64,000 nucleotides of DNA from an uncultured Gammaproteobacteria bacterium (lineage in GTDB: Bacteria > Patescibacteriota > Patescibacteriia > Patescibacteriales > GWC2-42-12). The DNA is taken from positions 3,435 through 67,434 of the forward strand of contig CAYSKV010000005.1 of assembly GCA_964431805.1 (NCBI GenBank). Reading direction: 5' to 3'. Both the position numbers and the translations under genes were made by a program. How positions within the stretch are numbered: position 1 is the first letter of the stretch; every line of letters starts with the position of its first letter. The notes under the pieces are model-generated. The model searched no databases. It was given only the letters and a program-made list of their open reading frames with translations, and had not been told where the DNA came from. Below, in pieces: positions 1 to 64,000 of the stretch.

Positions 1-530
1 GTGATGCCGAAAAGTTCTTGCGCTTTTTCTTGAAACTTTGATTTAGGATCAAGATAAAGCTGATTTTTTAAAATATTATCTAATTTAGATAAAATAAAAG
101 CTTTAACGAATTTTTTAGCCGGCTTAATACCCTGATCTAAATAAAGCGCGCCGATAATCGCTTCCATGGCGTTAGCTAAAATAATTTGCCTGGCCTTAGA
201 ATTTTTATCTTTAGATTCTCCTTTGGATAAATATAAATATTTGTCTATGCCGAGTTCGTTAGCAATAGAAGCTAACATGCGGTAATTAACTAAACTAGCT
301 CGCCAGTTCGTTAAATCGCCTTCCGGCGTTTCTGAAAAATCGTGGAATAAAGTTTCCGTAACGATTATTTCTAAAACCGCGTCGCCTAAAAATTCTAATC
401 GTTCATTATGATGTAATTCAAAATCAGGATGCTCATTTAAATATGACCGGTGCACGACCGCCTGCTTTAATAAGTCAACATTTTTAAATTTAACATCCAT
501 TAATGCTTCTAGTTTGGAAAAGTCTTTCAT
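1..530 (-). CDS. rnc: Ribonuclease III, N-terminal part (C-terminus runs off the window start)
   Basis: Absent from the ORF track because there is no stop in the window. My minus-strand translation from the ATG at 528-530 reads MKDFSKLEALMDVKFKNVDLLKQAVVHRSYLNEHPDFELHHNERLEFLGDAVLEIIV. This contains the RNase III signature ERLEFLGDAVL. Confidence 0.9.
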   Translation of the reverse strand, partial: MKDFSKLEALMDVKFKNVDLLKQAVVHRSYLNEHPDFELHHNERLEFLGDAVLEIIVTETLFHDFSETPEGDLTNWRASLVNYRMLASIANELGIDKYLYLSKGESKDKNSKARQIILANAMEAIIGALYLDQGIKPAKKFVKAFILSKLDNILKNQLYLDPKSKFQEKAQELFGI

Positions 531-607
531 GATAATGGAAATTTGATATTTGAAATTAGAAATTCAATAAATAAATTAGAATCGCTAATTACAAATGGCA
601 AATTGTC

Positions 608-1084
608 TTAATTATTAATTGGTTCTTCAGTTGGCTCCTCGGCCTGCGGCTTTTCAACTTTTTTGAGAGTGCCGGCGACATCTTTATAAATCGCGCCTAA
701 AACTCCGTTAACAAATTTTCCAGACGATTCGCCGCCAAAAGTTTTGCCGATTTCAATGGCTTCATTAATCGCTACTTTAGAAGGTATATTTTGATCAAAA
801 ATTAATTCATAAACTCCAATGCGTAAAATATTTCTGTCAACAATAGTAATCTGATCTAACGGCCATTCAGTAGCATATTTAGTTATATATTTATCAATTT
901 CAGCTTCATGCTTTATCACGCCGTTAATTATACATTTAACAAAACCATGATCATTAAATTTCGGAGCAAACTGCTTAAAATTTTGCTCAATTAAATCATT
1001 TAAATCTTTTTCTTGCTTACCATTAAAATCCCAAGAAAACAGAGTTTGCATGGCAATAGTTCTGGCTAGATGACGATTAGACAT
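608..1084 (-). CDS. nusB: Transcription antitermination factor NusB
   Basis: 158 aa. [17 protein letters not shown] at the N-terminus and [26 protein letters not shown] are typical of NusB. Confidence 0.9.
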
Positions 1085-1121
1085 AAATTAAGGAATCAAT
1101 CCGCCAAAGGCGGACAGGGTT

Positions 1122-1322
1122 TTATTTTTTTTCTTTCTTAATCTTGCTTTTTATCTTTAAAACTTCTTTACCTTTATACGAACCGCAAAATTTACAAGCG
1201 GTATGAGGTAATACGGCTTTGCCGCATTTAGGGCATTTGTTTAATTTCACTTTTTTTAAAGCCTGGTGCGAACGGCCGCGTCGGGCTTCGCTTCTAGACC
1301 TTCGTTTTGCTGGTACTGACAT
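1122..1322 (-). CDS. rpmF: 50S ribosomal protein L32
   Basis: 66 aa. MSVPAKRRSRSEARRGRSH start plus CPKCG...CKFCG zinc ribbon, as in L32. Confidence 0.9.
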   Translation of the reverse strand: MSVPAKRRSRSEARRGRSHQALKKVKLNKCPKCGKAVLPHTACKFCGSYKGKEVLKIKSKIKKEKK

Positions 1323-1390
1323 AAAAAAATTTTATTAATTATTTATTAATTTAATCTTATTATAGCTTAAAAAACTTGATTTAGTCAAGG

Positions 1391-2425
1391 TTAAATAATC
1401 AGCATAGCATCGCCATAACTAAAAAAACGATATTTTTTCTTTATAGCTTGTTGGTAAGCTTTAAAAATTTTTTCTCTACTTGCGAAAGCGCTAACTAACA
1501 TTAAAAGCGTTGATTTAGGTAAATGAAAATTGGTTATTAAGCCATCAATAATTTTAAATTTATAACCTGGATAAATAAAAATATCTGTCCAGAAGGCCTG
1601 ATTCTTAACCGAAACTTTTTTAAAAACGCTTTCTAAAGTTCTAACCGAAGTCGTGCCCACGGCGATTATTCTTCGACCTTGTTTTTTTGCTTTAATAATA
1701 TTATTGATAGTTTTTTTATTAACCTCAACATATTCCGCATGCATTTTATGTTTAGTTATATCATCAACTTTAACCGGCGCGAATGTGCCTAAGCCAACCT
1801 GTAAAGTTACATATTCAAATTGCACGCCTTTTTTCTTAAGCTGGTTAATTAATTTTTTAGTAAAATGAAACCCGGCCGTAGGCGCGGCGACTGAACCAAT
1901 TTTTTTATCATCAGCATAAATCGTTTGATAATTTTTTTGATCGCTTTTTAATTTTTGCTCTCGTTTTATATATGGCGGTAAAGGCACTCGTCCGATTTTA
2001 TTTATTAGCTTCATAAAATCCGCGCCGCTCTTATTAAATTTTACATTCCAGGTGCCATTAAAATTATTTTTTAAAAATTTGGCTTTAAGTCCGCCGCTAA
2101 ATTCAACTTCTAAATTCTCTTTTCTTTTATGGCCGCCGATTAAACACTCCCAAATATTAGTTTTTACTTTATTTAACAAAAATACTTCGACTTTCCCGTG
2201 GGTAATGGCTCGTTTACCGATTAATCTTGCCGCCATTACTTTAGTATTATTTAAAACTAAAACGTCTCCCGATTTTAAATAATCTATAATATCATAAAAA
2301 TGCTTATGCAGGATTCTACCATTTTTTTTAGACAATAATAAAAGCCGCGAATGATCTCGCGGACTAATTGGTTTTTGCGCGATTAAATTTTTCGGCAGAT
2401 TATAATCAAACTTTTTCAACTCCAT
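1391..2425 (-). CDS. queA: S-adenosylmethionine:tRNA ribosyltransferase-isomerase
   Basis: 344 aa. FDYNLPKNLIAQKPISPRDHSRLL start, AAPTAGFHFT and FFSYGDAML motifs match the QueA family. Confidence 0.9.
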   Translation of the reverse strand: MELKKFDYNLPKNLIAQKPISPRDHSRLLLLSKKNGRILHKHFYDIIDYLKSGDVLVLNNTKVMAARLIGKRAITHGKVEVFLLNKVKTNIWECLIGGHKRKENLEVEFSGGLKAKFLKNNFNGTWNVKFNKSGADFMKLINKIGRVPLPPYIKREQKLKSDQKNYQTIYADDKKIGSVAAPTAGFHFTKKLINQLKKKGVQFEYVTLQVGLGTFAPVKVDDITKHKMHAEYVEVNKKTINNIIKAKKQGRRIIAVGTTSVRTLESVFKKVSVKNQAFWTDIFIYPGYKFKIIDGLITNFHLPKSTLLMLVSAFASREKIFKAYQQAIKKKYRFFSYGDAMLII

Positions 2426-2951
2426 GTGTTTTTTTATTTTCTTCTGCTAACTTAATTATAATATCTCTAACTTGCTCTGGTTTAGGAATTTGCATAAAAG
2501 CAAATCTTTGCACTTCGCCGGCCGTCTGCACATGAACATCGCCATAGCGAAAAATAAATTGGAATAAGCCTTTAAGCTCGCTAGTCACATCCTGAATTTG
2601 CGATAATTTTAATTCCGAAACTGTTCGTGAAAAAAAACCTTCCTGTCTAACATCAATTATCCGCTGGTTAGTAATTATCCAAATATCTAAATAATAATCA
2701 ATGAAAGTGAAAAAACCAAACAGCCAAATAAATAAAATATACCCGCTTACCGCTATAAGAATTAGAGGATAAGAAATTTCACCTAACAGTAAATTAGGAT
2801 AAAGATTTAAGGTAACATATCCGGCTAAAGCCGGTAAGCCAATTAAAAGTACGCCTAAAACAAACCTTATAAATAAAACAAAAGTATCTTTTCTTAAAAT
2901 TTTTATAATCTTTTCGTCTGGTAATTTTTCTAATAATTTATAAATTAACAT
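2406..2951 (-). CDS. Membrane protein with bacterial PH (YdbS/YdbT-like) domain
   Basis: 181 aa. Two TM helices followed by a WIITNQRIIDV...GDVHVQTAG bPH-like fold pattern. Its 3' end overlaps the queA start. Confidence 0.6.
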   Translation of the reverse strand: MLIYKLLEKLPDEKIIKILRKDTFVLFIRFVLGVLLIGLPALAGYVTLNLYPNLLLGEISYPLILIAVSGYILFIWLFGFFTFIDYYLDIWIITNQRIIDVRQEGFFSRTVSELKLSQIQDVTSELKGLFQFIFRYGDVHVQTAGEVQRFAFMQIPKPEQVRDIIIKLAEENKKTHGVEKV

Positions 2952-2954
2952 AGG

Positions 2955-3215
2955 TTAAAATTTATTAGTGCCAAAAATATCGTTGCCGCCCTGAAAAATC
3001 GTTAAACCGATACTCCAATCAATTTGGCTTAAATATTGATAGGAAAAAAATAAAATAACTATTGAGCCAGCAATATAAAAAAAGGCCGCGATAAAAGTTC
3101 CAAAACTAACTTGGCCGTATCTTATAATATGAAAAAGCGCGATTAGACTAAAAATTAGCCAAACGACTAGAAATAGTAAATATAAAAATAGAAATGCGAT
3201 TAAAGGAATGGTCAT
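2955..3215 (-). CDS. Small hydrophobic membrane protein (3 predicted TM), unknown function
   Basis: 86 aa, almost entirely hydrophobic. Overlaps the ruvB stop by 4 nt, so it is probably operonic. Confidence 0.5.
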
Positions 3216-4234
3216 AAAATTTTTTCTTGTCCGCTCTTTTTACGGCCTAAATGTTTATACGCCATATTCGTGGCGATACGGCCGCGCGGCGTTCTATCTA
3301 AAAATCCTAATTGCATTAAATATGGTTCATAAACTTCTTCAACCGTCGCAATATCTTCGGCCGTAGAAGCGGCGATTGCGGAAAGCCCGACCGGTCCGCC
3401 GTTAAATTTATCAATAATTACTTCTAAAATTTTTCTATCTACCCAATCTAAACCGAGTTCGTCCACTTCTAATAGTTTAAAAGCTTCCTGACAATAATTC
3501 AAGCTAATATCGCCGTCGCCTTCAACCTGGCAATAATCGCGTACTCTTTTTAAAAGTCGGTTAGCGACGCGAGGTGTGCGGCGCGAACGCTTAGCGATTT
3601 CTTCGGCCGGCTCATTCGGCAATTTTATATTTAAAATTTTCGCGCTTCGACCAATTATTTTTTTAATATCATCACTTTGATAAAAATCTAAATGATAAGT
3701 CATGCCGAAACGATCCCTTAAGGGCGATGATAATAAACTAATTTTCGTGGTCGCGCCGATAATCGTAAAACGTGGTAAATCAAGGCGTAAAGTTCTAGCC
3801 GATGGACCTTTGCCAATTATTATATCTAAGGCATAATCTTCCATAGCCGGATAAAGAATTTCTTCAATGGTTTTATTAAGCCTATGGATTTCGTCAATAA
3901 ATAAAATATCACCTTCATTAAGGTTTGTTAAAATAGCGGCTAAATCGCCGGATTTTTCAATTACCGGTCCGGAAGTAACTCTTACGTTAACTCCGAGTTC
4001 ATTAGCGATAACATGAGCTAAAGTTGTCTTACCTAAACCAGGCGAACCATATAATAAAACATGCTCGATTGATTCTTTTCTATTTTGCGCCGCTTTAAGA
4101 AAAATTCGTAAATTTTCTTTAATTTTATCTTGTCCGACGAATTCGCTTAATTTCTTTGGGCGTAAAGTTAAATCTAAAGTTTTATCATCAGCCGCCTCCT
4201 CGGGGGCAATGACTCGCTCATTTATATCTGTCAT
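3212..4234 (-). CDS. ruvB: Holliday junction branch-migration helicase RuvB
   Basis: 340 aa. Walker [18 protein letters not shown], and a C-terminal winged-helix region of RuvB. Confidence 0.95.
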
Positions 4235-4326
4235 ACTTATATTTTAGCTTTTTAGGGAGTTTAAGTAAAGTTAATGTGATAATATGTTTTATTTTTATAT
4301 TTTTTATTATTTAGACACAAAATCTG

Positions 4327-4534
4327 TTGACAAAACGCTTAATTTTTGCTAAAATAACATTAGATAATACAAAATTATATTATCTAAAAACAAAAACAAA
4401 AAACATGACTAAAAATAACGTCAATTTGGCTAAAAATAGCTCAAATTGGTTTAAAATATTAGAAAAAAGCAATGGACAGGAGTTTATCTAATTTAAACTC
4501 TTTTATGTCCATTGCTTTTTTAATAAACAAAAAT
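4327..4534 (+). promoter_or_regulatory. Promoter (TTGACA 4327-4332, 17 nt, TAAAAT 4350-4355) plus ~175-nt structured leader ending in a terminator-like hairpin (4469-4515, then T6). Copy A of a duplicated cassette.
   Basis: Consensus -35/-10 hexamers with 17-nt spacing. Hairpins: TTAGATAATA/TATTATCTAA, and GCAATGGACA...TGTCCATTGC with an inner GAGTTTA/TAAACTC stem followed by TTTTTT. About 88% identical to the minus-strand copy at 59002-59205. Confidence 0.6.
4405..4491 (+). CDS. Candidate leader peptide (uORF, 28 aa) MTKNNVNLAKNSSNWFKILEKSNGQEFI
   Basis: An ATG-initiated frame is conserved in leader copy B (MIKNNANLAKNSINWFKILEK...). The stop lies inside the loop of the terminator-like hairpin. 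No SD, but most genes here lack one. Confidence 0.3.
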   Translation: MTKNNVNLAKNSSNWFKILEKSNGQEFI

Positions 4535-7516
4535 ATGAAAATAACAAAAAACAAAAACAAAAAAACAAAAAAAATAATCTTTCCTCTCTTAATTTTCGTT
4601 TTAATTTTTAACTTAGCCCCTTCGGTTGTTCGAGCAACTACGGCCTATGACAGTATTAATGGTATTTATACTGATGATTTTGCTAATAACTCGGGCGTGC
4701 CGACTAGAAGTTATATTAATGTTAATACCGCTACCGGCGCACTTCAATTAACTAATGCCAGCAATCAAAGCAGTTTCGCCACTCCTTATAAAGACAACGG
4801 TTATGCTATAACTGGCTCAATTGCCCCTGTATTACTAGCTAAATGGGGCACGATTTCTCTTGATGCAAATATACCAGAAGGAACTACTCTTAAAATTCAA
4901 GTAATGGATGATAGCAATACTCTATTTTCTGATACAAACTTGCCTGGCAATTCTTCTGGCGTAGAAGCAACTAACATAGATATTAGTAATGTTGATATTT
5001 TACATTGCGCCCCGGGTCTTAATTGTAATAAGCCGTATGTTATAAAAATTAAATTTTTAATGACTACTACTGATACTGCTGTCACGCCGACGATTAATAA
5101 TTTAACTGTTACCTGGGCTACAACTCAAGGTGATTTGTCCGCCGCTGAACCAGACACTACTTCAGCTTGGCCATCATATAACGTTAATCAGCAAAGTACC
5201 AACCATGTACCTTTTGCTAATTCTCAAATTTACCCAACATTTAAATGGGCTAGCGCCCAATTTGAAAGAGATTATGGCGTTGAGGGAATATATATTCTAG
5301 ATGATAAAATTTTTGGTTATACCGGCTATTACGGCGGATATATGTTTGCTCAAGACAAAGATACCGGAGAAGACCTTTGGAGGCTTCCATATAATAGATG
5401 CAGCGGACCAAGAGGATCTATCAGCAGTAACGGAACTTTTTATGGCACTGACATAGGTTGTGATGGTTTTTATGTAATAGACACTAACACGGGCCAATTA
5501 AAATGGCTATATAATTTTTATGGTGGACATGGTTCTGGGCAGACGATTATAGGAAGTGATGGAACTATTTATACTGATAGAAATTCTGGGGGTAATGGTA
5601 CCGATATTTTTTACGCTTTTAATCCTGATGGTTCAATAAAATGGACAAAAAATATTATTCTTTCAGAAACTGTTGGAGATAGGTTAAGTATTAATTCATT
5701 ATTTATGAGCTCAGATGATACTATCTATTTGCCTTTTTCCACTTATGATTCTAGTTACAACAGCACAAACCATGGCAAACTTGTTGCAATTAATTCCGAA
5801 GATGGTTCAACAAAATGGACATATAATACTGGTGATTTAGGATGGCGTGCAATAATAGATAATAATGGAACTATTTATGTTACTTCTGATTATCAATATA
5901 ATGCTACATTAGGAGATTATGTAGCTACAGAAAAAAAGATTTTTGCTATTAACCCGGACGGAACTTTAAAATGGGAAAGAACTACAGGAGAAAATACAAA
6001 ACAAGGTTATAATAGTTTTTCATTAAGAAATGATGGGATACTGCTAGCGCTTAGGGGCCAAAATGAGTGGAACGAACCAAACAAATTAGAAGCGATTAAT
6101 ACTAGTGACGGATCTTTGCTTTGGTCAGAAGAAACTACTGCTTATGATATCTCTTTTTCTGATAATAACAACGGATTTGTCTATGCGGATGGCGTTGCCG
6201 GCGCCAATGCAAATGATTATTATACAAGAGTTAATTATTTTGACTCAAACGCTAATTTAAAATGGAGAGTTGCTTACCCATATAATACTGATCCAAACAA
6301 TTCCGGTGGTTATGTTTATTATAGTTTAGGAAGTATTGTCCAAGATGAACGCGGTTGGATTTATGGTTCGCTTGGTAAAGGTGCTTATGACAATGACACC
6401 GATTGGAATGCTTTACCTGAAGAAATGTTCGCTAAATCTTTTGCTTTAGCTCCTTGGACTTTAAGTAATCAAACCCTGCCATATGATCATCAACAGCAAA
6501 GAGATACTTTAAATTTTAGCGTTGTTTCTTCGATGCTTGAAACTAACCCTGTTTTCTCCGGCGACAACAAAGTGCAAGTAATAATGGATAATGGCGATAA
6601 AATAGCTCTTAGTTATAGCGGTTTAGATGCTAGCGGCAACAGCCTTTGGACAGGTTCCTATACTATACCGGCCGATGCAGTCGCTGGCACGCACACTTAT
6701 ACTATTGAAGCCGCGCAAAGTTATCTGCAAACAGATATTACTACTCATTTTGCTTCTGCTCCAACAGAATCAAACAACACCGGTATTACTGCTACAGGCA
6801 CTTACTATATTTATGAGCGTGGCGGCACTGTAATATTGTCTCCTACTACTCTCGCGCCAACTACACCCAACAATACTGCAAATATAGCTACGCCTAACGC
6901 TAACAGCGAACCAGCGTCTAATTCAAGTCAATTAAACTCAACCGAATCACATACTGAACAAAATCAAACGCAAAACCAAAGCCAAGCCACAACAATTTTT
7001 AATCATAATCAATTTGTTCCTTTAAGCGACAATGAAAAAAAATTATATTCAACTATTATAGAAAGTGATGAAAATTTAGATGATCAAATAAAATATGCTA
7101 TTGCTTATTTTATTAATTTTGGCACTCCTAATACAAAACACTTAGGCGCGGGAGAAAGAGCTGGCGTGATAAAATCTTATAAATCCGCTTTTAAAAAATT
7201 GCCGAGATCAACGGCAGACTGGGAAGATATAATAAAAATCGCTAACGGTATTGCTCCTATTGAAAGAAGTCAAAACGCTGAAGATCAAGCTAAAAAATTC
7301 TTTAAAACAATTTATCAAAGAGAGGCTGACATTACTAACGTTTATGACAATAACGCTATCATAATAATGGCTTACGGTTTACGCCCAACCGCTCGTGATT
7401 TAAATAGCGAGCTATCTTCTATAAAAACTTTTAAAGTAATATTCGGATTTATGCCGCAATCAACTGAACAATGGAATATGATAAAAGCTATTGCTTATAG
7501 CGGAGTGAGTAAATAA
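4535..7516 (+). CDS. Giant secreted protein: signal peptide, PQQ/BamB-like beta-propeller repeats, Thr/Asn/Gln-rich linker, conserved C-terminal domain
   Basis: The ORF-track frame 4472-7516 was trimmed to the ATG at 4535 (MKITKNKNKKTKKIIFPLLIFVLIF...VRA signal peptide) because the upstream part is the leader hairpin. Repeated ..G..KW.. blades: TGQLKWLYNF, DGSIKWTKNI, DGSTKWTYNT, DGTLKWERTT, DGSLLWSEET. The C-terminal ~165 aa are homologous to the C-terminus of 55666-59001. Confidence 0.85.
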   Translation: MKITKNKNKKTKKIIFPLLIFVLIFNLAPSVVRATTAYDSINGIYTDDFANNSGVPTRSYINVNTATGALQLTNASNQSSFATPYKDNGYAITGSIAPVLLAKWGTISLDANIPEGTTLKIQVMDDSNTLFSDTNLPGNSSGVEATNIDISNVDILHCAPGLNCNKPYVIKIKFLMTTTDTAVTPTINNLTVTWATTQGDLSAAEPDTTSAWPSYNVNQQSTNHVPFANSQIYPTFKWASAQFERDYGVEGIYILDDKIFGYTGYYGGYMFAQDKDTGEDLWRLPYNRCSGPRGSISSNGTFYGTDIGCDGFYVIDTNTGQLKWLYNFYGGHGSGQTIIGSDGTIYTDRNSGGNGTDIFYAFNPDGSIKWTKNIILSETVGDRLSINSLFMSSDDTIYLPFSTYDSSYNSTNHGKLVAINSEDGSTKWTYNTGDLGWRAIIDNNGTIYVTSDYQYNATLGDYVATEKKIFAINPDGTLKWERTTGENTKQGYNSFSLRNDGILLALRGQNEWNEPNKLEAINTSDGSLLWSEETTAYDISFSDNNNGFVYADGVAGANANDYYTRVNYFDSNANLKWRVAYPYNTDPNNSGGYVYYSLGSIVQDERGWIYGSLGKGAYDNDTDWNALPEEMFAKSFALAPWTLSNQTLPYDHQQQRDTLNFSVVSSMLETNPVFSGDNKVQVIMDNGDKIALSYSGLDASGNSLWTGSYTIPADAVAGTHTYTIEAAQSYLQTDITTHFASAPTESNNTGITATGTYYIYERGGTVILSPTTLAPTTPNNTANIATPNANSEPASNSSQLNSTESHTEQNQTQNQSQATTIFNHNQFVPLSDNEKKLYSTIIESDENLDDQIKYAIAYFINFGTPNTKHLGAGERAGVIKSYKSAFKKLPRSTADWEDIIKIANGIAPIERSQNAEDQAKKFFKTIYQREADITNVYDNNAIIIMAYGLRPTARDLNSELSSIKTFKVIFGFMPQSTEQWNMIKAIAYSGVSK

Positions 7517-7535
7517 AAATTAAAAAAACAAAAAA

Positions 7536-7562
7536 ACACCGCTGTCAAAGCGGTGTTTTTTT
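7536..7562. terminator. Bidirectional intrinsic terminator
   Basis: ACACCGC-tgtcaaa-GCGGTGT flanked by an A-run and a T-run, between convergent genes. Confidence 0.7.
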
Positions 7563-7580
7563 ATACAAAATTTATAATCT

Positions 7581-8381
7581 CTAATTTCCCTTTTTCGGCA
7601 TCTCCCCGTTCAAAGCTTTTTTAATTATGTCTTTTACTTCTTCGGAAAAATCAGAAGCTAAAACCCAGCTTAAAAAACCTGGATCTGTTTTAGCTACTTC
7701 GGCGAGCGACCTGTCTTTATGTTTAGAAAAAGCCAAAAAAGCTTCGCCGCCTCGCCAATAAAATTTTCGATCAGTATCAACGAAGCGATCATCCGTAGTA
7801 TGATGAATTTTATAAATAAAATTCCAATCTCTGGTTTCTTTATATTTTTCTAATTGCTTAGTTAAAACTTCGGCCGTGGCTTCAACGTCGCCTAAAGCGT
7901 TATGCGCTTCGCCATGATCTTTTTTACAATAAAATTTATAAGCCGCGGAAAGCGTGCGCGGCTCCATGGCATGATAAATTATTTTAGCGTCAATAATCTT
8001 GGCTGACGAATAATCAAAATCCATGCCCACTCTTAAAAATTCTCGTTTAAGTATTGGCAAATCAAAAGTTAGAACATTAAAACCGCTGTAAGCACAATCG
8101 TTAAATACATTAAAAAATTCTTCGGCCATATCTTTAAAAGTCGGCTGGTTTTTTACGTCCTCGTCCGAAATCCCGTGAATAGCGAAAGCTTCGGCCGGTA
8201 TTTTCATTTCTGGATTTAAAAATAAATCGCCTTTTAAAATTTCGCCATCCGGCATAATTTTCATATACGCGATTTCAATAATTCTGTCTAAACTAATAGA
8301 TAGGCCGGTGGTTTCTAAATCAAAAATCACTAATGGTTTATCTAAGGTAATTAATTCATTTATTTTTTTTGTTTTTGGCAT
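7581..8381 (-). CDS. DEDD-family 3'-5' exonuclease (DnaQ/epsilon-like) with C-terminal extension
   Basis: 266 aa. ExoI VIFDLETTG, ExoII SGFNVLTFDLPIL, ExoIII HNALGDVEA. Confidence 0.8.
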   Translation of the reverse strand: MPKTKKINELITLDKPLVIFDLETTGLSISLDRIIEIAYMKIMPDGEILKGDLFLNPEMKIPAEAFAIHGISDEDVKNQPTFKDMAEEFFNVFNDCAYSGFNVLTFDLPILKREFLRVGMDFDYSSAKIIDAKIIYHAMEPRTLSAAYKFYCKKDHGEAHNALGDVEATAEVLTKQLEKYKETRDWNFIYKIHHTTDDRFVDTDRKFYWRGGEAFLAFSKHKDRSLAEVAKTDPGFLSWVLASDFSEEVKDIIKKALNGEMPKKGN

Positions 8382-8444
8382 GAAATAGATTTGTTAATTT
8401 TTTATGTTTTCTATCTTTTTTTATTTTACAACAATTTTTTAAAT

Positions 8445-8477
8445 AAAAACACCCCCGACTTCTCGGGGGTGTTTTTT
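8445..8477. terminator. Bidirectional intrinsic terminator after the RRM gene
   Basis: ACACCCCCGA-cttc-TCGGGGGTGT flanked by A- and T-runs. Confidence 0.7.
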
Positions 8478-8500
8478 ATGTGATATCTGAAATAATCTTT

Positions 8501-8833
8501 TTACCAATTATTTCCGCCACGGTTACCGCGATCGCGGTCAAATCCGCCACGGCTGTTGCCGCCGAAACTTCTTTTCGGTCTGTCTTCCTGAGGTCTAGCC
8601 TCATTAACAGTGATTACGCGGCCTTCAAGCTCTTTACCGTTAAACATATCAATAGCGGCTGTAGCTTCTTCTTCAGTTGACATTTCAACGAAACCAAAAC
8701 CTTTTGATCTGCCAGTCATCTTATCCATGATAACGATGGCTGAAGTAACTGTTCCGGCTTGTGAAAAAGCATCTTTTAAACCGCCTTCGGTGGTTGAATA
8801 TGGTAAACCACCAACGTATAATTTTTTGTTCAT
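8501..8833 (-). CDS. RNA-binding protein, RRM (RNP-1/RNP-2) domain with Gly/Arg-rich tail
   Basis: 110 aa. RNP-2 LYVGGL, RNP-1 KGFGFVEM, C-terminal RGGFDRDRGNRGG. Confidence 0.9.
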   Translation of the reverse strand: MNKKLYVGGLPYSTTEGGLKDAFSQAGTVTSAIVIMDKMTGRSKGFGFVEMSTEEEATAAIDMFNGKELEGRVITVNEARPQEDRPKRSFGGNSRGGFDRDRGNRGGNNW

Positions 8834-8991
8834 AACTTTCTTACGCTTTTTAGGGATATTCTAAATCCCATAATAATTAAATGTAAGTCGACTTTCTTAT
8901 TTTACTTTTTAATTACGCGAAAAGCATAAGAAAAGAAAAATAACTCTTACAAAAGAAGTATAGCCTATATTAGCTAAAATGTCAAGTCCGA

Positions 8992-9327
8992 CTAGAGTAA
9001 GTCTTTTACCTCGTCCATTATTTCTTTAGGAATTGAATTTCTTTTTGGGCTTACCCCTGGATAGCGCCAGGCGCTGATAATTTTTTTCTTAGCTTTATCT
9101 AGTTGATACATTGCCCAAATTTCCGAATTCCAAGTTTTCTTTTTGCTGTTAATTGACGTCGGCTGCATAACCGCGGTCGTATTTTCGGCCACGCCTTCTT
9201 CAATTCTAGCCGGATGATTAATTACGCGTAAAATTCTTTGCGCCGTTAAGCCGTAATATTGCATCTTGCCAAGAGCGTGAGAAGTCCAAAAAAATCGTTC
9301 ATTATTTTTAGGCGCTTTAAATTGCAT
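8992..9327 (-). CDS. Small conserved hypothetical protein (possibly DUF4258-like)
   Basis: Trimmed to the ATG at 9325-9327, 1 nt after the stop of the upstream Fe-S gene (TAAcATG coupling). WTSHALGKMQYYGLTAQRILRVINHP resembles the helper-helix start of DUF4258-type proteins. Weak call. Confidence 0.4.
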   Translation of the reverse strand: MQFKAPKNNERFFWTSHALGKMQYYGLTAQRILRVINHPARIEEGVAENTTAVMQPTSINSKKKTWNSEIWAMYQLDKAKKKIISAWRYPGVSPKRNSIPKEIMDEVKDLL

Positions 9328-9328
9328 G

Positions 9329-10603
9329 TTATTGTTTTTTGCCTTCTTTATATAAAAGTTCAAACAATTTATAATATTTCGCTTTTATTAAAGCTTTTAA
9401 ATATCTTGATCTAATTTGCGTTTGCACTAATAATATTTTTTTCGGAGTAAGTTTTATAATCACGCCGAAAAGCCGTCTTAATAATTCACTTGTCCAAGAA
9501 TCATAATTATCAAAAATATAATCTTGCAACCTATTTTCTTCTATGGCGTTAGTCACCACTCTTTCAAAAGAATCTACCGGCGTATAATTAATCTTTTTCT
9601 TTCTCTCCATGGAAATACAATTCTTAGGGCAAAAACGAGAGCAGACTCCGCAGCCAATGCATTTATGTTTATCAATTAAAATTTTACCGTCTTTTTTTAT
9701 AGCGTCTACCGGGCATCTTTTTGCGCAGATTTCGCAAGAGATACATTGCTCCTGATTAATTTGCGCTAAAAAATTGCTTTGAATTCTATTTCTGTCGCCA
9801 AGCTTTCTATAGGCGATTAAAGCCTCGCAGCAACAACCGCAGCAATTACAAATCCAATTAACGCCCTCCTGGATATTGTCGCCGATTTGCACCAAGCCGA
9901 GTTTCCGACATTTATCTAATATTCCCATAGCCTCTGCTTTAGATATTTTTTTAGCGATTTTATGTTTAGATAAACTTTCGGCCGAACCGTTAAAAGTTAA
10001 ACAAACTTCCTGGGGCATATCGCAAGCCTTGCCGACATGCTCCATTTTATGCCGGCAATAGCAAGTGCCGACCGTAATGCAACTCGCCGAGTCTATTATA
10101 TGCGAGGCTTTTTCATAATCTAAAATAATTGATTTGTCTTTAACTTTATCTTCATGGACGAACGTTCTGTCGGCCGGAATACGCATGCCAAAAATCCTTT
10201 TAACAAAAGCCTCTTCCTGATTTATGTATTTATAAAATAACTCTGACAATATTTTACGATCAAATTTTCCATCAGTTCTCATTAAAGAAAATTCAAAAAA
10301 ACCGGCCATGGTTGGCGCGAGAATAAAAACTCTTCTTTTATTATTTTCTAAATCTAATAGAATACCTTTATCGGCTAAACCGTTTAATATTTTTTCGGTT
10401 TCCATTAAATCCTTTTTAAATCTTTTAGCCGCTTCTTTAATTGTAAAAAAACGAATTGGTAATTTTGCGACCAGCTCAGCCTCTTTTTCCGTAAATAAAA
10501 TTTCTAAAATTTTATATAAAGTTTCTGATTCCGGCGCGCCTTGAACATGCCGATCTAACCTTGCTTGTAAATTTTTATATGATTTTGATGTAATATGACC
10601 CAT
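9329..10603 (-). CDS. Cys-rich Fe-S protein: N-terminal winged-helix-like region, central CxC/CCxCCC cluster region, C-terminal 2x[4Fe-4S] ferredoxin domain
   Basis: 424 aa. CISCEICAKRCPVDAI and CIGCGVCSRFCPKNCI are classical ferredoxin motifs. Also CYCRHK..C, and NWICNCCGCCCEAL. Confidence 0.7.
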   Translation of the reverse strand: MGHITSKSYKNLQARLDRHVQGAPESETLYKILEILFTEKEAELVAKLPIRFFTIKEAAKRFKKDLMETEKILNGLADKGILLDLENNKRRVFILAPTMAGFFEFSLMRTDGKFDRKILSELFYKYINQEEAFVKRIFGMRIPADRTFVHEDKVKDKSIILDYEKASHIIDSASCITVGTCYCRHKMEHVGKACDMPQEVCLTFNGSAESLSKHKIAKKISKAEAMGILDKCRKLGLVQIGDNIQEGVNWICNCCGCCCEALIAYRKLGDRNRIQSNFLAQINQEQCISCEICAKRCPVDAIKKDGKILIDKHKCIGCGVCSRFCPKNCISMERKKKINYTPVDSFERVVTNAIEENRLQDYIFDNYDSWTSELLRRLFGVIIKLTPKKILLVQTQIRSRYLKALIKAKYYKLFELLYKEGKKQ

Positions 10604-10620
10604 GAAATTTATCTAATTAT

Positions 10621-11091
10621 TTATTTATTTTTTCTAGTCGGCAAAGGCGCATTAACCATTTCTTCTAAAGTTTGTCTAGAAACTTTATCTAAACCGATGC
10701 CGAACCAATTATACCATTTCCAATGCCAAATCGCCGGCTGATTATTTATTTCCATATCTAAAGTAATCGGATTAATTTTACCTGAATATAAATTGCCATA
10801 AGCATAAACCGAGCCCCTTATCATTTGTTCGTCTAGCGAAAGCCTTATTTTTTTCGTATTTAACTCATTGCCAAAAAAACGATAGCAAAATTCCCCAAAA
10901 TTTTTATTTTGGTTAAATTCTTGATTATATTCTTTTTCTTGCAAAACATAAGCGTGACTTCTTAATTTTTGAGATAAAATAAACCCATAATCAGGGTTTG
11001 TTTTATAGTTAAAAACAACTGTTACGATTAGAAGTATAAATAAAATAAAAAGCGCTAGAAAAAAAATTAATAAAAATTTTTTAATACTCAT
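10621..11091 (-). CDS. Membrane-anchored hypothetical protein
   Basis: 156 aa. Single N-terminal TM (FLLIFFLALFILFILLIV). No recognisable motif. Confidence 0.5.
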   Translation of the reverse strand: MSIKKFLLIFFLALFILFILLIVTVVFNYKTNPDYGFILSQKLRSHAYVLQEKEYNQEFNQNKNFGEFCYRFFGNELNTKKIRLSLDEQMIRGSVYAYGNLYSGKINPITLDMEINNQPAIWHWKWYNWFGIGLDKVSRQTLEEMVNAPLPTRKNK

Positions 11092-11102
11092 AAAATTATT
11101 AA

Positions 11103-11387
11103 TTATCTAAATATAACTTTCCAGTTTTTATTAAATAAAATGCCTTCTTTTTTTAATAAATTTATTTTATTTTTCCCCTTTAAGCCATTATAGCCGCCGA
11201 CCGATCCATCGGATTTAACCACGCGATGGCAGGGAATTTTTTTATTTTGGTTGGCGGACATAATAGCGCCGACAGCACGTGACGCGCGAGTATTGCCAGC
11301 CAAAGCCGCAACCTTAGAATAAGTTAAAACTTTACCGGACGGAATTAAAGAAACTATATCAAGCACAGATTTTTTAAACGATTTCAT
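11103..11387 (-). CDS. MGMT-family (methylated-DNA-protein-cysteine methyltransferase) DNA-binding domain protein, stand-alone C-terminal domain
   Basis: 94 aa. The active-site-type motif IPCHRVV followed by GSVGGY. Confidence 0.8.
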   Translation of the reverse strand: MKSFKKSVLDIVSLIPSGKVLTYSKVAALAGNTRASRAVGAIMSANQNKKIPCHRVVKSDGSVGGYNGLKGKNKINLLKKEGILFNKNWKVIFR

Positions 11388-11399
11388 AAAAAATAAATG

Positions 11400-11486
11400 C
11401 GGAGAGGGCGAGATTTGAACTCGCGAAGGGCGTTAACCCTTGCCGCTTTTCGAGAGCGGTACCTTCAACCACTCAGTCACCTCTCC
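11400..11486 (-). tRNA. tRNA-Ser (anticodon CGA), class II long variable arm, discriminator G
   Basis: Reverse complement GGAGAGG..CCGCT-CTCGAAA-AGCGG..long arm..GCGAG-TTCAAAT-CTCGC-CCTCTCC-G folds as a cloverleaf by hand. Confidence 0.9.
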
Positions 11487-11501
11487 AATTTTTCAGCTAT
11501 T

Positions 11502-11846
11502 TTACTTTAACAGCATTAACTCTCCGATGGCAAGTAGTAGCCAAACAAACAAACTGGCCGTGGTGTAAAATAAAAGTTTTAAGGCTTGTTTCTTTTTGCC
11601 ATCTAAATAATACAAGATCGGTCGGCCTAAAACTAGCGAACTAGTAATCAGGGCGGATAAAATGAAAATCATGAGCATAGTCATGCCGGCTAACATTTCA
11701 TTGGTTGGTCCAATAAATTTACCGGCGCTATTCATAAACCAGACTACTAACGCCACATAAAGAAAAACTCCGACCGAATGAAGAATTCCCAATAAAACTA
11801 AATCCTTTTCTTCGTTGTTATTTTTGTTAGAAAAAATTTTCATCAT
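11502..11846 (-). CDS. Small membrane protein (3-4 TM), unknown function
   Basis: Trimmed to the internal ATG (MMKIFSNK...) to avoid overlap with the upstream gene. Hydrophobic segments. Confidence 0.5.
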   Translation of the reverse strand: MMKIFSNKNNNEEKDLVLLGILHSVGVFLYVALVVWFMNSAGKFIGPTNEMLAGMTMLMIFILSALITSSLVLGRPILYYLDGKKKQALKLLFYTTASLFVWLLLAIGELMLLK

Positions 11847-11853
11847 ATATTTA

Positions 11854-12183
11854 TTATTCGGCGCTTTGTAAAAAAATTTTTTTAGCAAAACCGCCGCGTT
11901 TAATTTTTCTTTCTTGTTTTAATTTATTAATTTCTTTTATATTTAAATTATAATAATTAATAATAGCATCAATCACTTCATAAATATCCCCGATTTCTTT
12001 TTGCATTTCTAGCTTATCACCTTTAATTTGAATTAATTCCTCTGACTCTTCTTTTATTTTTTTCAATAACTCAACAATAAATTCTTCATCATCTAAAATT
12101 CTAATCGTCGGTTCGCTGTTATCAGCCTTCATAATTTCCGGAATATTATCCCGCACTAATTTATTATATATTGTTTTTGCCAT
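11854..12183 (-). CDS. MazG-like nucleoside triphosphate pyrophosphohydrolase (small all-alpha NTP-PPase)
   Basis: 109 aa. YNKLVRDNIPEI start and EExxE..D acidic helix pattern typical of the small MazG-like family. Confidence 0.6.
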   Translation of the reverse strand: MAKTIYNKLVRDNIPEIMKADNSEPTIRILDDEEFIVELLKKIKEESEELIQIKGDKLEMQKEIGDIYEVIDAIINYYNLNIKEINKLKQERKIKRGGFAKKIFLQSAE

Positions 12184-13561
12184 AATTTTTTTCTAAATTT
12201 ATCATACTTATCATAGCAAGGAATAACCAAAACATAACGGACAAATCATTTTTAAAATATGGCACATCAACTATACCATGCACAATAATAGCAACCATAG
12301 CGCAAATCAGGCCGATATTTATATATTTATATTTTGCCGACGCCTGCCGGTAATTTTTAATCCCTGTCCAGAAATACTTTAAAATAATCCAAACAAAAAG
12401 CATCATGCCGGCTAAACCTAATTCAGACCAAAAATTTAAAATTATATTATGCGGATACAAATAAATTTCTAGAGGCTGCCACATTTGTTTTCTATAGTCA
12501 GCGCTATTGCGTAAATTCCTTAGCCAATTTGGGTCGTCATTTTTTATAAAAAATCCTTCGGCGTGATAAGACGCGACCGCGTTTTTAAAATTAGCTAAAC
12601 CGGCGCCAGTAATTAAACGACCGTCTTTTAACATCTCCCAGCTCTCTTCCCAGCCAACCATTCTTATCTGTCCAGAAAAAGTTTTAAAAGTTGCTGTATC
12701 GTAAACTAATTTTCTGACAGGTTGGTATGCAATTACGCCAATCATTATAAGTAATAAAGCGATGGCTACCATCCATCTAACTTTTTTATTTACCATTAAA
12801 CCGAAAACTATCAACCCGGCCACTGCCCCAAGCAAAGCGCCCTTTGATTTAGAAAAATAAATAGACAAAGTAGCAAATATAATTGTTAAACCAATAAAAA
12901 ATATTTTTATTTTTTCATTTCGCGCATAAGCAATGGCAGAAAAAAACCAGCCAACCATAATTAATATAATTGGCCCTAAATATAACCCAACCGCATTCGG
13001 GTAACCGAAAAAAGAAACCACCCGTCGCGTCTCCGCGGCCGCCCAAGCAGGATTATTTATAAAATTACCGGTAATTTTTTGATAAATCGCTAAAAGCGAT
13101 ACGGCTAAAGCGCTTATAGCTAACGACCATAAAATTTTATTTCTGCCATCTTCGCCTTTCATTATATTTAATACTACTATAAAAAACATCAACGGCTCAA
13201 AAAAATACGCCTTAAAAATACCAAGCGAACTAAAACTAAAGCCAGAAACTCCAGCGGCCACAAAAGCGACTAACAATAATAAAACAATTTCCCAATCAAA
13301 TGGATATCTTATTTTTATTTTTTTATTTTCTTTTTTAAAATTCTCTAAAAAATTATTTTTAACTCGACTAAAATTTTTAATTAACCAAATTAAAAAAACA
13401 ACCCAAATCATTACTTCAAGCAATGTCGCCGGCAAACCAAAAATATTAAATCTAATTAAATAAGCCGGTAAGGCAGCAATTAAAAACATAACCGCCCAAT
13501 CAAGGCGGAAAAAAGCAAAAATAGAAAATAAAACAATAAAAATTATAATTAAATAAATCAT
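12164..13561 (-). CDS. O-antigen ligase/Wzy-like polytopic membrane protein
   Basis: 465 aa with more than 10 TM. The loop with YPHNIILNFWSELGLAGMMLF resembles the Wzy_C/O-antigen ligase motif. Confidence 0.6.
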   Translation of the reverse strand: MIYLIIIFIVLFSIFAFFRLDWAVMFLIAALPAYLIRFNIFGLPATLLEVMIWVVFLIWLIKNFSRVKNNFLENFKKENKKIKIRYPFDWEIVLLLLVAFVAAGVSGFSFSSLGIFKAYFFEPLMFFIVVLNIMKGEDGRNKILWSLAISALAVSLLAIYQKITGNFINNPAWAAAETRRVVSFFGYPNAVGLYLGPIILIMVGWFFSAIAYARNEKIKIFFIGLTIIFATLSIYFSKSKGALLGAVAGLIVFGLMVNKKVRWMVAIALLLIMIGVIAYQPVRKLVYDTATFKTFSGQIRMVGWEESWEMLKDGRLITGAGLANFKNAVASYHAEGFFIKNDDPNWLRNLRNSADYRKQMWQPLEIYLYPHNIILNFWSELGLAGMMLFVWIILKYFWTGIKNYRQASAKYKYINIGLICAMVAIIVHGIVDVPYFKNDLSVMFWLFLAMISMINLEKNYGKNNI

Positions 13562-13567
13562 TTTATT

Positions 13568-14533
13568 TTAAACAATAAACAAATATAAACCCAAACAAAC
13601 CATGACTGTGCCAATTAATTTCTGAAGTAGCACGCCGCCGCCTAATTGCTCATTTAACATTTTCGGAAATTTATTGGAAATTAATAAAATTATGACAAAC
13701 AAAAATAAATATTGCACGCCCTGTAAAGCGTTAACCATAGCAACATTGCCCAAACTAATCGCCCAATTAATCATAATAAACGCGGCAGCGGCTAAAAGTC
13801 TAATAGTTAAAAAATAAAACATATTTTTAGGAGTTTTAGCTCCTTTTTGTTGTTCAAAAATTAAACGCCGCCAATCAGGCACAAACAGCATCAAAAGCAC
13901 GCCAACAAAAGATCCTAAGCGCGACCAAACAAAACTGCCAACAAACGGCTGATACATATAAATGTACTTCATTAAAATATAATAAACAGCGAAAAAAACC
14001 GCGGCCGTGACTGAATTAATTAAAATACGACTAGTCGGCTGAGCGCCGGCCGGAACGTTACCGACAATATCGCCAACAACTTCTCTAAATCTAGCCACAA
14101 CCCTTTGATATGAATAAACTTTTGTATGTTTAATTGAAATTAAAACACCGCCGCAAATTAAAATAAAAAAAGCTAAAAGTTGTTGCCCGGATAAAGTCTC
14201 GCCTAAAAAGACAAAAGACAAAATAAAACTAAATACCGGCACTAAGGCGCCGACAATCGGCACCACGCGCGAAGCTTCGCTTTGATGCAAAGCCTTATAC
14301 CAGAATACTAAAGTAATTAAAAATAAAAAACCAGCTAATAGATCAAGGGTCATTTCCTGTAAATTAGGCATCCAAGGCCAGAAGAACAATAAGCCTACAT
14401 TAAAAACACTCCAAATACCAACATAAAAAGCATAGGCTATGGAAGAATGAATCTTTTTAGATAACAAAAATTTGTCCGCCACATAAACGCCGGCGTTAAT
14501 AAAATAGGCTCCGATAGTGATAAAAATCCACAT
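13568..14533 (-). CDS. Polytopic membrane protein, DMT/EamA-like
   Basis: 321 aa, about 10 TM, with an internal two-fold hydrophobic pattern. Confidence 0.45.
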   Translation of the reverse strand: MWIFITIGAYFINAGVYVADKFLLSKKIHSSIAYAFYVGIWSVFNVGLLFFWPWMPNLQEMTLDLLAGFLFLITLVFWYKALHQSEASRVVPIVGALVPVFSFILSFVFLGETLSGQQLLAFFILICGGVLISIKHTKVYSYQRVVARFREVVGDIVGNVPAGAQPTSRILINSVTAAVFFAVYYILMKYIYMYQPFVGSFVWSRLGSFVGVLLMLFVPDWRRLIFEQQKGAKTPKNMFYFLTIRLLAAAAFIMINWAISLGNVAMVNALQGVQYLFLFVIILLISNKFPKMLNEQLGGGVLLQKLIGTVMVCLGLYLFIV

Positions 14534-14739
14534 AAATTAGTCATTAAATTATATTTATATTTTAGCATTTTTTATTTATGATTGCGAGCCTGCCTAGCCG
14601 CCATAAAAAATTAAACTCCGTCGCGCACTTCGGAATATTTTACCCTTGATTTTTTTTCTAATCTATAGTAATCTCTTTTGAAAGGGGGGTAAAAATAAAT
14701 CGCAAACTAAAAAATAAATATTGATTAGAGGAGGAACTA

Positions 14740-15297
14740 ATGTATAAAGGAAAAATTAGTTGGACGGATGTAATTAATAAGGTTATCGTGCATGCCAATT
14801 TAAATTTTATCAAAAGCGAAGATTTTATTCGGCTATACTCAATAAAAAGATACATAATAAACGACAGATTGCTTCGCTTTCTTAAAAATCATGAATTTGA
14901 AGAAGAAATTTGTCTTGCACGAGGAAAAGTTCTGGTTGACAAAAAATTTCGCGAAGAATCAGGTGGACAATTGCCGCTTAGCAACTGCTCTTGGCTATTA
15001 CTGCCAACTGGTATGAGTTTAAAAAAACAAACTCATATTGATCTGGGTGTTAATTTCAATATTGATGAAAAAGATGCTTGTGCAGTTCTTAACGCGCAGA
15101 TAAACGTACCTCATGACATGCCAAGCGCCGACCTGCCTCATCGCCGGCTATTTGATGTATTATTCGGTTACAACGACGGCTTACCAAAGCCAAAAGGGAA
15201 AATAGTTGAAGAAATCCGGCAATTTGGCCATAGCTTTATTACTTTTGATCAACTCGGAATCAAAGGAGCTAAAGTTTTCATACCGCCGCCAAAATAA
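14740..15297 (+). CDS. Hypothetical protein (orphan), strong SD
   Basis: 185 aa. GAGGAGG 6 nt upstream of the ATG. Followed by the terminator CAGCCAA-cctaagga-TTGGCTG-T8. No motif recognised. Confidence 0.6.
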   Translation: MYKGKISWTDVINKVIVHANLNFIKSEDFIRLYSIKRYIINDRLLRFLKNHEFEEEICLARGKVLVDKKFREESGGQLPLSNCSWLLLPTGMSLKKQTHIDLGVNFNIDEKDACAVLNAQINVPHDMPSADLPHRRLFDVLFGYNDGLPKPKGKIVEEIRQFGHSFITFDQLGIKGAKVFIPPPK

Positions 15298-15403
15298 GTT
15301 GAAATTCTTCATTAAACAACAGCCAACCTAAGGATTGGCTGATTTTTTTTAAAAAAACGACCCAATATTATTGAGGCGTTTTTTATATTAAATTTTAATA
15401 ATT

Positions 15404-16507
15404 TTATAAATCTAATAATACGGCCGCAATCCAAGGGAAAGCTACAGTAACGTCGCTTTGAATTATCTGATAATAACTTTGGGTTGATAATTTATCCCAA
15501 GTTATTTTTTCTTTACCGCCAGCGCCGGAATATGAACCATAAGACATTGGCGATGAACCGATTTCAACAAAACCGGCCCAATCTCTAATTTTGTTATGAA
15601 ATCTTAAATCATGTTTAAGCGAAGGCACAACACAAATTGGGAAATCAGCCGAAATTCCGCCACCTAATTGCAAAAAGGCAATCGGCGCGTTTTTAGATTC
15701 TTTCATATACCAATCATAAAGAAAATGAAAATATTCTAAACCATTTTTCATAACTTTACCATCAATAGTGATATCGCCTTTTTTCTTATGCGCGCCTTTA
15801 TAGGTATAGCTAGAAAAAATATTTCCCATCGTAGAATCTTCAAAACCAGGGATAACAATCGGAATATTTTTTTTGTAAGCTGCATAAGTCCAGCAGTCGG
15901 CCGGATTAGATTGTTTATCTGGTGAAATTAATTTTTTAGAAAATAACCGGCGAAAATATTCATGTGGAAAATAACTTTCACCTTTTTTCTCGGCCTCTTT
16001 CCACATTTTTACTAAATGTGGCTCCATAATGCGCACGCTTTCATCTTCCGGCAAAAAGGTATCGGTAATGCGGCGCAACCCGGCATCGCGTAATTCAGCT
16101 TCCTGCTCCGGAGTTAACTCGGTATAGCGCGGAATATAAGCATAATGCGAGTGCGCAACATAGCGGTAATATGATTCTTCATGATTAGCACCAGTCGCCG
16201 AAATCAAATGTACTTTATTTTTTCTAATTAACTCGGCGAGCATCACCCCGACCTGAAAAGAGCTTAACGCTCCGGCTAAAGTAATAACTAATTTACCGCC
16301 ATTTTTTAAATGATTTTTTAACCATAAAGCCGCTTGCATAGTTGAACCGCCATTACAATGATTTAAAGTCGCCTGGCCAAAAGCCGAAACCGGAGCTTTA
16401 GATTTTTTAACGTAAGCGCTTAATTCACCCATTTTAGATTTATTGCCTTCGGGTATAATTAATTTTTTTAATCCGGGAGAAAGTTTATTAAGAGTAGTTT
16501 TTTTCAT
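15404..16507 (-). CDS. Deoxyhypusine synthase-like (DHS/homospermidine-synthase family) protein
   Basis: Trimmed to the ATG at 16505-16507 (MKKTTLNK). The overall pattern TLAGALSS...HLISATGANHEES...GGGISADFPI resembles the DHS Rossmann family. Confidence 0.65.
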   Translation of the reverse strand: MKKTTLNKLSPGLKKLIIPEGNKSKMGELSAYVKKSKAPVSAFGQATLNHCNGGSTMQAALWLKNHLKNGGKLVITLAGALSSFQVGVMLAELIRKNKVHLISATGANHEESYYRYVAHSHYAYIPRYTELTPEQEAELRDAGLRRITDTFLPEDESVRIMEPHLVKMWKEAEKKGESYFPHEYFRRLFSKKLISPDKQSNPADCWTYAAYKKNIPIVIPGFEDSTMGNIFSSYTYKGAHKKKGDITIDGKVMKNGLEYFHFLYDWYMKESKNAPIAFLQLGGGISADFPICVVPSLKHDLRFHNKIRDWAGFVEIGSSPMSYGSYSGAGGKEKITWDKLSTQSYYQIIQSDVTVAFPWIAAVLLDL

Positions 16508-16579
16508 AATAAAATAATAATTATTTACCACTTTATAATAATACATATCCTGTAAATTTTCAATAGTTTTGTCGTTTGC

Positions 16580-16619
16580 TTGACATTTTTTAAATATACG
16601 ATATACTTAGATAATCTAA
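16580..16619 (+). promoter_or_regulatory. Promoter of the marR-efflux operon with an overlapping palindromic operator candidate
   Basis: TTGACA (16580-16585), 16 nt, TATACT (16602-16607). The palindrome TTAGAtaaTCTAA (16607-16619) overlaps the -10/+1 region. Confidence 0.45.
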
Positions 16620-16642
16620 CTATTTAATAAACTAATAAATAT

Positions 16643-17065
16643 ATGCCAAATGACAAAAGCGAAATAATGAATTTATTATTTGCTACCGTTAAAATCATTA
16701 AAGAAAATTTTAGTAAACAAAAAGTTGACGGAATTTCTTTAGCACAAATAAAAACTCTCGGATTTATTGAAAAGAAAAAAAATCCGACCATGAAAGAAGT
16801 AGCCGACGAATTAGGAATTACTCCCCCATCGGCAACAGTTTTAGTTGATTCATTCGTTCTGCATGGATTAGTTAAAAGAGTTTATAACACCGATGATCGT
16901 CGAACTATAAAATTAGCACTAACAATCAAAGGTAAAAATTATTTAAATGAGCATTTTAAAAATATGGCGCAAAAAATGGAAAATTTATTATCCCATTTAA
17001 ATAAAAATCAAATCAACAACTTTAAAGAAATCTTAAATATATTATTAAAAAATTCTAAAAAGTAA
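16643..17065 (+). CDS. MarR-family transcriptional regulator
   Basis: 140 aa. wHTH pattern LAQIKTLGFI..MKEVADELGITPPSATVLVDSFV..GLVKR..DDRR. Confidence 0.85.
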   Translation: MPNDKSEIMNLLFATVKIIKENFSKQKVDGISLAQIKTLGFIEKKKNPTMKEVADELGITPPSATVLVDSFVLHGLVKRVYNTDDRRTIKLALTIKGKNYLNEHFKNMAQKMENLLSHLNKNQINNFKEILNILLKNSKK

Positions 17066-17076
17066 CTTAATTATTT

Positions 17077-18699
17077 ATGGAATTAAAGAAAAAAATTATT
17101 ATTGCGGTATTCGGCGTAATTTTAATCGGAGGGCTAGTTGTTAGCGCTTATTTTTTGTTTGATAAAAATTCTAAAACAAAATATAATTTCGCGACAGTTA
17201 ATAAAGGCGACATAGCTGAGGAAATTAATTTAAATGGTAACGTTAAGGCGGCCGAAAACGTTCAATTAGCTTTTGAAAAATCCGGAAAAATTGCTCAGGC
17301 TAATTTTAAAGTCGGCGATAAAGTTAAAAATGGCCAATTAATAGCTAGCTTAATATCAGTTGATTTAAACGCACAATTAGCGCAAGCGCAAGCCGCTTAT
17401 GATGCACAAATAGCTATTTTAAAAAATCTCCAGGCTGGCGCACGCGCAGAGGATATACAAATTTCGGCTACAGTTGTAAAAAATGCGCAAAATAGCTTAG
17501 CTGATACAAAAAATAAAGCTGATAATGACTTAAATATACTTTATATAAAATCAAGCGATATACTAAATGATGCTTATGCTAAATCCTTTGATGCTTTAAA
17601 TAATAAAATTGATGGCATCTTTAACCATCCTTTGAGTGACAGCCCTGTTCTTGTACCGATGATAAATAATTCAGCGCTAGAAAATTATTTGGAAAATCAA
17701 CGCCCAATTATTAACCAAGAGTTAATTAAAATGAAAAATGAAATTGATAATTTAAACTCTGACCAAATAAATATTGATGATACTTTAATTAAAACTATCA
17801 CTCATCTTGAAAGTATTAAGAATTTCTTAAATCAATTAAACGATGCCATGAATTCTGTATTAATTTCCTCAACTATGACAACAGCGCAAGTTTCTACTTA
17901 CAAAAATAATATCAGCTCTGCTATTAGCAATCTTAATACTGCTATTTCTACAATTAACAGCCAGCAAAATGCCATTGCTACGCAAAAAATCACTAATCAA
18001 AATTCCATAACTTTAGCAGAAAATAATTTAGCTTTAGCACAAAAACAGTTAGACCTTAAACAAGCTGGCGCTACAGATGAACAAATTGCAGCCCAACAAG
18101 CGGCAGTTAACCAAGCTGCGGCTGCTATGCAAAATATTAGAGCACAATTGAGTAAATCTGCTCTAATTTCACCAATTAACGGCACTATAAGTAAACAAGA
18201 TGCTAAGGTTGGAGAAATAGCCTCCATGAATGTTCCGCTTATTTCGATTATCAGTGATGCTAAATTTCAAATAGAAACTCAAGTAGCAGAAGCTGACATC
18301 GAAAAAATACAAATTGGACAAACAGCTAAAATAACTCTTGACGCTGATAATGGCCAACATATCTTTCAAGCTAAAGTTATTTTAATTGATCCAGCTAAAA
18401 CTGTAACCAATGGTTCAGCAACTTATAAAGTGACTTTAGAATTTATTGATGAAGATCCATTAATTAAAGATGGTTTGACTGCTAATTTAAAAATTGTTAC
18501 TAAACAAAAAACTGATACTTTGCTTATTCCAACCTCTTCAATAATAAAACAATACGATAAAACAATTGTGCTAAAAAATAATGGCTTAGGTAACGTAGAT
18601 CAAGTTTACGTTACAACCGGCATCAACCAAGGCAGTTTAACTGAAATTTTATCTGGATTGAACCAAGGCGATGAGATAGTAACCTTCAATAAAAATTAA
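17077..18699 (+). CDS. HlyD/membrane-fusion-family periplasmic adaptor (long coiled-coil)
   Basis: 540 aa. N-terminal TM, biotinyl/lipoyl-like hairpin (GDKVKNGQLIASL), a long alpha-helical hairpin, and a beta-barrel C-terminus. Confidence 0.75.
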   Translation: MELKKKIIIAVFGVILIGGLVVSAYFLFDKNSKTKYNFATVNKGDIAEEINLNGNVKAAENVQLAFEKSGKIAQANFKVGDKVKNGQLIASLISVDLNAQLAQAQAAYDAQIAILKNLQAGARAEDIQISATVVKNAQNSLADTKNKADNDLNILYIKSSDILNDAYAKSFDALNNKIDGIFNHPLSDSPVLVPMINNSALENYLENQRPIINQELIKMKNEIDNLNSDQINIDDTLIKTITHLESIKNFLNQLNDAMNSVLISSTMTTAQVSTYKNNISSAISNLNTAISTINSQQNAIATQKITNQNSITLAENNLALAQKQLDLKQAGATDEQIAAQQAAVNQAAAAMQNIRAQLSKSALISPINGTISKQDAKVGEIASMNVPLISIISDAKFQIETQVAEADIEKIQIGQTAKITLDADNGQHIFQAKVILIDPAKTVTNGSATYKVTLEFIDEDPLIKDGLTANLKIVTKQKTDTLLIPTSSIIKQYDKTIVLKNNGLGNVDQVYVTTGINQGSLTEILSGLNQGDEIVTFNKN

Positions 18700-18722
18700 A
18701 AAATAAATATTGTAAAAATCTT

Positions 18723-19337
18723 ATGACACAAATAAATAAAAAAACTATTATCATTTTACTTACAATTTTAATAACTTGCGGCATTGCCTGCGGCGGAATA
18801 TACTTTTATATCGCGCAAAAAACTATTTATACAGAATCAGCAGAAATTTCCGCACCCACAATAGCTTTATCAGCAAAAACATCCGGGGCTTTACAAGAAA
18901 TAATGGTTAAACCTGGCGATATGATTAATGAAAATACGGTTGTTGCTCGCGTCGGCGATCAACTTATAAAAACTAAATCAGCCGGTTTAATTATAGCTAC
19001 AGAAACTGACATGGGAAAAATTTTTAACCCCGGAGAAGCGGTTGTGACAATGATTGTACCTGATGAACTGCGCTTAATCGGACATATTGAAGAAGATAAA
19101 GGCTTAAAAGATATAAAAATCGGCCAGACTGTAACTTTTAAAATAGATGCTTTTGATAATAAAAAATATTATGGTGTGGTTGATGAAATAAGCGAAACAG
19201 CTAATACTACTGGCGTAGCTTTCAGTATCTCCGATAAACGAGCAACAAAAAAATTTGATATCAAAGTTAGATTTGATATTAACCAATATAGCGAATTAAA
19301 AAATGGCATGTCTGCCAAACTTTGGATTTCTAAATAG
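18723..19337 (+). CDS. Short HlyD/EmrA-like secretion adaptor
   Basis: 204 aa. TM then VKPGDMINENTVVARV lipoyl-like motif. No coiled-coil insert. Confidence 0.6.
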   Translation: MTQINKKTIIILLTILITCGIACGGIYFYIAQKTIYTESAEISAPTIALSAKTSGALQEIMVKPGDMINENTVVARVGDQLIKTKSAGLIIATETDMGKIFNPGEAVVTMIVPDELRLIGHIEEDKGLKDIKIGQTVTFKIDAFDNKKYYGVVDEISETANTTGVAFSISDKRATKKFDIKVRFDINQYSELKNGMSAKLWISK

Positions 19338-19342
19338 GTCTC

Positions 19343-20845
19343 ATGGAACAAAATAGTCCTCAAAAAACAAAACAACATTCACCCTGGATAATCTTAGCTA
19401 CAGTTATGGTTGGAACTTTACTTATCGGTCTTGATTCTACGGTAGTGAATCTTGGCTTAGCTAAAATGATGAGCGACTTTGGAGTTTCCGTTTCCACAGC
19501 TAGCTGGATTTCTATCGCTTACATAATTTCCAACGCTGTCTTTATACCTGTTTTTGGCAAACTCGGCGATAAAATAGGAAACCGAAAAATTTATCTTTAT
19601 AGCTTTATAGGTTTTATATTTATTTCTATTCTTTGCGGATTAGCCTGGAATATTTCTTCGATGATATTTTTCCGGATTCTCCAGGGTTTAGTGGGAGCGG
19701 CTATTTCTCCCACGGCTATGTCATTGATTGCCAAAAATTTTACTGATCAAAAAACTCGCGCCCAAGCTTTAGGAATTTGGTCAGCTTCTTTCGCTGCCGC
19801 CATGGTAATTGGCCCATTAATCGGCGGGCCCATAATTGATAATTACTCTTGGAGAATGCTATTTTATATCAATCTCCCAGTTGGAATTATCGGAATTTTA
19901 ATGGTGCTTCTCTTTTTACCAAATGACGAAGGCAAAGAAAAGGGCGGCTTTGATTTTTATGGATCCATAACATTAGCCATAGCCCTTTCTAGCCTGGTTT
20001 TAGTATTAGAAAAAGGTCAGGATTGGGGCTGGACTTCAAACACAAGTCTCTTGGCCTATTTAATAACTATAATTTTTGGAATTTGGTTTGTTCAAATCGA
20101 AAAGAAACACCCTTATCCTATGATTGATTTAAAATTCTTTAAAAATCAAACTTTTGTTTCTGCTTTAGCGGTTTCCTTTGTTTCTTTTGGCGGCATGATG
20201 GGAGCTATGTTTCTTATTCCTGTTTTTGCCCAGACATATTTAGGATTTGATGCTACGCAAACAGGATTATTATTTTTGCCAATGTCTCTTACTATGTTTG
20301 TAGCGGCACCGATTGGCGCAAAACTTTCTCAAAAAATTCATGTTAGATATTGTGTTTTTTTAGGCATGTTAACAACGGCGTTTGCCATATCGCTTTTTAC
20401 AAAACTTGACCCCAAAACATCAACTTCAGATTTAATATTGCCCTTAATGACTCTGGCCACAGGAATGGGTATGGCGATGTCTCCTTTAACTAATACTGTC
20501 GCTAGCTCCGTACCTGCCCATGAAGTAGGAATGGCTTCAGCCGTTCTTAGTTTAATAAGAAGTATTGCTGGAGCGATGGGTATAGCTTTATTCGGAACTC
20601 TACTTAATAACGCCATAAAAACAAATGTCTTAGAATTAGGAGCTAACGCCATTATTAATAATTCAACCTATAATTCACTTGTAGCTAGCTTAGTTATTCT
20701 TAGAGCTACAGTATTGGCATACAGAGAAGTATTTTTAGTTTCTTCAATTATAGTAGCGACGGGAGCTTTTATCGGATTAACGCTTAAAGATCGAACAAAA
20801 ATAAAAGATGAAAGTGAAGATATAAAAATTATAGCGGAAGCATAA
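19343..20845 (+). CDS. MFS transporter, DHA2 (EmrB/QacA, 14-TM) family
   Basis: 500 aa. Motif A-like GKLGDKIGNRK, 14 hydrophobic segments. Confidence 0.85.
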   Translation: MEQNSPQKTKQHSPWIILATVMVGTLLIGLDSTVVNLGLAKMMSDFGVSVSTASWISIAYIISNAVFIPVFGKLGDKIGNRKIYLYSFIGFIFISILCGLAWNISSMIFFRILQGLVGAAISPTAMSLIAKNFTDQKTRAQALGIWSASFAAAMVIGPLIGGPIIDNYSWRMLFYINLPVGIIGILMVLLFLPNDEGKEKGGFDFYGSITLAIALSSLVLVLEKGQDWGWTSNTSLLAYLITIIFGIWFVQIEKKHPYPMIDLKFFKNQTFVSALAVSFVSFGGMMGAMFLIPVFAQTYLGFDATQTGLLFLPMSLTMFVAAPIGAKLSQKIHVRYCVFLGMLTTAFAISLFTKLDPKTSTSDLILPLMTLATGMGMAMSPLTNTVASSVPAHEVGMASAVLSLIRSIAGAMGIALFGTLLNNAIKTNVLELGANAIINNSTYNSLVASLVILRATVLAYREVFLVSSIIVATGAFIGLTLKDRTKIKDESEDIKIIAEA

Positions 20846-20908
20846 AAAAAATAAAATTCTCATAATAAAAATCACCTCAATAGGTGATTTTTATTTTATA
20901 TCTGCAAA

Positions 20909-21763
20909 TTATTTATTAAATTTATAACTTAATAACTTATAAATTAATTTAGCGGCCAAAAAATCCGATGATCTTTCATTTTTATTTGGCGCTAATTCAA
21001 CAATATCAAAACCCACGACATTTTTTTTCTTAATCACCTTTTTTAAAAATTGTAAAACTTGATACCAATAAAGTCCGCCCGGCTCAGGCGTGCCAGTCGA
21101 AGGTAAAATCGACGGATCAAAAACGTCTAAATCAATCGTAATATAAACCTGATCAGTTAATTTAGAAATAGCTTTATCCATCCAATCGGTTTTATTATAA
21201 ATATGTTCCGCAAAAAATATTCGGTCTTTTTTTATAAATGGCTTTTCAATAATATCCATGCTTCTGATGCCAACTTGCACAATCGGGCATAATTCCCGCA
21301 CGCGCGACATTACGCAAGCATGATTATATTTTGAACCATGGTACTCGGGACGTAAATCAGAATGCGCGTCAAGTTGCAAAACTGATAAATTTTTAAATTT
21401 TTTAGCGTAAGCCTTAGCTACGCCAGCAGTCACTGAATGCTCGCCGCCCAAAGTTACAATAAATTTATTTTGTTTTAAAAATTCACTAGCAGCCGCCTCA
21501 ACTTTTTTAACCATTTTTTCCGGTTTACCTTTCTCTATAATCGGTTTAGCTGTAAAAATATTTTTTTTATAAACTTCCGAAGCAGTTTCAATATCGTAAA
21601 GTTCCATGTTAGCGGAAGCTTCTAAAATAGCTTCTGGTCCTTTATCTGCGCCTTTACCCCAAGTTGATGTACCATCGTAAGGCACAGGCAAAATTACGAC
21701 TTTAGAAGTTTTTAATGTTGAATTGGCTTTTGGTAAATCACCAAAGTTTGTTTTATATGTCAT
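20909..21763 (-). CDS. speB: Agmatinase (arginase/ureohydrolase family)
   Basis: 284 aa. GGEHSVT, LDAHSDLR, ITIDLDVFDPS metal-binding motifs. Confidence 0.85.
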   Translation of the reverse strand: MTYKTNFGDLPKANSTLKTSKVVILPVPYDGTSTWGKGADKGPEAILEASANMELYDIETASEVYKKNIFTAKPIIEKGKPEKMVKKVEAAASEFLKQNKFIVTLGGEHSVTAGVAKAYAKKFKNLSVLQLDAHSDLRPEYHGSKYNHACVMSRVRELCPIVQVGIRSMDIIEKPFIKKDRIFFAEHIYNKTDWMDKAISKLTDQVYITIDLDVFDPSILPSTGTPEPGGLYWYQVLQFLKKVIKKKNVVGFDIVELAPNKNERSSDFLAAKLIYKLLSYKFNK

Positions 21764-21778
21764 ATATATAATTTTATT

Positions 21779-23308
21779 TTATGCTCTGCCAAAATAATTT
21801 GGCGCTTCTTTTTCCATGGTTATACCATGAGGATGTGATTCGCTTAAACCAGCCGAAGAAATATAATAGAAATCCCCCTTTTCATGTAACTCTTTAATAT
21901 CGGCCGCGCCAGTATAACCCATACCACTACGCAACCCGCCTAAAGCTTGAAAAATAATTTTTGCCACCTCGCCTTTAAAAGGCACGACCGCTTCTACGCC
22001 TTCGGGCACTAATTTATTTTTACCACTTTCGGACTGGGAATATCTTTCGCGCGACGCCTTATTCGCTTCCATAGCGCCAAGCGATCCCATGCCGCGATAT
22101 TGTTTAACCGGCATACCATTTCTCATAAAAACTTCGCCGGGAGTTTCGTTAGTGCCGGCAAACATTTTTCCTAGCATTACCGAATCAGCCCCAGCCGCAA
22201 TCGCTACCGTAATATCGCCGGAATATTCAATGCCGCCGTCAGCGCAAACCGCTACACCCGATCCTCTTAAAGCGCGCGCGCAATTATAAACGGCTGTAAC
22301 CTGCGGGCAACCAATACCAGCGACTACTCGCGTAGTGCAAATTGACCCCGGACCCTGCCCGACTTTAATTCCGTCGGCTCCAGCTGAAGCTAAACGCTTA
22401 GCCGAATCAGCTTCAGAAACATTTCCGGCCACCACATCAATTTTTGGATATTTTTTCTTAAGCTCTTTTAAAGTGTCGAGTACCGCGCGCGAATCGCCGT
22501 GTGCCGTATCCATTACTAATACATCAACGCCGCGCTCGTTTAACTGTTCGGCTCGTTCTAAAGCTTCTTTACCAATGCCAACCGCCGCGCCCACGCGTAA
22601 ATTACCATTCTTATCTAAATTATATGATGGCGAACCGCCAGTAATAATTCTTTTAACATCAGAATAAACATACATGCCGGTTAATTTGCTTTGTTTATCT
22701 ATAAGCGGTAGAATTTTTTTCTTGGTTTTTTGCATTACGCTAAAAGCTTGATTTAATAAAACACCATTTCGCGCAGTTGTTAAATTTTTAAATCTAGTCA
22801 TAATTTGCGCAACTTTTAAATTAGCATTCTGACAAAATTCAATGTCGCTTTCAGATATTAAACCGACTAATTTACCGCGGCTGTCTAAAACCGGAAAACT
22901 ATGAAAAGTATAACCCTTGTCTTCTTTCATTTTTAAAACGCTTTTAACGGTTTGATTTCCGTTTAAGCAAATTGGTTTTTCAATTAAGCCGTTTAAATAA
23001 AATTTTACGCGCGAAACTTCTTTGGCTTGATCTTTTGGCGTTAGTGCGCGATGAATTATACCTAAGCCTCCGCTCATAGCTAAAGCAATAGCCATTTTAT
23101 GCTCGGTTATCATATCCATAGGAGAACTTATGAGCGGCGCGTTCAACGGAATATTGCGAGAAAATTTACTAGATAGATTAACATTATTTGGCGCAACTTC
23201 AGAATGAGAAGTTTTTAATCTTACATCACCATAAGACAAGGCCATGCCCAATGCTGCTATTTTTTCAAAAAAATTATCCTTTTTTAATACTATATTTTTA
23301 TTTAACAT
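21779..23308 (-). CDS. guaB: IMP dehydrogenase with CBS pair
   Basis: 509 aa. [11 protein letters not shown] catalytic loop, CADGGI, GSLGAM. Confidence 0.95.
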
Positions 23309-23321
23309 ATATTTATTTTAA

Positions 23322-23370
23322 TCTACCCCAACCTGATTATTTTTGCAAATCTCGGCGTAAACTTTAATGC
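23322..23370 (-). pseudogene. Orphan 3'-terminal fragment (last ~16 codons plus stop) of a GH1 beta-glucosidase gene
   Basis: 23330-23370 matches 23785-23825 at 39/41 nt. In the same frame it reads IKVYAEICKNNQVGVD*, versus VKVYVEICKNNQVQLG* at the end of the intact gene. Confidence 0.7.
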
Positions 23371-23449
23371 CCAACCATTATTGACTAATTAGTATAAAAA
23401 CGTATAATATAATATCGATCATTTTAAAATAATTCTACAGGAGGCAATA

Positions 23450-23713
23450 ATGAAAATAAATGATTTAACAAAAGCGTTGGGTCTGGGCGAAGTTAATGAA
23501 AACACGGCAAGAACGTTGTTGACAATTGGGTTTATTATGGGAAGGGCTCAAGAAAAAACCGATAGAGCTAAAGAAATCAATCCGAGTTTAGCTCACGATG
23601 TCTTTCCTGCTCATGTTCGCGCAGTAATAGGACCACGCCCCGCTTTGACAGGAGGATTTTTCACAAAAGAAATGGCGGAAACAATTATAAGATTTAGAAT
23701 TATACCAGATTAA
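23450..23713 (+). CDS. Hypothetical protein (orphan cassette gene)
   Basis: 87 aa. Own promoter TTGACT(23381)-16-TATAAT(23403), SD AGGAGG, and own terminator ACCTGCT-tacacga-AAGCAGGT-T7. Confidence 0.6.
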   Translation: MKINDLTKALGLGEVNENTARTLLTIGFIMGRAQEKTDRAKEINPSLAHDVFPAHVRAVIGPRPALTGGFFTKEMAETIIRFRIIPD

Positions 23714-23772
23714 TTTTTTAATCAATCTATTTCCAACCTGCTTACACGAAAGCAGGTTTTTTTATAAAAAAA

Positions 23773-24990
23773 TTAACCTAACTGAACCTGATTATTTTTG
23801 CAAATCTCGACGTAAACTTTAACGCTTGGACGTGGCGTTCTTTTAAAAGTCTGTCGATTGACTTCGTATAAACCGAACTTTTGCGTCCAGCCAGCGGCCC
23901 ATTCAAAATTATCTAAAAGCGACCAATATGAATAACCCCTTATATCAACGCCTTTTTCAATTGCTAAATGAATATTTTTTAAAGATTCTTTAATAAACCA
24001 ACTTCTATATTTATCTTGACCGTCAGAAACGCCATGTTCGGTTATATAAATCGGCTTATTGTATTTTTTTAAATCGCGTAAAACAAAATAAATACTTTTT
24101 GGATAAAGCTCCCAGCCGAAATCAGAAACTATTTTATTTTCATTTTTATTAAAACCATAATTAATTACATTCCTGCGATAATGATTTAAACCGATAAAAT
24201 CCTGATAATTTTTTATTCTATTTAAAAAATAAAAATTCCACCACCAATCAGATAATTTTTTTAAAATAATATTTACGCATCTATTTTTATAGGCTTCAAA
24301 ATAAATATTATGTTTAGATATACCGATTTTAGCTTTGGGCGAAATCACTTTAATTTTTTTGTAAACTGACTTATGAACTTTTATTAAATTATTAAGCACG
24401 CGCCAATAAGCCAAAGGATTTTTTTTATTAGGCGGAAAAACACCAGTTAAATAAGAATAACCCGAATAAATATCCGGCTCATTTAAAGTCGTCCAAAAAA
24501 TTACATCATTTTTAAATTCGTTAACCATTTTTTCTGCATAACGGCAAAAATATTTTTCCATTTTACCAGACTCCCAACCGCCTAGATTTTTTAACCATAA
24601 GGGTATTGGATAATGCCACAAAGTAACAAACGGTTCAATATTATTTTCTTTTAATAACTTTATAATATTCCCATAACGATTAATCGCTTGAATATTAAAT
24701 TTTCCCTCTTCTGGTTCAATGCGCGACCATTCAATAGAAAATCGATAAGAGCTTACACTTAATTCTTTCAAGCATTTTAAATCATCAACAAACGATTCAA
24801 ATGAATTACAAGATAAACCACAAATATAATCTTCTAAATTTTTATTTTGCTTTTTTAACTGCTTAACCCTAGCTTCTGATTTTTCCCATTCACTCCAATC
24901 ATTAGTAATATTGCCTTCAACTTGATAAGCCGAGGTAGAGGCGCCCCAAAGAAAGCCTTTAGGAAATTTTAAAATTTGTTGTTTTGACAT
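23773..24990 (-). CDS. Glycoside hydrolase family 1 beta-glucosidase
   Basis: 405 aa. FLWGASTSAYQVEG, acid/base TLNEP, nucleophile YITEHG. Confidence 0.9.
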   Translation of the reverse strand: MSKQQILKFPKGFLWGASTSAYQVEGNITNDWSEWEKSEARVKQLKKQNKNLEDYICGLSCNSFESFVDDLKCLKELSVSSYRFSIEWSRIEPEEGKFNIQAINRYGNIIKLLKENNIEPFVTLWHYPIPLWLKNLGGWESGKMEKYFCRYAEKMVNEFKNDVIFWTTLNEPDIYSGYSYLTGVFPPNKKNPLAYWRVLNNLIKVHKSVYKKIKVISPKAKIGISKHNIYFEAYKNRCVNIILKKLSDWWWNFYFLNRIKNYQDFIGLNHYRRNVINYGFNKNENKIVSDFGWELYPKSIYFVLRDLKKYNKPIYITEHGVSDGQDKYRSWFIKESLKNIHLAIEKGVDIRGYSYWSLLDNFEWAAGWTQKFGLYEVNRQTFKRTPRPSVKVYVEICKNNQVQLG

Positions 24991-25097
24991 AATTTTATTA
25001 TATCATCTTTCTAATCTTAAATAAAAATTTACCAACAACTGTTGACTTTAGGCTAATTTTATTGTAAAGTAAAAAAATAAATTATTAAAAAATATTC

Positions 25098-27065
25098 ATG
25101 AACATTACTGAATTAGCCAGAATTTTAAAAGTCCCGACCCAAGAGCTGCGCGATAAGTTGCCGCTGATTGGTTTTGATATTGGTCAAAAAGCCATTAAGG
25201 TAGATAATAAAATTGCTCAACGCATTATTCAGGAATGGCCAATCTTAATTAAACAACTCGCGGCAAAAGAACAAGCAGCTAAGAAAGAAGAGGCGGTAAG
25301 CGCTATAGCAACTACTGAAAAACCAGAAATAAAAATCCCCCAATTTATTACGGTTAGAGATTTTTCCAATATCACTGGTTCTCCGGTAAATAAAATTTTA
25401 TCTGAATTGATGAAAAATGGAATCTTCAGCTCGCTTAATGAAAAAATTGATTTTGATACCGCCGCTATTATCGGCCAAGACTTAGGTTTAAATATTGTGC
25501 CTGCTAAAGAGGATGAAATAGAAAAAGAAGCTGAGGTTGATATTTTAAAACAAGTCTTCAGCCAGGAAAATCAAGTTGACTTAATTTCCAGGGCGCCGAT
25601 CATCGTTGTAATGGGGCATGTTGATCACGGCAAAACAAAATTGCTTGACGCCATAAGACAAACCGATGTAGTGGCTGGCGAAGCTGGCGGCATTACTCAG
25701 CATATCGGCGCTTATCAAATAATCCACAATAATAAGCCAATCACTTTTATAGATACTCCCGGACATGAAGCGTTTACGGCTATGAGAAATCGCGGCGCGC
25801 GCATTGCCGATATCGCGATTTTAGTTGTCGCTGCGGATGACGGCGTTAAACCGCAAACGGTTGAAGCTTTCCGCATTATTGAAGCGGCCAAAATTCCTTT
25901 TATCGTGGCTATAAATAAAATTGATAAGCCGGAAGCTAATATTGATATGGCAAAAAGAGAATTAGGCGAACAGTTAAATATTATTCCTGAGGATTGGGGT
26001 GGTAAAACTATTTGTATGCCGATTTCGGCTAAAAATAATACTGGCATCAGTGAGCTTTTAGACATGCTACTCTTAACCGCGGAAATGGAAGCAAAAAATA
26101 TTATAGCTAACCCTGAGGCTAGCGCTTCAGGCACAATTATTGAATCGCATATTGATCGAGGGCAAGGTCCGGTCGCCACGGTTTTAATTCAAAACGGCAC
26201 ATTAAAAGTCGGTGATCCTATGACTTTTAACGGCTTATTTTATGGCAAAGTTAGAGCTTTAGAAGATTATGCTGGCAGAAATGTTAAATCAGCACTGCCT
26301 TCTACTCCGGTAAAAATAATCGGCTTAAAGATGGCTCCGGTTGTCGGCGATATTATGCAAATTGGCCAAGGCGAAAAAATTAAAGCTAGTAAAATTTTCT
26401 CTCGCTCTGCCGAAACCTCTAAACCCAAAGAAGAAAAGAAAACCGCGGTTGATGTTAAAAATATAAACTTACTTATTAAAAGCGACGTTTTAGGTTCTGG
26501 CGAAGCTATTGAAGGATCGCTAGCAAAAATTGATCAAGAAGAAGTTAAAATAAATATTATCGCTAAAGGTTTAGGTAATATCACCGAGGGCGATATTGCG
26601 CGCGCTGAAGATAGCCAGGCTAAAATTTTAGGCTTTAACGTTAAAATTACTCCTCAGGCTCAAAAATTAGCCAGAGAAAAAAATGTTGAAATTAAAAGTT
26701 ACAAAGTAATTTATGAATTAATCAACGATCTTAAAGCCGAAGTTGATGGTTTAATTGAAGCAAAAATGGTTAGAGTTGATTTAGGCAGAATGAAAGTTTT
26801 AGCAATCTTTAGAACTGAAAAATCAAGCCAAATCGTTGGCGGACGAATAATTGACGGCCGAACCGAAGCTAATGCTTTAATTGAAGTCATGCGCAACAAA
26901 CAAATTATAGCGGAAGGTAAATTGGCAAAATTACAAATTGCTAAGCAAGATGTCGGCGTTGTTGATGTTAATCAAGAATGTGGCATCAGCTTTGAAGGCA
27001 AGCCCGTAATTCAAGTTGATGATATTCTACAATTTTATAAAATGGAAAAAGAAAAAAAACAATAA
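25098..27065 (+). CDS. infB: Translation initiation factor IF-2
   Basis: 655 aa. GHVDHGKTKLLD, DTPGH, NKID GTPase motifs. Confidence 0.95.
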   Translation: MNITELARILKVPTQELRDKLPLIGFDIGQKAIKVDNKIAQRIIQEWPILIKQLAAKEQAAKKEEAVSAIATTEKPEIKIPQFITVRDFSNITGSPVNKILSELMKNGIFSSLNEKIDFDTAAIIGQDLGLNIVPAKEDEIEKEAEVDILKQVFSQENQVDLISRAPIIVVMGHVDHGKTKLLDAIRQTDVVAGEAGGITQHIGAYQIIHNNKPITFIDTPGHEAFTAMRNRGARIADIAILVVAADDGVKPQTVEAFRIIEAAKIPFIVAINKIDKPEANIDMAKRELGEQLNIIPEDWGGKTICMPISAKNNTGISELLDMLLLTAEMEAKNIIANPEASASGTIIESHIDRGQGPVATVLIQNGTLKVGDPMTFNGLFYGKVRALEDYAGRNVKSALPSTPVKIIGLKMAPVVGDIMQIGQGEKIKASKIFSRSAETSKPKEEKKTAVDVKNINLLIKSDVLGSGEAIEGSLAKIDQEEVKINIIAKGLGNITEGDIARAEDSQAKILGFNVKITPQAQKLAREKNVEIKSYKVIYELINDLKAEVDGLIEAKMVRVDLGRMKVLAIFRTEKSSQIVGGRIIDGRTEANALIEVMRNKQIIAEGKLAKLQIAKQDVGVVDVNQECGISFEGKPVIQVDDILQFYKMEKEKKQ

Positions 27066-27077
27066 TCTCTAGATAAT

Positions 27078-27419
27078 ATGCCTCGCCGAATTGAACAATT
27101 AAATGAACAACTAAAAGAAGAGATAGCCAATCTAATAATAAAAGAAGTGGCTTTAAACAACGGTTTAATCACCGTTTGTTTTGTTAATTGCTCAACTGAC
27201 TTAAAACATGCTAAAATTGCTATCTCAGTTTTACCGGATAAATTTGGTCCATCAGTTTTAAAAAAGATGAGGCACCTTTCCGGACTTTTTAGCCGAGAAT
27301 TAAAAAATAAATTAAGAATCAGACAAATCCCAAGATTCCATTGGGTGCTTGATACAACCGAAAGCCGCGCGGCCGAAATTGAAGATATAATTAAACAGAT
27401 AAAGGAAGAGGAGGAATAA
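27078..27419 (+). CDS. rbfA: Ribosome-binding factor A
   Basis: 113 aa. Conserved infB-rbfA synteny. R..ql.e.lkeeia pattern and IPRFHWVLD. Confidence 0.85.
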   Translation: MPRRIEQLNEQLKEEIANLIIKEVALNNGLITVCFVNCSTDLKHAKIAISVLPDKFGPSVLKKMRHLSGLFSRELKNKLRIRQIPRFHWVLDTTESRAAEIEDIIKQIKEEEE

Positions 27420-27422
27420 AAT

Positions 27423-28376
27423 ATGGAAACTCAACTATTACAAAAAGCCTACAATTTAATAAAAACTGCCAACGACATTTTGGTTGTAACCCACGAACAA
27501 CCGGATGGCGACGCCCTAGCTTCGCTTTGTTTAATCGCAGAAGTTTTAAAATTAACCGACAAAAAATATTGGCTTTACTGCTCTAGCGAAGTTAACAATC
27601 AATACGATTTTTTACCAAATTTTGAAAAATTAAAAAATTTTTACGAAAAGTTTGACTTTGATTTAATAATTACCTTAGATTGCGGTTCAGTCGAACGCAC
27701 AAAATTAACTAAAGAAATTCTGGGCCGTAAGCCTAATCAATTAGTGCTTGAAATAGATCATCATCCTAAAATTAAAGACTACGCGGATTTAGAAGTCCGC
27801 GATTCAGCCGCGGCCGCGACTACGGAGATATTATATTATTTTATTAAAGCCAATAAAATAAAAATAACTAAAGACCTGGCTAGCTGCGTTTTAACCGGTA
27901 TTCTAACCGACACGGGAAATTTTCTTTATCCTTCAACTTCCCCAGAGACCGTTAATATCGCTTCAGAAATGTTAGTTAAGGGCGCTAAACTGCCTCAGAT
28001 TATGGAAAATACTTGGCGCAATAAATCAATTGCTTCTATGAAAACTTGGGGTAAGGCCATGTCTGGTTTAAAAATAAATAAACAATACAATTTTGGTTTT
28101 ACAGTTTTAAAAAGCGAAGACGTGCCCGAAGAAGTAACCGAAGAAGAACTTGAGGGTATGTCCGGATTTTTAAGCAACTTAAACGCGGTCAATGGTGTAA
28201 TGATTTTGCGCGAATTACCAGATGGCAGAATTAAAGGCAGTTTGCGCACCTCTAAACCTAAAATAGATGTTTCTAAATTAGCGCGCGCTTTAGGCGGCGG
28301 CGGACATGCTAAAGCGGCCGGATTTACCGCTGAAGGAAAAATTATAAAAACGGAAAAGGGCTGGAAGATTGAGTAA
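27423..28376 (+). CDS. nrnA: DHH/DHHA1 phosphoesterase (NrnA-like oligoribonuclease/pAp phosphatase)
   Basis: 317 aa. HEQPDGDALAS, DHH (EIDHHP), GGGHAKAAG. Confidence 0.85.
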   Translation: METQLLQKAYNLIKTANDILVVTHEQPDGDALASLCLIAEVLKLTDKKYWLYCSSEVNNQYDFLPNFEKLKNFYEKFDFDLIITLDCGSVERTKLTKEILGRKPNQLVLEIDHHPKIKDYADLEVRDSAAAATTEILYYFIKANKIKITKDLASCVLTGILTDTGNFLYPSTSPETVNIASEMLVKGAKLPQIMENTWRNKSIASMKTWGKAMSGLKINKQYNFGFTVLKSEDVPEEVTEEELEGMSGFLSNLNAVNGVMILRELPDGRIKGSLRTSKPKIDVSKLARALGGGGHAKAAGFTAEGKIIKTEKGWKIE

Positions 28377-28570
28377 AAATTTTTGAATTTTTAATTTTGT
28401 AATTTTATAAATAATTTTTAATATCCTAATATTTAAATATTAAAAATTCAGATATTATTTAAAAATTAAAAATTGGAAATTAAAAATTTAATAATATTGA
28501 CTTTAAGCGATAAAGCAACTAAAATTAATAATATTTTAATAATTATAATTAATAATTAAATTTAAAACAT

Positions 28571-29149
28571 ATGCCATTAATCCCAACGGTTATTGAAAAA
28601 TCAGGCCAAATTGAACGAGCTTACGATATTTATTCTCGCCTATTAAAAGATCGCATCATTTTTTTAGGCGAACAGATTACTGACCATACAGCCAATATTA
28701 TTATCGCTCAATTTTTATTTTTAGACGCCGAAAGTAAGGGCAAGGATATAAAATTTTATATAAACACTCCAGGCGGTTCGGTTACGGCCGGTATGGCTAT
28801 TTATGATACCATGCAATATATTAAATCTGACGTTTCCACTATTTGCGTAGGCATGGCCGCTTCTATGGGCGCGGTTTTACTTGCGGCTGGAACTAAAGGT
28901 AAAAGATTTACTCTGCCGAATTCGGAAATTTTAATTCATCAAGTTATGGGCGGTTTTGAAGGCCAAGCCTCAGACATTAAAATTCACTCCGAACATATTT
29001 TAAGAGTTAGAGAAAAATTAAATAAAATTTTAGCTAAACATACTGGGCAACCAATCGGAACGATTGAAAAAGATACTGACCGCGATCATTTTATGAGCGC
29101 GGATGAAGCGGTTAAATACGGCATCGTTGATAAAGTAATTGTAAAATAA
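28571..29149 (+). CDS. clpP: ATP-dependent Clp protease proteolytic subunit
   Basis: 192 aa. Catalytic GMAASMGA (Ser), IHQ (His), and D in RDHFMSA. Confidence 0.95.
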
Positions 29150-29183
29150 ATTATTAAATTTTAAGTTGATAAGGAGGATCCAG

Positions 29184-29333
29184 ATGTACTACTATTTATT
29201 AATATGTGGATGCGGCTGTGTAGGTAAAACTGTCTCGCAAACGTATATTGCAAACTCCGAAGACAATTGTCCAAACTGCGGTAGTAAAGTTAAGCGAATT
29301 TCTGTTTCAAAGGAGCAATACGACGCGGCATAA
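29184..29333 (+). CDS. Unannotated 49-aa zinc-ribbon mini-protein
   Basis: Not in the ORF track (under 60 aa). AAGGAGGAtccagATG then MYYYLLICGCGCVGKTVSQTYIANSEDNCPNCGSKVKRISVSKEQYDAA*. Followed by the hairpin AGGGGAATAA..TTATTCCCCT-T8. Confidence 0.55.
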   Translation: MYYYLLICGCGCVGKTVSQTYIANSEDNCPNCGSKVKRISVSKEQYDAA

Positions 29334-29507
29334 CAAAAATCATTAGGGGAATAAAGTTATTATTCCCCTCTTTTTTTAAAAAACATTTAATAAAAACACG
29401 CTTCGTTTTAGAAGCGTGTTTTTGTATATTAGAATATATTAAATAAATAATTAAAAAGTTTTTGGGGGAGAATTTTTTATCCTCCCCCGGTGTCCTGATT
29501 TCCTTTC

Positions 29508-29699
29508 TTAAATCAGGGCTAAGATTGCTACTGCAATCAAGAAAAAAAGCGGGAAAGTTGTCTGGCTTGTTTTCTTTGGTTGTTGTTTGGCTTTAAAATA
29601 ACGCGCCTTCCTGGCAAATGCATCCATTCTTTCTATTCCTTCTTTTCTGTCAGGGCAGGTCGGGCAATAACGCCTTTGACAATTATTACAATTTACCAT
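29508..29699 (-). CDS. 63-aa tail-anchored zinc-ribbon-like protein
   Basis: AAGGAGGAtacgaccATG. N-terminal CNNC..CPTC, basic linker, C-terminal TM FPLFFLIAVAILALI. Confidence 0.55.
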   Translation of the reverse strand: MVNCNNCQRRYCPTCPDRKEGIERMDAFARKARYFKAKQQPKKTSQTTFPLFFLIAVAILALI

Positions 29700-29735
29700 G
29701 GTCGTATCCTCCTTGTTACTGATTATTTTTTCCTT

Positions 29736-29854
29736 AATAAAGGTGAAAATAATGCTGGGAAGTTGTTATAGAATTTTAAGGCCTATTAATTTTATATGCC
29801 TAATTCTATATATAGAGGCATGCCTCTTATCTCAGCATTGTTTTCACCTTTATT
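29736..29854 (+). repeat. 119-nt element closed by a 25-bp inverted repeat (long hairpin / MITE-like)
   Basis: AATAAAGGTGAAAATAATGCTGGGA (29736-29760) pairs with TCTCAGCATTGTTTTCACCTTTATT (29830-29854). There are 23 Watson-Crick pairs plus 2 G.U pairs, which are valid only in plus-sense RNA. An inner ATGCCT/AGGCAT hairpin is present. Confidence 0.6.
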
Positions 29855-30287
29855 ATTTATTAAATTTTTAAAGATTGCTTAGCTTGACTTTTTTAAGCTT
29901 TTTTAGCTTAATAAATTAATACAGCATATATTTATAATCTTGTCAATACTTTTCACAATAAATATTTATTTTTTAGCTAATAATAAACAAAATTAAATCT
30001 TATCTATTCCTCTCTTTAATAGGGATAAAAATAATATAACCCCTTGCCAAACCACCAGTCTTATGTTAAGCTAAAAACTGTTAACAATTAATAATAATCT
30101 TCAGTAGTCGGAAGGCTTACGGATAATTCAGATAAGATTAAATTTTACTATTAGATTCGCAAATTTGTGGTACTTAACACTTTTTCTAAAACTCAAAGTT
30201 ACTCTCAAAATATTTTGCTCAAACTAAAATAAATTTGGTCTTGTTTTGTTATAAAAAAATTAGCCTCCGACGCTGGAATATCATTTT

Positions 30288-31805
30288 ATGTATTACGCAA
30301 TTATTGGAATTCTAGCTTTAATCGGTGGTTTTTTTGTTGGTTATTTAGTAAGAAAAAGCCGCGGCTTAGCTCAAGTTACGAGCGCCGAATCACGCGCTGA
30401 AAAAATCTTAAATGAAACTAAGGCCAAACAAAAAGAACTACTACTCGAAGCTCAAGAAAAAGCTTTAAAAATTATTGAGGAAGCTAAAAAAGAAGATGAA
30501 ATAAGACGCCGAGAAATTAACGGCTTACAATCTCGTTTAGAAAAACGTGAAACCGTCTTCTCGCAAAAATTGTTAGAGTTGCAAGATAAGCAACAGCAAC
30601 TTTATGACAAAGTTAATAAGGTTGAAGAAGTAAAAGAAAAAATTAAAAAAATCCATGAAGACCAATTAGCTAAATTAGAAAAAATTGCTGGACTTTCTAA
30701 AGAAGAGGCTAAGCAAGTTTTATTTAAAAACATTGAAAACGACATTAAAGATGATTTAGTTATTAGAATTAATAAACTTGAAAAAGAATCTTCTGATTCT
30801 TTAGATGATAAAGCACGCGATTTAATGGCCGGCGCTATTCAAAGATTAGCTTCAACTTACGCCACGGAAATTACTACTACTACGGTTGACTTGCCTAATG
30901 ACGAAATGAAAGGCCGCATTATCGGCCGCGAAGGCAGAAACATTAAAGTCATTGAACAACTTACCGGCGTAGAAATTATTGTTGACGACACGCCTAACGC
31001 TATAACTATTTCCGGCTTCTCGCCAATCAGGCGCCATATTGCTAAAAGAACTTTAGACCACTTAATTAAAGATGGCCGCATTCACCCAACTAAAATTGAA
31101 GACGCTATTAAATTAGCCAAAGAAGAATTAGCTTTAGACATTAAAAAGGCTGGCGAAGAAGCCATGTATGAAGTTGGCGTTACTGGTTTTGACCCGAAAT
31201 TAGTGCAAATTATTGGCCGCTTAAAATATCGCTCAAGCTATGGTCAAAATGCTTTACGCCATTCAGTAGAAGTAGCGCATTTATCAGCTTTACTCGCCGA
31301 AGAAATGGGCGCGGACGTAACTCTCGCTAAAAAAGGCGGGTTACTCCACGATATCGGTAAAGCAGTCGATCATGAAGTCCAAGGCACCCACCCAGAAATC
31401 GGCGCCAACATCGGTAAAAAATTTAATTTAACTCCGGAAATAATCGCGCCGATTTTAACTCACCATGAAGACAGACCAGACGGATTAATTTCTGTTATCG
31501 TTAAAGTTGCCGACGCTATTTCAGCCGCTCGACCAGGCGCTCGCCGCGATACTTTTGATCAATATATTCAACGCCTAGAAGAGCTAGAAAAAATTGCTAC
31601 TTCATTTGATGGTATTGAAAAAGCTTACGCCATTCAAGCCGGCCGCGAAGTTAGAATCTTTGTCACGCCTGATAAAATAGACGATTTAGCAGCAATTAAT
31701 TTAGCTAAAGAAATCGCTAAAAAAATTGAACAAGAATTAAAATATCCTGGAGAAATAAAAGTTAACGTCATTAGAGAAATGCGCGTAACCGAGTACGCGA
31801 GATAA
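30288..31805 (+). CDS. rny: Ribonuclease Y
   Basis: 505 aa. N-terminal TM, coiled coil, KH domain (GRIIGREGRNI), HD domain (HDIGKA..HH). Confidence 0.95.
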   Translation: MYYAIIGILALIGGFFVGYLVRKSRGLAQVTSAESRAEKILNETKAKQKELLLEAQEKALKIIEEAKKEDEIRRREINGLQSRLEKRETVFSQKLLELQDKQQQLYDKVNKVEEVKEKIKKIHEDQLAKLEKIAGLSKEEAKQVLFKNIENDIKDDLVIRINKLEKESSDSLDDKARDLMAGAIQRLASTYATEITTTTVDLPNDEMKGRIIGREGRNIKVIEQLTGVEIIVDDTPNAITISGFSPIRRHIAKRTLDHLIKDGRIHPTKIEDAIKLAKEELALDIKKAGEEAMYEVGVTGFDPKLVQIIGRLKYRSSYGQNALRHSVEVAHLSALLAEEMGADVTLAKKGGLLHDIGKAVDHEVQGTHPEIGANIGKKFNLTPEIIAPILTHHEDRPDGLISVIVKVADAISAARPGARRDTFDQYIQRLEELEKIATSFDGIEKAYAIQAGREVRIFVTPDKIDDLAAINLAKEIAKKIEQELKYPGEIKVNVIREMRVTEYAR

Positions 31806-31811
31806 TTAGTC

Positions 31812-31948
31812 TGTCATTGCGAGCGACTGAAAGGAGCGAAGTAATCTCACGCGCTATTTATTTAAATTATAGTTTTTTCTGTTGCTAGGTTTTATTTTAT
31901 AAAAATCTTCGCGAGATTGCTTCGTCGCTGAAGCTCCTCGCAATGACA
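31812..31948. repeat. Inverted pair of TGTCATTGCGAG-type hairpin repeats between rny and ymdB
   Basis: TGTCATTGCGAGCGACTGAAAGGAGCGAAGTAATCTC (31812-31848). The reverse-oriented copy GAGATTGCTTCGTCGCTGAAGCTCCTCGCAATGACA lies at 31913-31948. Confidence 0.7.
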
Positions 31949-31957
31949 ATTCATGTT

Positions 31958-32758
31958 ATGTTAAACATTCTCTTTATCGGTGAAGTTAATGGTAAAATTG
32001 GCCGCCGAGCAGTTCAAGAATTTTTGCCTAAACTTAAAAAAGAATTTAAGCCTGATTTAGTTATTTTAAACGCGGATAATTTAGCTCATGGCAATGGAGT
32101 TTCTGAAACTACTATAAAAGAAATGCAAAAAATTGGAGTTGATGCTTTTACCGGCGGTGATCATTGCTTCGGCAATACCGGCTCACTAAATATATATAAC
32201 AGTGATCTGCCATTACTCCGTCCAGCTAATTATTCCGAAAACGCTCCAGGTAAAGGTTCTATAATTATTGAACTAAAAAATGGTCATAAAATACTTTTAA
32301 TCAGCTTAATCGGGCAAGTTTTTATGTCTATGGATTATGATAATCCATTTAACAAAGTTGACCAAATTTTGTCTAATCTTGCCAATAATAATCTATCTGC
32401 TATAATAGTTGATATACATGCGGAAGCCACCTCAGAAAAAATTGCTTTAGGTCATTATTTAGACGGACGAATAAGCGCTATTTTAGGAACTCATACGCAC
32501 ATCATGACGGCTGACGCGCAAATTTCAAAATTAGGCACAGCGCTAATTACCGACATTGGCATGACTGGATTCGCTGATGGAGTTTTAGGAGTAGATAAAG
32601 AAGGTATCATTAAAACTTTTTTAACTCAGATTAAAACTTCGCATACTATTCCGGAAAAAGGCCGAACTTGTTTTAACGCCGTCTTGTTAACGATTGATCC
32701 AAAAACAAAACAAACAAAAAGCATTAAACCAATCACAAAATACATTAATATAAAATAA
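31958..32758 (+). CDS. ymdB: YmdB-like metallophosphoesterase (2',3'-cyclic-nucleotide phosphodiesterase family)
   Basis: Trimmed to MLNILFIGEVNGKIGR (the track start at 31943 lies inside the repeat). GDHCFG, HAEATSEK, GTHTH motifs. rny-ymdB synteny as in Firmicutes. Confidence 0.85.
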   Translation: MLNILFIGEVNGKIGRRAVQEFLPKLKKEFKPDLVILNADNLAHGNGVSETTIKEMQKIGVDAFTGGDHCFGNTGSLNIYNSDLPLLRPANYSENAPGKGSIIIELKNGHKILLISLIGQVFMSMDYDNPFNKVDQILSNLANNNLSAIIVDIHAEATSEKIALGHYLDGRISAILGTHTHIMTADAQISKLGTALITDIGMTGFADGVLGVDKEGIIKTFLTQIKTSHTIPEKGRTCFNAVLLTIDPKTKQTKSIKPITKYINIK

Positions 32759-32777
32759 TAAATTAACTTTAAAATTT

Positions 32778-33059
32778 ATGAACAAAGCAGGCTTAATAGA
32801 AAAAATTGCCGCTGAAGTAGCGGTAACAAAAAAACAGGCCGAAGATATGATTGAAGCTTTAGTCGGCACAATTATCGCAGAACTAAAAGCCGGCAATGAA
32901 GTTACTATAACTGGCTTTGGAACTTTTATGGCAAAATCTCGCCATGCTCGCGGCGGTGTTAACCCGCAAAAACCATCTGAAAGAATTCAAATTCCACAAG
33001 TCACAGTAGCTAAATTCAAAACTGGAAAAACTTTAAAAGACGCATTAAAAGGAAAATAA
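32778..33059 (+). CDS. hup: HU-family DNA-binding protein
   Basis: 93 aa. MNKAGLIEKIA..., GFGTF, RNPQ-like arm (GVNPQKP). Confidence 0.9.
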   Translation: MNKAGLIEKIAAEVAVTKKQAEDMIEALVGTIIAELKAGNEVTITGFGTFMAKSRHARGGVNPQKPSERIQIPQVTVAKFKTGKTLKDALKGK

Positions 33060-33107
33060 AAAACAGGCTGATATAAATAAAGAAGGCTTTAAAAGCCTTC
33101 TTTTTTG

Positions 33108-33127
33108 TGCGCTGCACAGGATTTGAA
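33108..33127 (-). repeat. Duplicated 3' fragment of tRNA-Lys (acceptor plus T-arm half)
   Basis: TGCGCTGCACAGGATTTGAA matches the tRNA-Lys 3' end TGCGCTGTACAGGATTCGAA (33220-33239) at 18/20 nt. It lies ~110 nt beyond the tRNA 3' end. Confidence 0.6.
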
Positions 33128-33219
33128 GGGGCGAAAGCCCCACCCCGACATAGCAGGTTCTCTATCGCACAACATACAAAAAAATAAAACCCCACCTTCG
33201 GCGGAGTTTTATTTTTTTG

Positions 33220-33292
33220 TGCGCTGTACAGGATTCGAACCTGTGACCTTATCCTTAAGAGGGATCTGCTCTACCAGCTGAGCTAACAGCGC
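33220..33292 (-). tRNA. tRNA-Lys (anticodon CTT)
   Basis: Cloverleaf by hand: GCGCTGT..GATCC-CTCTTAA-GGATA..ACAGG-TTCGAAT-CCTGT-ACAGCGC-A. Confidence 0.9.
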
Positions 33293-33309
33293 AAAATTAA
33301 TTGTTTTAG

Positions 33310-33383
33310 TGGCTGGGGAGAGGCTTGAACTCTCGACCTTGGCGTTATGAGTGCCACGCTCTAACCAACTGAGCTACCCAGCC
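33310..33383 (-). tRNA. tRNA with CAT anticodon (elongator Met or Ile2; not initiator-like)
   Basis: GGCTGGG..TGGCA-CTCATAA-CGCCA..CGAGA-GTTCAAG-CCTCT..CCCAGCC-A. G1-C72 is paired and there is no GGG/CCC anticodon stem, so it is not tRNA-fMet. Confidence 0.85.
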
Positions 33384-33396
33384 AAATTTTTATTTG

Positions 33397-33470
33397 TGCC
33401 CCGGAGAGGATTTGAACCCCTAACCTTGTGGTCCGAAGCCACACACTCTATCCAGTTGAGCTACCGGGGC
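33397..33470 (-). tRNA. tRNA-Arg (anticodon TCG)
   Basis: GCCCCGG..TGTGG-CTTCGGA-CCACA..AGGGG-TTCAAAT-CCTCT-CCGGGGC-A. Confidence 0.9.
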
Positions 33471-33580
33471 AAAAAACGTGGTAAAAACCCTTGATTATAT
33501 TATAGCAAAAAACTCCTAAATCAGGAGTTCTATTGCTATGCTAACATAAGTAAAAATAAAAATCAACAACAAAAATTTCT

Positions 33581-34891
33581 TTAATAACACCCCAGCTGGT
33601 TAATAGTAGCGCTGCAAGTCTGAGCTGTATCATGACAAGAACCCCAAGAATAAGTGCGATTGTTATATATACATGTCTCTTTAGCTATATTAGCCCATGC
33701 GTGGCTAGCAGTCGTGCATGATTGGGCTGGACAATTCGTAGCATTATTTGTAGTTCCGGTACAAGTCCTTACAACAGTGGCTGAATAATTATAGTAATTT
33801 GACCATCCGCTCGGGCAGCTACTAATTGATAATCTACAATAACTATTTGCGCCATCATTCATAACAGTTCCGCCCAAGCTTATACAATTAGAAGGCGTAT
33901 GTATGCCTTGGTAAAGAAGCTCTGTGGGAATAAAATAACAACAGTATGCTTCTGTTTTAATTTCCTCCCAATCACTATTATCAGTGCTATTACCACCTGA
34001 ACTACAAAGAGTTGTCTTAATACTAGCTACATAACTGCCATCCGGGCAACTAATAGATGATGTGCCTGGGCTGGCATAAGCACCTCTAACGCAACCTCCA
34101 GAATACCACGTACATCCATTACTTTGTTTTATATCCGTGGCGCCACCAATATACGCTGTTGTTTGTAAAGTCCCATCAGGAAATTTAATACCATCTACGC
34201 CGGCTGTGCCACCGATTGTTAATTTTGCGCTTGGAGTGGTTATCCCAATGCCGACGTTACCTTGATTATCTATACGCATTCGTTCAACAATAGTATTTGT
34301 GCCATCAGGGCTAGTAAAGAACGAGATACGGCCTGGAGTATCTGTTGTGTCCCCGGCAGTATCCCATTCGCCATCAGCTGCAATATATATCATTGCTGCC
34401 GGAAAAAAGGGAAAAAGGCCAGCTGCAACACTATATCCATATCCATTTAAAGACATGAGCCCATCATTATTTTGTACAACGGCTGGACTTGAAACGCTTC
34501 CGCGAGCGCGATAACCCTTGAAAGAAGGTCCATAACCAGGAAAAACAGAATTATAAGAATAATCACCAATTTCAGAATAACTGCCGTCGCTAACTACTGA
34601 TAGTTGATTTGCCGGGTTCGTCGTCCCAATCCCAACATTCCCTTTTTCCACAATCAAACCTAAAGGAGAAATGCCGTTAGTATTAATCCATAAAGCTCCT
34701 AATTTAGATTGTAAAAGTGGGCCAACGTTAAGCGGTTCGTCGCAACCTGGATCACCGGTATTACAAGTCGCCGGGTTAGCTAAAGGCGCGATCCAGGCGG
34801 CCAGGAGAGATTGAAATGAAATAGATAGGCCTAGAGTTAAAATAACAGCCGTAATTAGAAGAAGAGAGATTTTAAAATGCTTCTGGTACAT
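33581..34891 (-). CDS. Secreted surface protein with tail-fibre-like GNVGIG repeats and a Cys-rich C-terminal domain
   Basis: Trimmed to the ATG at 34889-34891 (MYQKHFKISLLLITAVILTL signal/anchor). Repeats GNVGIGTTNPANQLSVV and GNVGIGITTPSAKLTIGG. About 24 Cys in the last ~190 aa. Confidence 0.75.
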   Translation of the reverse strand: MYQKHFKISLLLITAVILTLGLSISFQSLLAAWIAPLANPATCNTGDPGCDEPLNVGPLLQSKLGALWINTNGISPLGLIVEKGNVGIGTTNPANQLSVVSDGSYSEIGDYSYNSVFPGYGPSFKGYRARGSVSSPAVVQNNDGLMSLNGYGYSVAAGLFPFFPAAMIYIAADGEWDTAGDTTDTPGRISFFTSPDGTNTIVERMRIDNQGNVGIGITTPSAKLTIGGTAGVDGIKFPDGTLQTTAYIGGATDIKQSNGCTWYSGGCVRGAYASPGTSSISCPDGSYVASIKTTLCSSGGNSTDNSDWEEIKTEAYCCYFIPTELLYQGIHTPSNCISLGGTVMNDGANSYCRLSISSCPSGWSNYYNYSATVVRTCTGTTNNATNCPAQSCTTASHAWANIAKETCIYNNRTYSWGSCHDTAQTCSATINQLGCY

Positions 34892-34903
34892 AAATAAAAA
34901 CAA

Positions 34904-35308
34904 TTAATTAATTTCCTTTTTTATTTGATTGTTGATTTCATCTATAATTTTCTGCCTTTCTTCTTGCGCTTTTAAATCAGCCTCTTTTTGTTCTGGGGTT
35001 TTATTTTGTTCGTACTTTATAATTTCAGTATTAATAGTACTAATCACTTCTTGTCTAACAGTATCTTCTGTCGCCGCGGGATCGTTTTTGGCATCTTCTA
35101 TTACTTTATCTACTTTCTGTTGTATCATGTCGGTTGTGGTAGTGCCAACGGCTTTATCGCCATTAAGTTGTTCGGCTTGATTATTATTTAATCCATTGTT
35201 TGCATTTGGCAAAATAAGCGTTTTATTCATGTAATACAAAATTAAAAAAATTACCAATAAAATTAAAAACAACACTAAAATAATTATTGTAGCTTTTTTG
35301 GGAGTCAT
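34904..35308 (-). CDS. Membrane-anchored coiled-coil protein, unknown function
   Basis: 134 aa. N-terminal TM (IIILVLFLILLVIFLILYY) then a charged helical region. Directly upstream of the surface protein. Confidence 0.55.
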   Translation of the reverse strand: MTPKKATIIILVLFLILLVIFLILYYMNKTLILPNANNGLNNNQAEQLNGDKAVGTTTTDMIQQKVDKVIEDAKNDPAATEDTVRQEVISTINTEIIKYEQNKTPEQKEADLKAQEERQKIIDEINNQIKKEIN

Positions 35309-35435
35309 AAATTAAAATTTATTTTTTAGATAAGTTCTTGTTATATTATACCAGAATTACTAATTTATGTAAAAAACAAAAACAGCATAAAAAATTTATA
35401 GCTGTTTTTTAATATTATTTTTTAAAGCCTTGCGC

Positions 35436-36146
35436 TTATTTTAAGTGTAAAGTTAAAACCAAATAATAATTATATTTATCTTTATACAATTTTTCTATTT
35501 TAAATCCCGCTTGAGAAACAAGTTTTTTTAATTGATTTTTAGTAAAAGCGTGATAATAGCGCTGGCTAATTTTTTCGCCTTTATTATTTTTCCAATCAAA
35601 TAAAATATCGCCAAAATCAAATTTATTTATACCAAATATTTTTAATAAACCATACTTTAAAATTATTCTTCTATATTTTTCCTTGCTCCAAAAATTCCAA
35701 ACCGTAATTATAATCTTGCCATTATTATTAATTTTATTTTTCATTTGTTCTAAGGCTTTTATTCTTAAATCTACGCTCGGCAGATGATGAAAAACCGCGA
35801 TGCAAAAAATATAATCAAAATTATTTTCTGGCAATTTATCTAATTCTAAAATATCGCCTAATAAAAATTTTATATTTGAGATTTGATAATTGTTTTTTGC
35901 TGCTTCAATTAATGTTTCACTATTATCCACGCCTAAATAATTTATTTTTTTATTTTTAAACGCTTCTACTAATCTGCCATTACCACAGCCCACGTCTAAA
36001 ATTTTATCACCATTTTTAACAAATTCAGCTAATTTTATTAACTCCGGCCATAAAAATTTTTTTCTAGTGGTATCAAAATCAAGCGCAATTTCTTCATAAT
36101 TGCGTTTAACCAAATTTAATAAATTTTCTTGAGTTTGTTTATCCAT
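35436..36146 (-). CDS. Class I SAM-dependent methyltransferase
   Basis: 236 aa. Motif I ILDVGCGNGR. Motif post-I and motif II patterns. Confidence 0.8.
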   Translation of the reverse strand: MDKQTQENLLNLVKRNYEEIALDFDTTRKKFLWPELIKLAEFVKNGDKILDVGCGNGRLVEAFKNKKINYLGVDNSETLIEAAKNNYQISNIKFLLGDILELDKLPENNFDYIFCIAVFHHLPSVDLRIKALEQMKNKINNNGKIIITVWNFWSKEKYRRIILKYGLLKIFGINKFDFGDILFDWKNNKGEKISQRYYHAFTKNQLKKLVSQAGFKIEKLYKDKYNYYLVLTLHLK

Positions 36147-36248
36147 ATTTAATTTTTAACATTTATTAGACAAAAAGAAAAGGGCGACTAATAAAAAAGC
36201 CCCGCTAACTTATTGTTAGCGGGGGTTAAAATTAAATTCCTTGATTAA

Positions 36249-37007
36249 TTAAACAAGTGTTATACCACCTCTGTTTAAGAATATCTTCTGCGCCGCCATC
36301 ATCACGCCGGTAGGCAACATCTGCCATTCAAACGGCAGGACATGTTGCTGCAATGCTTCAGCCGCCTCTTCAATGGTAATAATTTTTTTGAAACACTTGT
36401 TTATTATTTGCGTTGGTATTTCAACTTGACCCCTTAAAATTTCCGCTCCACCATCATATTTTTTGCTTACGTCTTCAGTCGCTGACAGAGGAATTTCGTG
36501 GATAGTCGGATAAGTAAAAAATCTATCTCCGATATCCGCTTTTTTTCTTTTTATCTGATCAATTATTTCTTCGAGCACGTGGATATGTGGTTTTAACCCC
36601 ATCATCTCAAAACCGCCATGTTTCTCTTTGTCTGCTGGGTGGATATTAAATACTGGGAATTGTTTAACCACCGGCACAAAATGTTTACAACCAACTGTAA
36701 AAATAAAATCCGGGCCAACCTGTTTAAATTTTTCCAGCATTTTTTCTTTAAAACAAATTAAACTGTTTGTCGGAGTTTCACAAAGTTGTTTAAAGGACTC
36801 TCTATCTATCGTATAATCCATTATTTTATATGTTTCCGCCCTCTTTAAACAAAAAGCTCCAGCCACAGTGCTAATCAATCCCACTAGCCTTACTTCAAAA
36901 TAATCATTGGTTAATTGTCCTTTTACGAATGCTTTAGCAATTGACTCGAAGTCAGTACCACTACCGCTTGCGATACATAATAACCTTAAAGTAATTTTTT
37001 CCATCAT
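36249..37007 (-). CDS. Formyltransferase-fold (PurN/GART-like) protein
   Basis: 252 aa. LLCIASGSGTDFESI N-terminus and FNIHPA..HGG resemble the NIHPSLLP catalytic region of formyltransferases. Divergent. Confidence 0.45.
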   Translation of the reverse strand: MMEKITLRLLCIASGSGTDFESIAKAFVKGQLTNDYFEVRLVGLISTVAGAFCLKRAETYKIMDYTIDRESFKQLCETPTNSLICFKEKMLEKFKQVGPDFIFTVGCKHFVPVVKQFPVFNIHPADKEKHGGFEMMGLKPHIHVLEEIIDQIKRKKADIGDRFFTYPTIHEIPLSATEDVSKKYDGGAEILRGQVEIPTQIINKCFKKIITIEEAAEALQQHVLPFEWQMLPTGVMMAAQKIFLNRGGITLV

Positions 37008-37181
37008 CTTCTTTCACCCTTTCCTTTCATATCATTTATATTAGTTTATACTTCTTTCCATTATTATTTATTAAATTGTCAAAGATCCATCTATATATAA
37101 AACAAAAACTAACCCCCTTCCTCCTTGGGTTAGTCTTTAATTTTCTAAAAAGATTTTACCTAATTTTAAATAAAAAGTCAA

Positions 37182-39251
37182 CTATTTCTTACTTTTTATT
37201 TTGGCTAAAACTAGCTTTATTTCATCCCAGCTATAATCTTCGCCCAATATCTCGTGAATTGGCGTTAATTTATCCGTGCCAGCAGTCTTAATCGCGGCTA
37301 TAATTTTTTTCTGCCGCTCTAGCTTTACTAATTTATCAATCTTAACTCCTAAACCTTTTTCTATTAAAAAACATAAATGGCTAATAATCGTATCAATCGT
37401 TAACTCTCGCGCTTCGGCGATTTTTTCTAAACTTAATCCTTTATTCCATAATTCCAAAGTTTCTAGTTGTGTTAACTTAGTTGATAGGCTTGAAGTTTTC
37501 TTTTTGTGTTTTTCTTCAAATTGAACTTTTTCTACTTCGCCCATATCTTTTACTAAACAATTATCGCACTTAGCGCATTTATCGGCTTCGAGCTCGCCGA
37601 AATAATCTAAAATATATTTTTGCCGACAACCAAAATGATAAATATAATTTTCCATTAAATCTAACTTTTTATAAGCATGCTTTAATTTGTGTTTCAAGGC
37701 CGCGAAGTCTAATTTAACTTCATCTCCCTCTACCCGTTTTAAAATTTTTATTTCTGTGCCGCGAAACGGCGGAACATATTCAGCCAATTCCAACTCTTTT
37801 AATTTTTTAATTAAACGCGCCAAAGTATCTTTCTTAACTTTTAAAATATCTGCCATCTCTTCTAAATTAGCATACATACCTTTCTCTAGTTCGTCACCAT
37901 ATTTATTTATTAATTGTTCCAAATTATTGCGCTGGCTTTTACTTTTAAATTTTTGACTTTCAGTTTTCAGCTTTTCACTTTTAACTTTTATATACGCTTG
38001 CCCAACGCGATCATGCGAGCGCGCTATATAACCCTCGCGTTCTAAAACTTTTAAACCAGTACCAACGGCCATTTCTGGAACTTTATCCGATAACATTTCC
38101 GCAATTTCGGAATAAGTAATTAAAATCGTGTCGGTCTCGTAATTCTTTAAAATTTCATACATTTCTAAAATCATTTCTGGTGGCGGATTATCGCCTTTTA
38201 TAAAAAATTCTTGTAAATAACGATCGCGCGGACTGTAAAGTAATAAACAAAAACTTTGTTTGCCATCACGGCCGGCTCGACCGGCTTCTTGGTAGTAAGC
38301 TTCAATCGTGCCCGGCATATCATAATGAATAACAAATCTAATATCGCGCTTATCAATACCTAAGCCAAAAGCATTAGTGGCAACGATAACTTTAGCTTTG
38401 CCTTTCATAAAATTTTCTTGCACCCATTTTCTGTCTTCCGCTTCCATGCCCGCATGATAACTAACAGCTTCAATATTATTGCCCAATAAAACTTGCAACA
38501 ATTCATCGGCGCGCGACCTTGTACCAACATAAATTATGCCGGTTCCGTCAGGCGCGCTAGAAATTGCGTCTAAAACAAATTGCGGTTTACGCGAATCCTG
38601 AGTATTAATCACGCCAAACTGCAAATTCGGTCGCGCGAAACCAGTAATAACTAAACTCGGATTAATTAAACCTAATTGTTTTATAATGTCATCTCTAACT
38701 TCTAGCGTGGCCGTAGCGGTTAAAGCTAAAACTATAGGATTGCCTAAATTTTCAATCGCGCTTTTCATTTTTATATAACTTGGTCTAAAATCGTGACCCC
38801 ATTGACTAATACAATGCGCTTCGTCAACCGCGAATAAACTCACTTTAATTTGTTTTAAAGCAGCTATAAAGTCGGAGCTATAAAATCTTTCTGGCGCGAT
38901 ATAAAGCAACTTGTATTGGCCGGCTTTAACCGCTTCTATCCTATTAGCAGTTTCAGTTTGGCTGATGGAAGAATTTATAAAAGTGGCTGGTATGCCAATT
39001 TTTTGTAAACCATCAACTTGATCTTTCATTAAAGCAATTAAGGGCGAAATTACTAAAGTAACGCCGTCTAAAACTAAGGCTGGTAATTGATAACATAGCG
39101 ATTTGCCGCCGCCAGTCGGCATGATTACTACCGTAGAAATTCCAGCTAAAATATTATCAATTACTTTTTCCTGGCCAGGTCGAAATGCCTTAAAACCATA
39201 ATGAAGTTTAAGCAGTTCTAAAAGTTGTTGTTTTTTGTTATTTTCAGCCAT
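37182..39251 (-). CDS. recQ: ATP-dependent DNA helicase RecQ with C-terminal helix-turn-helix extensions
   Basis: 689 aa. FRPGQ, MPTGGGKSLCYQLPA, DEAHCISQWGHDFRP, zinc-binding C..C..C..C, RQC region. Confidence 0.9.
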   Translation of the reverse strand: MAENNKKQQLLELLKLHYGFKAFRPGQEKVIDNILAGISTVVIMPTGGGKSLCYQLPALVLDGVTLVISPLIALMKDQVDGLQKIGIPATFINSSISQTETANRIEAVKAGQYKLLYIAPERFYSSDFIAALKQIKVSLFAVDEAHCISQWGHDFRPSYIKMKSAIENLGNPIVLALTATATLEVRDDIIKQLGLINPSLVITGFARPNLQFGVINTQDSRKPQFVLDAISSAPDGTGIIYVGTRSRADELLQVLLGNNIEAVSYHAGMEAEDRKWVQENFMKGKAKVIVATNAFGLGIDKRDIRFVIHYDMPGTIEAYYQEAGRAGRDGKQSFCLLLYSPRDRYLQEFFIKGDNPPPEMILEMYEILKNYETDTILITYSEIAEMLSDKVPEMAVGTGLKVLEREGYIARSHDRVGQAYIKVKSEKLKTESQKFKSKSQRNNLEQLINKYGDELEKGMYANLEEMADILKVKKDTLARLIKKLKELELAEYVPPFRGTEIKILKRVEGDEVKLDFAALKHKLKHAYKKLDLMENYIYHFGCRQKYILDYFGELEADKCAKCDNCLVKDMGEVEKVQFEEKHKKKTSSLSTKLTQLETLELWNKGLSLEKIAEARELTIDTIISHLCFLIEKGLGVKIDKLVKLERQKKIIAAIKTAGTDKLTPIHEILGEDYSWDEIKLVLAKIKSKK

Positions 39252-39356
39252 TTGACAATTATTATTTAATAAACTAATTTAAGATTAACACAAGACAAAA
39301 ATTAAGACAAAAAATCTAAAATAAACCGATCTTTTAACAACTTACAAGGAGAGAAT

Positions 39357-40313
39357 ATGAAAAAAACGATTTTAGGAAACACGATTTCTCGGGTAATAAC
39401 TTCATCTATAATGGGACATTCTGGTAGCGGCATGTTTCCATTAACTTTATTTCCTCCATACCAAAGGTTGATGAGAGTTATAAAACAAGCCGAAATTTAT
39501 AATTTAACAAAATCATCAACGGCAGAAAAGAACACTGGCAATTTTATTTTGGGCAATCCTTTTACTTGGAAATATATTCAACAAATAGGCGAAAATGGAT
39601 TGCTAAATGCTTATGGTTTAACCAACCACGGGGTCAGAATAAACTCTAAAGGAGCCGCTTTTGCCTGCAGTTATGGTTTTAAAGTAATTCCTAATTTTTA
39701 CCCGCAATTTGCTAAAGGTAGAGAAATCGCGGCTAAACAAAACAAGCCAATTGAGGCCGGTCTTGATATCACAATTAAAGCAACTGTCCAGGCGATAAAA
39801 AGATATAGCCGGATAATGGAACATTATTTTTGGGCGGTGGAATTAAATTATTCCTGCCCAAATTCTAAAGAAAAAATCCGAGAAAACATAGCCGATGCCC
39901 TGGCTTGTACTAAAGCCGTCAGAAAAGCATTCCCCAATCTTATTATAATCGCCAAAATTAGTTATGTTCATCCGATTGAATTTGTCCAGGAATTAGTTAG
40001 GTTTGGCGCGGACGTTATTCATGCTATTAACACCATCCCTTATGACATGGTATACAAAAATGGCGCCCCCTCCCCCTTGGCTGATGTTGGCGGCGGCGGA
40101 GTTTCTGGCAAACCAATAAGTCGTATGGCCTTTGAATACAACTGCCTACTTAGAAAAAAAACTCACGCTGATATCATTATGGGGGGTGGCATAACTTGTC
40201 TTGATGATGCCAACAGATATTTTAATGAAGCTGGCGCCGACATTATCAGTATCTGCACTATGGCGCGATTAAACCCGAAAGAAGCAGAAAAAATCATCGA
40301 ATTTTACGCCTAA
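39357..40313 (+). CDS. Dihydroorotate-dehydrogenase-like TIM-barrel flavoenzyme (PyrD/DPD family)
   Basis: 318 aa. NAYGLTNHG, NYSCPN, GGGGVSGKPI, GGGI patterns of the DHOD family. Confidence 0.6.
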   Translation: MKKTILGNTISRVITSSIMGHSGSGMFPLTLFPPYQRLMRVIKQAEIYNLTKSSTAEKNTGNFILGNPFTWKYIQQIGENGLLNAYGLTNHGVRINSKGAAFACSYGFKVIPNFYPQFAKGREIAAKQNKPIEAGLDITIKATVQAIKRYSRIMEHYFWAVELNYSCPNSKEKIRENIADALACTKAVRKAFPNLIIIAKISYVHPIEFVQELVRFGADVIHAINTIPYDMVYKNGAPSPLADVGGGGVSGKPISRMAFEYNCLLRKKTHADIIMGGGITCLDDANRYFNEAGADIISICTMARLNPKEAEKIIEFYA

Positions 40314-40373
40314 GCACTAAAGGTAATACAAAACCCGGAAAATAAATTCCGGGTTCTTTTTATTTTAACTATT

Positions 40374-41234
40374 TTATTTCTTTCTCTTTTTGTAAATCTC
40401 TACTGTATTTTTAAACGCCATGGCAATAGTCATAGGTCCGACGCCGCCGGGTACCGGCGCAATATAACCAACCTTATCTTTTACATCTTCAAAATCAACA
40501 TCGCCAACAGTTTTCCCGCTTTGTTTAGAAATGCCTACGTCTATAATCACCGCGTCCTGTTTTATCATGTCTTTTTTTATAAACTTTGGTTTGCCTACGG
40601 CCGTAATTAAAATGTCAGCTTGTCTAGTTGTATCTTTTAACTTTTTGTCATCCGCTTTAACCATTTCTGTTTTAGCGCCCCGGCATTTTAAAACATAGGC
40701 TAAACTTTTTCCGAAAATATCTGAATTAGAAATAATACAAACTTGCTTATTTTCAATTTTATAATTTATATCATTTAACATCTCTAAAACTGTAGCGAAT
40801 ACCGGCGGCATTAAAGCGGAAGAATGGCAATCAGAGAGTAATTTTTCTAAATTGTCAGGATGAAAACCGTCAACATCTTTAGCTGAATCAAGCGCCATAA
40901 TAATTGTATCTGTATCAATTTTGTCAGGTAACGGAAGCTGGATTAAAATCGCATCAATAGTTTCGTCTTCATTTAAACATTTTATCATCTCTAAAACTTC
41001 TTGCTCGCTAATGTTCCCCGCGCATTTATATAGATGCGTATCAATCCCGACTTTTTTGGCTTCGCGCTCTTTTAGACTTACGTACAACTCTGAGTCCGGT
41101 CGTTCACCGATTAAAATAATTGCCAAGTTCGGCCTGGTAATATTATGAATATTTTTATTTAAGCTGAGAATTTCTTTAACGATATCATCTTTCATTTTTT
41201 CAGCTAATTTTTTACCATCAATGATTTTAAACAT
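40374..41234 (-). CDS. folD: Bifunctional methylene-THF dehydrogenase/methenyl-THF cyclohydrolase
   Basis: Trimmed to MFKIIDGKKLAEK (the track start would overlap glyA). YVSLKEREAKKVGI, PVPGGVGPMT. Confidence 0.9.
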   Translation of the reverse strand: MFKIIDGKKLAEKMKDDIVKEILSLNKNIHNITRPNLAIILIGERPDSELYVSLKEREAKKVGIDTHLYKCAGNISEQEVLEMIKCLNEDETIDAILIQLPLPDKIDTDTIIMALDSAKDVDGFHPDNLEKLLSDCHSSALMPPVFATVLEMLNDINYKIENKQVCIISNSDIFGKSLAYVLKCRGAKTEMVKADDKKLKDTTRQADILITAVGKPKFIKKDMIKQDAVIIDVGISKQSGKTVGDVDFEDVKDKVGYIAPVPGGVGPMTIAMAFKNTVEIYKKRKK

Positions 41235-41236
41235 AA

Positions 41237-42484
41237 TTAAATACTCGGTATGGGAAATTCCAAACACATTTTTTTAACTTCTTCTTTAATACTTTCTAAT
41301 ATTTCTATTTCTTCCTTATTTTTAATGGCCGCATTAATCCAAGCAACAATTTTTTTAATTTCTTCTTGTTTCATGCCGCGGGTAGTTATAGCCGCTGTGC
41401 CGAAACGAACGCCCGACGGATTCATCGGCGGGTTTGGGTCATTCGGAATAGTGGAACGGGAAACCGAAATACCGCATCTCTCTAAAATAACTTCAACATC
41501 TTTTCCGCCGATATCTTTACTCGTCATATCAACTACCATTAAATGATTATCCGTGCCGCCGGAAATTACTTTATAGCCTAATTTTATAAATTCTTCGGCC
41601 ATAAGTTTGGCGTTGACGATTACTTGTTTAGCATATTGTTTAAATTCTGGTTTTAAAGCTTCGCCGAATGCCACGGCCTTAGCTGCGTTTATGTGATCGT
41701 GTGGGCCACCTTGCATACCGGGGAAAACCGCTTTATCAATTTGCTTAGCGAATTGTTCTTTACACATTATCATAGCGCCGCGCGGTCCGCGCAAAGTTTT
41801 ATGAGTCGTGGTTGAAACTACATCAAAAATCGGCACCGGATTATTCATTTCTCCGGCTGCAATTAAACCGGCCGTATGCGCTATATCGGCAAAAGTAAAC
41901 GCGCCAACTTCATCCGCAATATCTTTAAATTTTTGCCATTCAATTTCTCGAGAATAAGCGCTATAACCAGCTACAATCATTTTTGGTTTTTCTCTGATTG
42001 CAATTTCTCTAACTTTATCCATATTAATTTTGCCGGTAGCCGGATCAACTTCATATTGGGTAAAATTATATAACATGCCGGAAAAATTTACCGGATGGCC
42101 GTGCGATAAATGCCCGCCATGGTCAAGTTTCAAACCTAAAACTTTATCGCCTGGTTTTAAAAATGCCATATACACAGCCGCGTTAGCCGGCGAACCGGAT
42201 AAAGGCTGGACATTAACATGTTCGGCGGAAAATAATTTTTTCGCCCGTTCTCTAGCAATATTTTCCACTTCATCAATATATTGGTTGCCGCCATAATAAC
42301 GATGACCTGGTGTGCCTTCAGAATATTTATTAGTTAAAACAGTGGCCATAGTTTCTAACACGGCTTTTGATGCATAATTTTCCGAAGCAATTAATTCCAT
42401 TTCTTCTGCTTGCCTAGTCATTTCTCTTTTGACCGCGGCCATAACTTCTTTATCTTGTTCGTTTAAATTTTTATAGCTTAACAT
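41237..42484 (-). CDS. glyA: Serine hydroxymethyltransferase
   Basis: 415 aa. LIASENY, and the PLP site TTTHKTLRGPRG. Confidence 0.95.
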   Translation of the reverse strand: MLSYKNLNEQDKEVMAAVKREMTRQAEEMELIASENYASKAVLETMATVLTNKYSEGTPGHRYYGGNQYIDEVENIARERAKKLFSAEHVNVQPLSGSPANAAVYMAFLKPGDKVLGLKLDHGGHLSHGHPVNFSGMLYNFTQYEVDPATGKINMDKVREIAIREKPKMIVAGYSAYSREIEWQKFKDIADEVGAFTFADIAHTAGLIAAGEMNNPVPIFDVVSTTTHKTLRGPRGAMIMCKEQFAKQIDKAVFPGMQGGPHDHINAAKAVAFGEALKPEFKQYAKQVIVNAKLMAEEFIKLGYKVISGGTDNHLMVVDMTSKDIGGKDVEVILERCGISVSRSTIPNDPNPPMNPSGVRFGTAAITTRGMKQEEIKKIVAWINAAIKNKEEIEILESIKEEVKKMCLEFPIPSI

Positions 42485-42605
42485 ATTTTTAAAAGTTAAA
42501 ATTAATTAATGAAATTATTAAAATTTGGTTGCTTTTTATAACATTTTATTGATTTTAATTTAGTAAACTTGTGTTATAATCTTAATTTAAATATGGTACT
42601 TTGTC

Positions 42606-42638
42606 AAAAAGAAAAAGGCAGGGTTTTTAGGCCCTGCC
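42606..42638 (-). terminator. Intrinsic terminator of the mini-ORF transcript, just upstream of the glyA promoter
   Basis: Minus strand GGCAGGG-cctaaaaa-CCCTGCC followed by TTTTTCTTTTT. Confidence 0.7.
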
Positions 42639-42742
42639 TCGGTTAAAGGTTCTAATTTGTTAACTTTTTAGTTTGGTTTAATTCAACTTTTTACGTCGTT
42701 TAGTTTTTAGTTAACTCTTCCAGTTAATTTTCTAACTGCTCC

Positions 42743-42811
42743 TTATTTAAAGGATCTTAAGATCCGATGCCAAAAAATCTCTCCCCTACCTTTTAGGAAT
42801 ACTTTTGCCAT
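42743..42811 (-). CDS. Candidate 22-aa basic mini-ORF MAKVFLKGRGEIFWHRILRSFK
   Basis: GGAGGtttgaATG. Not in the track (too short). Speculative. Confidence 0.2.
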   Translation of the reverse strand: MAKVFLKGRGEIFWHRILRSFK

Positions 42812-42889
42812 TCAAACCTCCGCCCTAAACTTTGGTTTGTTTGAAGTTAATATTTCTGGTTTCGCGAAGTTTAATGTCTGCTCTGACAG

Positions 42890-42946
42890 CTACGCGAATG
42901 CCATGACCAACCCTACAGACAGCAGAACAAGCCAAAACTTCTTCAT
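42890..42946 (-). CDS. Candidate 18-aa hydrophobic mini-ORF MKKFWLVLLSVGLVMAFA
   Basis: TAGGAGGGataattATG. Signal-peptide-like or type-I-toxin-like composition. Ends at TAG. Confidence 0.3.
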   Translation of the reverse strand: MKKFWLVLLSVGLVMAFA

Positions 42947-43189
42947 AATTATCCCTCCTAAAATATTTTGGCCGGGTTAAGAAACTCTGAAAATAACGAC
43001 AATCGTTAAAATATTATCCTCCTTTCCCTTGTTAGCAATAAAAACTAACTAGGTTAATTATGCTTTAATATTATTATAAAAAGCCTCTTTGGTCAATAAT
43101 TTGTTTGACATGATTTATTTTATATATTAAAGTAAAATGTCGGACAAAATTTAGAAAAACAAAACAATAAAAAATAAGGGGGATTTCTA

Positions 43190-43624
43190 GTGCGTAATAA
43201 AACAAAAATTGCCAAAGAAAATCAAGGTCTTAATCGAGAAGGTATAAAAGCGGTTATTTTGTTTTATCAAACTGCAAAAGAAAGAAGAATCGCGGCATTA
43301 ATGCTGGAGAAAAAAAGAATTGATCATTTACTTGAAGTTACTAAACATACTCAGTTATGGCAACTCTGCAGAAGATACACCAGACGGCAAATGATTGATT
43401 ATAAAGGAAAAATTGAAAAAAAAATTGCGAAACTTATAGCGTTAGCTGATGATTTCGCAAAGTTGGCATCAAGGCTCACAGCCGATGATGTGGAAATAAT
43501 GGAGGAAGAATTTTTGGCAGAATTTGGAAAAATTATCAGCGAAAAACAAACTGTCCAAAAAAACTTATCTCTAAAAAACTATCCTGACGCCGACTTTTTC
43601 GAAAAAAAACTTGCTTCGTGGTAA
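43190..43624 (+). CDS. Hypothetical protein (orphan), GTG start
   Basis: 144 aa. AAGGGGGAtttctaGTG. Promoter-like TTGACA upstream. Followed by the hairpin CCCTCTTC-tttcc-GAAGAGGG-T7. Confidence 0.5.
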   Translation: MRNKTKIAKENQGLNREGIKAVILFYQTAKERRIAALMLEKKRIDHLLEVTKHTQLWQLCRRYTRRQMIDYKGKIEKKIAKLIALADDFAKLASRLTADDVEIMEEEFLAEFGKIISEKQTVQKNLSLKNYPDADFFEKKLASW

Positions 43625-43691
43625 AAATTGTGGAAGCAATATAAACCCTCTTCTTTCCGAAGAGGGATTTTTTTATTATTAAATAATTTTT

Positions 43692-43737
43692 AAAAAAAGT
43701 GAAAGCGGTAGGGCTCGAAAGTCCTACCGCTTTTTTT
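43692..43737. terminator. Bidirectional intrinsic terminator shared by convergent units
   Basis: GCGGTAGGGC-tcgaaa-GTCCTACCGC with T7 downstream and A7 upstream. Confidence 0.7.
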
Positions 43738-43953
43738 ACTTCAGGCTAAAAGCCTATGGTACAGGTGAAGGTTAGGCTTTGGCCGTCTCTGCTGCGAAAA
43801 TGCCGCCGTTGGCTTGACTTTTCAAGGCGACGATCACGTTTTCTCTGCGGGAGCTTTCTTCATTCAATCCTACAACACATGATACCCTCCTTACGGGTTA
43901 TCGCGGTGTTATGGCTTTGAGCCGTTTTTTCTTCGGAATATTTCCGAGGTCCG

Positions 43954-44112
43954 CTATCGCCTGCGAGACGGATTTTCTGTCCGGTGGCAAACGATATTGT
44001 CTGAGTAAAAACTTTGCCTTAACTTAGTCGCCGCCAAGTTGCAATAAAATTTATAAATAATAGTCGGCGCTAAAAGCAAAATTAATACAACACCACATAC
44101 ATCTGGATTCAA
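43954..44112 (-). CDS. Candidate 52-aa membrane peptide (TTG start) inside a GC-enriched structured transcript
   Basis: GGAGGGtaaggggaTTG. (M)NPDVCGVVLILLLAPTIIYKFYCNLAATKLRQSFYSDNIVCHRTENPSRRR: one TM, 3 Cys, basic tail. Promoter TTGACA(44206-44201)-17-TAGTAT(44183-44178). Confidence 0.35.
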   Translation of the reverse strand: MNPDVCGVVLILLLAPTIIYKFYCNLAATKLRQSFYSDNIVCHRTENPSRRR

Positions 44113-44210
44113 TCCCCTTACCCTCCTTTCATTAAAATAGAAAACAAAAAGAGCCAATATTTAAAAACACTTTCTACATACTATTAAAAATTTTTTAACT
44201 TGTCAATAGT

Positions 44211-44798
44211 TTATCTTAATTTTTTATAAGTCATTTTCTTTAAACCTTTCCACCAATCTGTAAATTCAAGTTTTGTCATCTCTTTAAAAATTAATTTGGC
44301 TGATTTTGTTTCTATGGCTTTACCAACATTATCAATCCAACCTTGGGCAGATTTATAGCCTAAATCAACATATTCTTTGGCTTGAAAAGCCTGCTCTAGC
44401 CAATCAGCGTCTTTAGCAATTATACCTTCTTTAGTATTTCTGTTTTCAAATTCATCAAAATATTTCTTCCATTTTTCGCCAACTTTAGCTAATTTTTCCA
44501 CCTGGTCATTAAAAGCATGGGATTCCGCTTCTTCGCTATTAAAATATCTGGCTGCAACTTTATGGTGATCACCAATTCTAATTTCGCCATTATCATGAAC
44601 TAAAATCATAGCCGCAACTTTCTCCGGATTTTTTATGCCTTCCATCACGGCTAAAATATAACTGATTTGCGCTGCCCGCATTACATGCTCGGCTACGCTA
44701 TCCGGATCTTTTATGCCGCATAACTTAAAGCCGTTATGCTTAATACGTTTTAATTGATTTATTTCAAAAATGAAATTTGCCGCATTTTTGGGATTCAT
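44211..44798 (-). CDS. HD-domain hydrolase (YfbR-like 5'-deoxynucleotidase family)
   Basis: 195 aa. SVAEHVMR (H), VHDNGEIRIGD (HD), DADWLEQ (D). Confidence 0.75.
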   Translation of the reverse strand: MNPKNAANFIFEINQLKRIKHNGFKLCGIKDPDSVAEHVMRAAQISYILAVMEGIKNPEKVAAMILVHDNGEIRIGDHHKVAARYFNSEEAESHAFNDQVEKLAKVGEKWKKYFDEFENRNTKEGIIAKDADWLEQAFQAKEYVDLGYKSAQGWIDNVGKAIETKSAKLIFKEMTKLEFTDWWKGLKKMTYKKLR

Positions 44799-44827
44799 AT
44801 TTTTTATTTATAAATTTATGTAAACAA

Positions 44828-46417
44828 TTATATCAAACTTTTTACCATATAACTATTCTCTAATCTATGGCCTAACTTTCTATAATAGCCGCGCACACCG
44901 ATACCAGAAATCACAGCGATTTTTTTATATTTTTTTTGTTTAGCAATTTTTTCCGCTTCCTGCATTAACATTTTTCCTAAACCTGCATGCTGAATTTTTT
45001 TATTTTTTCCAACCGGCACTAATTCTCCGTAAATATGCAACTCACGAATCATGGCCGCTTTATTTTTTTCTCCTAATCTTAACCGGCAAAAACCATAAAG
45101 AATATCTTCTTTTTTATCAACCGCCTGAAAAAAATATTCTACTCCTTTTGAGGCTTTATATTTTATAACTTTCAACTTTAAACTTTCAACTTTAAACTTT
45201 TTTTCTCCTGCTTCCCGGCATCTAATACATTTACATTTCACGCCCTGGTCTTTCATAACCTGCCGTAAATTAGTTATCATATTGCCGGCGATAATTGATT
45301 CTCCTGGGATATCCCGAATTAATCTAATAATACGCACATACGGCGGCACAATTTCTTTGCATTCCACAATTAAATTTTGTAAAACTTTATCCGAATACGG
45401 TTTATACTTTCCGGCTCGCCACCATTTATATAATAAACTACCGCGCGTTACTACGGTCGGATAAAATTTTAATTGATCTGGTTGAAATCTTTCTTCAGAA
45501 AATAATTTTTTAAACATAGCCAAATCTTTTTTCGCCGTCGCGCCGGGTAGCCCTGGCATAATATGATAAGTTACTTTAAAGCCATAGTTTTTTAACATCT
45601 CGGTCGCTTTAACGGTTTCAGCTACGCCATGTCCGCGTTTATTTAATTTTAAAATTTTATCATCAATCGCTTGCACGCCGAGTTCTACGCGCGTCGCGCC
45701 TAGTTCGCGCATTTCTAATAGTTCTTTATTATTAATATAATCCGGACGCGTTTCTAAAGTTATGCCGATAATTTTGTATTTAGCGCTTTCATTTTTTTTC
45801 TGCTCTCCAAATAATAACTTTTTTAAAATCCCAATTTTTATTTTTGAATCTAACTTTTGAATTTTAATTTTTTCATTTTTTTCTTTTTCAAAATTATTTG
45901 CCGCTTTAAAGCATTGCGTGATATACCAATATTTATAATTTTCCGGTAACGCCGACCAGGTTCCACCAATAACAATTAATTCAATTTTTGTTGGTTCGTG
46001 TCCGTTAGCTTCTAAAGCGCGCAAACGCAATTGTACTTGTTTGTATGGATCATAATTACAACGAATGGCGCGCATGACCGCCGGTTCGTTAGATAAATAA
46101 CTTTGCGGCACATCTTTTTCGGTTGGGCAATAAGCACATTCGCCTGGGCAAGGATATGGTTTTGTTAAAACCGCCACCGGCGCGATACCAGACATAGTAC
46201 GCACTGATCGCTTGCGTAAAATTCTTTCTAAATCTGGCTGCCTTTTAGTCATTCCATTTCTATATTCTTTTAAAATTTCTGAATGCGATAAAATAGACCG
46301 GCCGTATTTTTTGGCCAGCTTTCTTTTAACCGCCATTAAGTCAGAGCGCGAATTAATTTTTCCGCTAAGCAATTCATTAATAGCATTTTTTTTATTTTGT
46401 TTTTCCTTGATTGTCAT
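44828..46417 (-). CDS. elp3: Elp3-like radical SAM + GNAT acetyltransferase (tRNA U34 carboxymethylation family)
   Basis: 529 aa. SGIAPVAVLTKPYPCPGECAYCP (CxxxCxxC), a radical SAM barrel, and a C-terminal GNAT with QHAGLGKMLMQEAE. Confidence 0.8.
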   Translation of the reverse strand: MTIKEKQNKKNAINELLSGKINSRSDLMAVKRKLAKKYGRSILSHSEILKEYRNGMTKRQPDLERILRKRSVRTMSGIAPVAVLTKPYPCPGECAYCPTEKDVPQSYLSNEPAVMRAIRCNYDPYKQVQLRLRALEANGHEPTKIELIVIGGTWSALPENYKYWYITQCFKAANNFEKEKNEKIKIQKLDSKIKIGILKKLLFGEQKKNESAKYKIIGITLETRPDYINNKELLEMRELGATRVELGVQAIDDKILKLNKRGHGVAETVKATEMLKNYGFKVTYHIMPGLPGATAKKDLAMFKKLFSEERFQPDQLKFYPTVVTRGSLLYKWWRAGKYKPYSDKVLQNLIVECKEIVPPYVRIIRLIRDIPGESIIAGNMITNLRQVMKDQGVKCKCIRCREAGEKKFKVESLKLKVIKYKASKGVEYFFQAVDKKEDILYGFCRLRLGEKNKAAMIRELHIYGELVPVGKNKKIQHAGLGKMLMQEAEKIAKQKKYKKIAVISGIGVRGYYRKLGHRLENSYMVKSLI

Positions 46418-46463
46418 TCTCTTAAATGTTATTATTAAAACATATAAATTTAACCATAAAATT

Positions 46464-47594
46464 ATGAAAAAAGCAATTATAATCGCCTGTTTTGCGCTTT
46501 TACTTCCCTTAGCGGCCTCGGCTTATAGCGTTAAAAATGGCGATTCAGTTTATGTGCCAAAAGACGAAATTATTGAAGGCAACCTTTATGCCGCTGGCTC
46601 AAGCTTGGTTATTGACGGTAAAATTACCGGCGACATAATTTGCGCCGGACAATCTATTAATATTAACGGCGATGTAGCCGGTGATGTTATTTGCGCCGGA
46701 CAATCTATTAATATTAATGGCAAAATCGGTGGTAATTTACGCTTAGCCGGTAATACTATTAATTTCAACGGACAAGCAGAACGAAACGGCATTATTATAG
46801 GCGCTACAGGCATAACTTCGGCTAGCTCTACTATTGGTTGGGACTTATTAATCCTCGGCAATATTTTTGAATTAAATGGCAAAGTCGGCCGCGACTTATA
46901 TGGTAGCGCTGGTAAAGTTAATTTAGCCGGACAAATCGGAAAAAATATTAATCTTGATTTTGGCATGCAAAATAATAATGAAAAACAATTAGCAATAACT
47001 AGCACAGCAAAAATTAACGGCCAACTAAAATATAAATCAAATAAAGATGCAGCCATTGATGCTGGCGCGGTTATTACTGGAGAAACAATTCATAATTATC
47101 CAACCGCAGTTACTAAAAAATCAAACTTAGCTAATTTAGGTTGGTGGTGGGGAAAATTAATTTCACTTTTTTCAGCTTTAGTTATTGGTTTAGTTTTAAT
47201 TAGTTTTTGGCGAGAACAAATTATTAAAATTACCGACTTAATATTGGCTAAAGCCGGCGCTTCGCTAGGCTGGGGAATTTTAGCTTTACTATTAACACCG
47301 ATTATCGCCATTATTTTATTAATTACCATTATTGGCATTCCTTTAGCTTTAATTTTAATGGCGCTCTGGTTAATCGCAATGTATGTTAGTAAAATTTTAG
47401 TTGGTATTTTAATTGGTCGCGCTATTTTATCAAAATACTGGCTCAAGCAAAAAGATTCTTTAATTTTGGCTATGATTTTTGGTATTGTAATAGCATATTT
47501 AATTTTTGCCATTCCATTTATCGGCTGGATTATGGCCTTAATGGCGATGCTTTTTGGATTAGGCGGCATTATGCTAGCATTAAAAAAAGCTTAA
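46464..47594 (+). CDS. Secreted/membrane protein with bactofilin-like (polymer-forming, beta-helix) repeats and C-terminal multi-TM domain
   Basis: Trimmed to MKKAIIIACFALLLPLAASA (the track start at 46212 is antisense to elp3). Repeats GDIICAGQSININGDVAGDVICAGQSININGKIGGNLRLAG. 4-5 C-terminal TM. Confidence 0.65.
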   Translation: MKKAIIIACFALLLPLAASAYSVKNGDSVYVPKDEIIEGNLYAAGSSLVIDGKITGDIICAGQSININGDVAGDVICAGQSININGKIGGNLRLAGNTINFNGQAERNGIIIGATGITSASSTIGWDLLILGNIFELNGKVGRDLYGSAGKVNLAGQIGKNINLDFGMQNNNEKQLAITSTAKINGQLKYKSNKDAAIDAGAVITGETIHNYPTAVTKKSNLANLGWWWGKLISLFSALVIGLVLISFWREQIIKITDLILAKAGASLGWGILALLLTPIIAIILLITIIGIPLALILMALWLIAMYVSKILVGILIGRAILSKYWLKQKDSLILAMIFGIVIAYLIFAIPFIGWIMALMAMLFGLGGIMLALKKA

Positions 47595-47670
47595 CAAACA
47601 TAATATATTTTGTTAAAATAAAAAAGGCGATGCTTATACATCGCCTTTGATTTAATCTTAATTTAAAAAC

Positions 47671-49092
47671 ATGCAAGTAAATCCACATATGTTTCGTGGC
47701 TACGATTTAAGAGGCGTGGCCGGCAAAGATTTAACTCCAGAAATCGTTGAACATTTAGGTAAAGCTCACGGCACTTATTTAAAACGTAATGGCATTGTTA
47801 AGGCTTTAGTAAGCCATGATTCGCGCGCTACCAGCGAAGAATATTCAACTAGCCTAATTAAAGGTTATAATTGGGCTGGCATAGATACGGTTGATATGGA
47901 CTTAAATTTAGTTGGTACTTTTTATTGGGCGCAATATTTTTTAAACATAAAGGGCGGAGCTTTCGTCACGGCTTCGCATAACCCTGCCGAATATAATGGT
48001 TTTAAATTTGCCATAGATTTTTCAGAAACTATGGTTTCCGATGGTATTCAAAAATTACGCGAGATGGTTGAGCAAGAAGATTATGAACCTGGTGAAACGC
48101 TGGGTAAAAATGAAACCAAAGATATTAGGCAAGATTATTTTAACGACATTTTAAAACGCTTGCCACTACAAAAAAAATTCAAGGTTGTTATTGACGCCAG
48201 CTGCGCTACGGCCGGAGTGATTGCGCCAGATTTACTTAGACAAGCCGGTTGTGAAGTTATAGAAACTAACTGCGAGCTTAATTCATCTTTTCCTTTAGGC
48301 ACGCCTGACCCGACTGAAAACGCAGTTGCCAAAAGATTAAGTAATAAAATAATGGAAACCGGAGCTGATTTAGGATTTTCTTATGACGCCGACGGCGACC
48401 GCATCGGCATAGTAGATAATGAAGGCGGCATAATTTGGAACGACGTTTTAGTCGCGCTTTTTGCGGTTGATGTTTTAAACGATCATCCAGGCGCAAAAAT
48501 TATGTTTAACACTTTATGTTCTAAAGTAGTGGAAGACACAATTAAAAAATACAACGGCATACCGTTTATGTGGCGTACTGGCCATTCATTTTTAAAAAAG
48601 AAAAATCAGGAAGTTAAAGCCGCTTTTATCGGCGAATTATCCGGTCATTTCTTTTTCTCTACCGATTTTTATAATCATGACGACGGTTTATATACTACCT
48701 TAAGGCTACTTTCTTATTTGTCGCGCACTAATCAAACTTTAGCTCAAGCCGTTTCGTCTTTACCTAAATATATATCTAGCCCAGAAATAAAAGTCGGTTG
48801 TGCCGATGAAATAAAAGTTAGTTTAACGGAAAATTTCGCAAAAATATTACGCGTTGATTTTCCAGATGCTGAAATCATAGATGATGAACGCGCTGGCGAC
48901 GGTGTTCGCCTAGATTCGCCTGATTCAATGCTAGTTATTCGTTATTCGCAAAATGGCCCATATTTAACTATAAAATTTGAAGCTCAAACTCAGGGTAAAT
49001 ATGATGAATTAAAAAAATATATTAATAATCTTTTGCATAGTTCTAAAGAAGTTGACTGGAGTTACGGAGTTAATGTTGAAAGCTTGAATTAA
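47671..49092 (+). CDS. Phosphomannomutase/phosphoglucomutase (alpha-D-phosphohexomutase)
   Basis: 473 aa. Active site TASHNPAEYNGFK, metal loop YDADGDR, sugar loop GELSGH. Confidence 0.9.
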   Translation: MQVNPHMFRGYDLRGVAGKDLTPEIVEHLGKAHGTYLKRNGIVKALVSHDSRATSEEYSTSLIKGYNWAGIDTVDMDLNLVGTFYWAQYFLNIKGGAFVTASHNPAEYNGFKFAIDFSETMVSDGIQKLREMVEQEDYEPGETLGKNETKDIRQDYFNDILKRLPLQKKFKVVIDASCATAGVIAPDLLRQAGCEVIETNCELNSSFPLGTPDPTENAVAKRLSNKIMETGADLGFSYDADGDRIGIVDNEGGIIWNDVLVALFAVDVLNDHPGAKIMFNTLCSKVVEDTIKKYNGIPFMWRTGHSFLKKKNQEVKAAFIGELSGHFFFSTDFYNHDDGLYTTLRLLSYLSRTNQTLAQAVSSLPKYISSPEIKVGCADEIKVSLTENFAKILRVDFPDAEIIDDERAGDGVRLDSPDSMLVIRYSQNGPYLTIKFEAQTQGKYDELKKYINNLLHSSKEVDWSYGVNVESLN

Positions 49093-49144
49093 AATTTCAT
49101 ACAAAAAAACCGAGGCTACGTTACCTCGGTTTTTTATTTGAACT

Positions 49145-49441
49145 CTATTTTTTAAACAAACTCAATATCTTTTTAATATCGGCTAAATCTTCTTCGGATA
49201 ATTTTAATTTTATTCTATTTTGATAAAGTCGATAAGCTTCATTTTGTAGCGTTACCGAAGAAATGCCCATACCACGATGAATCTCGCCGATATGCTTTTT
49301 AATCATGTCTAAAATTATTTTTCTATTGCCTTCGTCTAAATTTCTAAAATGATAGTTCTCCCTAACTAAACTATTTAATTTTTGTTCAAACCGATCAAAA
49401 TCTTGAGTTTTAGCCGAAGCTAAAAGTTCTTGAATATCCAT
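49145..49441 (-). CDS. Hypothetical protein, last gene of the trpB2-trpS unit
   Basis: 98 aa. The start is 3 nt after the trpS stop. No motif recognised. Confidence 0.5.
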   Translation of the reverse strand: MDIQELLASAKTQDFDRFEQKLNSLVRENYHFRNLDEGNRKIILDMIKKHIGEIHRGMGISSVTLQNEAYRLYQNRIKLKLSEEDLADIKKILSLFKK

Positions 49442-49444
49442 ATT

Positions 49445-50452
49445 TTAAATTTTAATGCCTAAATTTTCTTTTGCCTTTTTTATCGTCGCTTCGGCGATCG
49501 GTCTAATTTTTTCCGCGCCATCTTTTAAAATCTGTTTAACATCATCATCTTCAAAACTATTATATTTAATCTGAAATTCAATTAAAAAGTTTTTTACTAT
49601 TTCGGCTAAATCTTTTTTAAAATCGCCGTAACCCTTGCCTTGATATTTTTTTTCTAACTCTTTAATGCTTATGTCGGATAGAAGCGAATAAATCGTCATT
49701 AAATTAGAAATCGCCGGTTTTTTCTTTTGATCAAATTTAATTTCCGAACCTGAATCCGTAACTGCGCGCATAATTTTCTTGGCCGCGATTTCTGGCGCAT
49801 CTGTTAAAGCAATATAATTAGCCGGCGAGCTAGCGCTTTTACTCATTTTCTTCGTTGGGTCATCTAAACCCATAATTCGCGCGCCTTGTTTTCTAACCGC
49901 CGCTTCAGGCACTTTAAAAACTTGGCCATAATCGCGATTGAATCGTTGCGCTAAAGTCCGAGTTAATTCAACATGTTGCACTTGATCGTCGCCGACCGGC
50001 ACGGCGTCGGTATTATATAATAGAATATCGCCCGCCATTAAAACTGGGTAATCATAAAGACCTACTCCAACCGACTCTTGATTTTTTCCAGCCTTATCTT
50101 TAAACTGTGTCATTTTATTTAAGTCCGCCATACGAGCAGTCACGCAATTTAAAATCCAAGCTAATTCCGTATGCTCCTTAACATCTGACTGCTGAAAAAT
50201 TACCGACTTCTCCGGATTAATGCCCGCGGCTAAATAAGTTTTTACTACGTCTAAAATACGACGATTCAATTCTTCCGGGTTTTGCTTAACCGTTATGGCA
50301 TGATAATCCACCACGCAAAAAATACAACTATTCTGGTTCTGCATTTCCACCCATTGCTCTAACGCGCCTAAATAATTTCCTAAATGCAAAACTCCCGAAG
50401 GTTGAACTCCAGAAAAAATGATTTTTTTGTTATCTTTTGTTTGTGATTTCAT
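49445..50452 (-). CDS. trpS: Tryptophan--tRNA ligase
   Basis: 335 aa. GVQPSGVLHLGNYLG (HIGH-type), KMSKS, class Ic architecture. Confidence 0.9.
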   Translation of the reverse strand: MKSQTKDNKKIIFSGVQPSGVLHLGNYLGALEQWVEMQNQNSCIFCVVDYHAITVKQNPEELNRRILDVVKTYLAAGINPEKSVIFQQSDVKEHTELAWILNCVTARMADLNKMTQFKDKAGKNQESVGVGLYDYPVLMAGDILLYNTDAVPVGDDQVQHVELTRTLAQRFNRDYGQVFKVPEAAVRKQGARIMGLDDPTKKMSKSASSPANYIALTDAPEIAAKKIMRAVTDSGSEIKFDQKKKPAISNLMTIYSLLSDISIKELEKKYQGKGYGDFKKDLAEIVKNFLIEFQIKYNSFEDDDVKQILKDGAEKIRPIAEATIKKAKENLGIKI

Positions 50453-50520
50453 ACTTTAATTGTATATTTAATCAAAATAATTGTAAAGAAGCGGGGCAAA
50501 TGAATTTGCCCCGCTATTTT

Positions 50521-51813
50521 TTACATTTTTCCGTCTAAATAATTTTCGTATGCCGCCATGTCAAAATGTCCATGCCCAGATAAATTAAATAAAATAACTT
50601 TACTCTCACCGGACAAACGACATTTTTCCGCTTCATCAAAAACCGCTTTAATAGCATGAGCTGATTCTGGCGCTGGAATAATTCCTTGACTTCTCGCAAA
50701 TTTGACCGCCGCTTCAAAAATCTCTTTTTGACCATAAGCTACAGCTTCAACTAAACCTTCGTCTTTGAGTAAACTTACTAATGGCGCGGCGCCATGATAT
50801 CTTAAGCCACCAGCATGAATAGACGGCGGGACAAATTCATACCCCATAGTATACATTTTTATAAGAGGAGTTAAACCAGCGATATCCCCGAAATCATATT
50901 TATACTCACCTTTAGTAAGAGACGGACACGATGTTGGCTCGGCCGCTAAAACCCGCAAATTTTTCTTTTTGCCTTTTAACTTGTCGCGCAAAAATGGAAA
51001 AGCAATACCAGCTAAATTACTGCCACCGCCATGGCAACCAATAATTATATCCGGATAATCGCCGGCGATTTCCATTTGTTTTATAGCTTCTTGCCCGATA
51101 ATAGTTTGATGATGTAAGACGTGATTTAAAACCGAACCTAAGGCGTATTTAGTATCATCATGTTTGGCCGCGTCTTCAACCGCTTCGGCAATCGCCATAC
51201 CTAAACTCCCGGAAGTATCCGGTTGTTCGGCTAAAATTTTCTTGCCGGCCTCGGTAAGATTAGACGGACTGGCAATACAATCGGCCCCATAAGTTCTCAT
51301 CATTATTTTACGATACGGTTTTTGTTCATAACTTGATTTAACCATATAAACGGTTAAACCTAAACCAAAATAATTACAAGCAAAACCTAAAGCCGAGCCC
51401 CATTGGCCAGCGCCGGTTTCGGTAGTTAATCTTTTTACGCCGGCTTGTTTATTGTAATAAGCTTGCGGTAAAGCCGTATTTAATTTATGGCTGCCGACCG
51501 GACTAACGCCTTCATATTTATAATATATTTTAGCTGGTGTCTTTAATTCTTTTTCTAATCTAGTCGCGCGAATTAACGGGCTTGGTCGATATATTGTATA
51601 AGCCTTTCTAACTTCTTCCGGAATTTCTATCATGCTTTCGCCCGACATTTCCTGCTTAATTAATTCCATCGGAAACAGCGGCGCTAAATCTTCTGGCTTT
51701 AATGGCTCTTTTGTTCCTGGATGAAGCGGCGGATCTAGCGGTCGCGGTAAATCCGGAATAATATTATAATAATGTGTTGGCATGTCTTTTTGATCTAAAA
51801 ATATCATTGGCAT
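50521..51813 (-). CDS. trpB: TrpB2-type tryptophan synthase beta-like PLP enzyme
   Basis: 430 aa. [14 protein letters not shown]-terminus, PLP lysine VGSHKLN, GGGSN loop. The long form is typical of TrpB2. Confidence 0.8.
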
Positions 51814-51847
51814 AAAATTTATATTTAAATTAATAATAAAATAATCT

Positions 51848-51875
51848 TGTCATTGCGGCCCCCGAGCCGCAATCC
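51848..51875 (+). repeat. TGTCATT-hairpin-AATCC repeat unit
   Basis: TGTC-ATTGCGGC-ccccga-GCCGCAAT-CC. Confidence 0.6.
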
Positions 51876-51944
51876 ATTTCCATAATTAAGCTTCGCCAGA
51901 ATTCCCTACTTTTGTTTTTAAAATAAAATTTTTTCATATTTTTT

Positions 51945-51971
51945 TGTCATTCCGGGCTCGACCCGGAATCC
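51945..51971 (+). repeat. TGTCATT-hairpin-AATCC repeat unit
   Basis: TGTC-ATTCCGGG-ctcga-CCCGGAAT-CC. Confidence 0.6.
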
Positions 51972-52056
51972 ACTACCTTTATTATATAAATTTATTAATT
52001 TTAGAATTGGCGGGAAACGAAACAAAATATAATTTCGTTTCCCGCGTTTTGCCTTT

Positions 52057-52257
52057 TTAGTCTTGCCAAAGGCAGTCGGCACGGCGGATGCCTACCACTG
52101 GCATTTTCCAGATACTATCAGCTTTTTTTAATTCAGCTAGCAGGCTCTTTTCTTGTTCGCGAGTTATTAATCCATCATTTTTAGCCGTCCTTATGTCCTT
52201 TGATGTTAAATCTTCAACCAGTATTTTTACCTTGTCCGCAATTTCCGATAATTTCAT
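52057..52257 (-). CDS. 66-aa hypothetical protein, second gene behind the T-box leader
   Basis: AAGGAGAataaaagATG, where the SD overlaps the stop of the upstream ORF. MKLSEIADKVKILVEDLTSKD... is helical and charged. Confidence 0.55.
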   Translation of the reverse strand: MKLSEIADKVKILVEDLTSKDIRTAKNDGLITREQEKSLLAELKKADSIWKMPVVGIRRADCLWQD

Positions 52258-52269
52258 CTTTTATTCTCC

Positions 52270-52464
52270 TTATCTGTGATATGTTGAGTTAAAACCACTT
52301 AAACTAGAACCACAACCGCGCGGACATTTTGCTTCTGCGCCAAATCCTACGCCTATAGTTTTTGCGCTACCGCAAAAACCGCATTTGTCATTGCTATTAC
52401 CAAAAATTAAAACATCATCATCTTTTATTTCTTTTTTATCATCCTTCTTTAAATCAGCTGACAT
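52270..52464 (-). CDS. 64-aa four-Cys mini-protein, first gene behind the T-box leader
   Basis: Trimmed to the ATG at 52462-52464, preceded by GGAGGG (52477-52472). MSADLKKDDKKEIKDDDVLIFGNSNDKCGFCGSAKTIGVGFGAEAKCPRGCGSSLSGFNSTYHR (CxxC ... CxxxC). Confidence 0.55.
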   Translation of the reverse strand: MSADLKKDDKKEIKDDDVLIFGNSNDKCGFCGSAKTIGVGFGAEAKCPRGCGSSLSGFNSTYHR

Positions 52465-52509
52465 AATTTTTCCCTCCATATTTTTTTTATAAAGATCGTT
52501 TTGGAAAAC

Positions 52510-52846
52510 AAAAAAGCTTCCCATCTCTTAAACATAGCTAAACTATGCTTAAGGGACGGAAAGCCTTGCTTTTCGTGTTGCCACCCTTATTCCGAAAACA
52601 AAAAAACGCTTTTGAGCGTTCTATTTTCGCTCATCGACTCATGCTTCGTTTTTAACGAAAGACATCGATTATCCTATGATTACGGAGGAAACCGAGTTAA
52701 CACTAACGCATTAACCACCCTTTAAGTTCAGGCCCAATCCCAGCGTATCGCCGGGACCCGAACGGGTTTTACAATTTGTTTACCCCTGTTAAATCCGCGA
52801 AGCGGAAATTTGCCAAAGGCCAATTTATTTAACGGGGTGAAGTTCT
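52510..52846 (-). promoter_or_regulatory. T-box-type leader (antiterminator 52588-52551, terminator 52564-52516 plus U-tract 52515-52510, Stem III-like hairpin 52620-52605)
   Basis: AAGGG-UGGCAAC-ACGAAAAGC-aag-GCUUUCCGU-CCCUU matches the T-box antiterminator architecture (A1 helix, 7-nt UGGN bulge, A2 helix). Its 3' half re-pairs into a 21-bp terminator with one mismatch, followed by UUUUUUGUUUU. Promoter TTGACA(52880-52875)-16-TATACT(52858-52853). Confidence 0.65.
52782..52844. repeat. Structured element closed by CCCC(T)GTTAAAT/ATTTAACGGGG, copy 1
   Basis: Plus strand CCCCTGTTAAAT-[CCGCgaaGCGG]-[AAATTTGCCaaaGGCCAATTT]-ATTTAACGGGG. The 20-mer TTATTTAACGGGGTGAAGTT (52825-52844) recurs exactly, inverted, at 54913-54932. 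Confidence 0.6.
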
Positions 52847-52868
52847 AAAATCAGTATAGCAAAAATAA

Positions 52869-53888
52869 TTAATTTGTCAATTCCTGATTCGAATCAGCTT
52901 TTAATTTTTGCCACGGCGTAAACTTTTTTCTTTTAGCGCTAAAATATCCGGCCGTAGCGATCATAGCTGCGTTGTCCGTACAATATTTAAATTCAGGAAT
53001 AATTAATTTAGTATTAATTAATTTATTTTTTACCGCTGTTTCAAGTTGGCTTCTTAATTCAACGTTCGCCGCTACACCACCCGATAACATAATATTTTTA
53101 CAATTATATTTTATAGCCGCTTTAATAGTTTTATGAACTAAAACTTCAGCTACGGCTTTTTGAAATTCATAAGCATACTCGGAAATTTTCTTTTTATAAT
53201 TTTTATCTTTTTGTATTTCGTATAACAACGCTGTTTTCAATCCAGAAAAAGAAAAATCAAAATCACCGGAATTAAGCATCGGTCTTGGTAATTTATTAAT
53301 TAGTAATTTGTAATTTGTAATTTGTAATTTTGCCGCGCTAGCGGCGATTTCCGGTCCTCCTGGATATCCTAAATTAAGTAATTGCGACGCTTTATCAAAA
53401 GCTTCGCCGGCTGCATCATCTCTAGTTTCGCCTAATAATTTATATTTACCATGCGCGGTCATTAAAATTAACATAGTATGACCCCCGGATACTGTTAAAA
53501 TTAACGCCGGAAATTTCGACTTACTATTTATAAAATTGGCGTAAATATGTCCTTCAATATGATTAATAGCTATGACCGGCAAGCTCCAAGCATAGGCTAA
53601 AGTTTTAGCCGTTTCCACTCCGACGAGTAATGACGTAATTAATCCCGGCCCAGTCGTCACGGCAATCGCATCAATTTTATTTACGCCTCTAAGCGCTTCG
53701 TTAACTACCGGCAAAATATTTAAAACATGTTCGCGCGCCGCCACCTCTGGCACCACGCCGCCATATTTTTTGTGTATTTCGATTTGTGAAGAAACCACAT
53801 TTGATAAAACCTTAACTTTATCACCCATACCGCAAACGACCGAGGCCGCGGTTTCATCGCACGAGGTTTCAATGCCTAATATATTCAT
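52869..53888 (-). CDS. tsaD: tRNA N6-adenosine threonylcarbamoyltransferase
   Basis: 339 aa. ILGIETSCDETA, HIEGH, SGGVAAN motifs. Confidence 0.95.
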   Translation of the reverse strand: MNILGIETSCDETAASVVCGMGDKVKVLSNVVSSQIEIHKKYGGVVPEVAAREHVLNILPVVNEALRGVNKIDAIAVTTGPGLITSLLVGVETAKTLAYAWSLPVIAINHIEGHIYANFINSKSKFPALILTVSGGHTMLILMTAHGKYKLLGETRDDAAGEAFDKASQLLNLGYPGGPEIAASAAKLQITNYKLLINKLPRPMLNSGDFDFSFSGLKTALLYEIQKDKNYKKKISEYAYEFQKAVAEVLVHKTIKAAIKYNCKNIMLSGGVAANVELRSQLETAVKNKLINTKLIIPEFKYCTDNAAMIATAGYFSAKRKKFTPWQKLKADSNQELTN

Positions 53889-54003
53889 AAAATTTATCTT
53901 ATCTAATAACCCTTAAAAAAACAAGCTGACTTTACAAAATTCTCTTAAAAGTGCAAAATATAAGGGACTTACAAAATAATTAATAACCGGCTATAATATA
54001 ATT

Positions 54004-54408
54004 ATGTATAAAAAAGTCATAATTCCTACAATTTTATTCATCGCTGTTTTTGCTTTTTCATTTTTTGCGCTTTCAGGAGAAGGTAGTAAAAATAAACCAA
54101 CAACAAACGAGCCAACCGGCCAACAAAATCAGGCGGTAAGCCAGATTATTCTTTTTTATGGCGACGGCTGCCCGCATTGTAAAATCGTAGAAGAATATAT
54201 TGAAAAAAATAAAACCAAAGAAAAACTTTCTTTCGCTCAAAAAGAAGTTTATTATAATAAAACTAACGCTAACGAGCTTGTAGAAAAAGCAAAAATTTGC
54301 GGTTTACCGACCGATTCAATCGGCGTGCCATTTCTGTTTGATGAAAAAAAATGTTATATCGGCGATCAAGATATTATAAATTTTTTCAAACAAAAAACTA
54401 ATGAATAA
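54004..54408 (+). CDS. Membrane-anchored thioredoxin-fold protein with CPHC active site
   Basis: 134 aa. N-terminal TM, then LFYGDGCPHCKIVEEYI. A second Cys pair occurs later (C...C). Confidence 0.7.
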   Translation: MYKKVIIPTILFIAVFAFSFFALSGEGSKNKPTTNEPTGQQNQAVSQIILFYGDGCPHCKIVEEYIEKNKTKEKLSFAQKEVYYNKTNANELVEKAKICGLPTDSIGVPFLFDEKKCYIGDQDIINFFKQKTNE

Positions 54409-54928
54409 CAAAAAATTATCAATTTATATTTTTTCTTTTTTAGCAATTAGTTTTCTCTTTGCTAAAAAAGCTTTAGCGGTTTGTCCCATTTGTACGATCG
54501 CGGTTGGCGCTGGCCTTGGTCTTTCCCGCTGGTTAGGAATTAACGATACCATAACCGGCCTATGGATTGGCGGACTTATCGTTTCCATGATTGTCTGGAC
54601 CGAAAGTTGGCTTGATAAAAAAAATATTCGCTTTAAAGGCAGAATTTTTGTGGACATACTAGTCTATTATCTTTTTACTATTATTCCACTTTATTATACT
54701 GGCATCATCGGCAATCCATTAAATACTTTATGCGCTTGTGGAATAGATAAATTACTTTTTGGCATTGTTGCTGGCAGCTCGGCTTTCTGGTTCGGAGCTA
54801 GTTGGTATTTTTTTCTTAAAGAAAAAAATAATGGACGCGCTCACTTTCCTTTTCAAAAAGTTGTTATGCCAATTACGCCGATTATTATTTTAAGTATAAT
54901 TTTTTATTTTTTAACTTCACCCCGTTAA
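54401..54928 (+). CDS. Novel 5-6 TM membrane protein with CPIC and CAC motifs
   Basis: 175 aa. The start overlaps the upstream stop by 8 nt (ATGAATAA). AVCPICTIAVGAGLG lies in a TM and NTLCACGIDKL at a TM boundary. Confidence 0.6.
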   Translation: MNNKKLSIYIFSFLAISFLFAKKALAVCPICTIAVGAGLGLSRWLGINDTITGLWIGGLIVSMIVWTESWLDKKNIRFKGRIFVDILVYYLFTIIPLYYTGIIGNPLNTLCACGIDKLLFGIVAGSSAFWFGASWYFFLKEKNNGRAHFPFQKVVMPITPIIILSIIFYFLTSPR

Positions 54929-55051
54929 ATAATTTGTTTAAACAAATTAAGGCTTGGATAATTGGCGAGATAATTATATTATTAATAAATTGAATATTAT
55001 TTAAAAAATTTTATATAATCAAAATAAAAAATCAAGCCTTATTTAACGGGG
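54913..55051. repeat. Structured element closed by CCCCGTTAAAT/ATTTAACGGGG, copy 2
   Basis: CCCCGTTAAAT-[AATTTGTTTAAACAAATT palindrome]-AAGGCTTG ... CAAGCCTT-ATTTAACGGGG. The left arm overlaps the last codons of the membrane-protein gene. Confidence 0.6.
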
Positions 55052-55068
55052 CAAGTAACTTTAAAAAT

Positions 55069-55605
55069 ATGGATAACCAAAATCCGATAAAAAATATTAA
55101 TGAATTTATTCAAAAAGTAGATACGATGAAAAAAGAAAATAAATTAGACCTTTCTTCTGATCAAGATTTATCCATCGCCATTATGAATTTAGTTAGTATT
55201 GAAGAACATTTCTTTTTTACTGGCGGCAAATTAGAAAAAACAGGCTACTACGATATGATAAAAGATGTTAGGGAAATGAGAAAAGAACTGATGTTAAAAA
55301 TAGTGAAAGAACCGGAAGGTGAAGTCTGGTGCATTTCAAAGCATTTACTCGCCGCTTCTATGCGCTTAATGGAAGTTGGGACAAAACAACTTGGCATAGG
55401 CAGAAAAGATGAAGCCTACAATCTTTTTGATAAAGCCTTTAATCTTTATTCTCTATTTTGGGGGCTTAATATGAAACTTTTAAATGTCGGCGATATAAAA
55501 AAAATTGATGATGGAGCGGTAAATAAACATGACACTGAAAAAAAAGGTTTAATGGGAAAACTTGGTGAACTGGTAAAAAAAGCGATTGATTGCTGTATTG
55601 AATAA
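55069..55605 (+). CDS. Hypothetical protein ending in CCIE
   Basis: 178 aa, helical. No recognised motif. Followed by the bidirectional terminator ACTCTGG-tttaaa-GCCAGAGT. Confidence 0.5.
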   Translation: MDNQNPIKNINEFIQKVDTMKKENKLDLSSDQDLSIAIMNLVSIEEHFFFTGGKLEKTGYYDMIKDVREMRKELMLKIVKEPEGEVWCISKHLLAASMRLMEVGTKQLGIGRKDEAYNLFDKAFNLYSLFWGLNMKLLNVGDIKKIDDGAVNKHDTEKKGLMGKLGELVKKAIDCCIE

Positions 55606-55665
55606 TTTTTAAAAATTATATAAAAAAACTCTGGTTTAAAGCCAGAGTTTTTATTTTTATTATCT

Positions 55666-58600
55666 TTATCTTTGAAGACCGCTATAAGCTATACCTCTAA
55701 TTATATTCCAATCTGTAGCATTAACTGGGCTATGTTCATAGATCCATTTGAAAGTTGTGATAGCGGTTTGTTCGCTGATTAGGTTTCTGGGTCTGGGCAT
55801 TAAACCATAGGCCATAACCATAATAGTGTTTTGGTCTAGATTGTTAGACATAACAGGGTTGCGGCCATAGACTCGGGAGAATTCTATTTTAGCCTGTTCC
55901 TCAATATTAGAATTTCTCTCAATTGGCCATCTACCATTGGCTATTTTCAATAAATCAGACCATTCAGCTTCGCTATTAGGCAGTCTAGAGTAGGCTTTGT
56001 AGTAGGAGTTAATGACTGCGGCTCGTTCGCCTGAACCTAATCTCAGGGTTGATTTAGTACCATAGACTATGAAATTATTGATAGTTGATCTCTCAATATC
56101 AGTTATAGTTTTATCTAAATTTAGAATAGTCTGATATTTAATTAATCCTTGTTGTTCTTTGGCTAAATCAGCCTGAATAGCTAGATGAGTTAATAATTGA
56201 TTTTTATCATTAGTAGCTAATATTTGAGCTTCGGTTAGAATCTGTTCTAATAGTTCATCATTGTTATTATTAGCTGAATTATTATTGTTGTTATTATTGT
56301 TTTGATTATTACCTGGGTTGTTGTTTCCTGGATTGCCGTTATTGTTGTTCCCATTATTTCCTGGGTTGTTGTTATTGGGTGGAGGCAAAGGGTTACCACC
56401 AGAAACAATCATAATACTGTCTGAATAAACATCTGTTATATTGCCTAGAGCGTCCTTAAATTTAACATAAACTGTTTTAGTGCCAAAACCGCTGTCTAAC
56501 GTCCAGGTTATGGCCGAGGTATATGTTCGCCAATCGCAATCAGTAAACTCTTGATTATTACAAACCATCATCTGACTAACAGCGCCGGCATCATCAGTGG
56601 CTTGAAAATTTAAAATTACATCATGAGTAATTATTTTTTCTTCTCCGGAGTTAATAGTAATTTGACCGGTTAAAACCGGAAGGCCGAGACGGGTTAAAAA
56701 AGTAACTTCAGTATTATTATAAGAAGTAAAAAATCCGCCAACTAATATTTTATTATCGTTTTGAAAAAAGACGGAATATACTCCGGCATAAAAAAGCCCT
56801 GCTAAACCAGTTCCAGAATTAAATGTTTCATCTAAGCTGCCGTCGGAGTTAAGTCGAACTATATTATTTACTGCAGTGCCATTATAAGAAGTAAAATATC
56901 CGCCAATTAATATTTTACCATCATCCTGAAGTGACATTGTTTGTATGTATGGATAATCGTTTCCCAATCCTGTGCCAGAACTAAATGTTTCATCTAAGCT
57001 GCCATCGGAGTTAAGTCGAACTATGTAGTTTGCCATAACTCCATTATAAGAATTAAAACCTCCACCCACTAATATTTTACCATCATTTTGAAGGGCTATT
57101 GAACATACCGCCGGCCAATCTCCGCCGAAACCGGTACCTTGATTAAAAGTTGTATCCATACTTCCATCAGTATTTAGTCTAACTATATTGTTTACTTCGG
57201 TACCATTATAAATAGTAAAATATCCACCAACCAATATTTTATCGTCATTTTGTATTGTAACAAAATAAACTCTTTCCCAGTCTCCGTTAAAACCCTCCTC
57301 CATATTAAAACTTGCATCTATACTGCCATCAGAATTAAGTCTAGCTATATTATTAGCCAAATTTCCATTATAAGAACTAAAATCTCCACCAACTAATATT
57401 TTCCCGTCACTTTGCAAGGCTATAGTATTTATATAATTATCAAATCCTAATCCGCCAGAATTAAAAGTAGTATCTAAACTACCATCAGAGTTAAGTCTAA
57501 CTATATTATTCGCCGTAGTGCCGTTATAAGAAGTAAACCATCCACCAACTAATATTTTACCATCACTTTGAAGGGCTATAGTATTCACACAATCATCAAA
57601 ACCTAACCCGCCAAAATTAAATGTTTCATCCAAACTACCATCAACATTGAGTCGAGCTATATAATTTACCGCAGTATCATTATAAGAAGTAAAACCTCCA
57701 CCCACTAATATTTTCCCATCGTCTTGAGTAGTTACAATACTAATATAACCATTAAAACCTTTAGCGCCTGGATTAAAGCTTGTATCTAAACTACCATCTG
57801 AGTTAAGTCTTTCCAAATAATCTCCGCCTATTATTATTTTATTATCAGATTGAATAGATATATCTCTAACCCACATCCAAGAATAAATTTTAGAGGGAGA
57901 GGTAAATGTATTATCTAAAGTTCCATTACTATTTAATCGGGCTATTTTTTTTATAGTAGTACCATTATAAGAATCAAAATCTCCTCCTATTAATATTTTA
58001 CCGTCTGATTGAATAGCTACACTAGCAGTCCTAATAGTAAAACCTGTTCCTGCGTTAGCATGAAAGTCCGTATCTAAACTTCCATCTGTATTAATTCTAG
58101 CTATATATCCAATACTTGTTCCTCTGTATGTGTCGATTCTCATGCCAACGATAATTATTTTCCCATCAGATTGTACTGCTATATCTAAAATTTCTGGATA
58201 ATATGAACCCGACAACCCAGTACCGGGGTCAAAAGTTGTATCTAAGGTTCCATCAGCATTTAATCTGGCTATTTCGTTTCTGGTTACTCCGTTAAATGTA
58301 GTAAAAAGTCCCCCAATAACTATTTTATTATCGTCCTGAATAAATATTGATTCTGGACCCCACCAATTAAAACCTGTGCCAATATTAAAACTTGTATCTA
58401 AAGTACCATTTGTATTTAATCTAGCTATTCTGCTTACTGCTGTACCATTATAAGAACTAAATTGCCCGATAACTACTATTTTCCCATCACTTTGTAGGCC
58501 CATTCCCATGACATTACTATTAAACCCAACACCAATATTAAAATCTGTATCTAAACTACCATCAGTATTTAATCTAACTATGTGATTTACTGTTGTGCCA

Positions 58601-59001
58601 TTATAAGAAGTAAAACCTCCTCCAACTAATATTTTACCATCACTTTGGAGGACAATTGTTTCTACTTTATAATCACCATTGTCATTAAAGCCTGTACCGA
58701 TATTAAAATCTGTATCTAAACTACCTTCAGTATTTAATCTGGCTATACAATTAGCCGGTGTGCCATTATAAGAATTAAATTCACCGCCAATTAAAATTTT
58801 TCCATCACCTTGAATAACTGTTGTATTTACTCTATAATCAACTCCTTTAAATTCACCATTTATAAAATCCGAGTCTAGTCGCCCATCAGAATATATATAA
58901 CTTTGAGCTTTGGTTTGGTTGGCGAAGGAGGATAGAAATAATAAGGTTAAAATAAATAAGATTATGCCTTTGGGCATTTTTTTGTTTTTTGTTATTTTCA
59001 T
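55666..59001 (-). CDS. Giant secreted protein: signal peptide, ~13 delta-60-type beta-propeller repeats, Ig-like region, poly-Asn/Gly linker, conserved C-terminal domain
   Basis: Trimmed to the ATG at 58999-59001 (MKITKNKKMPKGIILFILTLLFLSSFA). Repeat unit ARLN.DGSLDT.FN.G.GF......IA.QSDGKILVGG.F.SYNG. Linker PPNNNNPGNNGNNNNGNPGNNNPGNNQNNNNNNNN. The C-terminal ~190 aa are homologous to the end of 4535-7516. Confidence 0.85.
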   Translation of the reverse strand: MKITKNKKMPKGIILFILTLLFLSSFANQTKAQSYIYSDGRLDSDFINGEFKGVDYRVNTTVIQGDGKILIGGEFNSYNGTPANCIARLNTEGSLDTDFNIGTGFNDNGDYKVETIVLQSDGKILVGGGFTSYNGTTVNHIVRLNTDGSLDTDFNIGVGFNSNVMGMGLQSDGKIVVIGQFSSYNGTAVSRIARLNTNGTLDTSFNIGTGFNWWGPESIFIQDDNKIVIGGLFTTFNGVTRNEIARLNADGTLDTTFDPGTGLSGSYYPEILDIAVQSDGKIIIVGMRIDTYRGTSIGYIARINTDGSLDTDFHANAGTGFTIRTASVAIQSDGKILIGGDFDSYNGTTIKKIARLNSNGTLDNTFTSPSKIYSWMWVRDISIQSDNKIIIGGDYLERLNSDGSLDTSFNPGAKGFNGYISIVTTQDDGKILVGGGFTSYNDTAVNYIARLNVDGSLDETFNFGGLGFDDCVNTIALQSDGKILVGGWFTSYNGTTANNIVRLNSDGSLDTTFNSGGLGFDNYINTIALQSDGKILVGGDFSSYNGNLANNIARLNSDGSIDASFNMEEGFNGDWERVYFVTIQNDDKILVGGYFTIYNGTEVNNIVRLNTDGSMDTTFNQGTGFGGDWPAVCSIALQNDGKILVGGGFNSYNGVMANYIVRLNSDGSLDETFSSGTGLGNDYPYIQTMSLQDDGKILIGGYFTSYNGTAVNNIVRLNSDGSLDETFNSGTGLAGLFYAGVYSVFFQNDNKILVGGFFTSYNNTEVTFLTRLGLPVLTGQITINSGEEKIITHDVILNFQATDDAGAVSQMMVCNNQEFTDCDWRTYTSAITWTLDSGFGTKTVYVKFKDALGNITDVYSDSIMIVSGGNPLPPPNNNNPGNNGNNNNGNPGNNNPGNNQNNNNNNNNSANNNNDELLEQILTEAQILATNDKNQLLTHLAIQADLAKEQQGLIKYQTILNLDKTITDIERSTINNFIVYGTKSTLRLGSGERAAVINSYYKAYSRLPNSEAEWSDLLKIANGRWPIERNSNIEEQAKIEFSRVYGRNPVMSNNLDQNTIMVMAYGLMPRPRNLISEQTAITTFKWIYEHSPVNATDWNIIRGIAYSGLQR

Positions 59002-59205
59002 ATTTTTGTTTATTAAAAAAGCAATGGACAAAGAGTTTAAACTGATTAAACTATTATCCATTGCTTTTTTTCTAATATTTTAAACCAATTTATGCTATTT
59101 TTAGCTAAATTGGCGTTATTTTTTATCATGTTTTGTTTTTATTTTTTGATAATATGATTTTGTATTATCTAATATAATTTTAACAAAAATTTTGTATTTT
59201 GTCAA
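59002..59205 (-). promoter_or_regulatory. Promoter (TTGACA 59205-59200, 17 nt, TAAAAT 59182-59177) plus structured leader and terminator-like hairpin (59064-59021, then T6). Copy B of the duplicated cassette.
   Basis: Hand alignment to 4327-4534 gives ~88% identity with 3 small indels. The hairpin GCAATGGATA...TGTCCATTGC keeps pairing through a C-to-U change, so C-G becomes U.G. Confidence 0.6.
59046..59129 (-). CDS. Candidate leader peptide (uORF, 27 aa) MIKNNANLAKNSINWFKILEKKQWIIV
   Basis: Same frame and the same first 21 codons (3 substitutions) as uORF A. A 1-nt indel changes the tail. The stop again lies inside the terminator-like hairpin. Confidence 0.3.
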   Translation of the reverse strand: MIKNNANLAKNSINWFKILEKKQWIIV

Positions 59206-59350
59206 TGTCTAAAAATTTAAAAATCACCTATACTTAGCGGGGTTTTATTTTATTGACTTTGATAAATTCTTTCTGTTATACTTACCCAAAGCACATTTTA
59301 AAATTAGTAAACACAGAAGCAACCAAAACGACAAAAACAAGGAGGGCATT

Positions 59351-60808
59351 ATGAATAATGTAATTTCGTACAAAAAGTTTAGCGATGAAGTAATGGGAAT
59401 TAAAACTAAAGACGCAACATTTTTACTTATGCCTAAAACCAGGAGGATTGTCACCATGAAACCTGTCGATCTTGGCATTATAGGAAACGAACTGGGCAAT
59501 ATTGTTGAATCATTGCCCGTCAAAAAAGTTTGCGGAACTGAAGAAGAAAATATTTTTGCGCCATTCGCCGGTGGTATTTTTCTTACCAGCGATTGCAATT
59601 TGCGTTGCGTATATTGTTATGCTCGCGGCGGCGAAAAACAAAAATATATGAACTGGCAACTGGCTCATGGCGCGGCTATTTTTTTAATTAACAACGCCAA
59701 AGAATTCAATATCAACCCGCGCATCTCTTTCCATGGCGGCGGAGAGCCGACAATGAACTGGTCGATACTAACAAAAGTTGTGGCATTAATCCAAAAAGAG
59801 TGTCGTCAGTATGGCTTAACGCCATCATTCAGTATTTCAACCAATGGCATTCTTTCTGAAAAAAAGGCGGCTTGGGTTGCTGAAAACATTAACCACATCC
59901 AGTTATCATTTGATGGTCCGAAAAGTATCCAGGATTTTCAACGACCAGGTATTTTCAGCGGCTTCAGCAGCTATGAATACGCAATGGCTACCGCGGCGAC
60001 TTTCAAGAAGCTGGGGAAAAAATTTGTTTCCCGTACCACCGTTCTTGCAGAAAATATCAACAAGATGCCGGAAATTTCTGATTTTATTCTGGAAGAACTT
60101 GGAGCTTCAATGATTCATGTCGAACCGGTTTTCCATGACGGACGAGGAATTAATAACCCCCTTATTAAAACCCCCGACCAAGGCGAATTTTTAGAACAAC
60201 TGCTAAAGCTGCAAACCAGTTCTAAATTTTCTGGCAAAATTTTTGCTCTGGCGAAAGGAATGTTTAAAGATAAATATTGCGGCGCTGCCGGATATAATTT
60301 TCTGGTAACTCCGGATGGCATTATCACCAGCTGTTATGAAGTGCTCACCCGAGACGACGAACGAGCAAAAATTTTTCAGTATGGTTATTACGACGAGTTC
60401 GAGAAAAAATTTATAATTGATCATAAAAAATTTGATCGCCTCGGACAGCGAAAAGCTTGCAACGTCAAGGGATGTGATGAATGCTTCGCTGAATTTAACT
60501 GCGCCGGCGGCTGTTTAGCTAAACATGCCAACGCGAATTCAGACAGTATATTCAGTTTCCAAAAAAACTTCTACTGCGATGTTGAAAAGGGATTAGTGCT
60601 CCACACTCTGGAAAACATGCGCGAAGGCGGGACAGAAATTACAATTGCTCCGGAAATTGCTGCCAAAGTCGGTGCCATGAAAGTATATGATTTGCCATGT
60701 ACGGCTTCTTTAGGAGGGCAAGACCAAACAGGCGCAGTGCTCTGTTGTGGTTGTGCGGGACATAGCTGCCCGCAGTGTTCCCACTGCGATGACTGTGGCT
60801 GCTCATAA
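59351..60808 (+). CDS. Radical SAM/SPASM-domain enzyme with an appended 8-Cys C-terminal tail
   Basis: 485 aa. AAGGAGGGcattATG. SDCNLRCVYCYA (CxxxCxxC), GGEP, SPASM-type CGAAGYNFLVTPDGIITSC ... CDECFAEFNCAGGC. Tail LCCGCAGHSCPQCSHCDDCGCS. Promoter TTGACT(59253)-18-TATACT(59277). Confidence 0.8.
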   Translation: MNNVISYKKFSDEVMGIKTKDATFLLMPKTRRIVTMKPVDLGIIGNELGNIVESLPVKKVCGTEEENIFAPFAGGIFLTSDCNLRCVYCYARGGEKQKYMNWQLAHGAAIFLINNAKEFNINPRISFHGGGEPTMNWSILTKVVALIQKECRQYGLTPSFSISTNGILSEKKAAWVAENINHIQLSFDGPKSIQDFQRPGIFSGFSSYEYAMATAATFKKLGKKFVSRTTVLAENINKMPEISDFILEELGASMIHVEPVFHDGRGINNPLIKTPDQGEFLEQLLKLQTSSKFSGKIFALAKGMFKDKYCGAAGYNFLVTPDGIITSCYEVLTRDDERAKIFQYGYYDEFEKKFIIDHKKFDRLGQRKACNVKGCDECFAEFNCAGGCLAKHANANSDSIFSFQKNFYCDVEKGLVLHTLENMREGGTEITIAPEIAAKVGAMKVYDLPCTASLGGQDQTGAVLCCGCAGHSCPQCSHCDDCGCS

Positions 60809-60898
60809 TAGAAAAACATTTAACTCCGCTGATTTAATTATCAGCGGTTTTTTTATTATAATAAAATCCGAGACAAAAATCTCGGATTTATAATTGGG

Positions 60899-60970
60899 GG
60901 TGGCTACAGGGAATTGAACCCTGGTATCTAGGACCACAACCTAGTGTTCTACCATTGAACTATAGCCACC
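60899..60970 (-). tRNA. tRNA-His (anticodon GTG) with encoded G-1
   Basis: G-GTGGCTA..CTAGG-TTGTGGT-CCTAG..CAGGG-TTCAATT-CCCTG-TAGCCAC-C. Confidence 0.9.
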
Positions 60971-60993
60971 ATGTTTTATAGCATTACTGCTAG

Positions 60994-61065
60994 TACGCCC
61001 AGTTGGAATCGGACCAACATATCCAGCTTAGAAGGCTGGTGTTCTATCCATTGAACTATGGGCGC
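60994..61065 (-). tRNA. tRNA-Arg (anticodon TCT)
   Basis: GCGCCCA..CCAGC-CTTCTAA-GCTGG..GTTGG-TCCGATT-CCAAC-TGGGCGT-A (G1.U72 wobble). Confidence 0.85.
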
Positions 61066-61135
61066 ATAAAATAAAAATTGCCAACAATCGGCAATACCAA
61101 AATACTACCGATTAAAACATAATTTGTCAAAAATA

Positions 61136-62059
61136 TTATTTTCTCTGCTTTCCATGAAACGCTTTATGTACATCCCTAAGCTGCTGATCAGTAATATGGG
61201 TATAGACTTGGGTAGTGGTAATTGAAGCATGTCCGAGCATAGCTTGCACGCTACGAATATCAGCTCCGTTCATTAATAAATCAGTAGCATAACTATGGCG
61301 TAAAGTATGGGGCGTTACTTCTTTAGTAATTCCGGCAACGCGGGCATATTTTTGCACTAAACGTTGTACGCTCCTTGGCGTCAATCCGTCTTGCTCCTCG
61401 CGGCCGCTAGACGCTTTATCATGGCTGGTAAATAAAAACGGATTGGTGTCTAAGCGAGTTTTTAAATATTCTTCAATCGCTCGCCTAGCGTCGTCAGATA
61501 AAAAAACAATACGCAATTTAGAACCTTTACCACGGACAGTAAATTCATCTTTCTTCAAATTAATATTTTCTATTTTTAATTTACATAATTCAGAAACCCT
61601 AAGACCCGTAGAAAAAAATAATTCTAAAATCGCTCTATCCCTTTTTCTTATAATCTCCGGCAATTCAATTTTTAACGGCGCTTCTAAAATACGCGCTAAA
61701 TCCGAACCCTCTAAAAAATCTACTTGCCTTTGCTCTTGTTTAGCTAATTCCACCTTTTCCGGCTCTAACGATTTAATATCGTTTTTAACTAAATATTTTA
61801 AAAACCCGCGTAAGGCGATTAAATGATAATTTTGTGTATTCTTTTTTAAGCTTTCACTTTTAGAATTACTTAAGCGGTTAAGCCACAATCTATACTTATG
61901 CACTAATTCTTTGCTAATTTTAGCCGTAGAAGTAATACCTGATTCTTTGGCAAAACCGGCAAATCTTTTTAAATAAAACGCATAATTACTAACCGTGGTA
62001 CGTGATAACCCTTTTTCTACCTCTAAATACTCTAAAAAATTGTTTATTGTCTTATCCAT
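61136..62059 (-). CDS. xerC: Tyrosine recombinase, XerC/XerD-like
   Basis: Trimmed to MDKTINNFLEYLE. N-terminal SAM-like core-binding domain. Catalytic R..HxxR..Y: LRHSYATDLL, GHASITTTQVYTH. Confidence 0.8.
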   Translation of the reverse strand: MDKTINNFLEYLEVEKGLSRTTVSNYAFYLKRFAGFAKESGITSTAKISKELVHKYRLWLNRLSNSKSESLKKNTQNYHLIALRGFLKYLVKNDIKSLEPEKVELAKQEQRQVDFLEGSDLARILEAPLKIELPEIIRKRDRAILELFFSTGLRVSELCKLKIENINLKKDEFTVRGKGSKLRIVFLSDDARRAIEEYLKTRLDTNPFLFTSHDKASSGREEQDGLTPRSVQRLVQKYARVAGITKEVTPHTLRHSYATDLLMNGADIRSVQAMLGHASITTTQVYTHITDQQLRDVHKAFHGKQRK

Positions 62060-62262
62060 AGACCCCCACACTTATAATTTATTTACCCTCACTACAAAAT
62101 ATAAGCTAGTTTTATATTAAGTGTGGGGGTATACTTTCATTTTACGACACCTTGCAATTTTTTACAATTTATGTTAGTCTTAGCACATATTTATTAAAAA
62201 ATAACGGTACCCAATCTTGGTCAGGGCTTTGTCCCCCTGTCTCGGTCTGGGCCAAAGACAAC

Positions 62263-62676
62263 ATGTTAGACAAAAAAGCAAAGCAAAAAATCATTAACAA
62301 GTTTAAGATCCATGAAACCGATACTGGGTCTTCGCAGGTGCAAATTGCTATTTTAACTGAAGAAATTAAGCAGTTAACCGAGCACTTAAAAAAGCACAAA
62401 CATGATCATTCTTCAAGACGCGGCTTATTAAAAAAAGTTAGCGAACGAAGACGCTTATTAAAATATTTACAGAAAGAAGACCAAAAAGCTTTTGATGAAT
62501 TAGCTAAAGCTTTAAAATTAAGAATTGCTAAAAAAATGATTGAAGATGAAGAGGCCAGACAGAAAATTGAAGATGAAATTTTAGCTAAACAAGAATTAAA
62601 AGCCGAACAAGCCGAAGAAGAAGAAAATGAAAGAGCTGAAGTTGAAGATCATAAAAATAAAGAAGACGAAGAATAA
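62263..62676 (+). CDS. rpsO: 30S ribosomal protein S15 with ~50-aa acidic coiled-coil C-terminal extension
   Basis: Trimmed to MLDKKAKQKII (ATG 62263). TGSSQVQIAILTEEIKQLTEHLKKHKHDHSSRRGLLKKV is the S15 core. The extension is EDEEARQKIEDE...EEEENERAEVEDHKNKEDEE. Confidence 0.85.
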   Translation: MLDKKAKQKIINKFKIHETDTGSSQVQIAILTEEIKQLTEHLKKHKHDHSSRRGLLKKVSERRRLLKYLQKEDQKAFDELAKALKLRIAKKMIEDEEARQKIEDEILAKQELKAEQAEEEENERAEVEDHKNKEDEE

Positions 62677-62729
62677 CTTTTAAAAACTTTTTTAGAAAAA
62701 GTTTTTAATATTTTCAAAAAATATAAGGT

Positions 62730-62786
62730 ATTAATAAAATAATTAATAGCGGGCAAAGCCCTACGGCCATTAATTATTTTATTAAT
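62730..62786. repeat. Perfect 18-bp AT palindrome enclosing a GC mini-hairpin
   Basis: ATTAATAAAATAATTAAT-agcGGGCaaaGCCCtacggcc-ATTAATTATTTTATTAAT, between rpsO and the NYN gene. Confidence 0.6.
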
Positions 62787-62822
62787 TATATAAAACCATT
62801 CTAAGAAGGTTTTAAAAACATT

Positions 62823-63320
62823 ATGATTAAACATAAGGAGCAAAGAATTGGCGTCTTAGTGGATGTTTCCAACATGTACCACAGTGCTAAAAATCTTTTT
62901 AAGAGAAGAGTAAACTTCAAAGAAATTTTAAAATCAGCGGTCGCGGGTAGAAAATTAATTCGCGCCACGGCTTATGTTATAAAAACCGAAAATGAAGAAG
63001 GTAATGCTTTTTTTGAAGCTTTAAACCAGCAAGGTTTTGAAGTTAAAATGAAAGATCTGCAAATTTTTGCCGGCGGCGCTAAAAAAGCCGATTGGGACGT
63101 TGGTATTACGGTTGATGCAATTAAACTATCAGAAAAACTTGATGTGGTAATTTTAATTACTGGTGATGGCGACTATATTCCGTTAGTAAATTATTTACAA
63201 AATACCAAAGGCTGTTTAGTTGAAGTTATGGCCTTTAGACAAACCGCTTCAAGTAAGCTAATTGAAGAAGCTGACGACTTTGTAAATTTAAGTGAAGATA
63301 AAAAATATTTATTACGATAA
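62823..63320 (+). CDS. NYN-domain (LabA/DUF88-like) putative ribonuclease
   Basis: 165 aa. IGVLVDVSNMYHS, DVGITVDAI, LITGDGDYIPLV acidic-residue pattern of NYN/LabA. Confidence 0.75.
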   Translation: MIKHKEQRIGVLVDVSNMYHSAKNLFKRRVNFKEILKSAVAGRKLIRATAYVIKTENEEGNAFFEALNQQGFEVKMKDLQIFAGGAKKADWDVGITVDAIKLSEKLDVVILITGDGDYIPLVNYLQNTKGCLVEVMAFRQTASSKLIEEADDFVNLSEDKKYLLR

Positions 63321-63362
63321 TAAGGATCGCACAATAAAAAAATAAATAACGATGGAGGGGTT

Positions 63363-63728
63363 ATGAAAGCTTTTATTAGGCATGAGGTAAAAACGGCGGG
63401 CATTGAAAGAAGCATTTTAGTAATACCTAAAGGTAAAGGTTGTTTAATTTTTTCGGTTTACTTCGAAGGAGCATTAAGTTGGCGAAATGATTCACCGTTT
63501 TATAAGCCAAAAGATAGCTACGAAGAAGTTACCTTGCCGGATAATTTTGAACAAGCTTTATCGACATTTAACGGCAAAGAAGTAGAAAAAAATCTTGAAT
63601 TGCTTCTATGCGATTTTGTCAGAAACCATAAAAAAACCGTCAAGCAAAAGGTCGCGACGCTCGCTACGGCAGTAATTAAAAAACCTAATAAGCAGGTTCA
63701 ACAACAAATTGTGCAAAATGATCTTTAA
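63363..63728 (+). CDS. Hypothetical protein (orphan), strong SD
   Basis: 121 aa. GGAGGGGttATG. No motif recognised. Followed by the hairpin GGGTGA-tattatatg-TCACCC. Confidence 0.5.
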   Translation: MKAFIRHEVKTAGIERSILVIPKGKGCLIFSVYFEGALSWRNDSPFYKPKDSYEEVTLPDNFEQALSTFNGKEVEKNLELLLCDFVRNHKKTVKQKVATLATAVIKKPNKQVQQQIVQNDL

Positions 63729-63878
63729 ACGAAACATAGGGTGATATTATATGTCACCCACTTTTAAAAAATATTCATTAACATAAATAATAATTAACTA
63801 AGCTTGACCGACGAACAGATAGTACTGTGGCTTTACCATAGTTCTGTAGTTTGTTGGCCAAGCAAGAAATGTAAAAAG

Positions 63879-64000
63879 TATGAACGAACAAACATTCAGT
63901 TGTGAGTGGCTTGGCCGCACTCTCACTATTAAAACTGGCAAATTAGCCAGACAAGCTGACGCCGCCGTTACCGTACAATATGGCGATACGTCTGTTTTGG
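63879..64000 (+). CDS. pnp: Polyribonucleotide nucleotidyltransferase (PNPase), first 40 codons only
   Basis: Not in the track (runs off the window). [40 protein letters not shown] is the typical PNPase N-terminus. rpsO-pnp neighbourhood. Confidence 0.8.

Follow-up and report, generated by a model that had tools for sequence, protein, structure and literature searches.

Why would two genes for secreted proteins, 51 kb apart in one genome, each be preceded by an almost identical leader in which a short reading frame runs into a terminator-like hairpin? Patescibacteria (CPR) have tiny genomes and few transcription factors, and to our knowledge almost nothing is known of their gene regulation. 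The window (the whole 64-kb stretch of DNA that was analysed) holds two copies of this leader only, copy A on the forward strand (4327-4534, +) and copy B on the reverse strand (59205-59002, -). The sequence-only reading of this DNA had proposed attenuation-type control; it had also described the upstream reading frames (uORFs), the hairpin and the U6 tract, and all the coordinates that it gave proved correct.

Two conserved leaders upstream of secreted beta-propeller proteins

Copy A lies before main ORF A (4535..7516, +), which encodes a secreted PQQ-like beta-propeller protein of 993 aa with a signal peptide, and copy B before main ORF B (55666..59001, -), which encodes a secreted DUF5122 beta-propeller repeat protein of 1111 aa with a poly-Asn/Gly linker. 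The two proteins have a common C-terminal domain of ~190 aa. This domain is 43% identical between them at the amino-acid level, whereas nucleotide identity between the leaders is ~85–100% all the way from the -10 element to the main ATG, compared with ~40% in either flank. The leader, earlier described as conserved, is thus specifically so. Recent gene conversion, as an alternative to selection, could account for this high identity. Over 40 nt (4506-4545: 3' arm of the hairpin, U6 and first main-ORF codons) the copies are 100% identical, and the module therefore includes the junction to the main ORF. The two proteins, whose Asn/Gln/Thr-rich linkers had been noticed earlier, are rich in Asn (9.3% and 11.4%, compared with 5.5 ± 2.3% in the window), and they are the most Asn-rich there.

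Each leader comprises a near-consensus extended -10 promoter, three stem-loops (SL1, SL2 and SL3), an ATG frame, a U6 tract and an SD-less main start. The copy A promoter (4327..4355, +) consists of TTGACA (4327-4332), a 17-nt spacer and the extended -10 element TGCTAAAAT (4347-4355); with 11/12 hexamer matches plus TG, it was the top promoter match within positions 1-20000. That of copy B (59177..59205, -) has TTGACA, a 17-nt spacer and TGTTAAAAT, likewise with 11/12 hexamer matches plus TG. The main ATGs (4535 and 59001) lie 13 nt past U6 and have no SD. There is no room for another promoter in those 13 nt, and in both copies SL3 sits between the sole recognisable promoter and the main start. 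Orthologues of main ORF A begin directly with signal peptides; we therefore prefer 4535 as the start over the in-frame ATG 4472 called by JGI, which is likely, from this comparison, to be a mis-annotated start in public gene calls and is flagged here as such.

Searches for further leaders returned little. A covariance-model search of the window for more diverged copies gave the two leaders and otherwise lower-scoring generic terminators, and a pattern scan of metagenome contigs for window-type leaders gave one chance match in a ClC channel gene. An exact-protein look-up of the gene carrying the leader found one 6.3-kb JGI contig only, with an identical leader. No proteins matched a profile of the N-terminal extension (MD.SL..SIAFLINKNMKITKNK), and the upstream regions of the three closest protein A orthologues (P0122, P0123 and P0126) were ordinary, with no leader, hairpin or uORF. 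With Rfam 15 in gathering mode, tRNAs alone reached the gathering score in the window; in E-value mode, the window leader and a family locus (L023, see below) returned generic hairpin/miRNA noise and nothing specific.

The uORFs and the three stem-loops

The copy A uORF (4405..4491, +) has 28 codons plus TAA (ATG at 4405, stop at 4489-4491; peptide MTKNNVNLAKNSSNWFKILEKSNGQEFI), and the copy B uORF (59046..59129, -) has 27 codons plus TAA (peptide MIKNNANLAKNSINWFKILEKKQWIIV). The ATGs at 4405 and 59129 are plausible starts, sharing an A-rich SD-less tract with the start codon of the parent family described below; in copy A this is an (AAAAAC)n leader immediately 5' of the ATG (4386..4404, +). 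In codons 1-21 the copies differ at four positions, with three amino-acid changes (T2I, V6A and S13I) and one synonymous change (L8L), exactly as first described. The same is true of the 1-nt indel that alters the tail: an A6 tract in copy A (4463..4468, +), which pairs with U6, is an A7 tract in copy B (59065..59071, -), where, read in the uORF frame, GA AAA AAG gives a dnaX-like heptamer. This length difference sets the frame of the tail, and after the A-tract the two copies reach stops in different frames. The stop had been placed in the hairpin loop of both copies; this holds for copy A, but in copy B it is the last 3 nt of the 5' arm.

Among dinucleotide shuffles, 8–11% contained an ATG frame of 27 or more codons, and uORF length alone is thus non-significant (p ~0.1); both length and stop position could be due to chance. 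Codon conservation in the uORF was no higher than conservation in the non-coding parts of the leader. Five of the first 14 codons are Asn in both copies, scattered and with no tandem run. The differences between the copies track RNA pairing: three of six substitutions keep the pairing of SL2, and one more lies in its bulge.

By folding, SL1 is 5'-terminal in copy A, at the predicted transcript start (4362..4385, +; AGAUAAUA-N8-UAUUAUCU), and spans 59148..59169 (-) in copy B. SL2 lies within the uORF in copy A (4421..4449, +) and was also predicted in copy B (59084..59114, -). From copy A to copy B, a G-C pair becomes A-U (4428/4442) and a U-G pair becomes C-G (4421/4449). We regard SL2 as a candidate pause or synchronising hairpin.

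SL3, the terminator-like hairpin, has arms GCAAUGGA...UCCAUUGC and is followed directly by U6 (copy A, SL3 4469..4515 and U6 4516..4521, +; copy B, SL3 59021..59064 and U6 59015..59020, -). Including the A- and U-tracts, its folding energy is -28.2 kcal/mol in copy A (z -9.1) and -25.8 kcal/mol in copy B (z -9.8), with 0/200 shuffles as stable in either case; whole-leader folding gave z of -9.2 (copy A) and -8.7 (copy B). Inside SL3 the sequence has been rewritten, the copies being 79% identical there, but both retain the fold. Against the family covariance model the two SL3s were the top two matches within the window (copy A 48.6 bits, E 2.6e-9; copy B 46.2 bits, E 1e-8). The description of SL3 as terminator-like is supported: it has the same A-tract/stem/U-tract build as the gene-end terminators of this genome, such as those that follow main ORFs A and B (7528-7564 and 55624-55652, respectively). 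Intrinsic-terminator-like sites are enriched in the genome (28 observed compared with 16.9 ± 4.2 expected; 36 compared with 17.8 ± 4.5). By sequence, an intrinsic terminator is predicted between the uORF start and each main gene, with a hairpin of -26 to -28 kcal/mol, U6 and the main ATG 13 nt further on. Pairing is possible between the A-tract and the U-tract and may make any termination weaker.

A parent family of small membrane proteins

A genome scan with the hairpin arms gave matches in ~70 Patescibacteria genomes. In 63 of these the hairpin lies inside an ORF encoding ...GW[KR]xYNxIKKKAMEQEFSWSGLxxSLSIAFFIV..., and a profile search extended this small membrane-protein family to at least 552 protein clusters, with the family DNA examined for ~70 of them. 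Some members carry SpoIID, and these proteins are ~570 aa long. The N-termini are variable; they matched no known domain in Pfam or NCBIfam and have no Rfam entry, and zero relatives were found in viral contigs. The 5' module of the family has a strong extended -10 promoter (TTGAC[AT]-N17-TGnTAnnnT in 55/57 loci), a 5' hairpin, an A-rich SD-less start (virtually every member has an (AAAAAC/AAAAAU)n tract before its start codon), a first coding segment containing SL2, and an ORF-embedded SL3 with its U-tract. This last hairpin, GCAAUGGA...UCCAUUGC-U7, lies within a continuous ORF and is frozen at synonymous sites. Given that the hairpin is always within a translated ORF in the source family, passage of ribosomes over the 5' arm is an ancestral property. 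At one locus (L085) the module stands alone, with a 44-aa ORF that ends 6 nt past the U-tract and nothing for ~550 nt downstream.

The homology and origin of the window leaders were established here by alignment to this family: promoter, SL1, A-rich tract, ATG, SL2 and SL3 all align. The SL1 sequence of copy A is identical in family loci L023, L110 and L112, and in other members the hairpin found here differs in sequence; SL2 is homologous to the family GCCAAU...AUUGGC stem, for which covariation across the family was seen by eye only. The leaders have the TTGACA-17-TGnTAnnnT promoter, the A-rich leader and the GCAAUGGA...UCCAUUGC-U(6-7) hairpin with its inner stem. They lack the intact ORF (W-[KR]-x-Y-N...KKKAMEQEFSWSGL...SIAFFIV plus transmembrane helix), the ancestral frame being broken by a TAG, a 1-nt insertion, an 11-12-nt deletion and a shortened hairpin interior, and the transmembrane segment is gone. 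The uORF ATG is the homologue of the family start codon, and the uORF frame departs from the ancestral frame past ~codon 7. The leaders are derived fragments and not family member genes. They are partly decayed copies, exapted from the 5' module of a small membrane-protein gene found across Patescibacteria, and did not originate as a uORF; their source is the family promoter and first ~50 codons. What persists is the RNA structures, the start codon and the A-rich leader; coding capacity has decayed, and the uORF peptide is therefore not conserved.

At the protein level the leaders gave weak six-frame matches to the family (E 0.003-0.2). These matches covered only the palindromic arms and were no worse on the other strand, so the KKAM...SIAF similarity stems from the palindrome in the nucleotide sequence. 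A syntenic relationship of the radical-SAM gene adjacent to copy B with one beside the L005 family gene was considered and rejected, the two being non-homologous.

Selection at the RNA level

In an alignment of 60 family sequences, the search pattern itself dictated the outer arms and U6; the unbiased parts are the inner stem and the arms of six to seven loci selected by protein. The SL3 inner stem, outside the pattern, was 99.4% paired, with double compensatory changes at 4/8 pairs. Its covariation score was reached by 0/500 shuffles, and slid controls were merely 16–43% paired. Four members were chosen on protein similarity only, none exceeding 52% identity to the pattern-selected set; they had identical arms and U7 with divergent flanking codons. 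In 2-3 Met-to-Val variants the 3' arm and U7 were identical and the 5' arm differed by this change only, turning an A-U pair into G-U. SL3 is a real RNA element, then, and one under selection. Within the window decay has been selective, with transmembrane coding capacity lost and the hairpin fold kept, and the SL2 substitutions are compensatory; here RNA-level selection extends to SL2, and the coding sequence has decayed.

A putative ribosome-occlusion attenuator

We favour, with a probability of roughly 0.45, the reading that the leader is a ribosome-occlusion transcription attenuator of the pyrBI/pil1 type. RNA polymerase from the leader promoter would reach SL3-U6 ~110 nt past the uORF start. 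A ribosome loaded on the A-rich leader and following close behind would cover the 5' arm and apex of SL3 as the 3' arm emerges; SL2 may pause the polymerase until the ribosome catches up. Were SL3 blocked in this way, transcription would run on into the main ORF that starts just past the U-tract; with no coupled ribosome, SL3 would fold and a transcript of ~160 nt would be released. Output from a ribosome-gated SL3 would therefore follow translation-initiation capacity and not a specific metabolite. From the arrangement of the leader we infer termination at U6, translation of the uORF, its coupling to transcription and the pausing role of SL2.

Consistent with occlusion, the leader ORF ends at the terminator-like hairpin in both copies (at the loop or the last 3 nt of the 5' arm). 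No antiterminator of the trp/his kind was found: folding without the 3' arm gave SL2 plus weak pairing of a few kcal/mol at most, and the Asn codons are scattered and non-ancestral. The frame and stop of the uORF are not kept in the homologous modules elsewhere, where a continuous ORF runs through the hairpin with no stop inside, and the frames of the two window copies differ after the A-tract. The original attenuation proposal therefore survives in part: the hairpin is real, lies between promoter and main start and would be occluded by a ribosome at its apex, but the uORF peptide is not conserved.

Alternative explanations

An unlikely reading, though one deserving serious attention, is that SL3, with SL1 and SL2, forms a non-terminating structured leader, either an mRNA stability or processing element (RNase III-type site) or the site of a regulatory protein, inherited with the module because it sets the half-life or translation of the downstream sequence. 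Since the family hairpin occurs within ORFs that need full transcription, including those of the ~570-aa SpoIID proteins, it cannot be a constitutive terminator. Pairing of A-tract and U-tract lengthens the stem to at least 15 base pairs, SL1 resembles a 5' stabiliser, and arms frozen at the nucleotide level across genomes would suit a sequence-specific protein site too. However, SL3 is built like the genuine gene-end terminators of this genome, with U6-7 directly against a G-C closing pair; the structured leader comes without a candidate binding protein and leaves the start codon and the frame open to the apex unexplained. Selective decay tells against another reading, which we consider improbable, namely that the leader is a non-functional relic, a captured or gene-converted strong promoter fragment in which uORF and hairpin are leftovers that have not yet decayed. 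Frames and the transmembrane segment were lost whilst all three stems were kept, with compensatory changes in SL2 and SL3; a purposeless hairpin of -26 to -28 kcal/mol with U6 before 3-kb genes would be costly, and conservation of the leader far exceeds that of the protein domain common to the two genes. What speaks for a relic is the clear decay of coding capacity, the occurrence of two copies only in a single genome, the ordinary upstream regions of protein A orthologues elsewhere and the non-significant uORF length. Improbable as well is that the stretch running from promoter to U6 constitutes a small gene in its own right, giving a ~160-nt dual-function sRNA and/or a peptide of 27-28 aa, with the big genes expressed by incidental read-through. 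With its strong promoter, structured body and predicted terminator, the stretch has every part of a gene for an sRNA or small protein, and L085 is a stand-alone module with a 44-aa ORF. Yet the peptide lacks conservation, with a non-ancestral frame and two differing tails; moreover, the 40 nt over the 3' arm, U6 and first main-ORF codons are 100% identical, and the main ORFs have no promoter of their own.

We give little credence to a wider, joint reading in which SL3-U7 is an ancient Patescibacteria-wide, ORF-embedded "translation-gated terminator" and a portable cassette captured for surface proteins, with the A-tract as a contingency switch. Tract length (A6 or A7, with A5 or A8 in frame) would here set an apex stop or read-through, giving stochastic ON/OFF expression or isoforms in an episymbiotic CPR bacterium. 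Still less credible is frame restoration, in which slippage at A6/A7 would fuse the uORF to the in-frame KKAMD...SIAFLINKN and main ORF to give an N-terminally extended protein, through DNA phase variation, transcriptional slippage or -1/+1 ribosomal frameshifting, and read-through of SL3 would abolish termination. In each copy an ATG in the 5' arm (4472 / 59061) shares the frame of the main ORF, which a 3-nt indel between the copies leaves intact; the A-tracts are of unequal length, and directly 5' of the hairpin copy B carries, in the uORF frame, the dnaX-type heptamer A AAA AAG. There is also a pil1-type precedent (PMC3894217). Against this, the copies require opposite shifts (+1 in copy A, -1 in copy B), the independent JGI contig has the same A6 with no length heterogeneity seen, and the extension would have no transmembrane segment and would stand ahead of a normal signal peptide. 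An open frame of ~21 codons with a frame-preserving indel has only p ~0.05 by chance. A dnaX-type programmed -1 frameshift site was rejected: the heptamer occurs in copy B only and shows no conservation across the family, whose members also have AGAAAGAAA and AGGAAAAAA, and it lies 0–1 nt from the stem as opposed to 5–9 nt. Least credible to us is Asn-tRNA sensing, a speculation of the sequence-only reading, whereby ribosomes stalled at the five Asn codons (codons 4-14) would miss SL3 and the Asn-rich proteins would go unmade when charged tRNA-Asn is scarce. The idea draws on the five Asn codons among the first 14 in both copies and on downstream proteins that are the most Asn-rich in the window, but Asn richness follows from A-rich sequence and family N-termini are variable. 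As the frame is non-ancestral past codon 7, the Asn codons were not inherited as regulatory codons. With no tandem Asn run, no trp-type antiterminator fold and no conserved regulatory codons, Asn sensing is unsupported.

Implications and comparison with known systems

If the attenuator reading is true, one conserved RNA hairpin at the start of a ubiquitous small gene would be a translation-sensing terminator, and the module could be copied before other genes as a ready-made cassette of promoter plus attenuator. A protein-coding N-terminus that decays into a regulatory uORF whilst retaining its RNA structure would be a route to the birth of leader-peptide attenuators. Regardless of mechanism, a family of at least 552 clusters with a covarying, ORF-embedded, terminator-like hairpin is a target for metatranscriptomics and Rfam-style curation. 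Within the Patescibacteria, a Saccharibacterium has been shown to be open to genetic work (PMC10633639).

In Mycoplasma vsp/vlp-type families, paralogous surface-protein genes have a near-identical promoter, 5' UTR and signal-peptide start, and their bodies differ. The surface-protein genes of the window likewise have a common 5' cassette and differing bodies, but there is no site-specific recombinase, inversion site or gene cluster, the genes are 51 kb apart, and the cassette comes from the N-terminus of another gene. The E. coli pyrBI and pyrE attenuators have a leader ORF that overlaps or ends at an intrinsic terminator; a close ribosome prevents the hairpin and no antiterminator is needed. 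They are linked to pyrimidine genes and sense UTP through polymerase pausing in U-rich tracts. In the window the leader ORF also ends at a predicted terminator with no alternative antiterminator; however, the leaders have no link to nucleotide metabolism, derive from the N-terminus of an unrelated membrane protein and belong to a Patescibacterium. Like the trp, his and leu attenuators they have a short leader ORF, here 5' of a predicted terminator, and SL2 could act as the 1:2 pause hairpin, but they lack a mutually exclusive antiterminator, tandem regulatory codons and a downstream biosynthetic operon.

In the Streptococcus gallolyticus pil1 locus, leader-peptide length gates a terminator (PMC3894217). 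There, much as proposed here, a surface-structure operon follows a leader ORF and a premature stem-loop terminator, the reach of the ORF decides read-through, and a slippage-prone repeat sets the leader frame (PMC3894217). The pil1 repeats are GCAGA, with demonstrated ON/OFF variants (PMC3894217), whereas the tract in the window is merely A6/A7, both frames stop at the hairpin apex and no length heterogeneity was seen. In a synthetic E. coli system, as distinct from a natural regulatory element, ribosomes repress terminators that coincide with or closely follow a stop codon, and those within an ORF's first ~100 bp can retain activity (PMC4824070); this rule fits the geometry in the window, where the stop is inside the hairpin, ~85-115 nt from the start.

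Anatomy of the two leaders

Ahead of both large surface-protein ORFs, the sequence-only reading had described a short uORF whose stop codon lies in a terminator-like hairpin, and all its features were found in both copies. In copy A (plus strand) the promoter comprises TTGACA (4327-4332), a 17-nt spacer and an extended -10 element, TGCTAAAAT (4347-4355). The 28-codon uORF runs from the ATG at 4405 to TAA at 4489-4491, and an A6 tract (4463-4468), the hairpin (4469-4515) and U6 (4516-4521) precede the main ATG at 4535. Copy B (minus strand) has its promoter at 59205-59177, a 27-codon uORF (59129-59046), an A7 tract (59071-59065), the hairpin (59064-59021), U6 (59020-59015) and the main ATG at 59001. 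Among sigma-70 matches, both promoters ranked best within their 20-kb surroundings (the TG and 11/12 hexamer positions). The copies share ~85–100% identity over the stretch that starts with the -10 element and ends at the main ATG (100% over the 40 nt at 4506-4545), against ~40% in the flanks on either side. These are the only two leader copies in the window.

Both leaders were much more stable than shuffled sequence (z = -9.2 and -8.7), with a predicted fold of three stem-loops: SL1 at the predicted 5′ end, SL2 within the uORF, and SL3, the long hairpin between A-tract and U-tract (-28.2 and -25.8 kcal/mol; 0/200 shuffles equally stable). The length of the uORF alone is weak evidence, as 8–11% of dinucleotide shuffles give a frame of at least 27 codons. 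The starts of the uORF, both main ORFs and ruvB are A-rich and lack a Shine-Dalgarno sequence (compare 4520-4534), whereas some genes have a strong AAGGAGG, such as the radical-SAM gene at 59351 (site 59340-59350); two modes of translation initiation seem to coexist.

A family of small membrane-protein genes

A scan for the hairpin arms plus U6, using one genome per species, returned, besides chance terminators, about 70 Patescibacteria genomes (Falkowbacteria, Parcubacteria, Shapirobacteria and others). All carry a 59-nt version of the hairpin, in 63 of them inside an ORF. In the family, the N-terminal sequence is M...[IG]W[KR]xYNxIKKKAMEQEFSWSGLxxSLSIAFFIV and leads into a transmembrane helix. 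Most ORFs are short (46/63; 65–152 aa); the other 17 are longer (354–615 aa, several of them truncated where the contig ends); a Pfam scan of one of these detected a SpoIID domain. This region is truly coding in the family, because variation upstream of the hairpin is codon-wise (e.g., AAA/CGC/AGA at the K/R position). A profile search with the module found at least 552 clusters (90% identity), each of them “hypothetical” and outside any Pfam or NCBIfam family. Upstream, TTGAC[AT]-N17-TGnTAnnnT is present in 55/57 family loci, a 5′-terminal hairpin of variable sequence in about half, and an (AAAAAC)n tract directly against the ATG in essentially all.

The short form lies between glgA and phoH-smc (four loci, three genomes). 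In these loci the order glgA, small gene, phoH, smc is conserved, with an unannotated gap of ~400–700 nt between small gene and phoH (L110 10259-10767; L112 2250-2662; L018 1519-2217). Many family 5′ UTRs (loci L023, L038, L005, L007, L104, L058/L080, L112, L116) contain, between SL1 and the A-rich tract, a GC-rich mini-hairpin (CCGCC..CGC..AAAGC..GGCGG) that resembles a small dispersed palindromic element; the window leaders lack it. Another family member, L085, is truncated, with its stop 6 nt past the U-tract, giving a 44-aa ORF with ~550 nt downstream without a gene; promoter, short ORF and hairpin there form an sRNA-like unit (~790-1000, reverse-complement coordinates).

The window leaders align with the family 5′ module from promoter through U-tract, and their SL1 has exactly the sequence seen in L023, L110 and L112. 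The top two window matches of a covariance model built from family hairpins alone were the two leader hairpins (48.6 and 46.2 bits, E ~1e-9 to 1e-8). Together, these comparisons indicate that the leader descends from a copy of a family gene's 5′ end and did not evolve as a uORF. Leaders of the window type, searched for in metagenome contigs, by N-terminal peptide and upstream of the three closest orthologues of the protein encoded by main ORF A, were found nowhere else, the only two both being in one genome.

Conservation of the hairpin within coding sequence

The inner stem GAGUUCAG/CUGGACUC is 99.4% paired in the family alignment (60 sequences), whose outer arms and U6 were fixed by the search pattern; the unbiased parts are the inner stem, which the pattern did not include, and the arms of six to seven protein-selected loci. 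Double changes occur in 4/8 inner-stem pairs (U-A to C-G in 15 sequences, G-C to A-U in 3, A-U to G-C in 2), counts inflated by kinship among the sequences, and in loci L046 and L054 the inner stem is written differently. The covariation score was reached by 0/500 shuffles, and slid controls were just 16–43% paired. Several changes pair a non-synonymous substitution on one arm with a synonymous one on the other, e.g., TTC to CTC with GGA to GGG.

Because the outer arms were preset in the first set, extra members were picked by protein similarity alone. Four of them, sharing no more than 52% identity with the first set, have exactly GCAATGGA...TCCATTGCTTTTTTTATTGT amid freely different codons. 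In two to three Met-to-Val variants the 3′ arm and U7 are identical and the 5′ arm is GCAGTGGA. This change, which turns A-U into G-U, occurs in 14/120 proteins; the pair-breaking changes Met-to-Leu, Met-to-Ile and Met-to-Thr were not seen. The identical arms and the pair-keeping change indicate that synonymous sites of the hairpin are frozen and that it is an RNA-level (or DNA-level) element within coding sequence.

Decay of coding capacity in the window leaders

In the window leaders, as aligned to the family, a single inserted nucleotide after about codon 7 puts the remainder of the uORF off the ancestral frame. Its Trp codon aligns to the Ile-Gly codons, not the invariant family Trp, and in the ancestral frame the family's TAT TAC has become TAT TAG. 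A further 11–12 nt are deleted, the hairpin interior is shorter and rewritten, and no transmembrane segment is left. Preservation of uORF frame and stop in homologous leaders, which had been proposed as a check on the uORF, fails in the sole homologues available.

Despite this protein decay, SL1, SL2, SL3 and the U-tract are retained. Six substitutions separate the copies in the common 21 codons: one is synonymous, and the other five are non-synonymous nucleotide changes in three codons. Pairing is kept at the three that lie on SL2 pairs (G-C to A-U at 4428/4442, U-G to C-G at 4421/4449), and a fourth lies on the SL2 bulge. SL3 is the most diverged leader segment (79% identity and a 3-nt indel) and still folds, at -26 kcal/mol. 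It is the RNA of the leader, not the peptide, that is conserved. A protein similarity over KKAM...SIAF was rejected as a by-product of the palindrome, the opposite strand scoring equally well.

The downstream surface proteins

The main ORFs encode unrelated propellers (PQQ_2 in A, DUF5122 in B), whose only common part is a C-terminal domain of ~190 aa (6940-7513 and 55669-56240; 43% identity; GERAxVIxSY...LPxSxAxWxDxxKIANG...MAYGLxP). This domain has no Pfam match, is preceded in both proteins by Asn/Gln/Thr-rich linkers, and may be a lineage-specific anchoring or sorting domain. The public gene call for protein A begins at an ATG within the hairpin arm, which makes the protein 1014 aa long and adds 21 aa before a canonical signal peptide (region 4472-4534; 59061-59002 in copy B). 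This annotated start is probably wrong, because none of 36 orthologues inspected has such an extension; all begin with the signal peptide or are N-terminally truncated. The leader is identical, A6 tract included, in the independent JGI contig Ga0565070_004682 (L106 1-210 = window 4337-4546). The end of that contig within the leader promoter points to a repeat at which assembly broke off, and perhaps to further leader copies elsewhere in the genome.

SL3 as a putative terminator

Terminator-like sites are enriched in the genome (28 observed against 16.9 ± 4.2 expected; 36 against 17.8 ± 4.5). Clear gene-end terminators after both main ORFs (7528-7564; 55624-55652) are A-tract/stem/U-tract hairpins like SL3, and the family covariance model finds gene-end terminators as weaker matches. 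The anatomy of SL3 fits a terminator. Gene-end terminators in the window, also at 47623-47648, 43701-43734, 62729-62787 and 33072-33110, are symmetric and bidirectional, and clearly enriched over shuffled sequence.

There is no space for a second promoter ahead of the main ATG, so transcription of both 3-kb genes must cross a hairpin of -26 to -28 kcal/mol plus U6. The family hairpin sits ~75–135 nt into ORFs that must be completed; any termination there would therefore be conditional, and the simplest condition would be ribosome occupancy. No mutually exclusive antiterminator fold of the leader was found.

Proposed mechanism and alternatives

In E. coli a terminating ribosome silences terminators at or just past the stop codon, and those lying within the first ~100 bp of an ORF can remain active, as the leading ribosome is still trailing at that point (PMC4824070). 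The leaders in the window match this geometry exactly. Our leading reading, given a probability of roughly 45%, is that the leader acts as a ribosome-occlusion attenuator of the pyrBI/pyrE/pil1 kind, made by exaptation of a gene 5′ end, and reports translation-initiation capacity. A ribosome with the uORF stop in its A site would cover SL3 from the 5′ arm through the loop to the start of the 3′ arm. A candidate for a synchronising pause hairpin would be SL2, which lies 20–45 nt upstream and which the first ribosome to translate the uORF would melt.

It is rather unlikely that the hairpin is instead a structural, stability or protein-binding element without termination. L085 shows that the module can exist alone, but a stand-alone sRNA or small-peptide unit is improbable here, since conservation does not extend to the peptide and the block of full identity runs across the junction to the main ORF. 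Equally doubtful is a relic, given that the structure is selectively kept. Frame restoration or phase variation through the A-tract is hinted at by the ATG at 4472/59061, which is in frame with the main ORF, by an indel that keeps this frame and, in copy B, by the heptamer A AAA AAG. This would, however, require opposite shifts in copies A and B; the heptamer is not conserved in the family, the independent contig has the same A6, and we consider it quite improbable. Sensing of Asn by the uORF, on which the sequence-only reading had speculated, is very improbable: the downstream proteins are Asn-rich, but the Asn codons are compositional, not ancestral.

Comparison with known systems

The leader is neither a trp-type attenuator nor a dnaX-type frameshift site, and it belongs to no Rfam family. 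A literature search of limited extent found nothing on the family-level element. By function, the leader comes closest to the coupling attenuators of pyrBI and pyrE and to the leader-peptide/terminator switch of S. gallolyticus pil1 (PMC3894217). New are the family-level element itself, undescribed in Pfam, NCBIfam and Rfam, and the evolutionary route, in which a coding N-terminus with an embedded conserved terminator-like hairpin was reused as a leader and its ORF collapsed to a uORF ending at the hairpin apex.

What the first reader, a model, noticed from the sequence alone, without database searches (positions are those of the whole stretch)
59245..60840. Radical SAM/SPASM enzyme fused to its own SCIFF-like 8-Cys tail; no separate precursor peptide visible
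The 485-aa protein has the CxxxCxxC radical SAM motif (CNLRCVYC). It also has a SPASM-type auxiliary-cluster region (C..GYNFLVTPDGIITSC ... CDECFAEFNCAGGC), as in peptide-modifying maturases.

After the SPASM domain comes a ~50-aa extension ending LPCTASLGGQDQTGAVLCCGCAGHSCPQCSHCDDCGCS. That is 8 Cys in the last 21 residues, preceded by one further Cys in a Gly-rich spacer. This looks like the Cys-rich core of ranthipeptide/SCIFF-type substrates rather than a catalytic domain.

I found no small peptide ORF nearby:
- Upstream is only its own promoter, divergent from the giant-protein promoter.
- Downstream are a terminator and tRNA genes.

Possible readings are an enzyme-substrate fusion (self-modification or in-trans modification of the tail), an extra metal or cluster site, or a metallochaperone tail. 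The gene has a perfect SD, unlike the core genes of this genome.
Basis: partly seen in the sequence, partly recalled or inferred. Interest (0 to 1): 0.6.

Follow-up and report, generated by a model that had tools for sequence, protein, structure and literature searches.

The report
Radical SAM maturase fused to substrate
This gene encodes a peptide-modifying radical SAM enzyme whose cysteine-rich partner peptide, a separate small gene just downstream in most relatives, is welded onto the enzyme's own C-terminus; I found no published precedent for this layout in this enzyme class.

Summary
ORF 59351-60808 (+) encodes a 485-aa radical SAM/SPASM protein. It has CNLRCVYC, a complete 7-Cys SPASM motif and a disordered tail with 9 Cys in the last 36 residues; the genome background is 1.2% Cys.

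- The enzyme belongs to an uncurated family. It scores below every NCBIfam cutoff; the best matches are PapB and the SCIFF maturase, and the closest solved structure is CteB.
- In 12 of the 16 closest loci from other organisms, a 50-190-aa ORF with a leader-like N-terminus and a hypervariable Cys-rich C-terminus starts -37 to +59 nt from the enzyme's stop.
- P0036 (fused) and P0037 (enzyme plus separate peptide) are 73% identical and share neighbouring gene families.
- Fused forms occur in at least four lineages. Two of these kept the tail while their cores diverged to about 37-41% identity.
- Fused loci with DNA available have no separate peptide gene.
- Cys spacing differs in every fused tail, which argues against a conserved third cluster domain.

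The chemistry is inferred, not shown. Thioether cross-linking of the tethered tail, in cis or between subunits, is the most likely reaction.

I rate it a new variant of a known kind. The gene is also a GC and Shine-Dalgarno outlier, so it was probably acquired horizontally.

The parts
59253..59282 (+). Sigma-70-like promoter (TTGACT, 18 nt spacer, TATACT, with a TG extension) for the monocistronic gene
   Evidence: 10 of 12 consensus matches. This is a pattern match only.
59340..59345 (+). Shine-Dalgarno AGGAGG, 5 nt upstream of the ATG
   Evidence: Sequence. It is one of only 3 of 44 large ORFs in the window with AGGAGG.
59351..60808 (+). CDS of the 485-aa radical SAM/SPASM maturase with fused Cys-rich peptide; coordinates include the stop codon
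   Evidence: The gene is identical in four other assemblies.
59351..59524 (+). N-terminal beta-sheet plus helix domain (residues ~1-58). It sits where the peptide-recognition (RRE) domain sits in CteB-type maturases.
   Evidence: The AF2 model has strands 6-9, 15-18, 23-27 and 32-36 and a helix at 41-53. The family consensus is ELFxIP...ILYxPL. The Foldseek alignment to CteB spans about 450-477 columns. The RRE identity is inferred, not tested by an RRE model.
59567..60250 (+). Radical SAM core (residues ~73-300). The cluster motif C82/C86/C89 lies at 59594-59617.
   Evidence: PF04055 scores 50.2 bits against a cutoff of 29.5, over residues 78-246. The three Cys are invariant. pLDDT is above 90.
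60278..60616 (+). SPASM auxiliary-cluster region (residues 310-422) with seven invariant Cys: C310, C328, C375, C378, C384, C388 and C409
   Evidence: Searches show invariance. The region aligns to CteB and anSME through this stretch. The Pfam SPASM HMM itself did not hit.
60617..60742 (+). Linker, or leader-like segment (residues 423-464: ...GGTEITIAPEIAAKVGAMKVYDLPCTASLGGQDQTGAVL), containing the lone Cys C450
   Evidence: AF2 pLDDT is about 70 for residues 423-450, with strand 428-430, helix 434-440 and strand 443-447, and below 50 from residue 451. Unfused relatives end at about residues 430-437. A lone Cys 14-18 residues before the Cys cluster is shared with other fused tails and with some split peptides.
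60743..60805 (+). Cys-rich core (residues 465-485: CCGCAGHSCPQCSHCDDCGCS). It is equivalent to the core of the separately encoded peptides of relatives.
   Evidence: The segment is predicted disordered.
60826..60857 (+). Intrinsic-terminator-like hairpin (CCGCTGAT...ATCAGCGG) followed by a T-tract, 18 nt after the stop codon. It leaves no room for a downstream peptide gene.

Best explanation
The gene encodes a peptide maturase of the radical SAM/SPASM type, related to CteB and PapB. Its cognate Cys-rich precursor peptide (leader-like segment plus core) has been fused in frame to the enzyme's C-terminus.

In most relatives the same partner is a separate small gene that starts at or overlaps the enzyme's stop codon. 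A loss of that stop, or a small deletion across the junction, would produce the fused form.

Proposed mechanism, all inferred:
1. The enzyme binds three [4Fe-4S] clusters through C82/C86/C89 and the seven SPASM Cys.
2. The flexible tail of about 60 residues loops back into its own active site, or reaches the active site of a second subunit as in borosin OphMA.
3. A tail Cys thiolate engages auxiliary cluster I, as the substrate Cys does in CteB.
4. Reductive cleavage of SAM gives a 5'-deoxyadenosyl radical, which abstracts a hydrogen from a neighbouring residue.
5. A Cys-S-to-carbon thioether forms. This repeats along residues 450-485.
6. The cross-linked tail then stays on the protein or is clipped off by a protease.

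Each enzyme molecule would therefore process about one substrate.

Shown: the domain make-up, the split/fused relationship, and its recurrence in several lineages. Inferred: that the tail is modified, which reaction occurs, cis versus trans, and the fate of the product.
For: (1) Enzyme identity. The ten cluster Cys (three radical SAM, seven SPASM) are invariant. The best family matches are thioether-forming maturases: PapB 112.7 bits, SCIFF maturase 105, CefB 91, QhpD 79.8. The closest solved structure is CteB, by sequence (E 1.6e-21) and by fold (E 8e-19).

(2) The tail is detachable. Of the 16 distinct non-self loci scoring at least 200 bits against the window protein, 12 have a same-strand ORF with at least 5 Cys per 30 aa starting -37 to +59 nt from the enzyme's stop. 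The proportion falls to 11 of 32 at 170-200 bits and 4 of 67 below 140 bits. An upstream control gave 7 hits among about 150 loci. One example is L002 7367-7648.

(3) A direct split/fused pair exists. P0036 (487 aa, Cys tail) and P0037 (444 aa) are 73% identical over 432 aa. Both have DUF8128 and YceG genes nearby. P0037 is followed by an overlapping 76-aa Cys-rich ORF with its own AGGAGG.

(4) Fusion is recurrent and retained. With tails removed, {P0001, P0002, P0127} are mutual best hits, and so are {P0149, P0230}, at about 37-41% identity. P0036 and P0042 have only unfused nearest neighbours.

(5) The distribution is complementary. Fused loci with DNA (the window, L170, L171/L172) have no separate Cys-rich ORF just downstream of the gene.

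(6) The split peptides look like RiPP precursors. Within clades the N-terminal regions are conserved and the Cys-rich C-termini are hypervariable. One clade adds a PqqD-like small protein, a TPR protein and a B12-radical SAM enzyme.

(7) The tail is about as long as the short split peptides. It is about 55 aa beyond the point where unfused relatives end, against 52-55 aa for the short split peptides. It also shares with them a lone Cys 14-18 aa before the Cys cluster.

(8) The tail is predicted disordered (pLDDT below 50 for residues 451-485), and Cys spacing differs in every fused tail.
Against: - There is no biochemical evidence that any member of this family modifies its peptide. The family is below every curated cutoff and the peptides match no curated family.
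- The tails of P0001 and P0002 are not significantly similar in sequence (shuffle test p = 0.11). Homology of tails therefore rests on architecture and on the phylogeny of the enzyme cores.
- All five copies of the window gene are identical in DNA, so there is no population evidence for selection on this particular tail.
- Four of the 16 closest loci, and many more distant clades, show no Cys-rich ORF downstream.
- No protease or exporter is nearby, so release of a product is not supported.
- Low AF2 confidence in Cys-rich segments would also be expected for a metal-binding module modelled without its metal.
Confidence: 0.7

Rival explanations
1. The Cys-rich tail is a metal- or Fe-S-binding module rather than a substrate, and so are the separate Cys-rich peptides of relatives. 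It could be a built-in ferredoxin-like electron donor, a cluster-delivery tail or a metallothionein-like partner. It would serve the enzyme while the enzyme acts on another, unseen substrate.
For: - The tail contains CxxCxxCxxC (C473-C482), which could ligate a cluster or Zn.
- No protease or exporter lies nearby.
- AF2 cannot model metal sites, so the low pLDDT is uninformative on this point.
- The window's organism has a small, SD-poor genome, and compact single-chain solutions would be plausible in such a genome. This last step is my inference.
Against: - Cys number and spacing differ in every fused tail and every split peptide. Gaps range from 0 to 18 residues and periods include CxC, CxxC and CxxxC. 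That is unlike a conserved cluster-binding motif and typical of RiPP cores.
- The split peptides have leader-like N-termini of 20-120 aa. In one clade they are accompanied by a PqqD-like protein and a second radical SAM enzyme.
- Most family members lack any tail.
Confidence: 0.15
2. The fusion is a recent accidental read-through with no function. A stop codon was lost between the enzyme gene and a downstream peptide gene, and the enzyme or the peptide is effectively dead or neutral.
For: - Enzyme and peptide genes often overlap or abut, so fusions should arise easily.
- All copies of the window gene are one clonal sequence.
- The gene looks horizontally acquired.
Against: - Fused forms occur in at least four lineages. 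Two fused clades kept an in-frame Cys-rich tail while their cores diverged to about 37-41% identity.
- All ten cluster Cys and the other family-invariant residues are intact in P0001.
- The gene has its own promoter-like site, a strong SD and a terminator-like hairpin.
Confidence: 0.05
3. The tail is a tethered pseudo-substrate or regulatory element. It would occupy the active site as an auto-inhibitor or as a redox or metal sensor, while the real substrate is a peptide or protein encoded elsewhere in the genome.
For: - The window covers only part of this genome, so a substrate gene could lie outside it.
- The tail resembles a substrate and is tethered by a flexible linker.
Against: - No Cys-rich small ORF lies near the gene in the window. 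The only other candidates are a 62-aa ORF at 34262 and a 55-aa Zn-ribbon-like ORF at 29166, both about 25-30 kb away.
- Where a separate peptide exists in relatives it is adjacent to the enzyme gene, and fused loci lack one. The simplest reading is that the tail replaces the peptide.
Confidence: 0.07

Closest known systems
CteB / Tte1186 (SCIFF maturases) with SCIFF peptides; PDB 5wgg and 5why
   Same: - It is the closest solved structure by sequence (E 1.6e-21) and by fold (E 8e-19, TM about 0.62-0.71).
- Both have an N-terminal peptide-binding-type domain, a radical SAM core and a 7-Cys SPASM region.
- Both have a Cys-rich peptide partner.
- In CteB a substrate Cys contacts auxiliary cluster I (established knowledge; see also PMC10177961).
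   Different: - It scores 105 bits against a cutoff of 425 for TIGR03974.
- The tail and the split peptides do not match SCIFF or any other curated peptide model.
- The SCIFF peptide is always a separate gene. Here it is fused to the enzyme.
PapB (freyrasin ranthipeptide maturase), NxxcB, QhpD, CefB and the CXXX-repeat maturase family (TIGR04115)
   Same: - PapB is the best NCBIfam match for the window protein and matches all 30 relatives tested.
- These enzymes act on repeated Cys motifs to form Cys-to-side-chain thioethers (PMC10114670).
- The partner cores here are likewise repeats of CxC, CxxC or CxxxC with D, N, Q, E, S or T between the Cys.
   Different: - It is below every cutoff: PapB 112.7 of 340, CefB 91 of 600, QhpD 79.8 of 453, TIGR04115 77.8 of 350.
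- The chemistry of this family is untested.
- Only one split peptide (L034) gave even a weak hit, E 0.007, to a Cxxx-repeat target model.
Borosins (OphMA-type N-methyltransferases with a C-terminally fused core peptide) and BURP-domain peptide cyclases
   Same: - The architecture and logic are the same: the modifying enzyme carries its own substrate core at its C-terminus.
- Split versions exist in other organisms (bioRxiv 10.1101/2021.12.24.474128; PMC8429565; PMC12186524).
- Such fusions imply roughly stoichiometric, self-directed modification.
   Different: - The enzyme classes and chemistry are unrelated: SAM methyltransferase or copper cyclase versus radical SAM with Fe-S clusters.
- There is no sequence relationship.
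- Self-modification is demonstrated for borosins and only inferred here.
Anaerobic sulfatase-maturating enzyme (anSME)
   Same: It is a SPASM radical SAM enzyme that acts on a Cys or Ser in a protein substrate. It is the second-best structural match.
   Different: - It scores 69 bits against a cutoff of 349.
- No sulfatase gene is apparent among the ORFs flanking the gene, and the tail has no C/S-x-P/A-x-R sulfatase motif (by inspection of the sequence).
- anSME has no N-terminal recognition domain and no fused tail.

Membership tests
Radical SAM superfamily (PF04055) | CxxxCxxC cluster motif and a Pfam model score above the gathering threshold | tested here: met
   C82-x3-C86-x2-C89 is present and invariant in 110 relatives. 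PF04055 scores 50.2 bits against a cutoff of 29.5.
SPASM subfamily of radical SAM enzymes | Seven-Cys motif Cx9-15Gx4C ... Cx2Cx5Cx3C ... C for two auxiliary [4Fe-4S] clusters | tested here: met
   C310-x12-G323-x4-C328; C375-x2-C378-x5-C384-x3-C388; C409. All seven Cys are invariant. The fold matches CteB and anSME through this region.
SPASM subfamily of radical SAM enzymes | Match to the Pfam SPASM model PF13186 | tested here: not met
   There was no PF13186 hit at E up to 1. Only 1 of the 120 listed relatives has a precomputed PF13186 hit. The motif and the fold are present, so this reflects low model sensitivity rather than absence of the domain.
PapB-family ranthipeptide maturase (NF047865) | Score at or above the curated cutoff of 340 bits | tested here: not met
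   112.7 bits. The best of the 30 relatives reaches E 3.2e-50; bit scores for relatives were not listed, so their standing against the cutoff was not checked.
SCIFF maturase (TIGR03974) with a SCIFF peptide | Enzyme score at or above 425 bits, and a partner peptide that matches the SCIFF model | tested here: not met
   The enzyme scores 105 bits. The tail (63 aa tested) and nine split peptides give no SCIFF hit.
Anaerobic sulfatase maturase (TIGR03942) | Score at or above 349 bits | tested here: not met
   69 bits.
CXXX-repeat peptide maturase (TIGR04115) with a Cxxx-repeat target | Enzyme score at or above 350 bits, and a target that matches TIGR04114 or TIGR04117 | tested here: not met
   The enzyme scores 77.8 bits. 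Only the L034 peptide gives a weak TIGR04117 hit (16.5 bits against a cutoff of 50).
RiPP system (precursor with leader and core, plus a maturase with a recognition element) | A small precursor gene adjacent to the maturase, with a conserved leader and a variable core | tested here: met
   This is met for the split relatives: 12 of the 16 closest loci have such a gene, and clades show conserved N-termini with hypervariable Cys cores. In the window the equivalent segment is fused (residues ~431-485).
RiPP system (precursor with leader and core, plus a maturase with a recognition element) | A RiPP recognition element (PqqD-like domain) | tested here: inconclusive
   The N-terminal domain has the expected position and the expected sheet-plus-helix content but was not tested with an RRE model. 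Separate upstream proteins in one clade hit PqqD at 21.9 and 22.6 bits, just under the 23.4 cutoff.
Sactipeptide / ranthipeptide class | Cys sulfur to alpha-carbon (sacti) or to beta/gamma-carbon (ranthi) thioether in the mature peptide | not testable with these tools
   This needs mass spectrometry or NMR of the modified tail or peptide.
Enzyme-core fusion architecture (borosin-like logic; analogy, not homology) | The core peptide is encoded in frame at the C-terminus of its modifying enzyme, and split versions exist elsewhere | tested here: met
   Self-modification itself was not tested.

The most novel reading that the evidence does not exclude
This would be a one-gene, self-contained RiPP-like module. 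The radical SAM enzyme cross-links its own C-terminal tail, in cis or within an oligomer, and is consumed stoichiometrically. The cross-linked Cys-rich tail is the functional product, either released or kept as a protein-borne metal-binding or redox appendage. Fusion would make the system transferable as a single gene, which would fit its compositional-outlier status in a reduced genome. It would also expose a large uncharacterised family of Cys-repeat peptide maturases spread across many bacterial phyla, including Patescibacteria (CPR), and archaea.
Probability: 0.35. Interest if true: 0.8.

Novelty: new variant of a known kind. Interest (0 to 1): 0.62.

Why it matters
- **Precedent.** Radical SAM/SPASM maturases are a main source of new peptide chemistry. 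Their substrates are normally separate genes that are hard to find. Eight full-text searches here found natural enzyme-substrate fusions described for borosin methyltransferases and BURP cyclases, but none for radical SAM maturases.
- **Substrate identification.** The fusion names the substrate of an uncurated family with many hundreds of members in public data (700 cluster representatives at E up to 1e-30).
- **Experimental handle.** It gives a single polypeptide in which enzyme and substrate are held together. That is convenient for structural work and for determining the chemistry by mass spectrometry.
- **Biological implications.** It implies single-turnover use of an expensive three-cluster enzyme. 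It also shows how a RiPP pathway can shrink to one transferable gene in a reduced genome.
- **Genome mining.** Tools that look for a separate precursor ORF will miss such systems.

Tried and rejected
1. **Decay of the N-terminal recognition domain in fused forms.** The alignment suggested deletions in P0001 and P0002. However, the distance to the CxxxCxxC motif (82 residues) is not an outlier against a family median of 92 (rank 18 of 118). I dropped the idea.
2. **Sequence homology between the P0001 and P0002 tails.** The local alignment score was 36 against 28.4 +/- 5.6 for shuffles (p = 0.11). This is not significant, so the claim rests on the core phylogeny and on tail architecture.
3. **Population evidence for selection.** The four other assemblies are identical in DNA to the window across the gene and its flanks, so they carry no information on selection.
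4. **A separate precursor in the window.** I scanned all ORFs of at least 15 aa. Nothing Cys-rich lies within about 25 kb.
5. **An internal in-frame start that would make a free peptide.** M443 has no SD-like sequence upstream (sequence), so this is unlikely.
6. **Curated names for the partner peptides.** NCBIfam and Pfam gave nothing except one weak hit for the L034 peptide.
7. **att-like direct repeats or a cis-regulatory RNA around the gene.** None was convincing. Rfam finds only the two tRNAs above gathering score.
8. **Literature.** Eight full-text searches and four papers searched for key terms found no description of a radical SAM maturase fused to its substrate, nor of this peptide family. 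Absence from this library is not proof of absence.
Full report
**1. The observation**

ORF 59351-60808 (+) encodes 485 aa.
- The radical SAM motif is C82-x3-C86-x2-C89 (CNLRCVYC).
- The SPASM motif is complete, with seven Cys: C310-x12-G323-x4-C328; C375-x2-C378-x5-C384-x3-C388; C409.
- All ten of these Cys are invariant across 30 and then 110 aligned relatives.
- The C-terminus reads ...LPC450TASLGGQDQTGAVLC465C466GC468AGHSC473PQC476SHC479DDC482GC484S.

The Cys density is not chance. Cys makes up 1.2% of residues in the window's large ORFs, and this tail is the most Cys-dense stretch among 902 ORFs in the window.

The gene looks monocistronic.
- A promoter-like site lies at 59253-59282.
- AGGAGG lies 5 nt before the ATG.
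- A terminator-like hairpin at 60826-60847 lies 18 nt after the stop.
- Two tRNA genes follow on the other strand.
- No Cys-rich small ORF lies nearby.
- The same gene, base for base, is found in four other assemblies from four samples, so the open frame is not a single assembly error.

**2. What the enzyme is**

Pfam detects only the radical SAM core. NCBIfam gives 64 radical SAM maturase models at E up to 1, all far below their curated cutoffs:

| Model | Score (bits) | Cutoff (bits) |
|---|---|---|
| PapB ranthipeptide maturase | 112.7 | 340 |
| SCIFF maturase | 105 | 425 |
| CefB | 91 | 600 |
| QhpD | 79.8 | 453 |
| CXXX-repeat maturase | 77.8 | 350 |
| anSME | 69 | 349 |

- All 30 relatives tested match the PapB model, which gives the best E-value of any model among them (3.2e-50). 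No curated family name applies to the window protein.
- The closest solved structure is the SCIFF maturase CteB, by sequence (E 1.6e-21) and by fold on an AF2 model with mean pLDDT 86.4. anSME is next.
- The model has an N-terminal four-strand sheet plus helix where CteB has its peptide-recognition domain. It also has a confident radical SAM and SPASM core.
- Residues 423-450 have pLDDT of about 70. Residues 451-485 are below 50.

**3. What the tail is**

*Most relatives lack it.* Of the 120 listed relatives, most are 430-460 aa and stop at about the position of residue 430-437 of the window protein.

*A separate peptide gene sits downstream of unfused relatives.*
- The closest unfused relative with long contigs is P0004, at 40% identity. 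An ORF whose start overlaps P0004's stop follows it. That ORF encodes a 93-aa protein ending CAIFCACEPDCSCYNHDCNYCTCYSHDCPCEYHDCGDEHCWADCGTY.
- I fetched 160 further related loci, 80 from genomes and 80 from metagenomes. In each I scored the same-strand ORF starting -60 to +150 nt from the enzyme's stop.
- Among the 16 distinct loci scoring at least 200 bits against the window protein, 12 have such an ORF with at least 5 Cys in 30 aa. These start -37 to +59 nt from the stop.
- The proportion falls to 11 of 32 at 170-200 bits, 10 of 35 at 140-170 bits and 4 of 67 below 140 bits. The equivalent upstream position gave 7 hits among about 150 loci.
- These peptides are 50-190 aa long. Within clades their N-terminal regions are conserved, for example MADKPDDR...PEPKVFFVVDGKKFGRPSLETYYA. 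Their Cys-rich C-termini are hypervariable, with CxCxxV hexads, CxxxC repeats and other patterns.
- In one bacterial clade the operon also encodes a PqqD-like small protein (21.9 and 22.6 bits against a cutoff of 23.4), a TPR membrane protein and a B12-binding radical SAM enzyme.
- Loci from Patescibacteria (CPR) and archaea are minimal: enzyme plus peptide only (for example L034, L088, L007 and L013).
- None of the peptides matches a curated family. The single exception is a weak hit of the L034 peptide to Cxxx-repeat and FibroRumin target models.

**4. Split and fused forms are interchangeable**

- P0036 (487 aa, tail ...CVCDNQCSMQTCKCDGTCNFDC...) and P0037 (444 aa, no tail) are 73% identical over 432 aa.
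- Both have DUF8128 and YceG genes nearby.
- P0037 is followed by an overlapping 76-aa ORF with its own AGGAGG, ending ...CKDCGCNGDCNCDSHTKCG....
- An exhaustive search of 1.84 billion representatives added three more fused proteins: P0127, P0149 and P0230.
- I compared enzyme cores only, with tails removed:

| Fused lineage | Core-only relationship |
|---|---|
| {P0001, P0002, P0127} | Mutual best hits at 289-352 bits, against at most 266 for any unfused protein |
| {P0149, P0230} | Mutual best hits at 327-334 bits, against at most 271 |
| P0036 | Nearest neighbours (64-73% identity) are all unfused |
| P0042 | Nearest neighbours (about 40% identity) are all unfused |

- Fusion therefore arose at least four times. 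Two lineages kept the in-frame Cys-rich tail while their cores diverged to about 37-41% identity.
- Fused loci with available DNA (the window, L170, L171/L172) have no separate Cys-rich ORF just downstream of the gene.
- Six of the seven fused tails have a lone Cys 14-18 residues before the Cys cluster. Split peptides L003, L013 and L093 share this feature.
- The window tail extends about 55 aa beyond the usual enzyme end. That is the size of the short split peptides (52-55 aa: L034, L037, L047).

**5. Interpretation**

The tail is best read as the cognate precursor peptide, leader-like part plus core, fused to its maturase. Because the two genes normally abut or overlap, a small change at the junction is enough to fuse them.

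- The tail is not a conserved third cluster domain. About 3% of listed relatives have one, and Cys spacing differs in every case.
- No adjacent precursor gene accompanies the fused genes.

The reaction is inferred from the nearest characterised enzymes. CteB/Tte1186, PapB, NxxcB and QhpD all make Cys thioethers (PMC10114670), and in such maturases the substrate Cys contacts an auxiliary cluster directly (PMC10177961). I therefore propose radical-mediated thioether cross-linking of residues 450-485. It would occur in cis through the flexible linker of about 45 residues, or in trans within an oligomer as in borosin OphMA (PMC8429565).

Three things are open: which carbon is attacked, how many links form, and whether the tail is later released. 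I put 0.7 on 'fused cognate peptide partner or substrate', and about 0.5 on thioether chemistry specifically.

**6. Rivals**

- **A metal or Fe-S module (0.15).** It cannot be excluded without metal analysis. The tail does contain CxxCxxCxxC. The hypervariable spacing and the leader-like regions argue against it, and so do the PqqD-like proteins found with the split peptides.
- **A neutral accidental read-through (0.05).** It is disfavoured by the recurrence and long retention of fused forms, and by the intact catalytic residues.
- **A tethered pseudo-substrate or regulator (0.07).** It is possible, but less simple than replacement of the missing separate peptide.

**7. Comparison with known systems and novelty**

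- In what it works like, this is a CteB/PapB-type maturase.
- By membership, it belongs to no curated family.
- In architecture, it parallels borosins and BURP cyclases, where the enzyme carries its own core peptide and split versions exist (bioRxiv 10.1101/2021.12.24.474128; PMC12186524).
- Eight full-text searches found no report of a radical SAM maturase fused to its substrate, nor of this peptide family.
- I rate it a new variant of a known kind.

**8. Context**

- The gene has the highest GC (0.426) and GC3 (0.41) of the 44 large ORFs in the window. The others range over 0.25-0.42 and 0.20-0.35.
- It is one of only three ORFs with AGGAGG, in a genome where 37 of 44 large ORFs have no SD-like motif.
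- It lies next to two tRNA genes and a tyrosine recombinase gene.
- Horizontal acquisition is therefore likely, although I found no att-like repeats.
- A single-gene enzyme-plus-substrate unit would transfer easily. That last point is my inference.

Noticed in passing
window 59351-60808 compared with the whole window: The radical SAM gene is a compositional outlier. Its GC is 0.426 and its GC3 0.41, the highest of 44 large ORFs. It is one of only 3 ORFs with an AGGAGG Shine-Dalgarno, and 37 of 44 have none. It lies beside tRNA-His, tRNA-Arg and a tyrosine recombinase gene (61136-62071, -). This suggests horizontal acquisition, but no att-like repeats were found.
   Followed up: partly
Relatives P0005, P0008, P0022, P0028, P0031, P0093, P0103, P0105, P0110, P0114, P0116, P0117, P0118: Thirteen of 120 family members end in a single C-terminal Cys (for example ...IEC...ERC...KTC). 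About 1-2% would be expected from typical Cys frequency. This is unexplained. It could be a cluster ligand or a minimal tail.
   Followed up: no
P0126, P0128, P0129, P0182, P0208 (883-909 aa): These are double-length relatives. The query matches their C-terminal half, and four of the five match in two stretches. They may be tandem or two-domain radical SAM proteins in the same family.
   Followed up: no
P0099 (646 aa) and L106 (653-aa ORF): Two relatives carry a different C-terminal extension of about 200 aa with scattered CxxC pairs. It is unlike the short Cys-rich tails.
   Followed up: no
L004, L006, L008-L010, L017, L018, L022, L023, L025, L031, L039, L040: One bacterial clade of the family (including Acidobacteriota, Coriobacteriia and Verrucomicrobiia MAGs) has a larger conserved operon. 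It runs PqqD-like small protein, radical SAM/SPASM enzyme, Cys-rich peptide usually ending C-x-C-[VI]-P-V-H, TPR membrane protein, then B12-binding radical SAM enzyme. I found no description of this apparently uncharacterised RiPP-like cluster type in the searches made here.
   Followed up: partly
window 55666-59061 (-): The divergently transcribed 1131-aa protein consists of 14 DUF5122 beta-propeller repeats (E 1e-192). It has an N-terminal signal-like segment and an Asn-rich low-complexity linker.
   Followed up: partly
window 62152-62676 (+): The ribosomal protein S15 ORF is 174 aa long, about twice the usual length. It has a long Glu/Lys-rich C-terminal extension and possibly an over-called N-terminus.
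   Followed up: no
window 29166-29333 (+), 34262-34450 (+) and 9329-10603 (-): Three other Cys-rich ORFs lie in the window. One is a 55-aa ORF with CGCGC...CPNC, which looks like a Zn-ribbon. One is a 62-aa ORF with 6 Cys in 30 aa, which was not examined further. One is a 424-aa protein with a 2x[4Fe-4S] ferredoxin domain. All three are more than 25 kb from the radical SAM gene, and I do not consider them its partners.
   Followed up: partly
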